Assembly (NCBI GenBank): GCA_027457185.1
Contig: DAIDTN010000136.1
Location: 1-35,188 of the forward strand
Length of the DNA stretch: 35,188 nt
Direction of reading: 5' to 3'
Source of the DNA: Burkholderiales bacterium
Lineage (GTDB): Bacteria; Pseudomonadota; Gammaproteobacteria; Burkholderiales; SG8-39
The notes beneath the pieces were generated by a model, which saw only the letters and a list, made by a program, of their open reading frames with translations, searched no databases and was not told the origin of the DNA. Of the stretch, positions 1 to 35,188 are shown piece by piece. The position numbers and the translations under genes are program-made. The stretch's first letter is position 1; every line of letters starts with the position of its first letter.

Positions 1-3000
1 CTTCACGGCGTGCGAGCGGCTGGCTGATCCACCATGCGATCGCTGGCGAGGCAATCCACAGGAACAGAATCGGTCCCGCCATTTGCAGCGTGGCCGGCGT
101 CGATTCGGCCAGATAGCCAGCCGCGGCGATGGCGAGTGCCGGTGCGATCCACATCGATTGGTAGCAGGCGGCGAGGCCGGTGCGATCGGCGCGATCAGGG
201 CGGCCCGAGGGAGCCCATTCCAGCAGCTGTTTCTGCGTGACCATCACGCGCCAGTGGGTGCGCAGGATCGCGTCCAGGCTGAAGTATGCCTCGTAGGGCA
301 GACATGCAAGTGCGAGCACTGCTTGCGCAAAGTGCCCGAGCGCCGAGCGCAATACGGCGGCGGCGTGCTGAGCGGGCTGCAGGTCATCCGGCTTGCGCAA
401 CAGGTTAAGCATCAGGGCAATCAGGGGCGGAACCAGCATGATGCCGATCACCACCAGGCTCCAGAACCAGCTTGGTGACAAAACGGTCCAGCCCAGCAGC
501 AACAGGAGCGTCAATGCCGCGGGTACGAGACTGCGCCGCATGTTGTCGAAGATTTTCCACTGGGACAGTGCCGAGAGCGGGTTGCGCTGCCGCCCGGCGG
601 CGGAATCGGCGCCGTTGCCGGGTACGCGCGGCAACAGCCACGAGGCAATCTGCCAGTCACCGCGGATCCAGCGGTGGCGGCGGTTCACGTCGGCGCTGTA
701 GCTGGGCGGATATTCCTCGTACAACTGCACATCGCTTAGCAGCGCGGCGCGTGCATGACAGCCTTCCAGCAGGTCGTGACTGAGTATCCGGTTTTCGGGA
801 AAACGCCCCCTGAGCGATCGCTCGAACGCATCGACGTCATAGATGCCTTTGCCGATGAACGAGCCCTCGCCGAACAGGTCCTGGTAGACGTCGGAGACGG
901 CGCGCGTATAAGGGGCGATGCCGGGTTCGCTGCCGAACAGTCGCGCATAGCGCGACCGGTTGGTGCCCGGAAGGCTCACCGCCACGCGCGGCTGCAGGAT
1001 GCCGTAGCCTCCGCTTACCCGCCGCTGCTTTTCGTCGAAGTGCGCGCGATTCAGCGGATGCGCCATCGCGCCGACGAACTGGCGCGCCGAATCGCGCGGC
1101 AGCTGCGTATCCACATCCAGGGTAATAACGTACTTTACGCCGGACAATACCTCGGTCGGGCCGACGACCAGCGAGAAACATTCCTGCCCGCCGCCGCGCA
1201 GCAGGAAATTCAAATCCGCCAGCTTTCCTCGCTTGCGCTCGTAACCCATCCATAGATGTTCCTGGGGATTCCAGCGGCGCGGGCGGTGGAACAGGAAAAA
1301 GGCGTCGCCTTTGACGCCGCTTTCGGCGCTCCTGTACTTTTCATTCAGTTCTTCGATCCTGGTCCTCGCCAGAAGCAACAGCGCCCGGTCCTCTGGCAGT
1401 GTCTCCTCGTGCGCGTCGCAAAAATCGGTCAGCAGGCCGAACTTCAGTTGCTCATCCCGGTTCGCAAGGAATCGGACCTCAAGCGCTTCGATCAGATCCT
1501 CGATGTTTTGCGCGCTGGTGAGGATGGCCGGAACCACAACCAGCGTGCGGCAGTCCGGGGGGATTCCACTGGAGAAGTCCAGACGCGGCAGCGTACGCGG
1601 CGTTGCGAGCACGGTTGCCGCCCAGTTGACCAGCGCGATGGCCAAATGACCGGTGCAGAAGAGCAGCAGGATCGCTATCGGTGCAAGTAACCAGCCATGC
1701 AGCCCGCCCGCCTGCGCCTTCGCCAGCAAAGCGTCGGAAAAAACCAGTGTCAGCAGCACGGTCGCGCCCAGGGAAAGAGGCAAAGCAAACCTGCCGCAGG
1801 TTCGCTGCAGCGCCTCGGCGATCGACAAGCGCACCTGTGCCGCGCGTTTGAGCTGTGACAGGCCCTTGTCGATAAGGTAATAACCCACGTGCGCAGTTCT
1901 ATCGCCACTGCCGCGGGCAGCGACTCTAGCCAGCGCGCCGGCCGCGCCTTCGTGCGCCAGCTGAATCGCTTTGCGCGCGACCTCGCCTTCGGACAGACGG
2001 CTGCCCTTCGCGGTCTCCTCGACTGCGTGCCGGTAGCGATCGCGGGTGGCGAAATCCATCCGGGCGTAGACCCCGGCCGGATCCTGCCGAAGCTTCTGCT
2101 CGACGCCGCTCATGGTTTCGACGAACTCGCGCCAGTCCATCGCGCCGAGAAAGCGCAAACTGCCGATGCTGTTCGCGATCGATACCTGCACGGAGGCCTG
2201 CTTTTGGGTTTCCGACTGCACCAGCTGTTCGATCGTCAGTCCGGACTCGGATAGCCGCTGCTCGATCCAGGTCAGCGGTAATGCCAGAGCGGGGCTCTGG
2301 CCCTGCAGGCGTCGCGCAAGTTCGGCGACAAACGAACTGACCATGGGTGGGTTCGATCGCGCCATGTCCGATACCACCAGGATCAGGCTTTTGGGATCTT
2401 GTTCGGCGACTTCCATCATCTGGTCCGCCCAGGCGTCGGCGCGATCCCGGTCGATGGTGCTCGCCACCTCGCGAGCGCCGACGCGGCGCAGGTTCTCGAT
2501 CAGAGCCAGGCGCAGCATGATGGGAATCGCCCACAATTCGCCCAACTTGAGTGCGGTGATCTGCTGGTAGGCGGTGACGAAGCGGCTCAGGCTCTCCGGA
2601 TCTACCCGGCCGTCGCCGTGAGCGATCGCCTCAAGCGCAATGTCATACACGCGCGGCAGCCCGGCCGACGGGCCCAGAGCCAGGCGCGGAAGTTCCCTGC
2701 TGTAGCCCTTAGGCAAATGGCGTTTTGCCGTGCGTATCTGCTCTTCGATCAGATAGAAATTATCGAGCAGCCATTCACCTGCCGGCGAAATCCGGCGGTT
2801 GGCCTTGCCCTGCGTCGTCAGAAGTTTATAGGCTTGCAGCAGAACGTCTGCATTCTCGGCCAGCCGCGAGAGGAGCTTATCCGATCCGCGTTGCAAGCCC
2901 AGCCGGTGCGATCCCGCCAGGGACTTGCCGTGCTGTTCCATCTGTTCGGCACCAAACAGCTCCGCTCGCAACGGCTGTGCGTCACCGGCGGGCTGTGCTC

Positions 3001-3100
3001 GTGCGAGAGCGTTGCCGCGCAGGCGCGCCCACAACCGGGCCGCGCCGTCGCGTAGGTTTTTGCTGCGCAAAGGGCTTCGCGTTGTCGAAGCGTTTTTCAC
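1..3100 (-). CDS. ndvB: cyclic beta-1,2-glucan synthase (NdvB/ChvB/Cgs type), N-terminal ~1033 codons; gene runs off the window start
   Basis: The minus-strand frame is open from 3100 to the window edge. It is missing from the ORF track only because it has no stop inside the window. My translation gives ..PLRAELFGAEQMEQHGKSLA.., GEWLLDNFYLIEEQIRTAKRHLPKGY, a TM block, VITLDVDTQLPRD (a DxD-type glycosyltransferase motif) and NRRHRWIRGDWQIASWLLP. These are hallmarks I recognise from cyclic glucan synthases. I assign the start to the GTG at 3100, 7 nt after the DUF883 stop. An ATG at 2941 would remove the conserved LRAELF segment. Confidence 0.8.
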   Translation of the reverse strand, partial: MKNASTTRSPLRSKNLRDGAARLWARLRGNALARAQPAGDAQPLRAELFGAEQMEQHGKSLAGSHRLGLQRGSDKLLSRLAENADVLLQAYKLLTTQGKANRRISPAGEWLLDNFYLIEEQIRTAKRHLPKGYSRELPRLALGPSAGLPRVYDIALEAIAHGDGRVDPESLSRFVTAYQQITALKLGELWAIPIMLRLALIENLRRVGAREVASTIDRDRADAWADQMMEVAEQDPKSLILVVSDMARSNPPMVSSFVAELARRLQGQSPALALPLTWIEQRLSESGLTIEQLVQSETQKQASVQVSIANSIGSLRFLGAMDWREFVETMSGVEQKLRQDPAGVYARMDFATRDRYRHAVEETAKGSRLSEGEVARKAIQLAHEGAAGALARVAARGSGDRTAHVGYYLIDKGLSQLKRAAQVRLSIAEALQRTCGRFALPLSLGATVLLTLVFSDALLAKAQAGGLHGWLLAPIAILLLFCTGHLAIALVNWAATVLATPRTLPRLDFSSGIPPDCRTLVVVPAILTSAQNIEDLIEALEVRFLANRDEQLKFGLLTDFCDAHEETLPEDRALLLLARTRIEELNEKYRSAESGVKGDAFFLFHRPRRWNPQEHLWMGYERKRGKLADLNFLLRGGGQECFSLVVGPTEVLSGVKYVITLDVDTQLPRDSARQFVGAMAHPLNRAHFDEKQRRVSGGYGILQPRVAVSLPGTNRSRYARLFGSEPGIAPYTRAVSDVYQDLFGEGSFIGKGIYDVDAFERSLRGRFPENRILSHDLLEGCHARAALLSDVQLYEEYPPSYSADVNRRHRWIRGDWQIASWLLPRVPGNGADSAAGRQRNPLSALSQWKIFDNMRRSLVPAALTLLLLLGWTVLSPSWFWSLVVIGIMLVPPLIALMLNLLRKPDDLQPAQHAAAVLRSALGHFAQAVLALACLPYEAYFSLDAILRTHWRVMVTQKQLLEWAPSGRPDRADRTGLAACYQSMWIAPALAIAAAGYLAESTPATLQMAGPILFLWIASPAIAWWISQPLARRE

Positions 3101-3107
3101 CGGCCCG

Positions 3108-3473
3108 TCAGCGGATAAAGCGGCCGATGAAATATCCCGCTGCCAACGCACAAGCGACGGATTTCCACGGGTGCGCCGCAATGTACTGACCCGCATCAGC
3201 GGCTGCTGTCCGCTGCGTTGCTCTGAGGCTGTTGCTTTGCTCATTCAGCCATGCCGCCGTCGGCGCCGCGGCACCGGCGGCCTTGTCGACCACCTGGTGG
3301 GCCGCTTCGGCAGCGCGATCGATGGCCGGCGCGACCTTGCGCGCCGCGTCATCGGCCGCTGCGGCGACCCGGTCGACAGCGCCGTGCAGGCTGGACGCTG
3401 CCTTGTTCAAGGCGGCGTCCGTGGTGTCGTTGCCGGTTGCAATGGGCGTGACGGCGTGGCTTGTGACTTTCAT
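3108..3473 (-). CDS. DUF883 (ElaB/YqjD/YgaM-like) tail-anchored stress protein
   Basis: 121-aa ORF with an Ala-rich helical body and the family-typical C-terminal anchor ..HPWKSVACALAAGYFIGRFIR. TGA stop. Confidence 0.8.
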   Translation of the reverse strand: MKVTSHAVTPIATGNDTTDAALNKAASSLHGAVDRVAAAADDAARKVAPAIDRAAEAAHQVVDKAAGAAAPTAAWLNEQSNSLRATQRTAAADAGQYIAAHPWKSVACALAAGYFIGRFIR

Positions 3474-3592
3474 CGGTATTCTCCAGTTTTAACAGCGGCA
3501 ATCCCGGAAAGGGCGTTTGGCGGATCCGGATCGGCAAGGACAAAGCGGCCGCGCCGGGCGAGGACCAAGACTACGATCAAAATCGACGGACG

Positions 3593-3620
3593 TATGTACG
3601 CAAGCGCACGGAGCGCAGCC
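3593..3620 (+). repeat. intergenic palindromic element, copy 1 (TATGTACGCAAGCGCACGGAGCGCAGCC)
   Basis: Matches the TATGTRCGC-NN-GCGCAC.. core shared by 8 intergenic loci. It lies in the divergent spacer between the DUF883 and asmA-like genes. Confidence 0.6.
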
Positions 3621-3703
3621 ATTGGCTCGCGCATAATTTGCGCAATACAGCGGAAGGACCCCAGCCGGCCGGGATCAATCGATCGCGCCGGCTCTACAGC
3701 GCT

Positions 3704-5677
3704 ATGACACGTTCGCGTTTGCTCAAATGGACGGCCGGACTCGTTCTCGCGCCAGTCCTGCTGGCCTTCCTGTTTATCGCTATTTTCGGATGGAACTGGC
3801 TGCGCGGGCCGATCGAGCGCATGACACTGGAGAAGACCGGCCGCGAACTGGTCATCGGCGGCGATCTGCAACTCAGGTTCGGCTGGCCGCTGCCGCGCAT
3901 TCGTGCCGGCGCGGTGACGTTCGCGAATCCCGCCTGGGCCAGGGAAAAGCAGATGGTCGCGGCGGATACGGTGGAGGTCACGATCGACCTGCCGCAGCTG
4001 CTTCGACGCAACATCGTGCTGCCCGAAGTGCGGCTGGTGCGTCCGGTCGTATTCCTGGAGCAGGGCAGCGGCGGCCGCAAAAACTGGCTGCTGGACGTGA
4101 ATCAGCAGGACGAACAGGCGCGTGTCCGCATTGACCGTGTAATTCTCGACCAGGGCCGGCTCGGCTATGACGATGCAGCGCAGAAGACCAGCATCCGCGC
4201 CGAACTTTCGACCGGGCTCTCGGCCTCGGCCGCGCAGTCAGCCGGAGGAGAGCTCAGCTTCACCGCGACGGGGCAATACAAGGGCATGCCGCTCAAGGCG
4301 CAGGGAAAGGGCGGATCAGTGCTCGGTCTGCGCGATGAAGTCACGCCTTATCCGCTGCAGGCCGATCTCACCGTGGGCCGCACCGGCGTCAGGGTCGACG
4401 GCACCATTACCAGCCTGCTGAAGTTCTCTGCGATGGATATGCGCCTGTCCCTGCGCGGCGACAGCCTGGCGCAGTTGTTCCCGCTGCTTGGCATCGCGCT
4501 GCCGCAAACACGGGCTTACGCGACCGAAGGGCACATCGTGCATAGCGGGCGCAGCTGGCGCTACGAGAAGTTCTCGGGCCGCATCGGCGACAGCGACATC
4601 GCCGGCACCTTGCAGGTCGACACCGGCGGCAAGCGCCCGGCGATGAAAGCGGAGCTGGAATCAAAATTGCTCGATTTGGCGGATCTCGGCCCCTTGATCG
4701 GATCGAGGCCGGGCAGCGTGGACGCCGCCAAAAAGGCGGCACCTCCGCCTTCTCAGACATCCTCGCCGATGCCAGCACAGGCGCGTGTGCTGCCGGACGT
4801 GCCGTTCAACACCGACCGCTGGGATAGCGTCGACGCGGAGGTGACACTCAGGGCAAAAACCATCCGCCGCGCCAAGGAGCTGCCGATCGAAGACCTGGTG
4901 ACCCATTTGAGCCTGCGCGATTCCGTGCTGACGCTCAATCCGCTGGATTTCGGCGTGGCCTGCGTGCAACTCGATGCCGTGATTTCGCTCGATGGACGCG
5001 CAGACCCGATCCAGGCGCGCGCCCAGGTGCGGGCGCGGAAAATTCTCCTGGCCAGACTGTTTCCGGCGGTCGCGCTCAGCAAGACCAGCATCGGCCAGAT
5101 CAACGGCGAATTCGATCTCGCGGGCAAAGGCAACTCGGTCGGGCGCATGCTGGCGAGCTCCAACGGCAAGGTGGGGCTGGTCGTCGCCAACGGCGAAATC
5201 AGCAAAATGATGATGGAAAAGATCGGCCTGCACCTTTGGGAAATGCTGGTTCTGAAAGTGAGCGGCGACAAACTCGTCAAGCTGCGCTGCGGCGTCGCCG
5301 ATTTCGACGTCAAGGGCGGCATCATGCATGCCGACGCGCTCATCTTCGACACCGAAGTCACCACCATCATCGGCACCGGCAGCATCGATCTGGGGCAGGA
5401 GCGGCTGGATCTGACGCTCAATCAGAAAACGAAGGACACCAGTCCCGTGGCCTTACGCAGCCCGATTTACATTCGCGGCAGCTTTGCCAAGCCCGATGTC
5501 GAAGTCGACAAGGGGCGCGTGGCCTTGCGAGCAATCGGCGCGATTGCGCTGGGTATTGCCAGTCCGGGGCTGGCGCTGATCCCCCTGATCGACGCCGGTC
5601 CGGGAAAAGACAGCGATTGCGCAAAATTGGTACGGGAGGCGAGGGCGCTGCCGAAAAAAGCAGGCCCTCGGTCATGA
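3704..5677 (+). CDS. AsmA family protein (envelope assembly / lipid transport)
   Basis: N-terminal TM anchor (LKWTAGLVLAPVLLAFLFIAIFGW) followed by the repetitive beta-rich AsmA pattern (..VIGGDLQLRFGWPLPRIRAGAVTFANP.., ..DLTLNQKTKD..IYIRGSFAKPDV). I moved the start from the track's 3638 to the ATG at 3704 (MTRSRLLKW). Confidence 0.8.
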   Translation: MTRSRLLKWTAGLVLAPVLLAFLFIAIFGWNWLRGPIERMTLEKTGRELVIGGDLQLRFGWPLPRIRAGAVTFANPAWAREKQMVAADTVEVTIDLPQLLRRNIVLPEVRLVRPVVFLEQGSGGRKNWLLDVNQQDEQARVRIDRVILDQGRLGYDDAAQKTSIRAELSTGLSASAAQSAGGELSFTATGQYKGMPLKAQGKGGSVLGLRDEVTPYPLQADLTVGRTGVRVDGTITSLLKFSAMDMRLSLRGDSLAQLFPLLGIALPQTRAYATEGHIVHSGRSWRYEKFSGRIGDSDIAGTLQVDTGGKRPAMKAELESKLLDLADLGPLIGSRPGSVDAAKKAAPPPSQTSSPMPAQARVLPDVPFNTDRWDSVDAEVTLRAKTIRRAKELPIEDLVTHLSLRDSVLTLNPLDFGVACVQLDAVISLDGRADPIQARAQVRARKILLARLFPAVALSKTSIGQINGEFDLAGKGNSVGRMLASSNGKVGLVVANGEISKMMMEKIGLHLWEMLVLKVSGDKLVKLRCGVADFDVKGGIMHADALIFDTEVTTIIGTGSIDLGQERLDLTLNQKTKDTSPVALRSPIYIRGSFAKPDVEVDKGRVALRAIGAIALGIASPGLALIPLIDAGPGKDSDCAKLVREARALPKKAGPRS

Positions 5678-5765
5678 GCATGAACCGAGGGCCTGGACCC
5701 GCCAATCAACTTCAGGGAGGAGAAAAAGTGACCGGCGAGTACGGCAAGAGTATCCCCCGCCGTTT

Positions 5766-5793
5766 GCGCCGGTTCTGTGCGCCAGCGCACATA
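5766..5793 (-). repeat. intergenic palindromic element, copy 2 (rc: TATGTGCGCTGGCGCACAGAACCGGCGC)
   Basis: Contains the perfect 7-2-7 inverted repeat TGTGCGC-CA-GCGCACA at 5776-5791. It lies in the convergent spacer between asmA and the DUF330 lipoprotein gene. Confidence 0.65.
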
Positions 5794-5946
5794 AGACAAC
5801 CGACATTTGGACGCCGGCGGAATTTGACGATTTTTGGCTGCGGTTGCACGACCCGGCGGCCGGTTCAGGATGATGCCTATCAATCTTGTGGGATTCATTT
5901 GCTCCTATCTCCGGGAGAGGTAAAGGAGTGATTCGAAACAACTGCG

Positions 5947-6618
5947 CTATTGCCCGTGTTTCCATCCGCGCGCCGCTACGGCACAGAAAGCCGCAAGTTC
6001 ATCGACTACCGACCGCACCGCACGATTGGCCGCCACCACGCCTCCATACGCGTTCTCGCTCGTGGCGGGAACGGCAGCCTCGAACTCGCGCGAGGCAAGC
6101 ACGCGGCGCGTCTTGTCGTCAACGAGATAGGCACGCAGCGTGAAACGCACGCGGCTGGGCGGGCTTGCGAACTCCTGCTGCAACCGGATGATTTCGGTAT
6201 CGAGCCGCAGGTCGCCGTCCGCGGAACTGGGCGCCAGCACTACGGCGCGGAATGCCGCAGTGTTCCCGATGGTGGCGACAAGCAGCGGCGCGAGCATGCG
6301 TGCCGGTGTGTCCACCCATTCACTGTGCGCGAAGTATTCGAGCTTGTGGGCTTCGCGCACATACATGATGTGCGGGCTGTCGAAGCCGGCGGCTGCGTGC
6401 GGAGGATTGACGATCAGCGTCGGCGCCGTGGACGATGATGCAGAGGCCGGAGCCGGCGTCGGAGTTACGGCCGGTGCCGTGCCCCGACTGGTCTCGAGTG
6501 AATAGAAAGTTGGAGGTGACGGTGCTCCCGCGCGCAGCGTGCCGCATGCACCGATCTCCATAACCAAAGCACCGGCGGCAAGGAGCCGGCACAATCGAGC
6601 GAAAGGTATCATTTTCAT
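5947..6618 (-). CDS. ABC-transport auxiliary lipoprotein (PqiC/YmbA-like, DUF330)
   Basis: Last 223 aa of track ORF 5947..7773, beginning MKMIPFARLCRLLAAGALVMEIGAC (signal peptide plus lipobox-like Cys). The body (..FDSPHIMYVREAHKLEYFAHSEWVDTPARML.., ..LRLDTEIIRLQQEF..) is typical of DUF330. Its ATG overlaps the MlaD-like stop (ATGA). Confidence 0.75.
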   Translation of the reverse strand: MKMIPFARLCRLLAAGALVMEIGACGTLRAGAPSPPTFYSLETSRGTAPAVTPTPAPASASSSTAPTLIVNPPHAAAGFDSPHIMYVREAHKLEYFAHSEWVDTPARMLAPLLVATIGNTAAFRAVVLAPSSADGDLRLDTEIIRLQQEFASPPSRVRFTLRAYLVDDKTRRVLASREFEAAVPATSENAYGGVVAANRAVRSVVDELAAFCAVAARGWKHGQ

Positions 6619-7553
6619 GGTTTTGATGGTCCCGCTTTTCGTTCTCCCGGCCCTTCCGCGACCGGTTTGCGGCCGAGAAGAAACGCGCTCGGGTCGCGCT
6701 CGGTCTGCTCGCTCAGCCGGCGCAGCGAAGTTGTCAGAGCGCTTAGTTCGCCGAGCATGCGTTCCAGCTCCGGCAGGGTTTCCGCGGTGAAGTGCTTTAC
6801 GCCGGCGCCGATCGAGTTGACCGTCTTGCCGGTGCTGGCGCTGGTCCGGGCTACCTCCTTCCCCATTTTTTCGATCGCATCGGCGCTGCGTCCGATGCGT
6901 TCGATGACGGGTCCGATCTGCGCCGTCGCGCGTGAGCTGTGTTCCAACGTGCGGCCGGCATCGCTTATGCCCGCGTCGATGGTGTCCTTGCGCGCAGCGA
7001 TCGTGTGCGCCACGGTGGCGATGTCGGCGAGCGCGCTGGAAAACGCCGCCCGGTTCTGGTCGCTTAGAATGGCATTGATGTTGGCCGAGGTGCTGTCGAG
7101 TTTCGCCAGTACGCTGGTGAGCACGTTCTCCAGCCGCGCGCTGAGCGAGGGTTTGGTGCGGATTACCGGATAGCGGCTTCCCGCGGTCGCGCGCAGTATA
7201 GGCGCATCCGCGGCGCCGCCGCTGAGTTCGACATAGGCGATCCCGGTCAGGCCCTGCGTTTTCAGAACCGCTTCCGTGTCCTCTTTGATCGGCGTGCCGC
7301 GTTCGATCGCGAACAGCAGGTTCACCCGTTTCGGGTTGCCCGGGTCGAGGCTTATCTCCTGCACCTTGCCCACGTCGACGCCGCTGTACTTCACCGGCGC
7401 GTTCAGATTGAGGCCGGCCACCGATTCGTTTTCGACCGCCAGGTACAGGTCGTATTTCTTCTGCAGGGCGCCGCCCGAGGCGAGCCAGAGCGCGACGACG
7501 AGCAGCACCGCGCCGAGGACGAGCACGAACAGGCCGACTATCGGATAGTTCAC
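6615..7553 (-). CDS. MlaD/MCE-domain substrate-binding protein
   Basis: ..NYPIVGLFVLVLGAVLLVVALWL.. TM segment followed by an MCE domain (VAGLNLNAPVKYSGVDVGKVQEISLD). The start is set to the GTG at 7553, which overlaps the ATPase TGA (GTGA). The track's 7757 start adds an Arg/Gly-rich non-coding-looking leader. Confidence 0.8.
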   Translation of the reverse strand: MNYPIVGLFVLVLGAVLLVVALWLASGGALQKKYDLYLAVENESVAGLNLNAPVKYSGVDVGKVQEISLDPGNPKRVNLLFAIERGTPIKEDTEAVLKTQGLTGIAYVELSGGAADAPILRATAGSRYPVIRTKPSLSARLENVLTSVLAKLDSTSANINAILSDQNRAAFSSALADIATVAHTIAARKDTIDAGISDAGRTLEHSSRATAQIGPVIERIGRSADAIEKMGKEVARTSASTGKTVNSIGAGVKHFTAETLPELERMLGELSALTTSLRRLSEQTERDPSAFLLGRKPVAEGPGERKAGPSKP

Positions 7554-8452
7554 TTTGGTTTCGATGGCGGCCTCTCGGTCTTGGTATCGGTGTGCGCATC
7601 CGCCTGCCGCGCTTCCTGCTCCTGCGCCGCCCTGCCGCGCGGGCCGTCGAAGAACTGGCGGATGGCGGGATGGTCCATGCGCGCGAGCTCGGACATTGAG
7701 CCGATGCCCTGTACCTTGCCCTCGGCGAGCACGGCGACGCGGTCGGCAACCTGCCACAGCAGGTCGAGGTCATGCGTGATCATGACTATGGTCAGGCCGA
7801 ACAGGTCGCGTAGCCTGCGCACGAGTTCGTCGACGCCGCCGGCGCTGTCCGGGTCGAGGCCGGCGGTCGGCTCGTCGAGAAACAGCAGCTCCGGGTCGAG
7901 TGCCAGCGCGCGGGCCAGCGATGCGCGCTTCATCATGCCGCCGCTGAGCTCGGACGGATACTGTGCGCCGACCTCGGGCGCAAGGCCGGTGAGGGCGAGC
8001 TTCGACGCCGCGATATCGTCGATCAACGCGTCTTCGAGCTCGGTGTGCTCGCGCAGCGGCAGGCCGACGTTTTCGCTCACCGTGAGCGCGCCGAACAAGC
8101 CGCCGTGCTGGAACATCACGCCCCAGCGCTGGCGCAGCGCCAGGGCCGCGTCGTCCCCGGCGGTCTGCAGATCGACGCCGAGCACCCGGATTGAGCCTGA
8201 ATCCGGGCGCTGCAGCAGGATCATCTCGCGCAGCAGGGTCGACTTGCCGGAGCCTGAGCCGCCGACCAGCGCGAATATTTCTGCGCGGCGCACTTCGAGG
8301 TCGAGTCCGGCATGCACCACATGCTCGCCGAAGCGCGTCGACAGCCGGCTGATCTCGATAACCCTGTCGTCATCGTGCAAGGTGTTGCCGAGCACGGTGT
8401 CTTCGCGCGAGGCCTTGTTGTGCCCGGCGTCGGTATGCGCTGCGATTTGCAT
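7550..8452 (-). CDS. ABC transporter ATP-binding protein (MlaF-like)
   Basis: Walker A GGSGSGKST, ABC signature LSGGMMKR, Walker B LLFLDEPTAGLD and H-loop ITHD. Confidence 0.9.
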   Translation of the reverse strand: MQIAAHTDAGHNKASREDTVLGNTLHDDDRVIEISRLSTRFGEHVVHAGLDLEVRRAEIFALVGGSGSGKSTLLREMILLQRPDSGSIRVLGVDLQTAGDDAALALRQRWGVMFQHGGLFGALTVSENVGLPLREHTELEDALIDDIAASKLALTGLAPEVGAQYPSELSGGMMKRASLARALALDPELLFLDEPTAGLDPDSAGGVDELVRRLRDLFGLTIVMITHDLDLLWQVADRVAVLAEGKVQGIGSMSELARMDHPAIRQFFDGPRGRAAQEQEARQADAHTDTKTERPPSKPK

Positions 8453-8453
8453 G

Positions 8454-9590
8454 TCAGAGATTCAGTGCGCTGAAGGCGACCGAGAACAGGGCATCGGCAA
8501 CGATCACGAGAAAAATAGACTGGACCACGCTGAGCGTGGTCTGGCGGCCGACGCTGTCGGCTCCGCCTTTGGCGCGAAAGCCCTGGAAGCAGCCGACCAC
8601 GGCGATAATGGCGGCGAACACCGGTGCTTTGCAGATGCCGATCAGATAGGAAGTAATGCTGACCGACTTGACAAAGCGGTCGAGAAACACGCCGAAACCG
8701 ACACCGAGCTGCGCGCGCGCCATGATCATGCCGCCGAACACGCCGAGCACGTCCGCAAACACGGTCAGCAGCGGCAGCGCGATCAACAGCGCGAGGATTT
8801 TCGGCAGAACCAGCAGATCCAGGGGCGCGATGCCGAGCGTGCGCATGGCGTCGATTTCCTCGGTCACGGACATGGTGCCGATCTGGGCGGCGTAGGCCGA
8901 GCCCGAGCGACCGGCGATGATGATGGCGGTGATCAAAGGCGCGAACTCGCGCAGCATCGACAATCCGACGAGATCGGCGACGAAAATGTTGGCGCCGTAT
9001 TGCCTGAGCTGATCCGCGCCCTGGTAGGCAACCACGATCCCGAGCAGAAAAGACAGCAGGCCGACGATCGGCAGGGCGTTGAAGCCGGCACTGCGAATGT
9101 TGTATAGGACGGGCCGCCACCTTATCCGCCCCGGGTGCGCGACGCTTTGCGCAAGCGCGGCCGCGCTTTCGCCGACAAAGCCGAGCAGGGCAACCATCTG
9201 CTCGAAAGCGGCTTCCGCGCGCCGTCCCAAACCTTCGAGCATGGACGCGGGGGGGCTAGGAGCTGCGGCGAGGGCATCTTTGCGGCCGGCTAGCTGCTCG
9301 CCCACGCCTTGCAGCAGTTTGGCGAACTCCGGGCGCAGGCCGCGCAGGGTCACGACTATGCCTTCGTCGCGCAGGCGCAGCAGCAGTTGTTGCAGCACCC
9401 ACGCCCCGGCCGTGTCCAGGGCCTCGATGCCGGCGGCATCGGCGATGGCCGCTGTTGCGGAAGGCAGGCGCACCGACGCGAGCCGGTGCTGCAGGGTGCC
9501 GATGCCGCGCGCGGTCCAGGACCCCGATAAGGCGAGGTCCTGCGGGTTCGGCTGAGCGATTGCGGCGGGTGCGGCAGACAGTGACTTCAT
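8454..9590 (-). CDS. MlaE-family ABC permease with N-terminal STAS domain
   Basis: 378 aa starting at the ATG at 9590 (MKSLSAAPAAIAQ..). N-terminal STAS-like region (LALSGSWTARGI.. AGIEALDTAGAWVLQQLL), then an MlaE core (..GRSGSAYAAQIGTMSVTEEIDAMRTLGI..). The stop lies 1 nt before the ATPase ATG. Confidence 0.85.
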   Translation of the reverse strand: MKSLSAAPAAIAQPNPQDLALSGSWTARGIGTLQHRLASVRLPSATAAIADAAGIEALDTAGAWVLQQLLLRLRDEGIVVTLRGLRPEFAKLLQGVGEQLAGRKDALAAAPSPPASMLEGLGRRAEAAFEQMVALLGFVGESAAALAQSVAHPGRIRWRPVLYNIRSAGFNALPIVGLLSFLLGIVVAYQGADQLRQYGANIFVADLVGLSMLREFAPLITAIIIAGRSGSAYAAQIGTMSVTEEIDAMRTLGIAPLDLLVLPKILALLIALPLLTVFADVLGVFGGMIMARAQLGVGFGVFLDRFVKSVSITSYLIGICKAPVFAAIIAVVGCFQGFRAKGGADSVGRQTTLSVVQSIFLVIVADALFSVAFSALNL

Positions 9591-9626
9591 GGATGAATTG
9601 CAGGCTAAACCAAATGGATTGCGCGG

Positions 9627-9654
9627 TATGTACGCGGGCGCACACAACCGGCGC
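9627..9654 (+). repeat. intergenic palindromic element, copy 3 (TATGTACGCGGGCGCACACAACCGGCGC)
   Basis: Same core as the other copies. It lies in the divergent spacer between the permease operon and the DUF3096 gene. Confidence 0.6.
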
Positions 9655-9722
9655 TTCGACGAGACAAAGGATCCAGGCGCCGCTGCCCGCGGTTGTCGCA
9701 CCTGCCGTGAAATTGATGCTCC

Positions 9723-9752
9723 TATGTGCGGAAGCGCACGGAGGCGGCAGCG
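9723..9752 (+). repeat. intergenic palindromic element, copy 4 (TATGTGCGGAAGCGCACGGAGGCGGCAGCG)
   Basis: Second copy in the same spacer, about 76-105 nt upstream of the DUF3096 ATG. Confidence 0.55.
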
Positions 9753-9827
9753 TTTTCGGCGCATCGTTCTAAAAAGACCGGCTTGGCACAGATCGTCCGT
9801 CAATTTCGCTGAAGAAAGGATGCCCGC

Positions 9828-9980
9828 ATGAATATCCACCTGGAACTCGCTCCACTGATATCGCTGATCGCGGGGATTCTGATCCTCATCATTCCCCGGC
9901 TGCTGAACTATATCGTCGCGCTTTATATGATTATCATCGGGCTGATCGGGCTTTTCGGTGGCGGCACTTTTCATCTCTGA
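9828..9980 (+). CDS. DUF3096 small membrane protein (50 aa)
   Basis: Below the track's length cut-off; found by hand. Sequence is MNIHLELAPLISLIAGILILIIPRLLNYIVALYMIIIGLIGLFGGGTFHL, which matches the DUF3096 pattern I remember. An AAGGA Shine-Dalgarno lies about 9 nt upstream. TGA stop. Confidence 0.7.
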   Translation: MNIHLELAPLISLIAGILILIIPRLLNYIVALYMIIIGLIGLFGGGTFHL

Positions 9981-10040
9981 CCAGGAAATGGCCGCGGCAA
10001 GGGCGGAAGCTCCGCCCCGATTGCGGCGCCATAGTTTCCT

Positions 10041-10382
10041 ATGCTGGTGACATTTCATAGCAAGGCGTGGAGCAGCATCACCATGTTCGGCGATGTCGCG
10101 GTGACGCTGCTGAAGATGGCGGGGCACAGCGGCACGGTGCCGGGCGCGCTGCTCGCCGGCGACATTCCTGCCGCGCTTGCACGCCTCGAACACGCAGCCG
10201 TCGCCGGCGCGGAAGAAGCGGGCAAAGCAAGCGTTCGGCCAGACGACGACGAGGATTCGCCGCCGGTAGGGCTCGGCCTGCGCGCCTATCCGCTGGTTCA
10301 GTTGCTAACCGCCGCGGCGGCGCAGGGATGCGACGTCATGTGGGAACGGGACCAGCCGTCGGTTAACAGCCCGATCGGCTAA
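10041..10382 (+). CDS. DUF1840 domain protein
   Basis: The N-terminus MLVTFHSKAWSSITMFGDVAVTLLKMAGHSG resembles the DUF1840 signature (MLxxFKSKAxxxVxMFGDVA..LL..xG). TAA stop. Convergent with the EAL gene. Confidence 0.65.
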   Translation: MLVTFHSKAWSSITMFGDVAVTLLKMAGHSGTVPGALLAGDIPAALARLEHAAVAGAEEAGKASVRPDDDEDSPPVGLGLRAYPLVQLLTAAAAQGCDVMWERDQPSVNSPIG

Positions 10383-10420
10383 CAACGCGCCGCCCGGCGT
10401 GCATGATCGACGCTTCATCG

Positions 10421-13400
10421 TTATTTGCCACCGGCAGGCGGCGCAAGCAGAAATTTTGCCTCGAACACTTCGCTCGGCACCGCTTTGCTGAACAGGAATC
10501 CCTGCATTTCGTCGCAGCTCAGTACGCGGAGCAGGCGCGATTGCTCCTCAGTTTCGACGCCCTCTGCCACCACCTTGACCTTGAGCGAATGCGCCAGGTT
10601 GATGATGGTGGACACCAATGCCAATCCCTCCGGTCCGCCCGTCATCTCGATCACGAACGAGCGGTCTATTTTCAGCGTGTCCACCGGCAGCTTGGCGAGA
10701 TAGCTGAGCGAGGAGAAGCCGGTACCGAAGTCGTCGATGGCGATGGTTACGCCCAGGGCGCGGATCGCCTGCAGGCTGGCGATACTGAGCTTGATGTCCG
10801 CCATGATCAGGCTTTCGGTGATTTCCAGTTCCAGTCCGGCCGCCGCGTGCGCGTCGATGCCGATGGCATGCCCGATCTCGGCGATAAAGCCGCGATTGCG
10901 CAATTGCAGCGGCGACACGTTCACTGCGATGCGTACCGCGGGCAGCCCTGCGGCGCGCCAGCGCAGGTAGTCTGCGATGGCCTGGTGCAGCGCCCAGCGC
11001 CCGACGTCATAGATCAATCCGGTTTCTTCCAGGATCGGGATGAACCGTCCCGGCGGCACCAGGCCGGTGCGCGGATCGTTCCAGCGGATCAGCGCCTCGG
11101 CGCCGGTGAGTTTGCCGCTTACGAGGTTCACCTTGGGTTGGTAGTGGAGCACGAACTCTTCGTTGTCGAGCGCCTGGCGCAGCTGGTTTTCCAGGGTGAG
11201 CTTGCCGGCCACCGCTTCGGTCATTTTCTGGGTGTAAAACAGGTAGCGCTCGCCGCTCGCCTTGGCCTTCTTCAGCGCGGCCTCGGCGTTCCTGAGCAAG
11301 GTCTCGGCATCGGCGCCGTCCTCCGGGAATACCGCTGCGCCGACCCTGGCGGAGACCCGGAATACCGCATCGTTCAGGCGGAACGGATGCTCCAGAAATG
11401 CCGCCATCGTTTTCTCAAGAAGCCGCGTGACGTCGCCTTCCCGCCTTACTTGCGGCAGCACCATGGCAAAATGGTCCGCACCGATCCGTGCCAGCAGGCT
11501 GGCGTCCCCAGCGTTGTGCGTCAGCCACTCCGCCACCTGCCGCAGCAGCGCGTCGCCGGCCGGCCGGCCGAGGCCGTCGTTGATGTTCTTGAACCGCTCC
11601 AGATCGATCAGGAACACGGCCAGCTCGTGTCCGCCGCTGACGGCACTGCGCACGTACTGCGCCACCCGCTCGAGAAACAGGCTGCGGTTCGCCAGGCCGG
11701 TGAGCACATCGTAGTAAGCGAGGTAATCGAGCCGCTCCTGCTTGTCGATGTGATCGATCGCGAATGCGATGTCGCCGGCCAATTCCGTCAACAGCTTCAA
11801 TTCGTCTTCATGGAAGAATTCAATCTCGCTGGCGTACAGCGCGAGAACGCCTACCGCTTCATCCGAAACGAGCAGCGGCAAAACCGCCATCGAGCGGACT
11901 CCCGCTTCGGCGTATTTCACGCCGAACAAAACCCTGGGGTCGCGCTGCGAATCGTTGGACACTACGGCTTGTTTCTCCCTGAGCGCAAGCGCGGTCATGG
12001 TAGTGGGCGCATGCTCGCTCGATGACAGGATGCCCCTGATGACGCTCAGGAGCGCCTCGTCCTTTCCTGCCGAGGCCACCGGGACAATCTTAGTCGCGCT
12101 CTTGTCCACAATGGCGATCAAGGCCATGCGGAAGCCGCCGGCCTCGACCGCGATCCGGCACGCTTCACGGAACAGTTCGTCACGGTCGTGCACGCGCACG
12201 ATCAGCGTATTGATACCGCTGAGCACCGCATGGACGCGGTTGAGGTGTACGATCCTGTCTGCCGCTTCCTTGCGTTCGGTGATGTCTTCGCCGATGCTTG
12301 CGGTTCCGATCACATCGCCGGCACCCGACCGCAGCACCGAATTGTTCCAGCGAATGAGCCGGCGCTCGCCCGAACGCGTGAGGATCTCGTTCTCGTGATG
12401 CCTTGCTTCGGGCAGGTTGGCTAGGAGCGCCGCGAAAAAGGAGTCCTTCAAATCGGCAATTTCTGGCGGTATAAAACGCTCGAACCAATTTCGCCCGATG
12501 ACTTCCTCGTAGCGCCAACCGCTCAGGCGGAGCAGGTACCCGTTGCAATAGGTAATCCGCCCTTCGCGGTCGAGCATCATGGAAACCAGCTCCACATTTC
12601 CCAGCAGGTCCCTAAAGCGCCGCTCGCTTTCGCGCAGTTCCTGCGCGGCGTGCTTGCGTTTGGTGATGTCGCGAAAATACCAGACGCGTCCGTAATATTT
12701 GCGATCCGCTCCAATGACCGGAGCGGAATACCGGTCGATTATCCGTCCATCTCTCAGCGATACCTCGTCGCGACTCTTGTCGTCGTGATGCTCGTGCAGA
12801 TACTGGACCCGGGCGACAAATGCCTCCGAATTCTCGACTTGGTCAGCCACTGATTGGAGTACGGGCGCATCCAGACGCGCGCTGACGAGCTGCGGAGACA
12901 GCCGCCACAGATCGATGAATTGTTGATTGTAGGAGATGATGTGTCCGTTCTCATCGACCACCAGCATGGCGTCGAGCGAGGTCTCCTGTAGCGTCTGAAG
13001 CATCGTGTTCTTGAACCGTATTTCCTCCGCCGCCTGCTTGCGCTCGGTGATGTCTTCGGCCATTCCTATAATGTCCTGTGGAAGCCCATTCTTATCGCGC
13101 AACATTGTGACAAAGAGCCTTGCCCAGATCGGATTGCCATTTTTATGGACATATCTTTTTTCCATGCTATACGCGAATATCTTTCCTTCCAATAATTCCG
13201 TGAATTGATTCACATCGTTATCAACATCCTCGGGATACGTAAAATCACTAAACTTCATTTGCGACAATTCAGCATTGCTATAGCCAACCATTTTGGACAA
13301 AGGTGAATTGGAAACGATCGGGTGGCCTTGCATATCAAGCAGCGCCATCGCGATCGGAGCTTGATCAAAGATGGCTCTAAAGCGTTCTTCACTATCCCGA

Positions 13401-14368
13401 ACTAGGCGCTCGGCTTGCTTGCGCTCAGTGATGTCCGTACCGACACCGCGGTAGCCCAGGAATGTGCCGGAGGCATCGAACACAGGATCGCCACTGATCG
13501 CAATATGCCGTTCTGTGCCATTGCCCCCGAGCCGCGACAGCTCGAAATCGCGGAACGGAAGATGCGCGTCGAGCACGTCCCGATGCGCCTGCCAGCCGGC
13601 TGCGTCGGGCGAAAGATTCGGAATCTCCCAGCGACGCTCGCCAATCTGCGCGCCGCGCTGGAATACTGCAACCATGCTTCGCTTCTTGCTCGCAGAGGCG
13701 CGCGCCGTGAGTCGGTGTTCGGCGTCGCTCTCCCAGTAGAAGTCGGAAGACATCGCGGTCAGTGCGCGAAAGCGTGCCTCGCTCTCGCGCAACGCTTCCT
13801 CAGCACGCTTGCGCTCGATGATGTTGAGGTGCATGACGACGACGCCATTCGGATGGTCATCAGTCAGGGGTGTCACGGTCATCAGGAACCAGCGCTGTTC
13901 CGCGGGCGAATGACAGGGATATTCGAGCGAAAAGCTCTTTTGGGCGCCAGCCAGCACCGAGCGAATGCCGGCGGCGGCCTGGTGTGCTTCCGATTCGCCG
14001 TCTCCCCGCGCGCGGTCGCATACCTCGAGGTAGTTCATGCCGATCGCATATGCCGGGCTTTGGAGCGCATTGGCATCCGCAAATCGCCGCCACGCGTCGT
14101 TCACTGTGGTGATGCGCCCCTGAATATCGAGCAAGACGATATGCGCTGGCAGCGCGTTGAGGATGGCCGCCTGCTTCGCCGTCTCGCTGACACGCAACTG
14201 TTCCTGGGCGTGCCGCAACACAAACGGCCGGCCGTCCGAGTCCGCCACCGTATCGACCTCGCCTGCCGTCAGCTCCTCCAGGCGTTGTCCGGTTTGGTGC
14301 AGCGGCTGGATTAACGCGGAAATTTCCTCGTCTGCGTCCACCGCAGGGGATGGCATTGCAGGTCTCAT
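10421..14368 (-). CDS. multi-sensor c-di-GMP protein: PAS x5 - GAF - degenerate GGDEF (GADHF) - EAL (probable phosphodiesterase)
   Basis: 1315 aa from the ATG at 14368, which overlaps the kaiB TGA (ATGA). Five PAS/PAC repeats are each closed by ..DITERK-type linkers, followed by a GAF region (..FRMALIAIVD..). The GGDEF-domain signature reads RIGADHF (11468-11482). The EAL domain looks intact: EAL at 11090-11098, ELEITES, DDFGTG, KIDRSF, AEGVETEEQ, QGF. The track's 14689 start is a spurious extension across kaiB. Confidence 0.9.
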   Translation of the reverse strand: MRPAMPSPAVDADEEISALIQPLHQTGQRLEELTAGEVDTVADSDGRPFVLRHAQEQLRVSETAKQAAILNALPAHIVLLDIQGRITTVNDAWRRFADANALQSPAYAIGMNYLEVCDRARGDGESEAHQAAAGIRSVLAGAQKSFSLEYPCHSPAEQRWFLMTVTPLTDDHPNGVVVMHLNIIERKRAEEALRESEARFRALTAMSSDFYWESDAEHRLTARASASKKRSMVAVFQRGAQIGERRWEIPNLSPDAAGWQAHRDVLDAHLPFRDFELSRLGGNGTERHIAISGDPVFDASGTFLGYRGVGTDITERKQAERLVRDSEERFRAIFDQAPIAMALLDMQGHPIVSNSPLSKMVGYSNAELSQMKFSDFTYPEDVDNDVNQFTELLEGKIFAYSMEKRYVHKNGNPIWARLFVTMLRDKNGLPQDIIGMAEDITERKQAAEEIRFKNTMLQTLQETSLDAMLVVDENGHIISYNQQFIDLWRLSPQLVSARLDAPVLQSVADQVENSEAFVARVQYLHEHHDDKSRDEVSLRDGRIIDRYSAPVIGADRKYYGRVWYFRDITKRKHAAQELRESERRFRDLLGNVELVSMMLDREGRITYCNGYLLRLSGWRYEEVIGRNWFERFIPPEIADLKDSFFAALLANLPEARHHENEILTRSGERRLIRWNNSVLRSGAGDVIGTASIGEDITERKEAADRIVHLNRVHAVLSGINTLIVRVHDRDELFREACRIAVEAGGFRMALIAIVDKSATKIVPVASAGKDEALLSVIRGILSSSEHAPTTMTALALREKQAVVSNDSQRDPRVLFGVKYAEAGVRSMAVLPLLVSDEAVGVLALYASEIEFFHEDELKLLTELAGDIAFAIDHIDKQERLDYLAYYDVLTGLANRSLFLERVAQYVRSAVSGGHELAVFLIDLERFKNINDGLGRPAGDALLRQVAEWLTHNAGDASLLARIGADHFAMVLPQVRREGDVTRLLEKTMAAFLEHPFRLNDAVFRVSARVGAAVFPEDGADAETLLRNAEAALKKAKASGERYLFYTQKMTEAVAGKLTLENQLRQALDNEEFVLHYQPKVNLVSGKLTGAEALIRWNDPRTGLVPPGRFIPILEETGLIYDVGRWALHQAIADYLRWRAAGLPAVRIAVNVSPLQLRNRGFIAEIGHAIGIDAHAAAGLELEITESLIMADIKLSIASLQAIRALGVTIAIDDFGTGFSSLSYLAKLPVDTLKIDRSFVIEMTGGPEGLALVSTIINLAHSLKVKVVAEGVETEEQSRLLRVLSCDEMQGFLFSKAVPSEVFEAKFLLAPPAGGK

Positions 14369-14655
14369 GCTGCGATGGCCTCCAGCCCCAAAGCCTGCAA
14401 CATCGGCTGCGTTTGGCTGAGTGCGCCGACAATGCGTCGAGGGGGGAACGGCGCGAGCTTGACCAGCGTCGGCGTCATGAAGATGCCGTCGGCCAGCGCG
14501 CGCCCCGGTTCCTGGAATACATACACGACTTCGATTTCGTGCCGTTCCGGAAGGTGTGTCCGGCAAAGCGCCGTGAGGTTGGCAAGCGCCTGCACGGAGT
14601 TGAGCGCGTCGCCCGCGACATAGAGCCGGAACTTGAACTTCGTGCGTCGACTCAT
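14365..14655 (-). CDS. kaiB: circadian clock protein KaiB homologue
   Basis: 96 aa. FKFRLYVAGDALNSVQALANL.. / ..DGIFMTPTLVKLAPFPPRRIVGALS aligns with cyanobacterial KaiB (LKLYVAGNTPNSVRAL.. / ILATPTLAKVLPLPVRRIIGDLS). Its ATG overlaps the kaiC TGA, and its TGA overlaps the next ATG. Confidence 0.9.
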   Translation of the reverse strand: MSRRTKFKFRLYVAGDALNSVQALANLTALCRTHLPERHEIEVVYVFQEPGRALADGIFMTPTLVKLAPFPPRRIVGALSQTQPMLQALGLEAIAA

Positions 14656-16397
14656 GGTCGGCTCGCTTTCCGCCCCGGAATCGCCGCATCGGCGCCGCGC
14701 AACTCCTTCATCTGGGTGCGGCCGCGCGACAACTCGCCCTTATCGCTTTGCGTGGTGCGCACCAGCAAGGCTTTCTCCACCTGCTTCGCCACGAGTTCGG
14801 TCTGCAGCGACTTCAGTCGCACATTGAGTTCGGCCTCCTCGGCATCGAGTTTGACGCGCTTCAGCTTCGCGGCGACTTCCGCGGCCTCGTGCACGCCGCG
14901 CTCGGCGCGTTCCTTTTCCCAGCGCAGCGTGCCCATCAACACCTCGCCGCCCGCGGTGTAGGTGTCGGCCAGGGTCACGCCGGCGTCGCTCAGGATCAGC
15001 TCGCGCACTTGGTTCGAATGCGTCGTGCCGCGGGACTTGACGATGGACAGACCGCGGTTGCGTTCACCGGCCTGTATCAGGTAATTGAGGTGGATCCAGG
15101 TGTCCACCAGCGCCGAGATCTGCAGCTGCGAGCCGCCTTCCCCCTGGCCGGACATCTCGTCGAGCAGGCTGGTGCAGACCAGGGTGGTGCCTTCGCCCTT
15201 GGACCAGTCGATCAGGCGGTCCGCCACGCTCTGCGTGCTCAGGTCGTTGCCGGACTTGGACCAGGCGGACACCGGATCGATCACCACGCAGCGGGCCCGA
15301 TGCTCTTTCGCCAGCGCCTTGATGCGCACCAGATAGGTCTCGGCGCTGCCGGTGATGGCGCGGGCCGAGATCATGCGCAGGCACCCGCTTGCGACGTAAC
15401 GATCCAGATGGATGCCGACGGAGAGCAGGTTGCGGATCACTTCGGTACTGTTCGTATCGAAGCAGACGAACATGGTGCGCTAGCCGCGGCGGCAGGCCGC
15501 TTCGGCGAACGCACCGCTCAGGGTCGTCTTGGCCGTGCCGGAGAAGCCGGTGATGAGTACGCTGGCGCCGCGATAGTAGCCGCCGCCGAGCATGGTGTCG
15601 AGCCGCGCGACGCCGCTGGACACGCGCTCGTTGCTCACCTTGGCATCGACGCGGCTCAGCGTGTGCGCGACGGCGACCTCGAATCCGCTGTTGCCGATCA
15701 GGAATGCCGACTCATTCTCATCGAAGCCGGAGCCGCGATACTTCTGCACGCGCAGACTGCGTTGCGACACGCCCAGCACCACGCTGTGGTTGAGGATCAC
15801 GGCGCAGTCCACCATGAATTGCATGAAGCCGAACGGCTGCTGGCTGATCGGGCTGGTATCGTCCGCTCCGGACTTGAGGGTAATGACGCCCGTCAGTTCG
15901 TGCGCCAGTAACCACGCATGCAGCCGGTAGATCTCGCGCCTTTCCGCCGCCGTGTCGGGCAAGAGCGCCAAGACGACGTCCAGCGCATCGAACACGATGC
16001 GCTTCGCCCCCATTTCCCGGGTCTTGACCTCCAGCGCCGCCAGCATCCCGCCCAGATCGAAGTCCCCGGACTGGACCAGGTCGGGCAGCGGCTGGGCGTC
16101 CATGAAAAAGAGCTTGTTCCGCCGCAATTCCGGAAGTTTCCAGCCGAAGCTGTCCGCATTGGCCGCGATGCGCTTCGAGCTCTCCTCGAACGCGACGAAT
16201 ATTCCCGGCTCCTTGCACGCGCGCGCGCCATGCGCCAGGAACTGCAGCGCGAGCACGGTCTTGCCCGAACCCGGTCCGCCCACCAGCAGCGTGGTGCGGC
16301 CGTGCGGCAAGCCGCCGCCGGTGATTTCATCGAAACCGGCGATGCCGGTCGGCGCCTTAATCGGCGTTTTCACGAGTGGCGAACGGACCGATTTCAT
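14652..16397 (-). pseudogene. kaiC: KaiC-like double-domain ATPase (KaiC2-type with long C-terminal coiled-coil tail), interrupted by one in-frame TAG at 15480-15482
   Basis: One reading frame is split into track ORFs 15480..16673 (true ATG at 16397, GGGAGG Shine-Dalgarno upstream) and 14652..15473. The CI domain has GGPGSGKT, FVAFEES and RIVFDALD. The CII domain has GFSGTAKT, then ..AACRRG*RTMFVCFDTNS.., RCVVIDPVSA and QISALVDTWIHLNY..VKSRGTTHSNQVREL. The tail is about 90 aa of heptad-like sequence (EKERAERGVHEAAEVAAKLKRVKLDAEEAELNVRLKSLQTELVAKQVEK). I cannot decide from the sequence whether it is a pseudogene, a sequence error or a read-through gene. Confidence 0.85.
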
Positions 16398-16540
16398 CTT
16401 GCCTCCCGGCGAAACACTGGAACGGTCCCAGAGGCGGCCCACGCGGGATGATTCGCGGAAGGGGCGAGAAGGACCGGCGGCGAGGGAAATGGCCGTGGTT
16501 CCCCTCCTTCTGGCAGTGTCCCCCCTTTTCACCGTAGCGG

Positions 16541-16560
16541 TATGTGCGCTAGCCCACATA
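16541..16560 (+). repeat. intergenic palindromic element, copy 8 (TATGTGCGCTAGCCCACATA)
   Basis: Near-perfect 20-bp palindrome about 145-165 nt upstream of the kaiC ATG. It has the same TATGTGCGC left arm as the other copies. Confidence 0.55.
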
Positions 16561-16706
16561 GAACGCCGCTGCACTCCGCTGCCCGCGGCAGAGCCCAGTA
16601 AGCAGGACCTGATCATTGCGGCAGGCACCGCTTTGTTCAACCCATGGCCGAATATTTGGCTGACTCGAACCAAAGCCGGGCGCGGCTATGCGCGGCACTT
16701 TGCCCT

Positions 16707-16740
16707 TATGCGCGCCAGCGCACGGAAAGCACCGAGCGCG
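16707..16740 (+). repeat. intergenic palindromic element, copy 5 (TATGCGCGCCAGCGCACGGAAAGCACCGAGCGCG)
   Basis: Same core, 83-116 nt upstream of the ATG at 16823. A degenerate half copy (CTATGCGCGGCAC) lies just upstream at 16686. Confidence 0.55.
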
Positions 16741-16822
16741 GGAAGCACAATCAGCGCAGCGATCGAGGCCCTGCGGTAACGCCGTTACCGACTTGGGTTT
16801 AGAGACCACGAAGAGAGGCGAA

Positions 16823-17260
16823 ATGAAGACGCAAACGAACAGGCTTCTGCATCGGCCTTTGTTGGTCGGAAGCGTTGCGGCGATCTTGATCAGCGGCATT
16901 GCCATTGCCTCCGTTGCGATCTCGGCCCAGAGCTTTGACGGCGTCCTCGCAGGCGCGCCGCCGGCCGATACGTCCGCGCTGCACACCATCGCGGCAGCCG
17001 CCGGCCATGTCTACAGCTGTCCCGATTGCGGGGTGATCGAGTCGACGCGGGACATTGGAGGTCCCGGCGAAAAGACCGAAGTCGGCGCGTCCGATCGGAG
17101 TGCGGCCGGCAAGCGCGCCGAAATCGAGGCGAAGCCCATGCGGAACTACGAAATCACCATTCGCATGCAGGACGGATCCATGCGCGTGATCAAGGACCCC
17201 AGATCGGCGCGATGGCGGCAGGGGGAGCCGGTAACCGTCATAGCCGGCGTGGATCAATGA
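16823..17260 (+). CDS. hypothetical membrane-anchored protein with CxxC motif
   Basis: 145 aa from the ATG at 16823 (GAGAGG Shine-Dalgarno). It starts MKTQTNRLLHRPLLVGSVAAILISGIAIASVAI (TM anchor), then has CPDCGVIES and a beta-rich tail (YEITIRMQDGSMRVIKD..WRQGEPVTVIAG). The stop overlaps the next ATG (ATGA). I cannot name a family with confidence. Confidence 0.6.
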   Translation: MKTQTNRLLHRPLLVGSVAAILISGIAIASVAISAQSFDGVLAGAPPADTSALHTIAAAAGHVYSCPDCGVIESTRDIGGPGEKTEVGASDRSAAGKRAEIEAKPMRNYEITIRMQDGSMRVIKDPRSARWRQGEPVTVIAGVDQ

Positions 17261-18426
17261 GTTCGGCATCCGGCGAGGCCGTCAAGGAGATTGCGTCCGA
17301 TCCGGCTGTCGCCGCCGCGGAAGCAGTCGCGCTGGGGGATCGCCGGCGCAACACCAGTATGAGCCTGGCCATGAGCGTTCTGGCGGCCATCGCGTTGGTC
17401 GCCGCACTGTACCTGGCGCGCGCATTCTTCGTGCCCTTGCTGATCGGCATTCTGGGAAGCTACGCGCTGCGCCCGCTGGTCGACTGGCTCGAGGCGCATT
17501 ACATTCCGCGAGCTGCGGGCGCAGCGTTGGTGCTGTTCACCTTGGTCGGCGGACTATTGTGGGTGGGCTATTCCCTGAGAGACGATGCCGCAGCGATGAT
17601 CGAAAAGCTGCCCGAGGCCGCGCGCAAATTTCGACAGACAATGACCGACGCGCGCGCCGGCGGCAGGACGCCGCTGCAGAACATTCAGGAGGCCGCCAAC
17701 GAGATTCAGGGGGCCACGGCGGAGGCCGCACTGAGGCCGGGGAGGCGGCTTGCCGCGGTTAGCGCGCCGGAGCCTTCCGTTTGGCTGCGCGACTATGCGA
17801 TCGCGCAGTCGCGTCTGCTGATCAGCGTTGCGGCGCAGGCGCCGATCGTGCTGTTGCTCGCCTATTTCCTGCTGGCTTCCGGAGTGCATTTCCGGCGCAA
17901 GCTGGTGCAGTTCGTCGGTCCTTCGCTGTCGCGCAAGAAGGACGCCGTGCGGATTCTCGAACAAATCGACGTGCAGGTTCAGCGCTACCTGCTCACGATG
18001 CTCCTGTCTAATACTCTTGTCGCAATTGGCACCTGGCTCGCGTTCGAGGCGCTCGGCGTGGAGAATGCCGGCGTCTGGGGCGCTGCAGCGGGCGTGCTGC
18101 ATTTCATCCCCTATCTGGGCTCGGCGCTGATGGTGCTCGGAAGCGGGGTCGCCGCCTTTCTCCAGTTTGGATCGGCACTGCATGCGCTGAGCATCGCCGG
18201 CGCGGCGCTGCTGGTCGCGGGCGCGATTGGCCATTTGTTCATGACCTGGCTGCAGAGCCGGGCCGCGCGCGTGAATGCCGCCGTGCTGTTCATCGCCTTG
18301 CTGTTCTTCGGCTGGCTGTGGGGCATCTGGGGGCTGTTGCTCGGCGCGCCGCTGGTTGCGATCGTCAAAGTGGTCTGCGACCGCGTCGAAACGCTCAAAC
18401 CAGTCGGTGAACTGCTTGGGCGCTAA
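17257..18426 (+). CDS. AI-2E family transporter (PerM/UPF0118)
   Basis: 389 aa and multi-TM. The C-terminal ..LFFGWLWGIWGLLLGAPLVAIVKVVCD.. is the family hallmark. The start is set to the ATG at 17257, which overlaps the upstream stop. A later Met (MSLAMSV) is possible. Confidence 0.8.
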   Translation: MSSASGEAVKEIASDPAVAAAEAVALGDRRRNTSMSLAMSVLAAIALVAALYLARAFFVPLLIGILGSYALRPLVDWLEAHYIPRAAGAALVLFTLVGGLLWVGYSLRDDAAAMIEKLPEAARKFRQTMTDARAGGRTPLQNIQEAANEIQGATAEAALRPGRRLAAVSAPEPSVWLRDYAIAQSRLLISVAAQAPIVLLLAYFLLASGVHFRRKLVQFVGPSLSRKKDAVRILEQIDVQVQRYLLTMLLSNTLVAIGTWLAFEALGVENAGVWGAAAGVLHFIPYLGSALMVLGSGVAAFLQFGSALHALSIAGAALLVAGAIGHLFMTWLQSRAARVNAAVLFIALLFFGWLWGIWGLLLGAPLVAIVKVVCDRVETLKPVGELLGR

Positions 18427-18433
18427 TGTCTGC

Positions 18434-18459
18434 TATGTGCGCGGGCAGACAGACCACGG
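18434..18459 (+). repeat. intergenic palindromic element, copy 6, degenerate (TATGTGCGCGGGCAGACAGACCACGG)
   Basis: The left arm is intact and the right arm is degenerate (GCAGACA instead of GCGCACA). It lies 8 nt after the AI-2E stop and about 100-125 nt upstream of the lipoprotein ATG. Confidence 0.45.
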
Positions 18460-18560
18460 TATGCATACACCCTAAGCTGCGACATCCGCGGCAAGGGGCA
18501 AGCACCGCTTGCGCGATGCCGGTCTTCCATCAACCAGATTTTCGATTTAGAGGCGACCAA

Positions 18561-18779
18561 ATGAAAACGATACGGAAATATTCAATCAGCGCAGTTGCTG
18601 CAGCACTCTTGATCGGCCTGGGCGGTTGTGCCGGGATGTCACGGCAGGACCAGGGCACTGCCACAGGTGCCGTCGTAGGTGGCGTCGCGGGTAATGTCCT
18701 CGGCGGCGGCCTTCTTGGAACGGCGGCCGGAGCGGCGGTCGGCGGCGTCATCGGTCACGAGGTCACCCGGCCGAAGTAG
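18561..18779 (+). CDS. glycine-zipper lipoprotein (OsmB-like)
   Basis: 72 aa starting MKTIRKYSISAVAAALLIGLGGC (lipobox), followed by a Gly-zipper (GAVVGGVAGNVLGGGLLGTAAGAAVGGVIG). The start was moved from the track's 18426 to 18561. Confidence 0.8.
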   Translation: MKTIRKYSISAVAAALLIGLGGCAGMSRQDQGTATGAVVGGVAGNVLGGGLLGTAAGAAVGGVIGHEVTRPK

Positions 18780-18956
18780 CAACGCGCCGTATAATGAGGT
18801 GATTCAAACGGGAAGGGTCCCACGCCTTCCGCGGTCTTTCAGGCTACCCTGGGTCAGCTCTCGTTTCGGCAATTCCGAAGCGGGCCTTTTGAGTTGCTTG
18901 TGGCAAGGCGTGCTTGACGCGTCTTGTCGCTACTTCTTCCATGTTGAGGAAGCGAG

Positions 18957-19658
18957 ATGCAGCTGCCGGTCGCGAAATTCCTGTTGATGCTGGCATTGGC
19001 GCTCGCTGCGCCGGCAGCGTTTGCGCAAGACCTTGCGCCGGACGCGCTGCTGCGGTCGGTCTCGGCGGGGGGAATCGACAAAATCAAGCAGGAGCAGGAC
19101 CTCCACGCAGCGAGCCCGGCGAATATCGCGGCCCTGGTCGAAACCAGGATCGTGCCCCTGTTCGATTTCGTTCGCATGACGCGGCTTGCCATGGCACGCA
19201 ACTGGCGTCTGACCACGCCCGAGCAGCAGGCGTCGCTCACGGCGGAGTTCAAGATCATGCTGGTGCGGGCTTATTCCACTGCGCTCGCGCAATACCGCGG
19301 CGAGACCGTCGAATTCAAGCACCTGCGCGCCACGCCGCTCGATACCGAGGTGACGGTCAGGTCGGAGGTCAAACAACCCGGGAACGAACGCATGATCCTG
19401 AACTACGAGATGGAGAAGACGCCGGCGGGATGGAAGATCTACGACGTCGATGTTGCGGGAGTGCGCCTGGTTACGACCTATCGGGAGGTCTTCGCCGAAG
19501 AGGTGCGCGCTGGCGGCGTAAATGGCCTGATTAAATTCCTCGCTGACGGCAATCGGGAGGGCGGGTCGAGATTCAACTCCATCAAGGCCTCGTTTTGGGA
19601 AAAGTGCCGGGTCGTATATGCGATCTTCCAGAATGTATTTCGGCGCGGCGGGCAATAG
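18957..19658 (+). CDS. mlaC: MlaC/Ttg2D-family phospholipid-binding periplasmic protein
   Basis: Signal peptide LALALAAPAAFAQD. ..IVPLFDFVRMTRLAMARNWRLTTPEQQASLTAEFKIMLVRAYSTAL.. and ..GWKIYDVDVAGVRLVTTYREVF.. are typical Ttg2D motifs. GAGGAAG Shine-Dalgarno. Confidence 0.8.
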   Translation: MQLPVAKFLLMLALALAAPAAFAQDLAPDALLRSVSAGGIDKIKQEQDLHAASPANIAALVETRIVPLFDFVRMTRLAMARNWRLTTPEQQASLTAEFKIMLVRAYSTALAQYRGETVEFKHLRATPLDTEVTVRSEVKQPGNERMILNYEMEKTPAGWKIYDVDVAGVRLVTTYREVFAEEVRAGGVNGLIKFLADGNREGGSRFNSIKASFWEKCRVVYAIFQNVFRRGGQ

Positions 19659-19811
19659 AGCGCCGGGATCGCGGTTCTACTCACATCAAGGCGCTGAATC
19701 TGCGGCGGGCCGGCGCCGCCAAACACCGCAAATACGGCAGGCGCTTTGCATACGCGCTGAATGCAAGGCCAGGGAGGGACGCCGGCGATCGATCGAGCCG
19801 TGCCGACGGGC

Positions 19812-20513
19812 TCACACGGCTTCGTGCATGTCCCTGACAATTTCGTAGCACGAGCAGCAGGCGGCTTCCAGGCCTTTGCGATCGAGAATCGCGATATTGC
19901 CGCGGCTGTAGCTGATCAGGCCGTCCTGCTGCAACGTGCGCGCGGCCTTGGTGACGCCGACGCGCCGCACGCCCAGCATCTGCGAGAGGAATTCCTGAGT
20001 GAGCCGGAATGAACCTGATCGCACGCGATCGTGGGTCATCAGCAGCCAGCGCGCCAGACGTGCTTCGATAACGTGAAAGCGGTTGCACGCGGCCGTCTGC
20101 GTGATTTGCGTCATCAGGCTGTAGGTATAGCGATGCAACTCGCGCGTCAGTGCGTGGCTTTGCCGGAGCTGTTTGAGAAATGACGCCGCATTCATGCGCA
20201 TGGCTGTTCCGGTTCCCTGCACCAGCGCGCGCACCGGGGAAATGTTGATCTCCAGCGCGAGTGGTATGCCGACCACGCCTTCGCGGCCGACCAGGCCGAC
20301 TTCCAGCGCCTGGTGTCGGTCCACCAGCGTCAGCAGGGAGACAAGCGAGTCATTGGGAAAGTAGACGTGCTTAATTTGCTCCCCGGGTTCATACAGCACA
20401 TCGCCGTAGGTCAGCACCACCTGCTCCATGTCGTCGATCAGTTGCCGATAGTCTTTGCGCGGCAGCGCGGCGAGCAGGCAATTGGCTACGGCTTTTTTCT
20501 TCGCAATAGGCAT
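19812..20513 (-). CDS. Crp/Fnr family transcriptional regulator
   Basis: 233 aa from the ATG at 20513 (MPIAKKKAVANCLLAALP..). It has a cNMP-binding-like barrel (..YFPNDSLVSLL..GLVGREGVVG..) and a C-terminal HTH (LTQEFLSQMLGVRRVGVTKAARTLQQDGLISYSRG). Confidence 0.85.
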   Translation of the reverse strand: MPIAKKKAVANCLLAALPRKDYRQLIDDMEQVVLTYGDVLYEPGEQIKHVYFPNDSLVSLLTLVDRHQALEVGLVGREGVVGIPLALEINISPVRALVQGTGTAMRMNAASFLKQLRQSHALTRELHRYTYSLMTQITQTAACNRFHVIEARLARWLLMTHDRVRSGSFRLTQEFLSQMLGVRRVGVTKAARTLQQDGLISYSRGNIAILDRKGLEAACCSCYEIVRDMHEAV

Positions 20514-20728
20514 GGCGGCCTCGGGTGTTGTCGCGCTCCCATGAGCATCCTCATGGCGAAGCGCGACCGGTGGCACACGGAGGTGCACAGAACCAGATCC
20601 GATGTAGACAGCAGTCATCATTTGCCTTCAATTGGAACCCCGTGACGCAGCGCACGCGAAAAACGCGGCGCCAGGGCGCGGTGCGAAGACTCTGTAGCGG
20701 CAAAGACTACGGCAAACAATTTGCGCTG

Positions 20729-20756
20729 TATGTACGCCGGCGCACAGAGCCGGCGC
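20729..20756 (+). repeat. intergenic palindromic element, copy 7 (TATGTACGCCGGCGCACAGAGCCGGCGC)
   Basis: Lies in the divergent spacer between the Crp/Fnr gene and the lmo0937-family gene. It shares an extended flank with copy 2 (..CAA.C.G.CGGGGA..) and an upstream AAGACTACG-N17 with copy 1. Confidence 0.65.
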
Positions 20757-20901
20757 AAGCCGACGGGGAAAATTGCCCTCATTCACGCCATTCCTAAGGA
20801 AGGGGATGGACCCCCAATCCCGGCCGGAAACCGTCCAAAGCATGGTTTGTGCGCTTTGCCGATGCGGAGGTTTCGAATTCGACCACGAAAGGATAATAAG
20901 C

Positions 20902-21051
20902 ATGCTGTATACCATCGCCGTCGTTCTGATCATCCTGTGGCTCCTGGGGCTGGTGACTTCCTACACCATGGGCGGCTTCATTCACGTTCTGCTGGTCATC
21001 GCCATCGTTGTCGTCCTGCTCCGCGTTATAAGCGGGCGCAATCCCCTCTGA
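20902..21051 (+). CDS. lmo0937-family small membrane protein (49 aa)
   Basis: MLYTIAVVLIILWLLGLVTSYTMGGFIHVLLVIAIVVVLLRVISGRNPL is a near-textbook lmo0937-family sequence. An AAAGGA Shine-Dalgarno lies upstream. It is the real part of track ORF 20773..21051. Confidence 0.8.
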   Translation: MLYTIAVVLIILWLLGLVTSYTMGGFIHVLLVIAIVVVLLRVISGRNPL

Positions 21052-21122
21052 CCGCGGCGCCATTGGGCGTGTGCTTTTGGAAACTGCGTGCCGGCATCGT
21101 CCGGCGTAGAGAGGGACGATCC

Positions 21123-21695
21123 ATGCGGCCACCGCGCTCGGCTTTGGTTCCCCTGTTCCTGCTGCTAGCGCTTGCGACCCCCGCGTCGGCGCAGGACCAT
21201 GCGCGTGCCCGGACAGTTCCGCCTGCTTTCCCCGCGGGATTGGACCAGATCGTCTACAAAGGGCTGGTCGGCAATGTGCTCGACGCGGTTCCGATGGATG
21301 CTTCGGAACGCCTGGGCCTTCAGCGCGCCAACGCAGTCATAGGCAACACCTTATTTGGCCGGTCGCTGGCGATATTGGCAGGGTTGAGCAATCCCGTTCT
21401 GCTATTGGGGGGATTTGTCTGGGGCATTTGGGCGGCAGCCAATATCGCGCCGGTCAAGGCGGCGATGAAACGCGCGGTCGACCCGGACCAGTCCGGCGGC
21501 GGTGTTGCTGCGCCGGGGCGCGCGCTTGCGCTCTTCAATGTTTCCTCCGCCGTGACCGACACGCGCGCGAATGCGGCACCCGCGCCGGTTTTGTCGAGTT
21601 CGAATTCCGCCGGGGATCCAGGCGTTGCGGGCCCAGTACGTCCTCGCGTAATCAAGATATGGCTGCCGCAGCGCTCGCCTGCCCCGCTTCGATAG
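21123..21695 (+). CDS. hypothetical exported/membrane protein
   Basis: 190 aa with a GAGAGGGA Shine-Dalgarno. Signal peptide MRPPRSALVPLFLLLALATPASAQD, then a hydrophobic stretch (ILAGLSNPVLLLGGFVWGIWAAANI). I recognise no family. Confidence 0.5.
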   Translation: MRPPRSALVPLFLLLALATPASAQDHARARTVPPAFPAGLDQIVYKGLVGNVLDAVPMDASERLGLQRANAVIGNTLFGRSLAILAGLSNPVLLLGGFVWGIWAAANIAPVKAAMKRAVDPDQSGGGVAAPGRALALFNVSSAVTDTRANAAPAPVLSSSNSAGDPGVAGPVRPRVIKIWLPQRSPAPLR

Positions 21696-21939
21696 CTGCA
21701 AACGCATTGACCTTACCGACGGCGTGGCGGGGGGCAATGCCGAAACGTCCGCTCTGATCGCAAACGAATTCTTCCTATGGTCGTGAATTGGCCCCGCGTT
21801 CCGGCCAGATGAAACGGACAGGATGGGGCAGACATCGGCTCCCTGTGCGAAAATAAGCTCCCTGCCGCGGTAGCGCCTCGTTCGACGCCGACCGGGCCCG
21901 CAGCCAAATCCACCCTCGATCTGTTGTTCCCATCCGAAC

Positions 21940-23811
21940 ATGGCACATGGACATCATTCCGCCGCCTCAGCCGCCGACGCAGGGCCGCCCGTGTCCAGAG
22001 CGCGACCCAACGAATGGCGCGTGGTCGGCTTGCTGCTGCCCTACCTGTCGGAATATAAATGGCGGGTGCTGGTCGCTCTGATATTCCTCACCTCGGCCAA
22101 ACTCGCCAACGTCGGCGTGCCGCTGGTATTGAAGTCAGTCGTCGATGCGCTGTCGCCCGCGCAACAGGTGCTGGCGCTGCCGCTGGCGCTGCTGGTCGCC
22201 TATGGCGCGCTGCGCCTCTCGACCGTGCTGTTCGCCGAACTGCGCGACGTGGTATTCGTGCGGGTGACGCAGCGCGCCATCCGCCGCGTCGCGCTCACCG
22301 TGTTCCGCCATCTGCACAGCCTGAGCCTGCGCTTCCATCTGGATCGCCAGACCGGCGGCGTGTCGCGCGACATCTAGCGCGGCACGCGCGGCATTTCGAC
22401 GCTGCTGTCCTACATGCTGTTTTCCATCATTCCGGTGATCCTGGAATTCAGCCTGGTGGCGGTGGTGCTGCTGACCAAGTTCGACTGGCGCTTCGCCGCC
22501 GTCACCTTCGCCGCGGTCGCGATTTACATGTTTTTCACCGTCAGCGTCACCGAGTGGCGCATGGACATCCGCCGCCAGGCCAACGAGCTCGATTCGAAGG
22601 CCAACACCCGCGCCATCGACAGCCTGCTCAATTACGAGACCGTGAAATATTTCAACAACGAGGAGTACGAGGCGCGGCGCTACGACGACAACCTGCGCAA
22701 ATACGAATCGGCCGCGGTGAAAAACGAAATATCGCTCGGGCTGTTGAATGTCGGCCAGAGTTGTGTCATCGCGATCGCCGTGACGCTGCTGATGATCCTG
22801 GCGGCCGAGGGCGTGGTGAACAAGACGCTGACGCTGGGCGATCTGGTGCTGATCAACGGCCTGCTGATCCAGCTCTATATTCCGCTCAATTTTCTCGGCG
22901 TGGTGTACCGCGAGATCAAGCAGGCGCTGATCGACACCGACAGGATGTTCCGGCTGCTGGAGCAGAACCGGGAAATCCAGGACAGCCCCGACGCCTTGCC
23001 GCTCGCCTCGGGCAGCTGCTCGATTCGCTTCGAGCACGTGGATTTTTCCTACGATCCGAAGCGGCAGATCCTGTTCGACGTGTCGTTCGACGTGCCTGCG
23101 GGCAGCAAGGTCGCCGTGGTCGGGCACTCGGGCGCGGGCAAGTCCACGCTGGCGCGACTGCTGTACCGTTTCTATGACGTCAGCCGCGGCGCCATCGTCA
23201 TCAACGGTAGCGACATCCGCGCGCTGCAGCAATCCAGCCTGCGCGGTGCCATCGGCATCGTGCCGCAGGATACGGTGCTGTTCAACGACAGCATTTTCTA
23301 CAACATCCAGTGTGGCCGGCCCGAGGCGACGCGCGAGGAGGTGTTCGAAGCGGCGCGGACGGCGCATATCCATGAGTTCATCGAAAGCCTGCCCGACAAA
23401 TACGAGGCGCGGGTGGGCGAGCGCGGCCTGAAGCTCTCGGGCGGGGAAAAGCAGCGCGTCGCCATCGCGCGCGCCATCCTCAAGAATCCCGCCATCCTGA
23501 TTTTCGACGAAGCCACCTCGGCGCTCGATTCCGAGACGGAAAAATCGATTCAGGGCGAACTCGCGCGCATCGCCCAGGGGCATACCACGCTGGTGATCGC
23601 GCATCGCCTGTCCACCGTGATGGATGCGGACCAGATTCTGGTCATGGAGGCGGGGCGCATCATCGAGCGTGGCGGCCATCGCGAACTGCTGGAGCGCAAT
23701 GGCGCTTACGCCCAGATGTGGGCGCTGCAGCAGCAGGAGGAGTCGCAGCAGCAGCGGGCGAAAGTCGCGGACTTGCCGCCGACCATGGGCGTTCTTCAAA
23801 TTTCGCCTTAG
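21940..23811 (+). pseudogene. Atm1/HMT1-type ABC exporter (fused permease-ATPase), interrupted by one in-frame TAG at 22375-22377
   Basis: Track ORFs 21940..22377 and 22414..23811 are in the same frame, reading ..RFHLDRQTGGVSRDI*RGTRGISTLLSYMLFSIIPVILEF... The ..NYETVKYFNNEEYE.. motif is typical of the Atm1 family. The NBD is intact: GHSGAGKST, LSGGEKQR, ILIFDEATSALD, IAHRL. Confidence 0.85.
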
Positions 23812-23899
23812 GTAATACCCCTATCTTGTTATTTTTGCTTGCCAAATAAGAATCGAGCCGCTAGACTGCGCCGAACGCCTAATCTTGCCAGGGAGCGAC

Positions 23900-24823
23900 A
23901 TGCTGATATCCATACGCCCTATCCTGATCTGTGCCGGCCTGAGTCTGAGCTTGGCCAGCGTTGCCTACCCCGGCGAAGCCCTAGCGCGTCATCGCGCGGA
24001 AAGCGCCGCACATACGGCGCACAGGTTGTCGCTGCGCTCGGCGTCCGCGATCGTGCAGGACGCGGAAACCGGAGAGATTCTGTATGGCAAGAACGCGAAC
24101 ACGATAACGCCCATCGCCTCGATCACCAAGCTTATGACGGCGATGGTGATGCTGGACGCCGGAGTCGATCTCAATCAGGAGATCACCATATCGACCGCGG
24201 ACATGGATACGCTGCGCGGCACCCACTCGCGCCTGAAACCCGGCGCCACCCTGAGCCGCGACGAACTGCTGCGCCTGGCGCTGATGTCCTCGGAGAACCG
24301 CGCCGCCGCGGCCCTGGCGCGCACCACCTATCCGGGCGGCATCAAGCCGTTCCTGCGCGCGATGAATCAAAAGGCGCGGATGCTGGGCATGAACGATACC
24401 CACTTCGACGACGCCACCGGGCTCTCCGCCGCCAACGTGGCGAGCGCCGAGGATCTGGTCAAGATGGTGCGCGCCGCGCATCGCTACGCACTCATCCGCA
24501 AATACACCACTACGACCGGACACGAGGTCCGTGTTGCCGGCCGGCCACTGGCCTATCACAACACCGACCGGCTGGTGTCGAACGAAAGGTGGCACATAGG
24601 CCTGTCCAAGACCGGCTTCACCAATGATGCCGGCCACTGCCTGGTGCTGCAGGCGAAGCTGGCCGAGCGCCAGGTGATCATCGTGCTTCTGGATTCCTGG
24701 GGAAAATTCTCGCGCATCGGCGACGCCAACCGCATCAGGGCCTGGCTGGAAGCGAACGCCAGGCCGCATAACGCCGGCGTGCGCAGGGCAGCGCAAGATA
24801 CCGGCAGCCACGCGCCAGGCTGA
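23900..24823 (+). CDS. pbpG: D-alanyl-D-alanine endopeptidase (PbpG-like, peptidase S11)
   Basis: Signal peptide, then SITK (SxxK), SEN (SxN) and KTGFT (KTG) motifs. The ATG at 23900 has an AGGGAG Shine-Dalgarno. The track start at 23885 is a TTG. Confidence 0.8.
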   Translation: MLISIRPILICAGLSLSLASVAYPGEALARHRAESAAHTAHRLSLRSASAIVQDAETGEILYGKNANTITPIASITKLMTAMVMLDAGVDLNQEITISTADMDTLRGTHSRLKPGATLSRDELLRLALMSSENRAAAALARTTYPGGIKPFLRAMNQKARMLGMNDTHFDDATGLSAANVASAEDLVKMVRAAHRYALIRKYTTTTGHEVRVAGRPLAYHNTDRLVSNERWHIGLSKTGFTNDAGHCLVLQAKLAERQVIIVLLDSWGKFSRIGDANRIRAWLEANARPHNAGVRRAAQDTGSHAPG

Positions 24824-24984
24824 GGCCCGGGGGCGGCGTAGGGGCATCCGTAACGCAACGAGGGAACCCGGGTGGGATCGGCAGGGTTCCACCCCGACCT
24901 CGGCTCCTTGTGCTTGCCTGAGTCGGACCGCAGCAAAAAATGACGTTTGCTGCGGATTTCAAGCAATCTGCTGTCGAGGGACCG

Positions 24985-25971
24985 ATGGCACATCCGCAGC
25001 AGCGCCGAGACCTTGGGGTAGTTCGCTTCTACAATTTTCTGCCTGAAGCCACCTCCTTCCTGAGCGAGGTGCTGACCGGGCTGGCATTGCCGCGCAAGGC
25101 GCTGCCGCCGAAGTATTTCTACGACGCGCGCGGCTGCAGCCTGTTCGAACAGATCTGCGAACTGCCCGAGTACTATCCCACGCGCACCGAGCTCGCCATC
25201 ATGCGCGAGCATTCTGCCGCGATGGCGAAGTTCCTCGGCCCGGACTGCCAGCTGATCGAGTTCGGCAGCGGCTCGAGCCGAAAGACGAGCATCCTGATCG
25301 AACAACTGCGGCCACCGTTATACGTGCCCATCGATATCGCCGGCGAGGCGATGCAGGCGGCGGCTGCCGGCCTCGTTCAGGACTTTCCCTGGCTCAACAT
25401 CAACGGCGTGTGCGCCGACTACACCAGGGCGCTGACGCTACCGGTGTTCGTGGGCGTGCCGATCCGGAAAAAAGCGGTGTACTTCCCCGGGTCGACGATC
25501 GGCAATTTCACCCCGGAAGAGGCGATCGAATTCCTGCAGCTCGCCCGGCGCATGGTCGGCGCGGGCGGCGCGCTGCTGATCGGTGTCGACCTGAAAAAAG
25601 ACAAACCGGTGCTGGACGCCGCCTACAACGACGCGGCGGGCGTGACCGCCGCGTTCAACCTCAACTTGCTCGCGCGCATCAACCGCGAGCTGGGCGGGGA
25701 TTTCCAGCTGCAGCGATTTCGCCACCGGGCCTTCTACGACGAGGCCCTGGGCCGGATCGAGATGCACGTCGAAAGCCTGGCGGCGCAGTTCGTGCATGTA
25801 GGCGGCGAGCGCTTCAGCTTCGGCCAGGGCGAAACCATCCTTACCGAGATTTCCTGCAAGTACAGCGTGGATGAATTCCGCGCGGTGGCGCAACGCGCCG
25901 GCTTCGCGCCCGGTCATACCTGGACCGACGCCGCCAGACTGTTCAGCGTTCACGGGATGATCGCCGTCTAG
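24985..25971 (+). CDS. egtD: EgtD-like L-histidine N-alpha-methyltransferase (methyltransferase-33 family)
   Basis: ..LPPKYFYDARGCSLFEQICELPEYYPTRTE.., EFGSGSSRKT, FPGSTIGNFTPEEA, AAYNDAAGVTAAFNLNLLARINREL and ILTEISCKY match the EgtD family. I prefer the ATG at 24985 (GAGGGA Shine-Dalgarno) over the track's 24940, which has none. Confidence 0.7.
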   Translation: MAHPQQRRDLGVVRFYNFLPEATSFLSEVLTGLALPRKALPPKYFYDARGCSLFEQICELPEYYPTRTELAIMREHSAAMAKFLGPDCQLIEFGSGSSRKTSILIEQLRPPLYVPIDIAGEAMQAAAAGLVQDFPWLNINGVCADYTRALTLPVFVGVPIRKKAVYFPGSTIGNFTPEEAIEFLQLARRMVGAGGALLIGVDLKKDKPVLDAAYNDAAGVTAAFNLNLLARINRELGGDFQLQRFRHRAFYDEALGRIEMHVESLAAQFVHVGGERFSFGQGETILTEISCKYSVDEFRAVAQRAGFAPGHTWTDAARLFSVHGMIAV

Positions 25972-26062
25972 CGCCGTCCTAGGCGCTATAATTCGCGCAA
26001 AGGTCTGAATCCCAGCGCGTACGGGGTGCGGCTTCGCGCGCTGTTCGGAACAAAGGCAAAGC

Positions 26063-28621
26063 ATGCTATCGGGCACTAGATTCAATCTCGAGGTCAATCC
26101 GAAAATTCCGCAGAGGCTGGCGCGCCTGGAGGAGCTGGCCAACAATCTTTGGTACAGCTGGGACATCATGCCCACGCGGGCGCTGTTTTCGCGCCTGGAT
26201 CCGGTCTTGTGGAACACGGTGGGACACAGCCCCAAGGCCCTGCTCAAGCGTATCGATCAGCGGTGCCTGACCGACGCGGCCGAAGACAAGCTGTTTATCG
26301 ACAACTACAATCGCGTGCTTTCGGCATACGACAGCTATCATGGCGAGCAGACGCGCCGCGACGCCGCGGAGGCGCCGCTCGCGCAAACCGAGCTGGTTGC
26401 CTATTTCTGCGCAGAGTTCGGATTCCACGAAAGCCTGCCGATCTATTCGGGCGGCCTCGGCATACTTGCCGGCGATCACTGCAAGACCGCGAGCGACATG
26501 CGCCTGCCTTTCGTCGGCGTCGGGCTGCTCTACCGGCAGGGATATTTCTCCCAGACCATCGACAGCCACGGCAATCAAAGGGCTACCTACCTGGATTCGG
26601 ATTTCGAGGATCTGCCGATCACGCCGGTGCAGCGCGAGGACAGTTCCGAATTGAAAGTCGGCGTCGAGTTTCCCGGGCGCGAGGTGACGGCGAAAGTGTG
26701 GCGCGCGCGCGTCGGCAACGTGAACCTGTACCTGCTCGACACCGACATCGAGGAAAACACGGCGCACGACCGCAATATCGCGCACCAGCTCTACGGCGGC
26801 GATCGCACCACCCGCATTGAGCAGGAGATCGTGCTCGGCGTCGGCGGAGTGCGCGCGCTCGCCGCGCTCGGACTCAAGCCCACCGTCTGGCACATCAATG
26901 AAGGGCATGCGGCGTTCCTGATTCTGGAGCGCCTGCGCACCCTGGTGCACCAGGGCCTGGATTTTGCCGGTGCGCTAGAGGCAGTGGCATGCAACACGGC
27001 GTTTACCACCCACACACCAGTGCCCGCGGGACATGATCATTTCTCCGCGCAAATGTTGCTGCACTATTTTCAAGGCTATTGCGACGAGCTGGGGGTTCCC
27101 GGCGAACAGCTGCTGTCGCTCGGGATGGGGCCGGGCGCGAGCGAATTCAATATGACCACCCTGGCCGTGCGCGGCTCGCGCTTCCACAACGGAGTTTCCA
27201 AGATTCATGGCGGCGTTTCCGCGCGCATATTGGCGGACCTGTGGCCGCAGATTCCGCCGGAAGAAAATCCGATCACATCGATCACCAACGGCGTGCACGT
27301 GCCGACCTTCCTCTCGCCGGAATGGGCCGAAGCATTCGACCATTTCCTCGGTTACGGCTGGAGCCGCAGGCTGGGCGACCAGAGTTGCTGGGACCAGATC
27401 AACGAAGTGCCGGATCATGTTTTCTGGAGCACCCGCCAGCACCTGAAGTCGCAGTTGATGCACCTGGTGCGCTATCGCCTGCGCGAGCAGAACGCGCGCA
27501 ACCAGGGCAGCGAAGCGCACCTGGACCGTCTTCTGAGCCTGTGCGATCCGGACAACCCGACGGTGCTGATCATTGGCTTCGGCCGCCGCTTCGCGACCTA
27601 CAAGCGGGCGACGCTGCTGTTCGAGAATCTCGACTGGCTGCGTCAGTTGCTCGGCGATCCCTTGCGTCCGGTGCTGTTTCTGTTTGCCGGCAAGGCGCAC
27701 CCGGCCGACGTGCCCGGGCAGGACTTGATCAGGCGGGTGATGCAGGTGGCGCAGATGCCCGAGTTCGAAGGCAAGATACTGCTGATCGAAGGCTATGACC
27801 TGCGCCTCGGCCGGCGCATGGTTTCCGGCGTCGATGTCTGGCTCAACAATCCGGTGTACCCGCTCGAGGCCTCCGGCACCTCGGGTATGAAGGCGGCGAT
27901 GAATGGCGTAGTCAATCTGTCGGTGCTCGACGGCTGGTGGGGCGAAGGCTACGACGGCACCAACGGCTGGGCGATCAAACCGGCCGCTGCCGGCCTGGAC
28001 GAGGCGAGCCGGAATCGGGAGGAAGTGCGCACCTTGTACGAAATCCTGCAGGACCACGTCATTCCGCTTTACTACAAGCGCGAAAGCTGCGGCTACTCGC
28101 CCGAATGGGTGAAGCTGGCGAAGCGCTCCATCTCCAGCCTTATGCCGCGCTTCAATTCTGCGCGCATGCTGGGGGAATACGTCGCCAAATGCTATCTGCC
28201 GGCCGCGCGCCAGGGCCGGCTCTATGCCGAGAACCAGTTCGAGGTCGCGCGCTCGATTGCCGCCTGGAAGTCGCGCGTGCGCCGGGCTTGGCCGGGGGTG
28301 ACGATACGCAGGCTGGATATGCCGAAGAAGCGCATCGACTTCGGCGACAGCGTGCGCATCGAAGCAACGCTGAGTTTGAACCACTTGAATCCGGAAGACG
28401 TGGCGGTGGAACTGCTGATGAGTCGTATCGGCGCGCCGGACGAAGAAGAGACGACGAGCTACCGCTTCGTCGCGCAAGGCGCCGATGCAAGTGGCGAGCA
28501 CCATTTTGTTCTGGAGCTCGCGCCGGAGCTGTGCGGAAGGCTGGATATGCGCATCCGCGCCTATCCCTGCCATGGGTCGCTGACCCATCCGCTCGAATTA
28601 GGGCTGATGATCTGGGCTTGA
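26063..28621 (+). CDS. glgP: alpha-glucan phosphorylase (GT35, DUF3417-type N-terminus)
   Basis: 852 aa with ..LANNLWYSWD.., YFCAEFGFHESLPIYSGGLGILAGDH, TNGVH and EASGTSGMKAAMNGV (PLP-Lys region). Confidence 0.9.
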   Translation: MLSGTRFNLEVNPKIPQRLARLEELANNLWYSWDIMPTRALFSRLDPVLWNTVGHSPKALLKRIDQRCLTDAAEDKLFIDNYNRVLSAYDSYHGEQTRRDAAEAPLAQTELVAYFCAEFGFHESLPIYSGGLGILAGDHCKTASDMRLPFVGVGLLYRQGYFSQTIDSHGNQRATYLDSDFEDLPITPVQREDSSELKVGVEFPGREVTAKVWRARVGNVNLYLLDTDIEENTAHDRNIAHQLYGGDRTTRIEQEIVLGVGGVRALAALGLKPTVWHINEGHAAFLILERLRTLVHQGLDFAGALEAVACNTAFTTHTPVPAGHDHFSAQMLLHYFQGYCDELGVPGEQLLSLGMGPGASEFNMTTLAVRGSRFHNGVSKIHGGVSARILADLWPQIPPEENPITSITNGVHVPTFLSPEWAEAFDHFLGYGWSRRLGDQSCWDQINEVPDHVFWSTRQHLKSQLMHLVRYRLREQNARNQGSEAHLDRLLSLCDPDNPTVLIIGFGRRFATYKRATLLFENLDWLRQLLGDPLRPVLFLFAGKAHPADVPGQDLIRRVMQVAQMPEFEGKILLIEGYDLRLGRRMVSGVDVWLNNPVYPLEASGTSGMKAAMNGVVNLSVLDGWWGEGYDGTNGWAIKPAAAGLDEASRNREEVRTLYEILQDHVIPLYYKRESCGYSPEWVKLAKRSISSLMPRFNSARMLGEYVAKCYLPAARQGRLYAENQFEVARSIAAWKSRVRRAWPGVTIRRLDMPKKRIDFGDSVRIEATLSLNHLNPEDVAVELLMSRIGAPDEEETTSYRFVAQGADASGEHHFVLELAPELCGRLDMRIRAYPCHGSLTHPLELGLMIWA

Positions 28622-28713
28622 ATACCGGCTGGGCCGCGCTTGGCGCGTGCCCCGGCGCAGCCGCAACGCAAGGTGGAGCGATGCGCAATATTAATCCGCG
28701 GTTGAACGATGGC

Positions 28714-30207
28714 TTACCGGCCCTGAGCCAGCCCTGCGTAAATTCCGGCGTAGCGGCGCGCGCTCGCGTTCCAGCCGAAATCCCTCGCCATGCCGTTCCG
28801 CTGCAGCGCGGGCCAGGTCGCGCCTTCGCGCCAGACGCTCGCCGCGCGTGCTACCGCGGCGAGCAGCGCCGCGGCACTGGGCTCGCAAAAAACGAACCCA
28901 CTGGCGCTGCCGTCGGCGAGCGTAGCCGGATTGCAGTCGACGACTGTGTCGGCGAGTCCGCCGGTTGCGCGCACGATCGGCGGTGTGCCGTAGCGCTGGC
29001 TGTACATCTGGTTCATGCCGCAGGGCTCGAAGCGCGAGGGCATGAGGAAGGCGTCGGCGCCGGCTTCGATCAGGTGTGCAAGCGTTTCGTCAAAGCCGAT
29101 GGTCGCGCTCGCCGCGCGCGGATAGCTCTGCGCCAGCGCGGCAAAGCCGCGCTAGAGGCCGGGATCGCCGCTGCCGAGCAGCACCAGCTGTGCGGGCAGC
29201 GCCAGCAGCTGCGGTGCGATCTCGAGCAACCAATCGAGTCCTTTTTGCTCGGTGAGCCGGCTGACCACGGCAAACAGCGCCAACTCGGGCGTCGCCGCCA
29301 GACCGAGACGCCGCTGCAAGGCTTGTTTGTTGCCGGCCTTGGCGGCGAGCGTGTCGGCACTGTAGCGGCATTCGATCAAGGGATCGGTGGCCGGGTTCCA
29401 CAATCCGGTATCGATGCCGTTGAGTATGCCGTGGAGGCTGGCCTTGCGCGCGGTGAGCAATCCATGCAGGCCGAAGCCGAGGGTTTCGCTTTGGATTTCC
29501 AGCGCATAGCCCGGGCTGACGGTGCTGATCGCGTCGGCGAATTGCAGGCCGGCCTTCAGAAACGAAAGCTTGCCGTAATATTCGACACCGTCCGGTTGAA
29601 AGCTGTCGGGCGGGAGGCCGAGCGCGGCGACCACTTCCGGCCCGAATATCCCTTGAAACCCGAGATTGTGTATGGTCAGCAGCGTCGCCGCGCGCGCGCC
29701 AGAGGCGTGGTGCAGGTATGCCGGGGCGAGGCCGGTCTGCCACTAGTTGCAGTGGAGCACTTGCGGATACCATGCGAGCGGGCTGTCTGCGCTGCCAAGC
29801 AGCGCGGCGACGCGCGACAACAGGCCGAAGCGCAGTGCGTTGTCGCTCCAGTCGCTGCCGGTTTGATTCTGATAGGGTCCGCCGGGACGGTCATAGAATT
29901 CGGGGCAGTCGAGCAGGTACAGAGGTACGCCCGAGGTCGTATTTCCCTGGAGCAGTCTCGATGCCGGCAGGCCCGCGCTGGGCGCGAGGCGCGCAATCTC
30001 GCGGCACCCGGGCAACTGTGCGAGCACCACGCGGTAGCCCGGCAGCAGGATCCTGGCGTCGATGTCGAGCGCGACCAGCGCGGCGGGCAGGGCCGCACTG
30101 ACATCGCCGAGGCCGCCAGTTTTCACCAGTGGGGCGCATTCGGAGGTGGCGAACAGGACGCGCAGTGGGCTCGGGTTCGCGGCTGTAGCGGAAGTGGCGG
30201 GAGGCAT
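28714..30207 (-). pseudogene. glgA: glycogen synthase GlgA (GT5), interrupted by two in-frame TAGs (29743-29745 and 29152-29154)
   Basis: Three track ORFs (29743..30207, 29152..29634, 28714..29043) share one frame. The frame reads LRVLFATSECAPLVKTGGLGDV .. QVLHCN*WQTGLAPAYL .. TIHNLGFQG .. GILNGIDTGLWNP .. LLGSGDPGL*RGFAALAQSYP .. FLMPSRFEPCGMNQMYSQRYGTPPIVRATGGLADTV. There are no frameshifts. Confidence 0.85.
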
Positions 30208-30305
30208 GGAGGTGGATCGCGGCGCCGTCAGAAGGCATTGCTGAAGGGCGCAATATTAGCAGGGGTTCGGATTTCCGACCCAGTGCTCGCATTGCCTGGA
30301 TTGGC

Positions 30306-31292
30306 ATGATCCTCGCCGGCGACATCGGCGGAACCAAAGCGCTGCTCATGCTCGCGGCAGTGCGTCATGGCCGGCTGGCACCGCTCCTGGAGCGGCGCTA
30401 CGCTGTCGCCTCCTTTGCCGATTTTTCCGCCATGCTCACGCGCTTTGTCGATGAATGCCGCGCGCATCGTGGGCGCAAGACGCGCGTTGCCAGCGCTTGT
30501 TTCGGCGCAGCCGGGCCGGCGTCGGGCAATCGCATCCAAATGACCAACCTGCCCTGGCGTCTGGATGCCAGGGCAATCGCGGCGCAGTTCGGCATCGCCC
30601 GCGTGCTGCTGGTAAATGATTTCGCGGCCGCCGCCGCGGGAGTCGAAGCCCTGACCCCTGGCGACTGTGCGACGCTGCAGCGCGGCGAGCCCTTGCCTCA
30701 GGCAGCGCGCGTCGTGATCGGCGCGGGTACCGGCCTCGGCGTGGCGTATGCTCTGCCGCAGGCCAAGCGCTACCGCATCATCGCCGGAGAAGGCGGACAC
30801 GCCGGTTTCGCCCCCGCGGATGAGGAGCAGATGCGGCTGTGGCAGGCGCTGCACGCGCGCTTCGACCGCGTCAGCGCGGAGCACGTCGTTTCGGGACCGG
30901 GCCTGGTGCGCATCTACGAAATCCTGCGCACCGAGCTGCCCGAGGCGCCGGCATTGCGCGAGAGCGTGCGCACCGAAGGCGCAGCCGCGATCAGCCGCCA
31001 TGCCCTGGAACAAGGCGATCCGCTGGCCTGCCGGGCGCTGGACCTGTTCATCGCCTGTTACGGCGCGGCGGCAGGCGATCACGCTCTCGCCGTCACCGCG
31101 CGCGGCGGCGTCTATATCGCCGGCGGCATCGCGCGGAAAATCCTAAGCCGGCTCGCGGCCGGCGGTTTCATGGCGGCGTTTAACGCCCAGGGCGTGCATG
31201 CGCAGTTAAATCTCAGGGTTCCGGTGCAGGTGGTTACCACCGAGCGCCTCGGGCTGCTGGGTGCGGCGCTGATTGCGGCACGCGGCCAATAG
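30306..31292 (+). CDS. glk: glucokinase
   Basis: MILAGDIGGTKALL.. (ATP-binding DxGGT motif), ..NDFAAAAAGV.., GAGTGLGVA, GEGGHAGFAP and YIAGGIA are typical of Glk. Confidence 0.85.
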   Translation: MILAGDIGGTKALLMLAAVRHGRLAPLLERRYAVASFADFSAMLTRFVDECRAHRGRKTRVASACFGAAGPASGNRIQMTNLPWRLDARAIAAQFGIARVLLVNDFAAAAAGVEALTPGDCATLQRGEPLPQAARVVIGAGTGLGVAYALPQAKRYRIIAGEGGHAGFAPADEEQMRLWQALHARFDRVSAEHVVSGPGLVRIYEILRTELPEAPALRESVRTEGAAAISRHALEQGDPLACRALDLFIACYGAAAGDHALAVTARGGVYIAGGIARKILSRLAAGGFMAAFNAQGVHAQLNLRVPVQVVTTERLGLLGAALIAARGQ

Positions 31293-31406
31293 ACCCTGGA
31301 AATTTCGCGCCCCGGTCCCCAGGTGACATGATAATTGTCAATTGTCGGCCCGCCCTTGGCCGCTATGCTCTGATCGAGTGGTAACTGCACGAACAGGAGG
31401 TCGGCC

Positions 31407-31691
31407 ATGTCAAGCATACAGACACGTACACCGAGATCCAAGGCGGCGTCAAAGGCCACGCTACCGTCCAAGGCCCTGGCGCGTGCGCCGCTGGTCGCTG
31501 CAAAATCGAACAAGGGCAATGCGGAGGCCCGTCCGGGTTCGGCTCCGCCCCTTGATGCGCAGGAGCGCGACCGGCTGATTGCGCGGGCCGCATATTTCCG
31601 CGCCGAAAAGCGTGGCTTTGCCCCGGGCTGCGAGTTGCAGGACTGGATCGAGGCCGAGGCGGAAGTGCTGCGGCTGAGCGGCGGGCATTAG
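31407..31691 (+). CDS. DUF2934 domain protein
   Basis: 94 aa with a CAGGAGG Shine-Dalgarno. The N-terminal half is basic and low-complexity. The C-terminal RLIARAAYFRAEKRGFAPGCELQDWIEAEAEV is the DUF2934 signature. Confidence 0.7.
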   Translation: MSSIQTRTPRSKAASKATLPSKALARAPLVAAKSNKGNAEARPGSAPPLDAQERDRLIARAAYFRAEKRGFAPGCELQDWIEAEAEVLRLSGGH

Positions 31692-31751
31692 CGCCGCGCT
31701 GGGCGAGGCGCGGGTTCTAAGTCCGGCGCGAAAGAGTGGAGCTTAGGATCG

Positions 31752-33107
31752 ATGGGTGTCGCCGAAATAGGCATCAAGGGTCATATGAGCGGCTTCGACC
31801 AGGGCGGTGAGGCGGCCGATCGCGCCGGCAACGTAAGGCCGGAGCGAATCGAGCTTCGAAATCTTGCCCATGACACGCTCGCCATCGTTCTCGCCGGCGG
31901 CCGCGGTTCGCGACTGGCGGAACTCACCGACTGGCGCGCCAAGCCGGCGGTGCCCTTCGGCGGCAAGTTCCGCATCATCGATTTCGCCCTCTCCAATTGC
32001 GTCAATTCAGGCATCCGGCGGATCGGCGTTTGCACGCAATACAAGGCGCAGAGCCTGATCCGGCACCTGCAGCGCGGCTGGAGTTTCCTCGACGGTCGCT
32101 TCGAAGAGTTCGTCGAACTGCTGCCGGCGCAGCAGCGCGTCACCGCCGACTGGTACCGTGGCACCGCCGACGCGGTGTACCAGAACATCGACATCCTGCG
32201 CCGCCACCGCAGAAAATACGTGCTGATCCTCGCCGGGGACCATGTCTACAAAATGGACTACGCGCGCATGCTCGCCGACCATTTGGCCAGCGGCGCGGTC
32301 ATGACCGTTGCCTGCATCGAGGTGCCGCTGGCCGACGCGAGCCAGTTCGGGGTGATGAGCGTGGACGTCAATGGGCGCATCAGCGCATTCGACGAGAAGC
32401 CGGCACGGCCGGCGGCCATGCCCGGCGATCCGGACAGGGCGCTCGCGAGCATGGGCATTTACGTGTTCGACGAGGGGTTCCTGTATGAGCAGCTGATTCG
32501 CGATGCCGAAACCGGCGATTCCAGCCACGACTTCGGCAAGGACCTCATTCCCTGGATGATCAAATCCGGATTGCATGTGCATGCTCACCGCTTCCGCGAC
32601 AGCTGCGTCAACATGAGCAAGGGCGCGCCCTACTGGCGTGACGTGGGCACGCTCGACGCATACTGGCAAGCGAACATGGAATTGACGCGGGTGGTGCCCG
32701 ATCTCAATCTGTACGACGTCGACTGGCCGATCTGGACTTATCAGGAGCAGATGCCACCGGCGAAATTCGTATTCGATGACGACGGCCGGCGCGGCATGGC
32801 GGTCGATTCGCTGATATCCGGCGGCTGTATCGTCAGCGGCTCGACGGTGCGGCGCTCGGTGCTGTTTTCCAACGTGCGCGTGCAGGACTTCTGCGATATC
32901 GAGGATTGTGTGATCCTGCCGAACGTGGAAATAGGCAATAATGTGACCCTGCGGCGGGCGATAGTGGACAAACACTGCCGTCTACCCGACGGGCTGACTG
33001 CGGGCGTAAATCCGGAGGCGGACCGCAAGCGCTTTCATGTCACCGAGCGCGGGGTGACTGTGATTGTCCCGGAAAGCCTGGGCCAGCGCGTACACCATCT
33101 GCGCTAA
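31752..33107 (+). CDS. glgC: glucose-1-phosphate adenylyltransferase
   Basis: [60 protein letters not shown] and ..[16 protein letters not shown].. are canonical GlgC. An alternative start is the ATG at 31785. Confidence 0.9.
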
Positions 33108-33265
33108 AGGGATGCGCCAAGTGCGGGACGGGAACGAAGATGCTGCGCCGGTTTCCTCCGCCCCCTTGCATATTCCAGAAGCCGGAGGCGCTTGCGGGTG
33201 AAACAGCATGTGAACGTTGATCGGCGCCTGGCCGGTCCGGTCGCGTTTCAATTGGCGCCCTGCGG

Positions 33266-35002
33266 ATGAATCCCTCCCGTACCCTGGATCTGGTACTGGT
33301 GTGGCATCTGCATCAGCCTGATTACCGCGACCATGCAAGCGGCGAGTTTGTGCTGCCCTGGGTCTATCTGCACGCGATCAAGGATTACACCGACATGGCC
33401 TGGCATCTTGAGCGCCACCCGGGCATGCGTGCGGTGGTCAACTGGGTGCCGGTGCTGCTGGATCAGATCGAGGATTACGCCGACCAGTTCGAAAGCGGAA
33501 GGCTGCGCGACCCACTGCTGCGGATGCTTGCGCGCGACGCGGCGCAACCCCTGGCCCAGCACGAGCGCAGCTTGCTCGCGGAGCGCTGTCTGAGCGTGGA
33601 AAATTTGGGGATGATCCAGCATTATCCGTATTTCAAGCACCTGTTCGATCTGTTCTGGTCGTTCGAGGCGCGGGGCCAGGCGGCGCTGGCCTATCTGTCG
33701 GATCAGTTTTTCTACGATGTGCTGACTTGGTATCACCTTGCCTGGACCGGCGAGACAGTTCGGCGCGAGTCCGAACTGGTGACGCAGCTGATGGCGGTCG
33801 GCGAGCATTTCACGAAACAGCAGCGCGGCGAACTGTTTGCACTGATCGGCAAACTGGTGCGCGGCGTGGTCGACCGCTATGCGCGTTTGGCCGGCACCGG
33901 ACAGATTGAGCTCTCGACCACGCCGCACTATCATCCGCTGGCGCCGCTGATGCTCGATTTCGGTTCGGCGCACGAGGCCGAGCCGAACGCGCAACTGCCC
34001 GAGGCATCGGACTATCCTGGTGGCCGCGCGCGGGTGACGGCGCAATTGCGCTCGGCGCTCGAAAGCCATGCGCGCCGTTTCGGCGCGGTCCCGCGCGGCC
34101 TGTGGCCGGCCGAAGGTTCGATCTCCGAGGGCTTGCTGCGCGTGCTCGCCGGCAATGCCTTGGGCTGGGTGGCAAGTGGCGAGCAGGTGCTCGCCAACAG
34201 TCTGCGCGCGGCGGGGCGCGGCGCCGAATCCCGGTCGCGCTATCTGTACCGGCCATACCGGCCGGGCGCCGCGCCCGACCTGCTCCTGTTTTTCCGCGAC
34301 GACAAGCTATCGGATCGGATCGGCTTCGAATACCAGAAATGGTACGGCAGCGATGCTGCCGCCAATTTCGTCGGTGAGCTGGAACACATCGCGGCGGAAG
34401 CGCCGCAGGACGAGCGGCCTCTGGTGAGCGTGATCCTCGACGGCGAAAATGCCTGGGAGCATTACCCGTACAACGCCTATTATTTTTTAACCGCGCTGTA
34501 CAAGGCACTGGAATCGCACTCGTTCATCCATCCGACCACTTACGCCGCATTATTGCAGGCGGGTTCGAATGACGCCGTCACATCTGCCGACATACCGCCC
34601 GCCGCGACGCATCAGCTCGAGCGGCTGGTTGCCGGAAGCTGGGTGTATGGCAACTTCGCCACGTGGATAGGGTCGGTTGACAAGAACCGCGCGTGGGATC
34701 TGCTGTGCGGCGCCAAACAGAGCTTCGATCTGGTTAGCGCGAGCGGACGCCTGGATGCCGGGCGCAGGGCGGCAGCGGAGCGTCAGCTGGCCGACTGCGA
34801 AGGCTCGGACTGGTTCTGGTGGTTCGGCGACTACAACCCCGGCGCGGCGGTGGCGAGTTTCGACCGGCTGTACCGGGCGAAGCTCGCCAATTTGTATCGC
34901 TTGATCGATTTGCCGGCGCCGGCAGCGCTGGCCGAACCCATATCCCACGGCCATGGCGATCCCGAAGGCGGAGGCAGCATGCGCCGCGGGAGTGCGCCAT
35001 GA
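33266..35002 (+). CDS. glycoside hydrolase family 57 protein (alpha-glucan acting)
   Basis: HLHQPDY, STTPHYHPLAPL, GLWPAEGSIS (nucleophile-Glu region), ILDGENAWEHY (acid/base Asp region) and SDWFWWFGD are GH57 conserved regions. Confidence 0.85.
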   Translation: MNPSRTLDLVLVWHLHQPDYRDHASGEFVLPWVYLHAIKDYTDMAWHLERHPGMRAVVNWVPVLLDQIEDYADQFESGRLRDPLLRMLARDAAQPLAQHERSLLAERCLSVENLGMIQHYPYFKHLFDLFWSFEARGQAALAYLSDQFFYDVLTWYHLAWTGETVRRESELVTQLMAVGEHFTKQQRGELFALIGKLVRGVVDRYARLAGTGQIELSTTPHYHPLAPLMLDFGSAHEAEPNAQLPEASDYPGGRARVTAQLRSALESHARRFGAVPRGLWPAEGSISEGLLRVLAGNALGWVASGEQVLANSLRAAGRGAESRSRYLYRPYRPGAAPDLLLFFRDDKLSDRIGFEYQKWYGSDAAANFVGELEHIAAEAPQDERPLVSVILDGENAWEHYPYNAYYFLTALYKALESHSFIHPTTYAALLQAGSNDAVTSADIPPAATHQLERLVAGSWVYGNFATWIGSVDKNRAWDLLCGAKQSFDLVSASGRLDAGRRAAAERQLADCEGSDWFWWFGDYNPGAAVASFDRLYRAKLANLYRLIDLPAPAALAEPISHGHGDPEGGGSMRRGSAP

Positions 35003-35188
35003 GCAGGGAGCAGGGGACCCATCGGGAGATGGGGATACGACCGGCCGCGATTGCCGCCGGACGCCGAAAGTGCATACGCGGGAATCGCGATGACGGAATG
35101 GAGGCGGCGCGCCGGGCGATGCGGCCTAAGAGGCCATTTCGGCATTGCCGAAATATCCCTTGAACCAGCGCGCGTCCCGCCGCGCGAC

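Follow-up and report, generated by a model that had tools for sequence, protein, structure and literature searches.

The KaiBC systems of purple bacteria (R. sphaeroides, with structures 8DBA, 8FWI and 8FWJ, and Rhodopseudomonas palustris) have the gene order kaiC-kaiB without kaiA, and their operon contains a PAS-domain gene (PMC6627678). The coiled-coil tail of the R. sphaeroides KaiC gives KaiA-independent autophosphorylation. A C-terminal coiled-coil extension reportedly defines the KaiC2-type clade, in the account of Pitsawong et al. from 2023.

The S. elongatus protein KidA (Synpcc7942_1859; 4xPAS-GGDEF-EAL) works with the KaiABC oscillator and binds fold-switched KaiB directly through its N-terminal PAS-ABC; its GGDEF and EAL residues look catalytically competent according to its authors, who suggested that it might connect the clock to c-di-GMP (PMC9478674). 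A supplementary figure legend of 2011 names a PAS_2PAC_GGDEF_EAL neighbour of kaiC (PMC3164672). In Pseudomonas putida, the N-terminal PAS of a KaiC-adjacent kinase suffices for KaiC binding (bioRxiv 10.1101/2022.01.26.477890). The kaiC-kinase pair of Ramlibacter (KaiC/Nt_HK) is co-transcribed. To our knowledge, kidA is not adjacent to kai genes. Caulobacter PdeA/CC3396, from the work of Christen et al. in 2005, is said to be a GGDEF*-EAL phosphodiesterase with a regulatory pseudo-cyclase domain; we know of no Kai link for it or for the DosP, DibA and Tlr1612-type enzymes.

The locus described here lies in a window of 35,188 nt, the whole stretch of Burkholderiales DNA that was analysed. It has the purple-bacterial gene order and likewise no kaiA, whereas its partner gene is of a type that usually encodes a pseudo-GGDEF-EAL protein rather than a histidine kinase, and the hosts of such loci are mostly chemotrophs. 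As in KidA, several PAS domains precede GGDEF and EAL in this partner (hereafter the sensor), a likeness of architecture; unlike KidA, the sensor has its gene coupled to kaiB, a degenerate GGDEF, a GAF domain and a system without KaiA. The signalling gene adjoins kaiC as in the KaiC/Nt_HK pairs of Pseudomonas putida, Pseudomonas protegens and Ramlibacter, but those pairs are without KaiB and use phosphotransfer, whereas in this cassette kaiB always lies between kaiC and the signalling gene, and c-di-GMP hydrolysis is the predicted main output. A Kai-c-di-GMP link, which the initial annotation of this DNA had called an unusual output route, thus has precedents in KidA (PMC9478674) and, as far as the 2011 legend goes, in the kaiC neighbour that it names (PMC3164672).

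That annotation had three minus-strand genes chained by two ATGA overlaps; the junctions read as it proposed (Table 1), and the operon-type chaining recurs in other genomes. Among 131 of 147 loci the partner gene begins at a 4-nt overlap with the kaiB stop (ATGA in 110, GTGA in 20, TTGA in 1), while kaiC and kaiB overlap by 4 nt in 83 of 142 and are separated by 6-8 nt in 52 of them. The mechanical ORF would start the sensor at 14689, in an extension that runs over kaiB in another frame; the common 4-nt overlap in those other loci disfavours this start. Pfam and NCBIfam also bore out the five PAS domains and the GAF of the sensor and its pairing of a degenerate GGDEF with an intact EAL, a pattern conserved across relatives. 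As the annotation had stated, no SasA-, CikA- or RpaA-like gene lies in the window: Pfam found no histidine kinase or response regulator (HisKA, HATPase_c, Response_reg) and no kaiA-like ORF among its 20 other candidate ORFs. The SasA/CikA-RpaA two-component output is therefore not matched there; of the 96 partner genes elsewhere, 16 have a histidine kinase at their end.

Table 1. Features of the kaiC-kaiB-sensor locus (window coordinates; aa, residues of the encoded protein)
Feature	Coordinates	Strand	Remarks
Shine-Dalgarno-like GGGAGG	16402..16407	minus	4 nt 5′ of kaiC ATG (start 16397); read from sequence
kaiC	14652..16397	minus	581 codons, in-frame TAG inside; homologues 80-95% identical, 581 aa
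KaiC CI domain	~15672-16352	minus
KaiC CII domain	~14928-15632	minus
KaiC C-terminal coiled-coil tail	~14655-14927	minus
CII Walker A variant GFSGTAKT	15525..15548	minus	Ala replaces Gly preceding Lys
In-frame TAG, kaiC codon 306 (...ACRRG*RTMF...)	15480..15482	minus	homologues have Glu there
CII FDTN where catalytic Glu-Glu expected	15450..15461	minus	R. sphaeroides KaiC has FEEA at aligned position
ATGA overlap, kaiC TGA/kaiB ATG	14652-14655	minus	junction sequence
kaiB	14365..14655	minus	96 aa; Pfam KaiB
KaiB codon 45	14521-14523	minus	TAT (D45Y)
ATGA overlap, kaiB TGA/sensor ATG	14365-14368	minus	GGAGG 10 nt upstream of sensor start
Sensor gene	14368..10421	minus	1315 aa; PAS x5, GAF, GGDEF, EAL (Pfam, NCBIfam)
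N-module, aa 1-190	13799..14368	minus	conserved N-terminus directly 3′ of kaiB
N-module helical cap, aa 10-72	14153-14339	minus	AF2 model
N-module PAS1, aa 75-182	13823-14146	minus	AF2 model
PAS2-PAS5, aa ~195-705	12254..13786	minus	variable sensory middle; Pfam PAS_4 (5 stretches), PAS_9, PAS, PAS_8; TIGR00229 (4 stretches)
GAF, aa 727-872	11753..12190	minus	Pfam GAF_2, E = 6e-22
Degenerate GGDEF, aa 884-1040	11249..11719	minus	Pfam GGDEF, E = 1e-35
GADHF signature, aa 963-967	11468-11482	minus	replaces GG[DE]EF active site
EAL, aa 1061-1295	10484..11188	minus	Pfam EAL, E = 3e-73; catalytic motifs complete

Conservation was surveyed in both directions. The forward survey covered 80 genomes retrieved through KaiC, and in nearly every locus having enough DNA kaiC and kaiB were followed by a gene that matches the window sensor over its first ~200 aa. 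The reverse survey covered 80 metagenome loci retrieved solely by peptide patterns from the sensor's first 200 residues (the N-module); kaiB stood immediately 5′ of the N-module in 78, with kaiC as well in 62 of 68. The adjacency is thus clearly not peculiar to one strain, although strain-specificity was what the annotation had named as counting against its proposal; kaiC-kaiB-sensor is a widespread cassette found in well over 100 bacteria, mostly non-photosynthetic. Methanotrophs, oxidisers of nitrite, iron and sulfur, and soil Burkholderiales are among the hosts, Methylomonas methanica and Pelomonas sp. Root1237 being culturable examples, and this Kai clade was found in Beta- and Gammaproteobacteria, Acidobacteriota, Verrucomicrobiota and Gemmatimonadota.

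What stays constant in the partner is the N-module, and the output domain behind it is exchangeable: the 96 complete partner genes include 71 with GGDEF and EAL, 16 with a histidine kinase, two with a kinase plus EAL and one with GGDEF only, and in two loci (L082 and L083) a stand-alone N-module of 193 aa lies directly 3′ of kaiB. Most of the best 150 matches among 1.84 billion representatives align to the profile from its first positions, with the match lying in the protein's first ~260 residues, which makes the module N-terminal in those proteins; the exceptions among these 150 are for the most part long multi-PAS proteins in which the match is internal.

We regard it as very improbable that the genes are merely co-expressed, as members of a shared regulon or through selfish co-transfer, while the sensor makes no physical contact with the Kai proteins. 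As this reading would have it, PAS domains occur everywhere, and the generic PAS fold was all that Foldseek returned for the N-module. However, the N-module occurs almost exclusively directly 3′ of kaiB, and the linkage persists across at least four phyla (judged by record titles) and through swaps of the output domain. It is also specific to the N-module, since no Kai context was found for its distant PAS relatives on plasmids (at most 35% identity).

The Kai proteins are of the KaiA-less, extended-tail type that the initial annotation had recognised, with R. sphaeroides KaiC (8DBA) and KaiB (8FWJ) as best solved relatives. KaiC scores 341 bits against 8DBA and ~246-266 against cyanobacterial KaiC; the alignment extends to residue 551 of 581, includes the region aligned to the KaiB-binding R. 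sphaeroides KaiC, and pairs a C-terminal extension of ~50-90 aa with the coiled-coil tail, which is highly conserved among homologues. Both halves of KaiC match Pfam PF06745 (KaiC/ATPase). KaiB matches PF07689 (67 bits; cut-off 27) while falling below the NCBIfam circadian-KaiB equivalogs (55 bits; cut-off 110), and its best PDB relatives come from R. sphaeroides and S. elongatus. Its AF2 model is beta1-alpha1-beta2-alpha2-beta3-(beta4)-alpha3, a thioredoxin-like, fold-switched-like arrangement with pLDDT of just 52-63 in the C-terminal half.

The two KaiC domains differ in their active sites. CI is canonical: the window and nearly all of the 80 sequences have Walker A GGPGSGKT together with VAFEE. 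In CII, the Walker A reads G[FLYSV][SPA]GTAKT in all 80 aligned sequences and FD[ST][DN]-type residues occur in the large majority, in place of the GAGKS and FEE of R. sphaeroides KaiC; a Glu-Glu pair, which we take to correspond to E318/E319 of S. elongatus KaiC, is present in none of the 80. The phospho-acceptor site of CII is I-S-A in the window; its first Ser, the equivalent of S431, is kept in 80 of 80, and its second position varies (T, A, K or S), a further difference from R. sphaeroides. Lacking Glu-Glu and having the Walker A Ala, CII may not support the phosphorylation cycle of known Kai timers. The annotation's hourglass was an assumption, and for this clade the motifs leave a phosphorylation hourglass unassured.

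These motifs bear on whether the cassette keeps time at all. It could instead be an energy or stress switch, in which the CI ATPase of KaiC senses ATP/ADP or stress and sets c-di-GMP hydrolysis, with no hourglass or 24-h behaviour; we hold this to be a substantial possibility, if one short of an even chance. It would fit the absence of the Glu pair and the variable second site, the mostly non-phototrophic hosts, the stress-resistance function of Pseudomonas KaiC-like proteins, and the energy- or stress-sensing role proposed for the Kai homologues of Legionella and Pseudomonas. It sits less easily with the invariant S431-equivalent Ser and the retained coiled-coil tail, and the CII Asp may stand in for Glu as a weaker base.

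The kaiC gene itself needs comment. Its identity and position are as the annotation gave them, but its single open frame is not, since an in-frame TAG was overlooked at codon 306. The TAG divides the gene into pieces of 305 and 273 aa, which NCBIfam PRK09302 matches with 299.6 and 146.6 bits over model positions 12-301 and 306-500. Each of the 61 loci readable by motif scan has GAG or GAA as this codon, and the region reads G-E-[RH]-T in 79 aligned homologues. A conspecific contig (L167, GCA_009712145.1; 99.70% identical) has GAG there and an intact KaiC of 581 aa, so the cassette is intact in the population and is broken, or mis-assembled, only in the present contig. KaiB D45Y is likewise window-specific (GAT in L167, L168 and L169), at a position at least 90% conserved, and both changes are G>T on the coding strand. 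Three further in-frame TAGs occur in the same 35 kb, in ABC exporter and glycogen synthase genes.

A decaying pseudogene cluster in this organism, with a real kaiC amber mutation and a damaging KaiB D45Y, would account for the two window-specific changes and for the other TAGs, but we consider it quite unlikely. The TAG is the sole departure of the window KaiC from the at least 97% consensus of 79 homologues, no frameshifts were seen, and the near-identical contig reads GAG. Five G:C>T:A changes that hit conserved acidic codons, in genes intact apart from them, resemble errors from oxidative damage or low coverage, or else a mutator burst of very recent date, more than they do long-term decay.

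The remaining evidence comes from the sensor. No Pfam family matched its aa 1-70, and no sequence relative of the N-module was found in the PDB. Orthologues of the main class (class 1) are 797-1484 aa long, and all 49 complete ones match GAF. A degenerate signature of the [GD]AD[HQ]F type is present in 29 of 39 aligned partners, the other 10 forming a second class with canonical GGDEF; the sensor keeps the guanine-contacting KxxND, within an FKNINDxLG conserved in the aligned partners. All EAL motifs are present in the window (EALIRW, ELEITES, DDFGTGFSS, KID, EGVETEEQ, QG), and EAL, N, ExE, DDFG, KID, EGVE and QG are conserved, with rare single-residue variants, in the great majority of the 39. 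From these motifs the sensor is predicted to be an EAL c-di-GMP phosphodiesterase. A degenerate GGDEF that keeps its base-contacting residues beside a full-motif EAL is also the pattern of PdeA/CC3396, DosP, DibA and Tlr1612-type enzymes, although the NCBIfam Tlr1612, DibA and DosP matches over aa ~870-1304 all fall below the equivalog cut-offs (438 bits against 1600, for instance).

We favour as probable a mechanism in which docking of the N-module on KaiB/KaiC links the Kai state to c-di-GMP hydrolysis. As read from synteny and motifs, the helical cap and PAS of the N-module would dock on KaiB, on the KaiB-KaiC complex, or on both, and the nucleotide-dependent state of the KaiA-less, coiled-coil-tailed KaiC would then govern the EAL phosphodiesterase. 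Docking draws support from the KidA PAS-ABC/KaiB and P. putida kinase PAS/KaiC precedents, and the 4-nt kaiB/sensor coupling suggests a stoichiometric complex. The GADHF pseudo-GGDEF is probably a GTP-sensing regulatory domain and not a cyclase; by analogy with the enzymes above we infer that GTP may activate the sensor through it, while PAS2-5 and GAF would feed in extra inputs.

Control could also run the other way, with the sensor as an input to KaiBC: its N-terminal PAS would bind and titrate KaiB, tuning KaiC cycling by the signals of PAS2-5 and GAF, and Kai would have no part in regulating the phosphodiesterase. The period phenotype in S. elongatus is reproduced by KidA PAS-ABC on its own, GGDEF/EAL being dispensable for the effect (PMC9478674); in the present family the N-module is retained whichever output domain follows, and stand-alone N-modules adjoin kaiB. 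Yet 90 of the 96 complete genes fuse the N-module to an enzymatic output, a fusion superfluous for a protein that only titrates KaiB, and the tight coupling is compatible with either direction of control. We judge this direction unlikely.

A link of the KidA type between clock and c-di-GMP had already been proposed; under the favoured mechanism, from Kai to phosphodiesterase, the cassette would be a variant of it with a kaiB-coupled, pseudo-GGDEF-EAL partner. More tentatively, and with doubt prevailing, the N-module may be a dedicated, transferable KaiB/KaiC-docking adaptor, and the principal output of this KaiA-less clade may be c-di-GMP hydrolysis rather than phosphotransfer; with CII crippled, any timing or state-switching would then rest entirely on KaiB binding and the ATPase of CI.

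Three minus-strand genes, kaiC, kaiB and the gene for a 1315-aa sensor, make up the cassette. Pfam and NCBIfam agree with the KaiC, KaiB and PAS/GAF/GGDEF/EAL calls of the initial annotation, and the junction sequences put the ATGA overlaps at kaiC/kaiB and kaiB/sensor at exactly the positions it had given. The sensor has the degenerate GGDEF signature (GADHF) and the complete EAL motifs that had been read in it. A GGAGG lies 10 nt 5′ of the sensor ATG and a GGGAGG 4 nt 5′ of the kaiC ATG. In a consensus scan of 9800-17300, junctions included, promoter and terminator candidates did not exceed what shuffled sequence gives, so that a single transcript is neither proven nor disproven. The ORF scan identified Mla lipid-transport genes, DUF1840, an AI-2E transporter, a Crp-type regulator and glycogen genes as neighbours. 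Among the 20 further candidate ORFs scanned in the window there is no histidine kinase or response regulator, in line with the annotated absence of SasA-, CikA- or RpaA-like genes, and Rfam found no RNA families in the window. Other window features are listed below with the homologous loci (L-numbers) discussed later.

Features of the window and of selected homologous loci
Feature	Sequence	Position	Strand	Remarks
kaiC	window	16397..14652	-	two KaiC/RecA-like halves (Pfam, NCBIfam)
In-frame TAG in kaiC	window	15482..15480	-	codon 306
kaiB	window	14655..14365	-	KaiB domain (Pfam, NCBIfam)
KaiB D45Y	window	14521-14523	-	G>T
Sensor, 1315 aa	window	14368..10421	-	five PAS stretches, GAF aa 727-872, GGDEF 884-1040, EAL 1061-1295 (Pfam, NCBIfam)
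ORF, 190 aa	window	16688-17260	+	divergent from kaiC; no Pfam match
In-frame TAG in Atm1-like ABC exporter	window	22375-22377	+	gene otherwise intact
EgtD-type histidine-specific methyltransferase (Methyltransf_33)	window	24940-25971	+	stand-alone; adjoins glycogen/alpha-glucan cluster
Glycogen/alpha-glucan cluster	window	26063-35002		DUF3417-phosphorylase, broken glycogen synthase, glucokinase, GlgC-like nucleotidyltransferase, GH57
In-frame TAGs (two) in glycogen synthase	window	29743-29745 and 29152-29154	-	gene otherwise intact
Region without convincing gene call	window	1-2400		GC3 criteria
Syntenic locus	L084 (ENA ERZ25039517 contig_62612)	1-12981		
Locus with tandem N-module genes	L041	12051-17331		
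N-module gene lacking upstream kaiB	L102	2844-4141		
N-module gene lacking upstream kaiB	L081	5894-6606		
Variant cassette with stand-alone N-module, 193 aa	L082 and L083 (JGI metagenomes)	5659-6582 each		N-module directly after kaiB
Giant partner	L055 (Aromatoleum diolicum 22Lin)	11471-16813		
Giant partner	L019	12030-17402		

The frame of kaiC, treated as one gene in the initial annotation, is not open: the TAG at codon 306 (ACRRG-stop-RTMF) had been overlooked. Every readable homologue has Glu there (61 loci, motif scan), in the context G-E-[RH]-T in 79 aligned sequences, and where these 79 KaiC homologues reach at least 97% consensus the window differs at the TAG position only. Locus L167 (GCA_009712145.1, VFSW01043345.1), which is 99.70% identical to the window over 5,614 bp (17 mismatches, 0 gaps), reads GAG at codon 306 and encodes an uninterrupted KaiC of 581 aa. 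KaiB carries a further change private to the window, D45Y, at a position where Asp is at least 90% conserved and three conspecific contigs have GAT. With the exporter and glycogen synthase, the 35 kb hold four in-frame TAG codons in three otherwise intact genes, plus D45Y. At the exporter and glycogen synthase sites the expected residue is presumably Glu (in one case Asp), to judge from family motifs; coding-strand G>T is established by conspecific comparison for kaiC 306 and kaiB 45 only, the other three resting on the expected residue. Reading of TAG as Glu by amber recoding is unlikely, because TAG serves as an ordinary stop in 5 of 19 window genes and the window has no tRNA; the conspecific codon is also GAG. 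A systematic miscall of GAGCGC was rejected as well, this hexamer still being present 33 times in the window. Local pseudogenisation of the cassette could be read from the kaiC stop and D45Y, set against the open frame of L167. Together the five changes in 35 kb form a pattern of G:C>T:A transversions specific to this assembly and point to oxidative damage (8-oxoG-type) or low-coverage errors in sequencing, or to a recent mutator burst or lineage. In either case the population has an intact cassette, and the kaiC stop belongs to the contig, not to the system.

The neighbourhood survey proposed in the initial annotation was run in both directions. In the forward survey a KaiC alignment was searched against one genome per species, and the best 80 of 552 relatives were retained. 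Record titles place these 80 in Betaproteobacteria (Burkholderiales, Sulfuritalea, Sterolibacterium, Aromatoleum, Thiobacillus, Gallionella, Nitrotoga, Rhodoferax, Pelomonas, Duganella), Gammaproteobacteria (Methylomonas, Steroidobacteraceae, Rhodanobacter) and MAGs labelled Acidobacteriota, Verrucomicrobiota and Gemmatimonadaceae. Nearly all forward-survey loci with sufficient DNA have kaiC, then kaiB, then a gene with homology to the sensor over its first ~200 residues. The reverse survey searched metagenome contigs by peptide patterns of the N-module alone (sensor residues 1-190, a helical cap and the first PAS domain) and yielded 80 loci; kaiB lies directly upstream of the module in 78, and kaiC is also present in 62 of the 68 with sufficient sequence. 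The 4-nt overlap of kaiB stop and sensor start recurs in 131 of 147 loci, and of 142 kaiC/kaiB junctions, 83 overlap by 4 nt and 52 have a gap of 6-8 nt. The arrangement is therefore not unique to this strain; a strain-specific adjacency is what the initial annotation had named as refuting a Kai-sensor link.

Some loci deviate. L102, one of the two reverse-survey exceptions, and L081 have a short 5′ remnant of kaiC just before an N-module gene, which suggests that kaiC-kaiB was deleted from an ancestral cassette. L041, with kaiB, a PAS-GGDEF-EAL gene without recognisable N-module and two tandem N-module genes in that order, appears rearranged or duplicated. L084 is syntenic with the window at ~89% DNA identity (AI-2E transporter, then kaiC-kaiB-sensor, then MlaE/F/D), with an extra gene pair, a PAS histidine kinase and a HATPase-REC protein, inserted 5′ of kaiC. 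Its kaiC and sensor are each fragmented into several ORFs by indels that are probably long-read assembly errors.

The N-module is partner-specific and is nearly never found without kaiB. The AlphaFold2 model (mean pLDDT 74) has a helix at aa 10-34, a short hairpin at 40-50, a helix at 51-72, a PAS fold at 75-182 (pLDDT 84-95 across most of the core, two loops lower) and a linker helix. Pfam has no family for the cap (aa 1-70), a profile search of PDB sequences gave no relative of the module, only generic PAS matches to the second PAS, and Foldseek returned generic PAS folds only. The plasmid collection held only distant PAS relatives (at most 35% identity over the full module), none with Kai neighbours. 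A profile search of 1.84 billion representative proteins gave 14,063 matches at E <= 1e-30, a number inflated by generic multi-PAS proteins that is not a family size, and it was used solely for the position of the best matches: most of the best 150 match from the first profile positions, within their N-terminal ~260 residues, and those that do not are for the most part long multi-PAS proteins with an internal match. The word-indexed search with the module returned nearly exclusively short, partial proteins, too fragmentary to show architectures.

Behind this constant part the output domains are exchangeable. Among 96 complete N-module genes, 71 encode GGDEF plus EAL, 16 a histidine kinase (mostly hybrid), two a kinase plus EAL and one GGDEF only; six are short or unclassified. 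The GGDEF signature splits 39 aligned GGDEF-EAL partners into two classes, and the EAL catalytic motifs are kept in the great majority of both. Class 1 (29 of 39, window included) has a degenerate [GD]AD[HQ]F-type signature, keeps the KxxND base-contact motif and shares 67-88% identity with the window in the GGDEF-EAL region; class 2 (10 of 39) has canonical GGDEF and ~42% identity. In the wider set of complete class-1 genes a GAF match is found in 49 of 49. Class-1 proteins are between 797 and 1484 aa long, which means that the count of middle PAS domains varies. L082 and L083 have the order REC, REC-PAS-GGDEF-EAL, kaiB, stand-alone N-module, with no kaiC nearby; it looks as if adaptor and c-di-GMP enzyme were here split into separate genes. 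Giant partners of ~1780-1790 aa also occur: in L055 Pfam finds the N-module, several PAS domains, HisKA-HATPase, two REC, Hpt and EAL, thus phosphorelay together with c-di-GMP hydrolysis domains, and L019 was assigned the same kind of architecture from tblastn matches alone.

The closest solved KaiC is R. sphaeroides KaiC 8DBA (341 bits, aligned to residue 551 through the coiled-coil tail) and the closest solved KaiB is 8FWJ from the same species. Pitsawong et al. (PMC10076222) describe the extended-tail, KaiA-less KaiC clade as a primordial hourglass. The window system likewise is a KaiA-less KaiCB with a coiled-coil tail, and CI is canonical in the alignment of its clade, but CII departs clade-wide from R. 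sphaeroides and cyanobacterial KaiC. The CII Walker A is G-x-x-G-T-A-K-T in 80 of 80 sequences, the catalytic Glu-Glu pair occurs in none of them, being mostly replaced by FD[ST][DN], and the first phospho-acceptor Ser is present in all 80, with T, A, K or S at the second position. With such a CII, a phosphorylation-based hourglass in this clade is an assumption. The AlphaFold2 model of KaiB predicts a thioredoxin-like (fold-switched-like) topology, its C-terminal half at low confidence.

We observe a three-gene cassette with conserved junctions of the translational-coupling type, full EAL motifs and a conserved pseudo-GGDEF. Functional or physical coupling of the Kai proteins and the sensor is probable, the competing view being that the genes are merely co-expressed. 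The N-module would dock onto KaiB or the KaiB-KaiC complex, by analogy with the PAS-ABC of KidA, which binds fold-switched KaiB (PMC9478674), and with P. putida KaiC, bound by the N-terminal PAS of a KaiC-adjacent kinase (bioRxiv 10.1101/2022.01.26.477890). Docking may alter phosphodiesterase activity, and the nucleotide or KaiB-bound state of KaiC could thereby set c-di-GMP turnover. The pseudo-GGDEF may act as a GTP-sensing allosteric domain, a role established for this domain class, for example in Caulobacter PdeA. Whether control runs from Kai to the phosphodiesterase is an even call, the rival being a KidA-like role of the sensor as input to KaiBC. Genuine hour-scale timing seems doubtful, the alternative being an energy or stress switch without timing.

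To our knowledge, the known or proposed outputs of KaiBC are histidine kinases, and the sole link to c-di-GMP is KidA, from a pull-down in S. elongatus. Judged from sequence, the partner resembles KidA in architecture but is operonic, has a GAF domain and would be cyclase-dead. The KidA paper states that PAS genes often adjoin kaiBC outside cyanobacteria (PMC9478674), and a supplementary legend of 2011 names, uncommented in that legend, a PAS_2PAC_GGDEF_EAL neighbour of kaiC (PMC3164672). The literature searched contained no description of the cassette, and nothing else relevant on KaiC or KaiB with c-di-GMP or GGDEF/EAL.

The cassette bears on the role of KaiBC outside cyanobacteria and on how KaiBC signals to the cell there. 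It overturns nothing; what the non-cyanobacterial Kai field gains is a conserved partner encoded in the same operon, whose predicted activity (c-di-GMP hydrolysis) is easy to assay, a candidate docking module of ~190 aa, and culturable carriers (Methylomonas methanica, M. montana, Pelomonas sp. Root1237, Duganella sp., Aromatoleum diolicum and Candidatus Nitrotoga). The clade with non-canonical CII can test whether Kai signalling needs a phosphorylation cycle. If the coupling is true, many soil and freshwater chemotrophs would make their biofilm and motility decisions with direct input from daily or energy-state timing.

Follow-up and report, generated by a model that had tools for sequence, protein, structure and literature searches.

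The described systems closest to a set of unexpected in-frame TAG codons are codon reassignment or natural amber suppression, oxidative sequencing artefacts and mutators deficient in the GO system (MutY/MutM). TAG encodes glutamine in recoded phages, while further examples of sense decoding are pyrrolysine and the use of TAA and TAG as glutamate codons in some ciliates. G>T changes represent the classic oxidative artefact of sequencing libraries, where the context for 8-oxoguanine (8-oxoG) is CCG>CAG and differs from the CGAG context described here. In a Pseudomonas aeruginosa mutY strain, GC>TA changes occur mainly at GA sequences (PMC3676378). This study and a second one (PMC11603525) both cite a 1981 paper which, according to its title, concerns GAG and GCG base-substitution hotspots of a guanine-adduct mutagen.

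Analysis of a Burkholderiales contig of 35,188 bp, analyzed over its whole length and from now on referred to as the window, confirmed four in-frame TAG codons in three genes, as reported in a preliminary description of this DNA. The kaiC gene (14652..16397, minus strand, 581 codons if read through), which is followed by kaiB (14365-14655), is interrupted at 15480..15482, corresponding to codon 306 (…AACRRG*RTMF…). The Atm1-type ABC exporter gene (21940..23811, plus strand), encoding ABC_membrane and ABC_tran domains and ending in a genuine TAG, is interrupted at 22375..22377, codon 146 in 623-aa numbering (…SRDI*RGTRGI…). The glgA gene (28714..30207, minus strand, 497 codons if read through) carries two TAGs, the first at 29743..29745 (codon 155, …VLHCN*WQTG…) and the second at 29152..29154 (codon 352, …GSGDPGL*RGF…). 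Across the approximately 23 mapped genes of the window, neither a further in-frame stop nor a frameshift was found. The TAGs are part of the deposited NCBI record, given that the public protein collection holds the exact TAG-delimited fragments on its contig, namely P0382 (305 aa), P0383 (273 aa), P0391 (465 aa), P0393 (154 aa) and P0380 (160 aa), the last of which ends at the second glgA TAG. No public assembly other than the 35,188-bp contig contains any of these fragments. On the strength of these entries, the idea of a planted or edited window was rejected. Two related NCBI/ENA contigs, of 97,570 bp and 118,356 bp, encode P0390, P0392 and P0418 and have broken kaiC, ABC and phosphorylase genes.

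A sister strain assembly (GCA_009712145.1, contigs VFSW01006234.1 and VFSW01043345.1) aligns to the window with 99.6-99.7% nucleotide identity over about 20 kb. The alignment to close relatives that had been proposed for recovering the ancestral codon gave a uniform answer, namely GAG (Glu) in the sister strain at all four TAG sites, and the orthologues there are intact, with 581 aa for KaiC (P0129, on sister contig L082), 606 aa for the ABC exporter as called and 497 aa for GlgA (P0259). In the preliminary description, the residue of homologs at the interrupted position had been given as Glu in KaiC, Glu or Asp in the exporter and, for the two glgA sites, Asp (codon 155) and Glu or Gln (codon 352). 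Glu was found in 136 of 136 KaiC homologs, in agreement with this description. The exporter codon is GAG or GAA in 78/78 relatives, which upholds Glu and leaves no case of Asp. Codon 155 of glgA had to be corrected, since the sister strain, like the three closest relatives, encodes Glu (GAG/GAA) and Asp appears only more distantly, in two relatives. At codon 352, Glu is present in the sister strain and 5/5 relatives, Gln in none of the five. With GAG as the ancestral codon at all four sites, each stop represents one G>T step that converts CGAG to CTAG. The absence of all four TAGs from a strain 99.6% identical marks them as fresh mutations or errors and not as a new genetic code. In a metagenome scan with N at the exporter site, the only matches were the sister contig and three relatives of about 85-88% identity, each having G at this position. 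The Logan assembly of run SRR9320187 has the alleles of this strain (contigs L088 at 99.95% and L089 at 99.73%), in stretches outside the five sites considered below.

The fifth site is a new CTAG at 21165..21168, which is CTCG in the sister strain and the outgroups. It lies in a plus-strand gene for a 190-aa secreted protein, where it changes CTC to CTA (Leu, synonymous) and corresponds to CGAG>CTAG on the opposite strand; reading it as a fifth in-frame stop was rejected, as the real gene at this position is on the plus strand with codon CTA. The count of five leaves out a CTAG at 1926, for which no polarity can be assigned, and two further candidates at 9256 and 9290 were discarded on finding both in Logan contig L089. 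Compared with the sister strain, the change is present at 5 of the 336 CGAG/CTCG sites and at 10 of the 14,088 remaining G:C sites (Fisher P = 1.6e-5), and no reverse change from CTAG to CGAG was seen. G:C>T:A changes number 15 in the direction of the window and 5 in the reverse direction; without the five CGAG events the excess is 10 vs 5, which is weak and not significant. Several of the non-CGAG G:C>T:A events sit inside clusters of differences resembling recombination tracts.

That all four TAGs create CTAG, as had been pointed out, is correct, but carries no significance at the codon level, since a C precedes 59% of the GAG codons that are in frame (P about 0.12); it is meaningful only as mutational context. 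The sequence CTAGCGC, noted before at three of the four TAG sites, was likewise recovered (P about 0.002, post hoc), and CGC also comes after 3/5 of all CGAG>CTAG events (P about 0.007, again post hoc). A longer motif common to the five sites could not be detected, the best of 59 columns giving P = 0.0028, which is non-significant after correction. A methylation motif or a longer Type I-like motif was rejected on these grounds and because 42 CGAGCGC sites are intact. Also rejected were a quasi-palindrome or enzymatic-fragmentation artefact perfecting an inverted repeat, the products being palindromic over only 4-6 bp, and strand-coordinated, kataegis-like damage, given the distribution of the five CGAG>CTAG events over the two DNA strands (4:1) and that of the 15 G:C>T:A events over coding and template strand (8:7).

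The synonymous event at 21167 indicates that the process is independent of reading frame. Four nonsense and one synonymous event are compatible with a frame-blind, selection-free draw (P = 0.19), while the same outcome has a P of about 6e-4 if selection purges 90% of nonsense changes. In addition, 11/15 G:C>T:A changes (73%) alter a protein, compared with 22/54 other coding differences (41%, P = 0.04); among the non-CGAG changes of this class, 7 are non-synonymous and 3 synonymous (P = 0.16, not significant). The G:C>T:A class thus appears unselected. The direction of the changes, their single-step nature, their sequence context, their indifference to frame and the lack of a selection footprint are all direct observations.

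Ordinary pseudogene decay would require no special mutational process, simply three dispensable genes decaying under relaxed selection. kaiC, glgA and the Atm1-type exporter are plausibly dispensable, glgA was hit twice, and the exporter also carries a second private change, TGT (Cys) at 23311..23313 on the plus strand, in the NIxYG motif of the nucleotide-binding domain, where the sister strain and 79/80 relatives have a conserved Tyr. Decay should leave frameshifts alongside stops of all three types at unrelated codons. What is found is GAG>TAG only: there is one kind of lesion, with no frameshift, TGA or TAA interruption or IS element, and every stop arose in a single tetranucleotide context at the Fisher P given above. 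The two other private substitutions in KaiC fall at variable positions. We therefore regard decay alone as a very improbable account of the locus.

Reassignment of TAG would be suggested by the one amino acid, Glu, that the nearest relatives share at all four sites. The constancy of Glu is, however, the automatic outcome of G>T at CGAG, and the remaining observations point the other way. TAG terminates five of about 23 genes in the window (the preliminary description had eight, a number reduced to five by the gene map), and relatives end in TAG or TAA at the aligned position, so that TAG is neither avoided nor lost as a stop. The estimate that read-through of the terminal TAG of the exporter gene would add about 270 junk codons was borne out by a count of 271, and read-through of the genuine TAG terminators would append 12-471 codons. 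Sense TAG positions are not common to close relatives, as the 99.6-99.7% identical sister strain has GAG, and new TAGs are not limited to the reading frame of genes, as seen from CTC>CTA at 21167. The earlier exclusion of wholesale reassignment, based here on the five TAG-ending genes, the TAG or TAA terminators of relatives and the sister GAG codons, can thus be maintained.

Context-dependent amber suppression, in which UAG is read as an amino acid (e.g. by a tRNA-Glu with anticodon CUA) and the three genes stay functional, had been the third option of the preliminary description. In its favor, the codon lost to each of the four stops is a Glu codon at a conserved position, the three genes are intact apart from the stops, KaiC differing privately only at two further, variable positions, and the nonsense changes seem untouched by selection. 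A stop codon followed by C is a weak termination context, and C follows three of the four stops. Under neutral drift at this divergence, about 0.07-0.23 GAG>TAG changes are expected and 4 are observed (P 1e-6 to 1e-4); with about 0.1-0.2 predicted, tolerance of the stops alone would not suffice. Neither does suppression account for the fifth event in a non-stop frame, a frame distribution fitting a frame-blind process, a near-identical sister strain free of every TAG, conserved TAG termination in the window or Glu arising at all four sites as a by-product of the mutation itself. A tRNA scan found no tRNA gene in the window, hence no suppressor tRNA there, and no Rfam match was found in the window either. 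The option is unsupported, and functional read-through seems highly unlikely. A variant would be that the strain very recently gained a UAG=Glu suppressor tRNA and that GAG codons of functional genes are now being turned into TAG by a CGAG>CTAG bias. It would be amber-to-Glu codon capture at its first step, with TAG still a terminator elsewhere, and we consider it a long shot.

We favor, with a probability of roughly one half, a recent guanine-lesion or GO-repair-type burst of G>T mutations with a CGAG hotspot, the T's being true alleles. A very recent, strand-symmetric point-substitution process, indifferent to frame and private to the lineage of the contig, would convert 5'-CGAG-3' to CTAG by G>T at the guanine of the GA step. 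The lesion may be an unrepaired guanine of the 8-oxoG or adduct type that is read as T, in the background of a lineage deficient in MutY/MutM or otherwise biased toward G:C>T:A. Within genes, CGAG is most often placed as NNC-GAG in this GC3-rich genome (36.5% of sites); about half of the hits would accordingly be nonsense and three genes, kaiC, the ABC exporter and glgA, would be truncated, with TAG not decoded. That G:C>T:A outnumbers its reverse, that the hotspot has G followed by A and that the changes are frame-blind and largely unselected all agrees with GO-type or guanine-lesion mutagenesis. Further, the Tyr>Cys change in the exporter and the double hit in glgA would be expected of genes without constraint. 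Of the options in the preliminary description, both nonsense hits of very recent date in the G:C>T:A class and a systematic error at a motif fit the single G>T at CGAG, the fifth event and the unselected class. We infer that the T alleles are present in the DNA of the cells and were not born in library preparation or consensus calling, the probable cause being a defect in repair or a burst of lesions.

A consensus-level artefact, with the T's absent from the cells, is possible, if a weaker candidate. It could result from template guanines that were oxidized or depurinated and then copied as T in a library of low complexity or low coverage, or from base calling or polishing that goes wrong specifically in the CGAG context, for example beside a modified base. 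Errors would be confined to a single context and would leave no footprint of selection, both as observed; moreover, the TAG-bounded fragments recur in no second public assembly and the co-occurring, near-identical strain is intact. Nonsense in 3 of about 23 genes, extended genome-wide, would imply hundreds of knocked-out genes, which is a heavy load for a living population abundant enough to yield a 35-kb contig and thus a counterpoint to a mutation burst. In contrast, 331 of the 336 CGAG/CTCG sites are unchanged, including 42 CGAGCGC, so an error would not be deterministic at the motif, and the lack of a longer common motif points in the same direction. There are no coding indels relative to the sister strain, the sole indels being intergenic at 25982-25985 and 31314, which is unlike a noisy long-read consensus. 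Methylation-linked nanopore errors are mostly transitions, and random damage should lose out in the consensus at the short-read coverage that 35 kb would need. With regard to a lesion burst, we know of no repair defect with a documented specificity as narrow as CGAG, here with a 5' C in 5/5 events, and the CGC following 3/5 events is left unexplained by this reading.

No new decoding of TAG is shown, whether the alleles are real or artefacts. If the T alleles are real, they would document a natural population with an unselected G>T burst at a sharp CGAG hotspot. Such a population would be the environmental equivalent of the GO-repair mutators known from the laboratory and would be useful for studying how mutators erode dispensable genes in nature, in this case those for a clock ATPase, a glycogen synthase and an exporter. 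If they are artefacts, a context-specific G>T error is able to pass into the consensus of a metagenome contig that has been deposited, where it looks like pseudogenes and like codon reassignment, which calls for caution in surveys of alternative genetic codes or pseudogene loads based on such assemblies.

Compared with known systems, the locus resembles codon reassignment and natural amber suppression in having in-frame TAGs at conserved positions, aligned with one amino acid, in genes that are otherwise intact. The differences are that TAG still ends five genes as a conserved terminator, that even a strain of 99.6% identity lacks TAG at these positions, that one event does not fall in a stop frame and that no cognate tRNA was found in the window. 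As with 8-oxoG library artefacts and context-specific consensus errors, the changes are exclusively G>T/C>A and context-dependent, bear no relation to gene function or selection and are absent from a near-identical independent assembly. Such artefacts normally occur at low fraction, short of the consensus of a 35-kb contig, and no indel errors accompany the changes seen here. With GO-deficient mutators and guanine-adduct mutagenesis, the locus shares the G>T class, a preference for G followed by A, GAG>TAG amber codons as the classic read-out and an accumulation of frame-independent, unselected changes including nonsense. Unlike in those mutators, specificity is tighter (5/5 events with a 5' C, 3/5 followed by CGC), the G:C>T:A excess beyond CGAG is modest (10 vs 5), and the setting is not a laboratory or clinical strain but an uncultured environmental Burkholderiales population.

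The window carries four in-frame TAG codons in three genes: one in kaiC (15480-15482, minus strand; codon 306), one in the gene for the Atm1-type ABC exporter (22375-22377, plus strand; codon 146) and two in glgA (29743-29745 and 29152-29154, minus strand; codons 155 and 352). Checked against the sequence of the window, the positions and reading frames given in the preliminary description are exact, and its observation of in-frame TAGs is confirmed and statistically striking. A gene map of the window, comprising about 23 genes, revealed no internal stops or frameshifts in the other genes. The window is an entire deposited contig: the public protein collection has each of the TAG-bounded fragments (P0382, P0383, P0391, P0393 and P0380) on one NCBI contig with a length of exactly 35,188 bp. 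The stops thus belong to the public record and were not added to the window later. Related assemblies likewise encode broken copies of genes from this region (P0390, P0392 and P0418), specifically, a KaiC piece of 162 aa and an ABC piece of 542 aa, short at its N-terminus, on one 97,570-bp NCBI/ENA contig and a 449-aa phosphorylase piece on a 118,356-bp contig.

The window has a G+C content of 64% and its genes are betaproteobacterial (Burkholderiales-like) in character. Encoded components include Mla lipid transport, a kaiC-kaiB pair with a very large PAS/GAF/GGDEF/EAL protein downstream of it (10421-16397, minus strand), an AI-2E-family transporter, a Crp-family regulator, the Atm1-type ABC exporter, a D-Ala-D-Ala carboxypeptidase, an EgtD-like methyltransferase and a glycogen cluster (alpha-glucan phosphorylase, glgA, glk, glgC and a GH57 enzyme). 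kaiB (14365-14655, minus strand) shows a short overlap with the downstream PAS/GAF/GGDEF/EAL ORF, and the arrangement resembles a KaiCB module linked to c-di-GMP signalling, here in a betaproteobacterium that is not photosynthetic. The true start of this long ORF (10421-14689) probably lies just past kaiB, matching the homologous gene call on the kaiC contig of a sister assembly (L082). Like all its close homologues, the 378-aa MlaE permease (8454-9590, minus strand) has a STAS domain at its N-terminus; it is part of an MlaF / MlaE-STAS / MCE / ABC_trans_aux operon; mlaC is encoded apart from it at 18957-19658.

A protein-guided scan of species-representative genomes yielded 80 loci, of which five are syntenic across the ABC-glgA region; identity to the best reaches 93% for amino acids and about 86% for nucleotides. 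The ABC exporter site is GAG or GAA in 78/78 aligned relatives and the kaiC site is Glu in 136/136 homologues, while glgA codon 352 is Glu in 5/5 relatives and codon 155 is Glu in the three closest and Asp in two others. Exact-protein look-ups led to the sister assembly GCA_009712145.1, in which two contigs match the window, VFSW01006234.1 (20309-34841, 99.6% identity) and VFSW01043345.1 (11724-17337, 99.7% identity). These contigs read GAG at all four TAG sites and their gene calls are intact (KaiC 581 aa, ABC exporter 606 aa, GlgA 497 aa). Each TAG therefore represents one very recent G>T change in GAG, private to the lineage of the window. Two Logan contigs of run SRR9320187, L088 (99.95%) and L089 (99.73%), share the window's alleles at positions differing from the sister, placing the window's strain in independent read data; neither covers a TAG site. 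The left end of L088, at 30066, lies 3 bases from a strain-distinguishing SNP at 30063, which suggests that both strains co-occur in this run and that the unitig graph was broken at variant sites.

All 71 differences between window and sister were catalogued and polarised by outgroups. One more such change, the fifth, was found at 21167, where CTCG>CTAG on the plus strand equals CGAG>CTAG on the opposite strand, a synonymous CTC>CTA in the gene for a 190-aa secreted protein. Across all 22,715 comparable positions, CGAG/CTCG became CTAG at 5/336 sites, compared with window-direction G:C>T:A changes at 10/14,088 other G:C sites (Fisher P 1.6e-5), and no CTAG reverted to CGAG or CTCG among the compared positions. 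Overall, G:C>T:A changes number 15 in the window's direction and 5 in the opposite one. CGAG/CTCG occurs 490 times in the whole window; at these sites, G>T would convert in-frame GAG to TAG (NNC-GAG) at 36.5%, TCG to TAG at 13.7% and be synonymous at about 40%, and four nonsense changes plus one synonymous change are an unremarkable draw from this distribution (at least 4/5 nonsense, P = 0.19; at least 4/5 in-frame GAG, P = 0.06). Given a GC3-rich genome, G>T at CGAG is thus sufficient to explain why all four stops fall at Glu and within CTAG, and a codon-aware process is not needed. All four TAGs do create CTAG, as had been pointed out initially, but this is not significant at the codon level, as C precedes 59% of GAG codons. 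CGC follows CTAG in 3/5 events (P ~0.007, post hoc); no longer motif shared by the five sites was found, and 42 copies of CGAGCGC are unchanged. CTAG is rare in the window (17 seen, 30.6 expected from trinucleotide frequencies, ratio 0.55), the five new events being among the 17; another CTAG at 1926 (GCT AGA, in a large glycosyltransferase-like gene), a site without polarisation, might be a sixth.

Of the 15 window-direction G:C>T:A changes, 4 create stops, 7 are non-synonymous and 4 are synonymous, compared with 32 synonymous and 22 protein-changing among the remaining coding differences (P = 0.04), and this class is close to the expectation for unfiltered mutation. Had selection purged 90% of nonsense changes, 4/5 nonsense events would have P ~6e-4. 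Neutral drift at this divergence, with TAG fully tolerated, predicts about 0.07-0.23 GAG>TAG changes, compared with the 4 observed (P 1e-6 to 1e-4). The events thus exceed what drift would give and are too unfiltered to be old mutations, which leaves a recent burst or an error. The differences from the near-identical strains are clustered, at 5-6 substitutions per 50-80 bp and with one intergenic indel of 3 bases (8344-8424, 13941-13991, 25935-25985, 26015-26042 and 34255-34276); such clusters look like hypervariable patches or short tracts of recombination rather than mutations that arose independently.

We favor true recent mutations, at a probability of roughly one half. The consensus of the contig is clean, free of indels in coding sequence relative to the sister, and the coverage to be expected behind a 35-kb short-read contig should be enough to outvote random damage. 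Together with the double hit in glgA and a second hit in the ABC exporter, this argues for true alleles. The second hit, at 23311-23313, replaces by Cys the conserved Tyr of NIxYG, present in 79/80 relatives and the sister; it is a TAT>TGT transition, outside the G>T class. That the T alleles arose in the tube is a possible but less probable explanation: oxidative artefacts classically take the form of G>T, true alleles would mean that 3 of about 23 genes are knocked out, a heavy load, and TAG-bounded fragments are absent from other public assemblies in the public protein collection, yet the clean, indel-free consensus speaks against it.

Ordinary decay of the three genes is considered highly improbable. 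Suppression of the TAGs as amber codons is likewise very unlikely. Five window genes end in TAG, the aligned terminator in relatives also being TAG (for the ABC gene, TAG or TAA), and read-through of terminal TAGs would append 12 to 471 codons; for the ABC gene, 271 codons would be added, in line with the approximately 270 of the preliminary description. Further, no tRNA genes or Rfam matches were found in the window and the sister has none of the four TAGs. There is no decoding novelty here; what is seen is a G>T process, private and specific to its context, which incidentally makes amber codons. The small probability left over was kept for an explanation not yet conceived.

The five events are read here as guanine-lesion-type substitutions with a hotspot at CGAG. 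A 1981 paper in the reference lists of both mutagenesis papers cited below reports GAG and GCG hotspots in its title. Agents that form lesions can produce sharp hotspots of three bases, G:C>T:A falling at the 5' purine (PMC11603525), and in a P. aeruginosa mutY strain GC>TA changes occur mainly at GA sequences (PMC3676378). It is this literature on GA-context G>T changes and lesion hotspots that points to guanine lesions as the origin of the five events. G>T at a guanine preceding A is the behaviour reported for bacteria deficient in GO (MutY/MutM) repair. The kind of event is already known.
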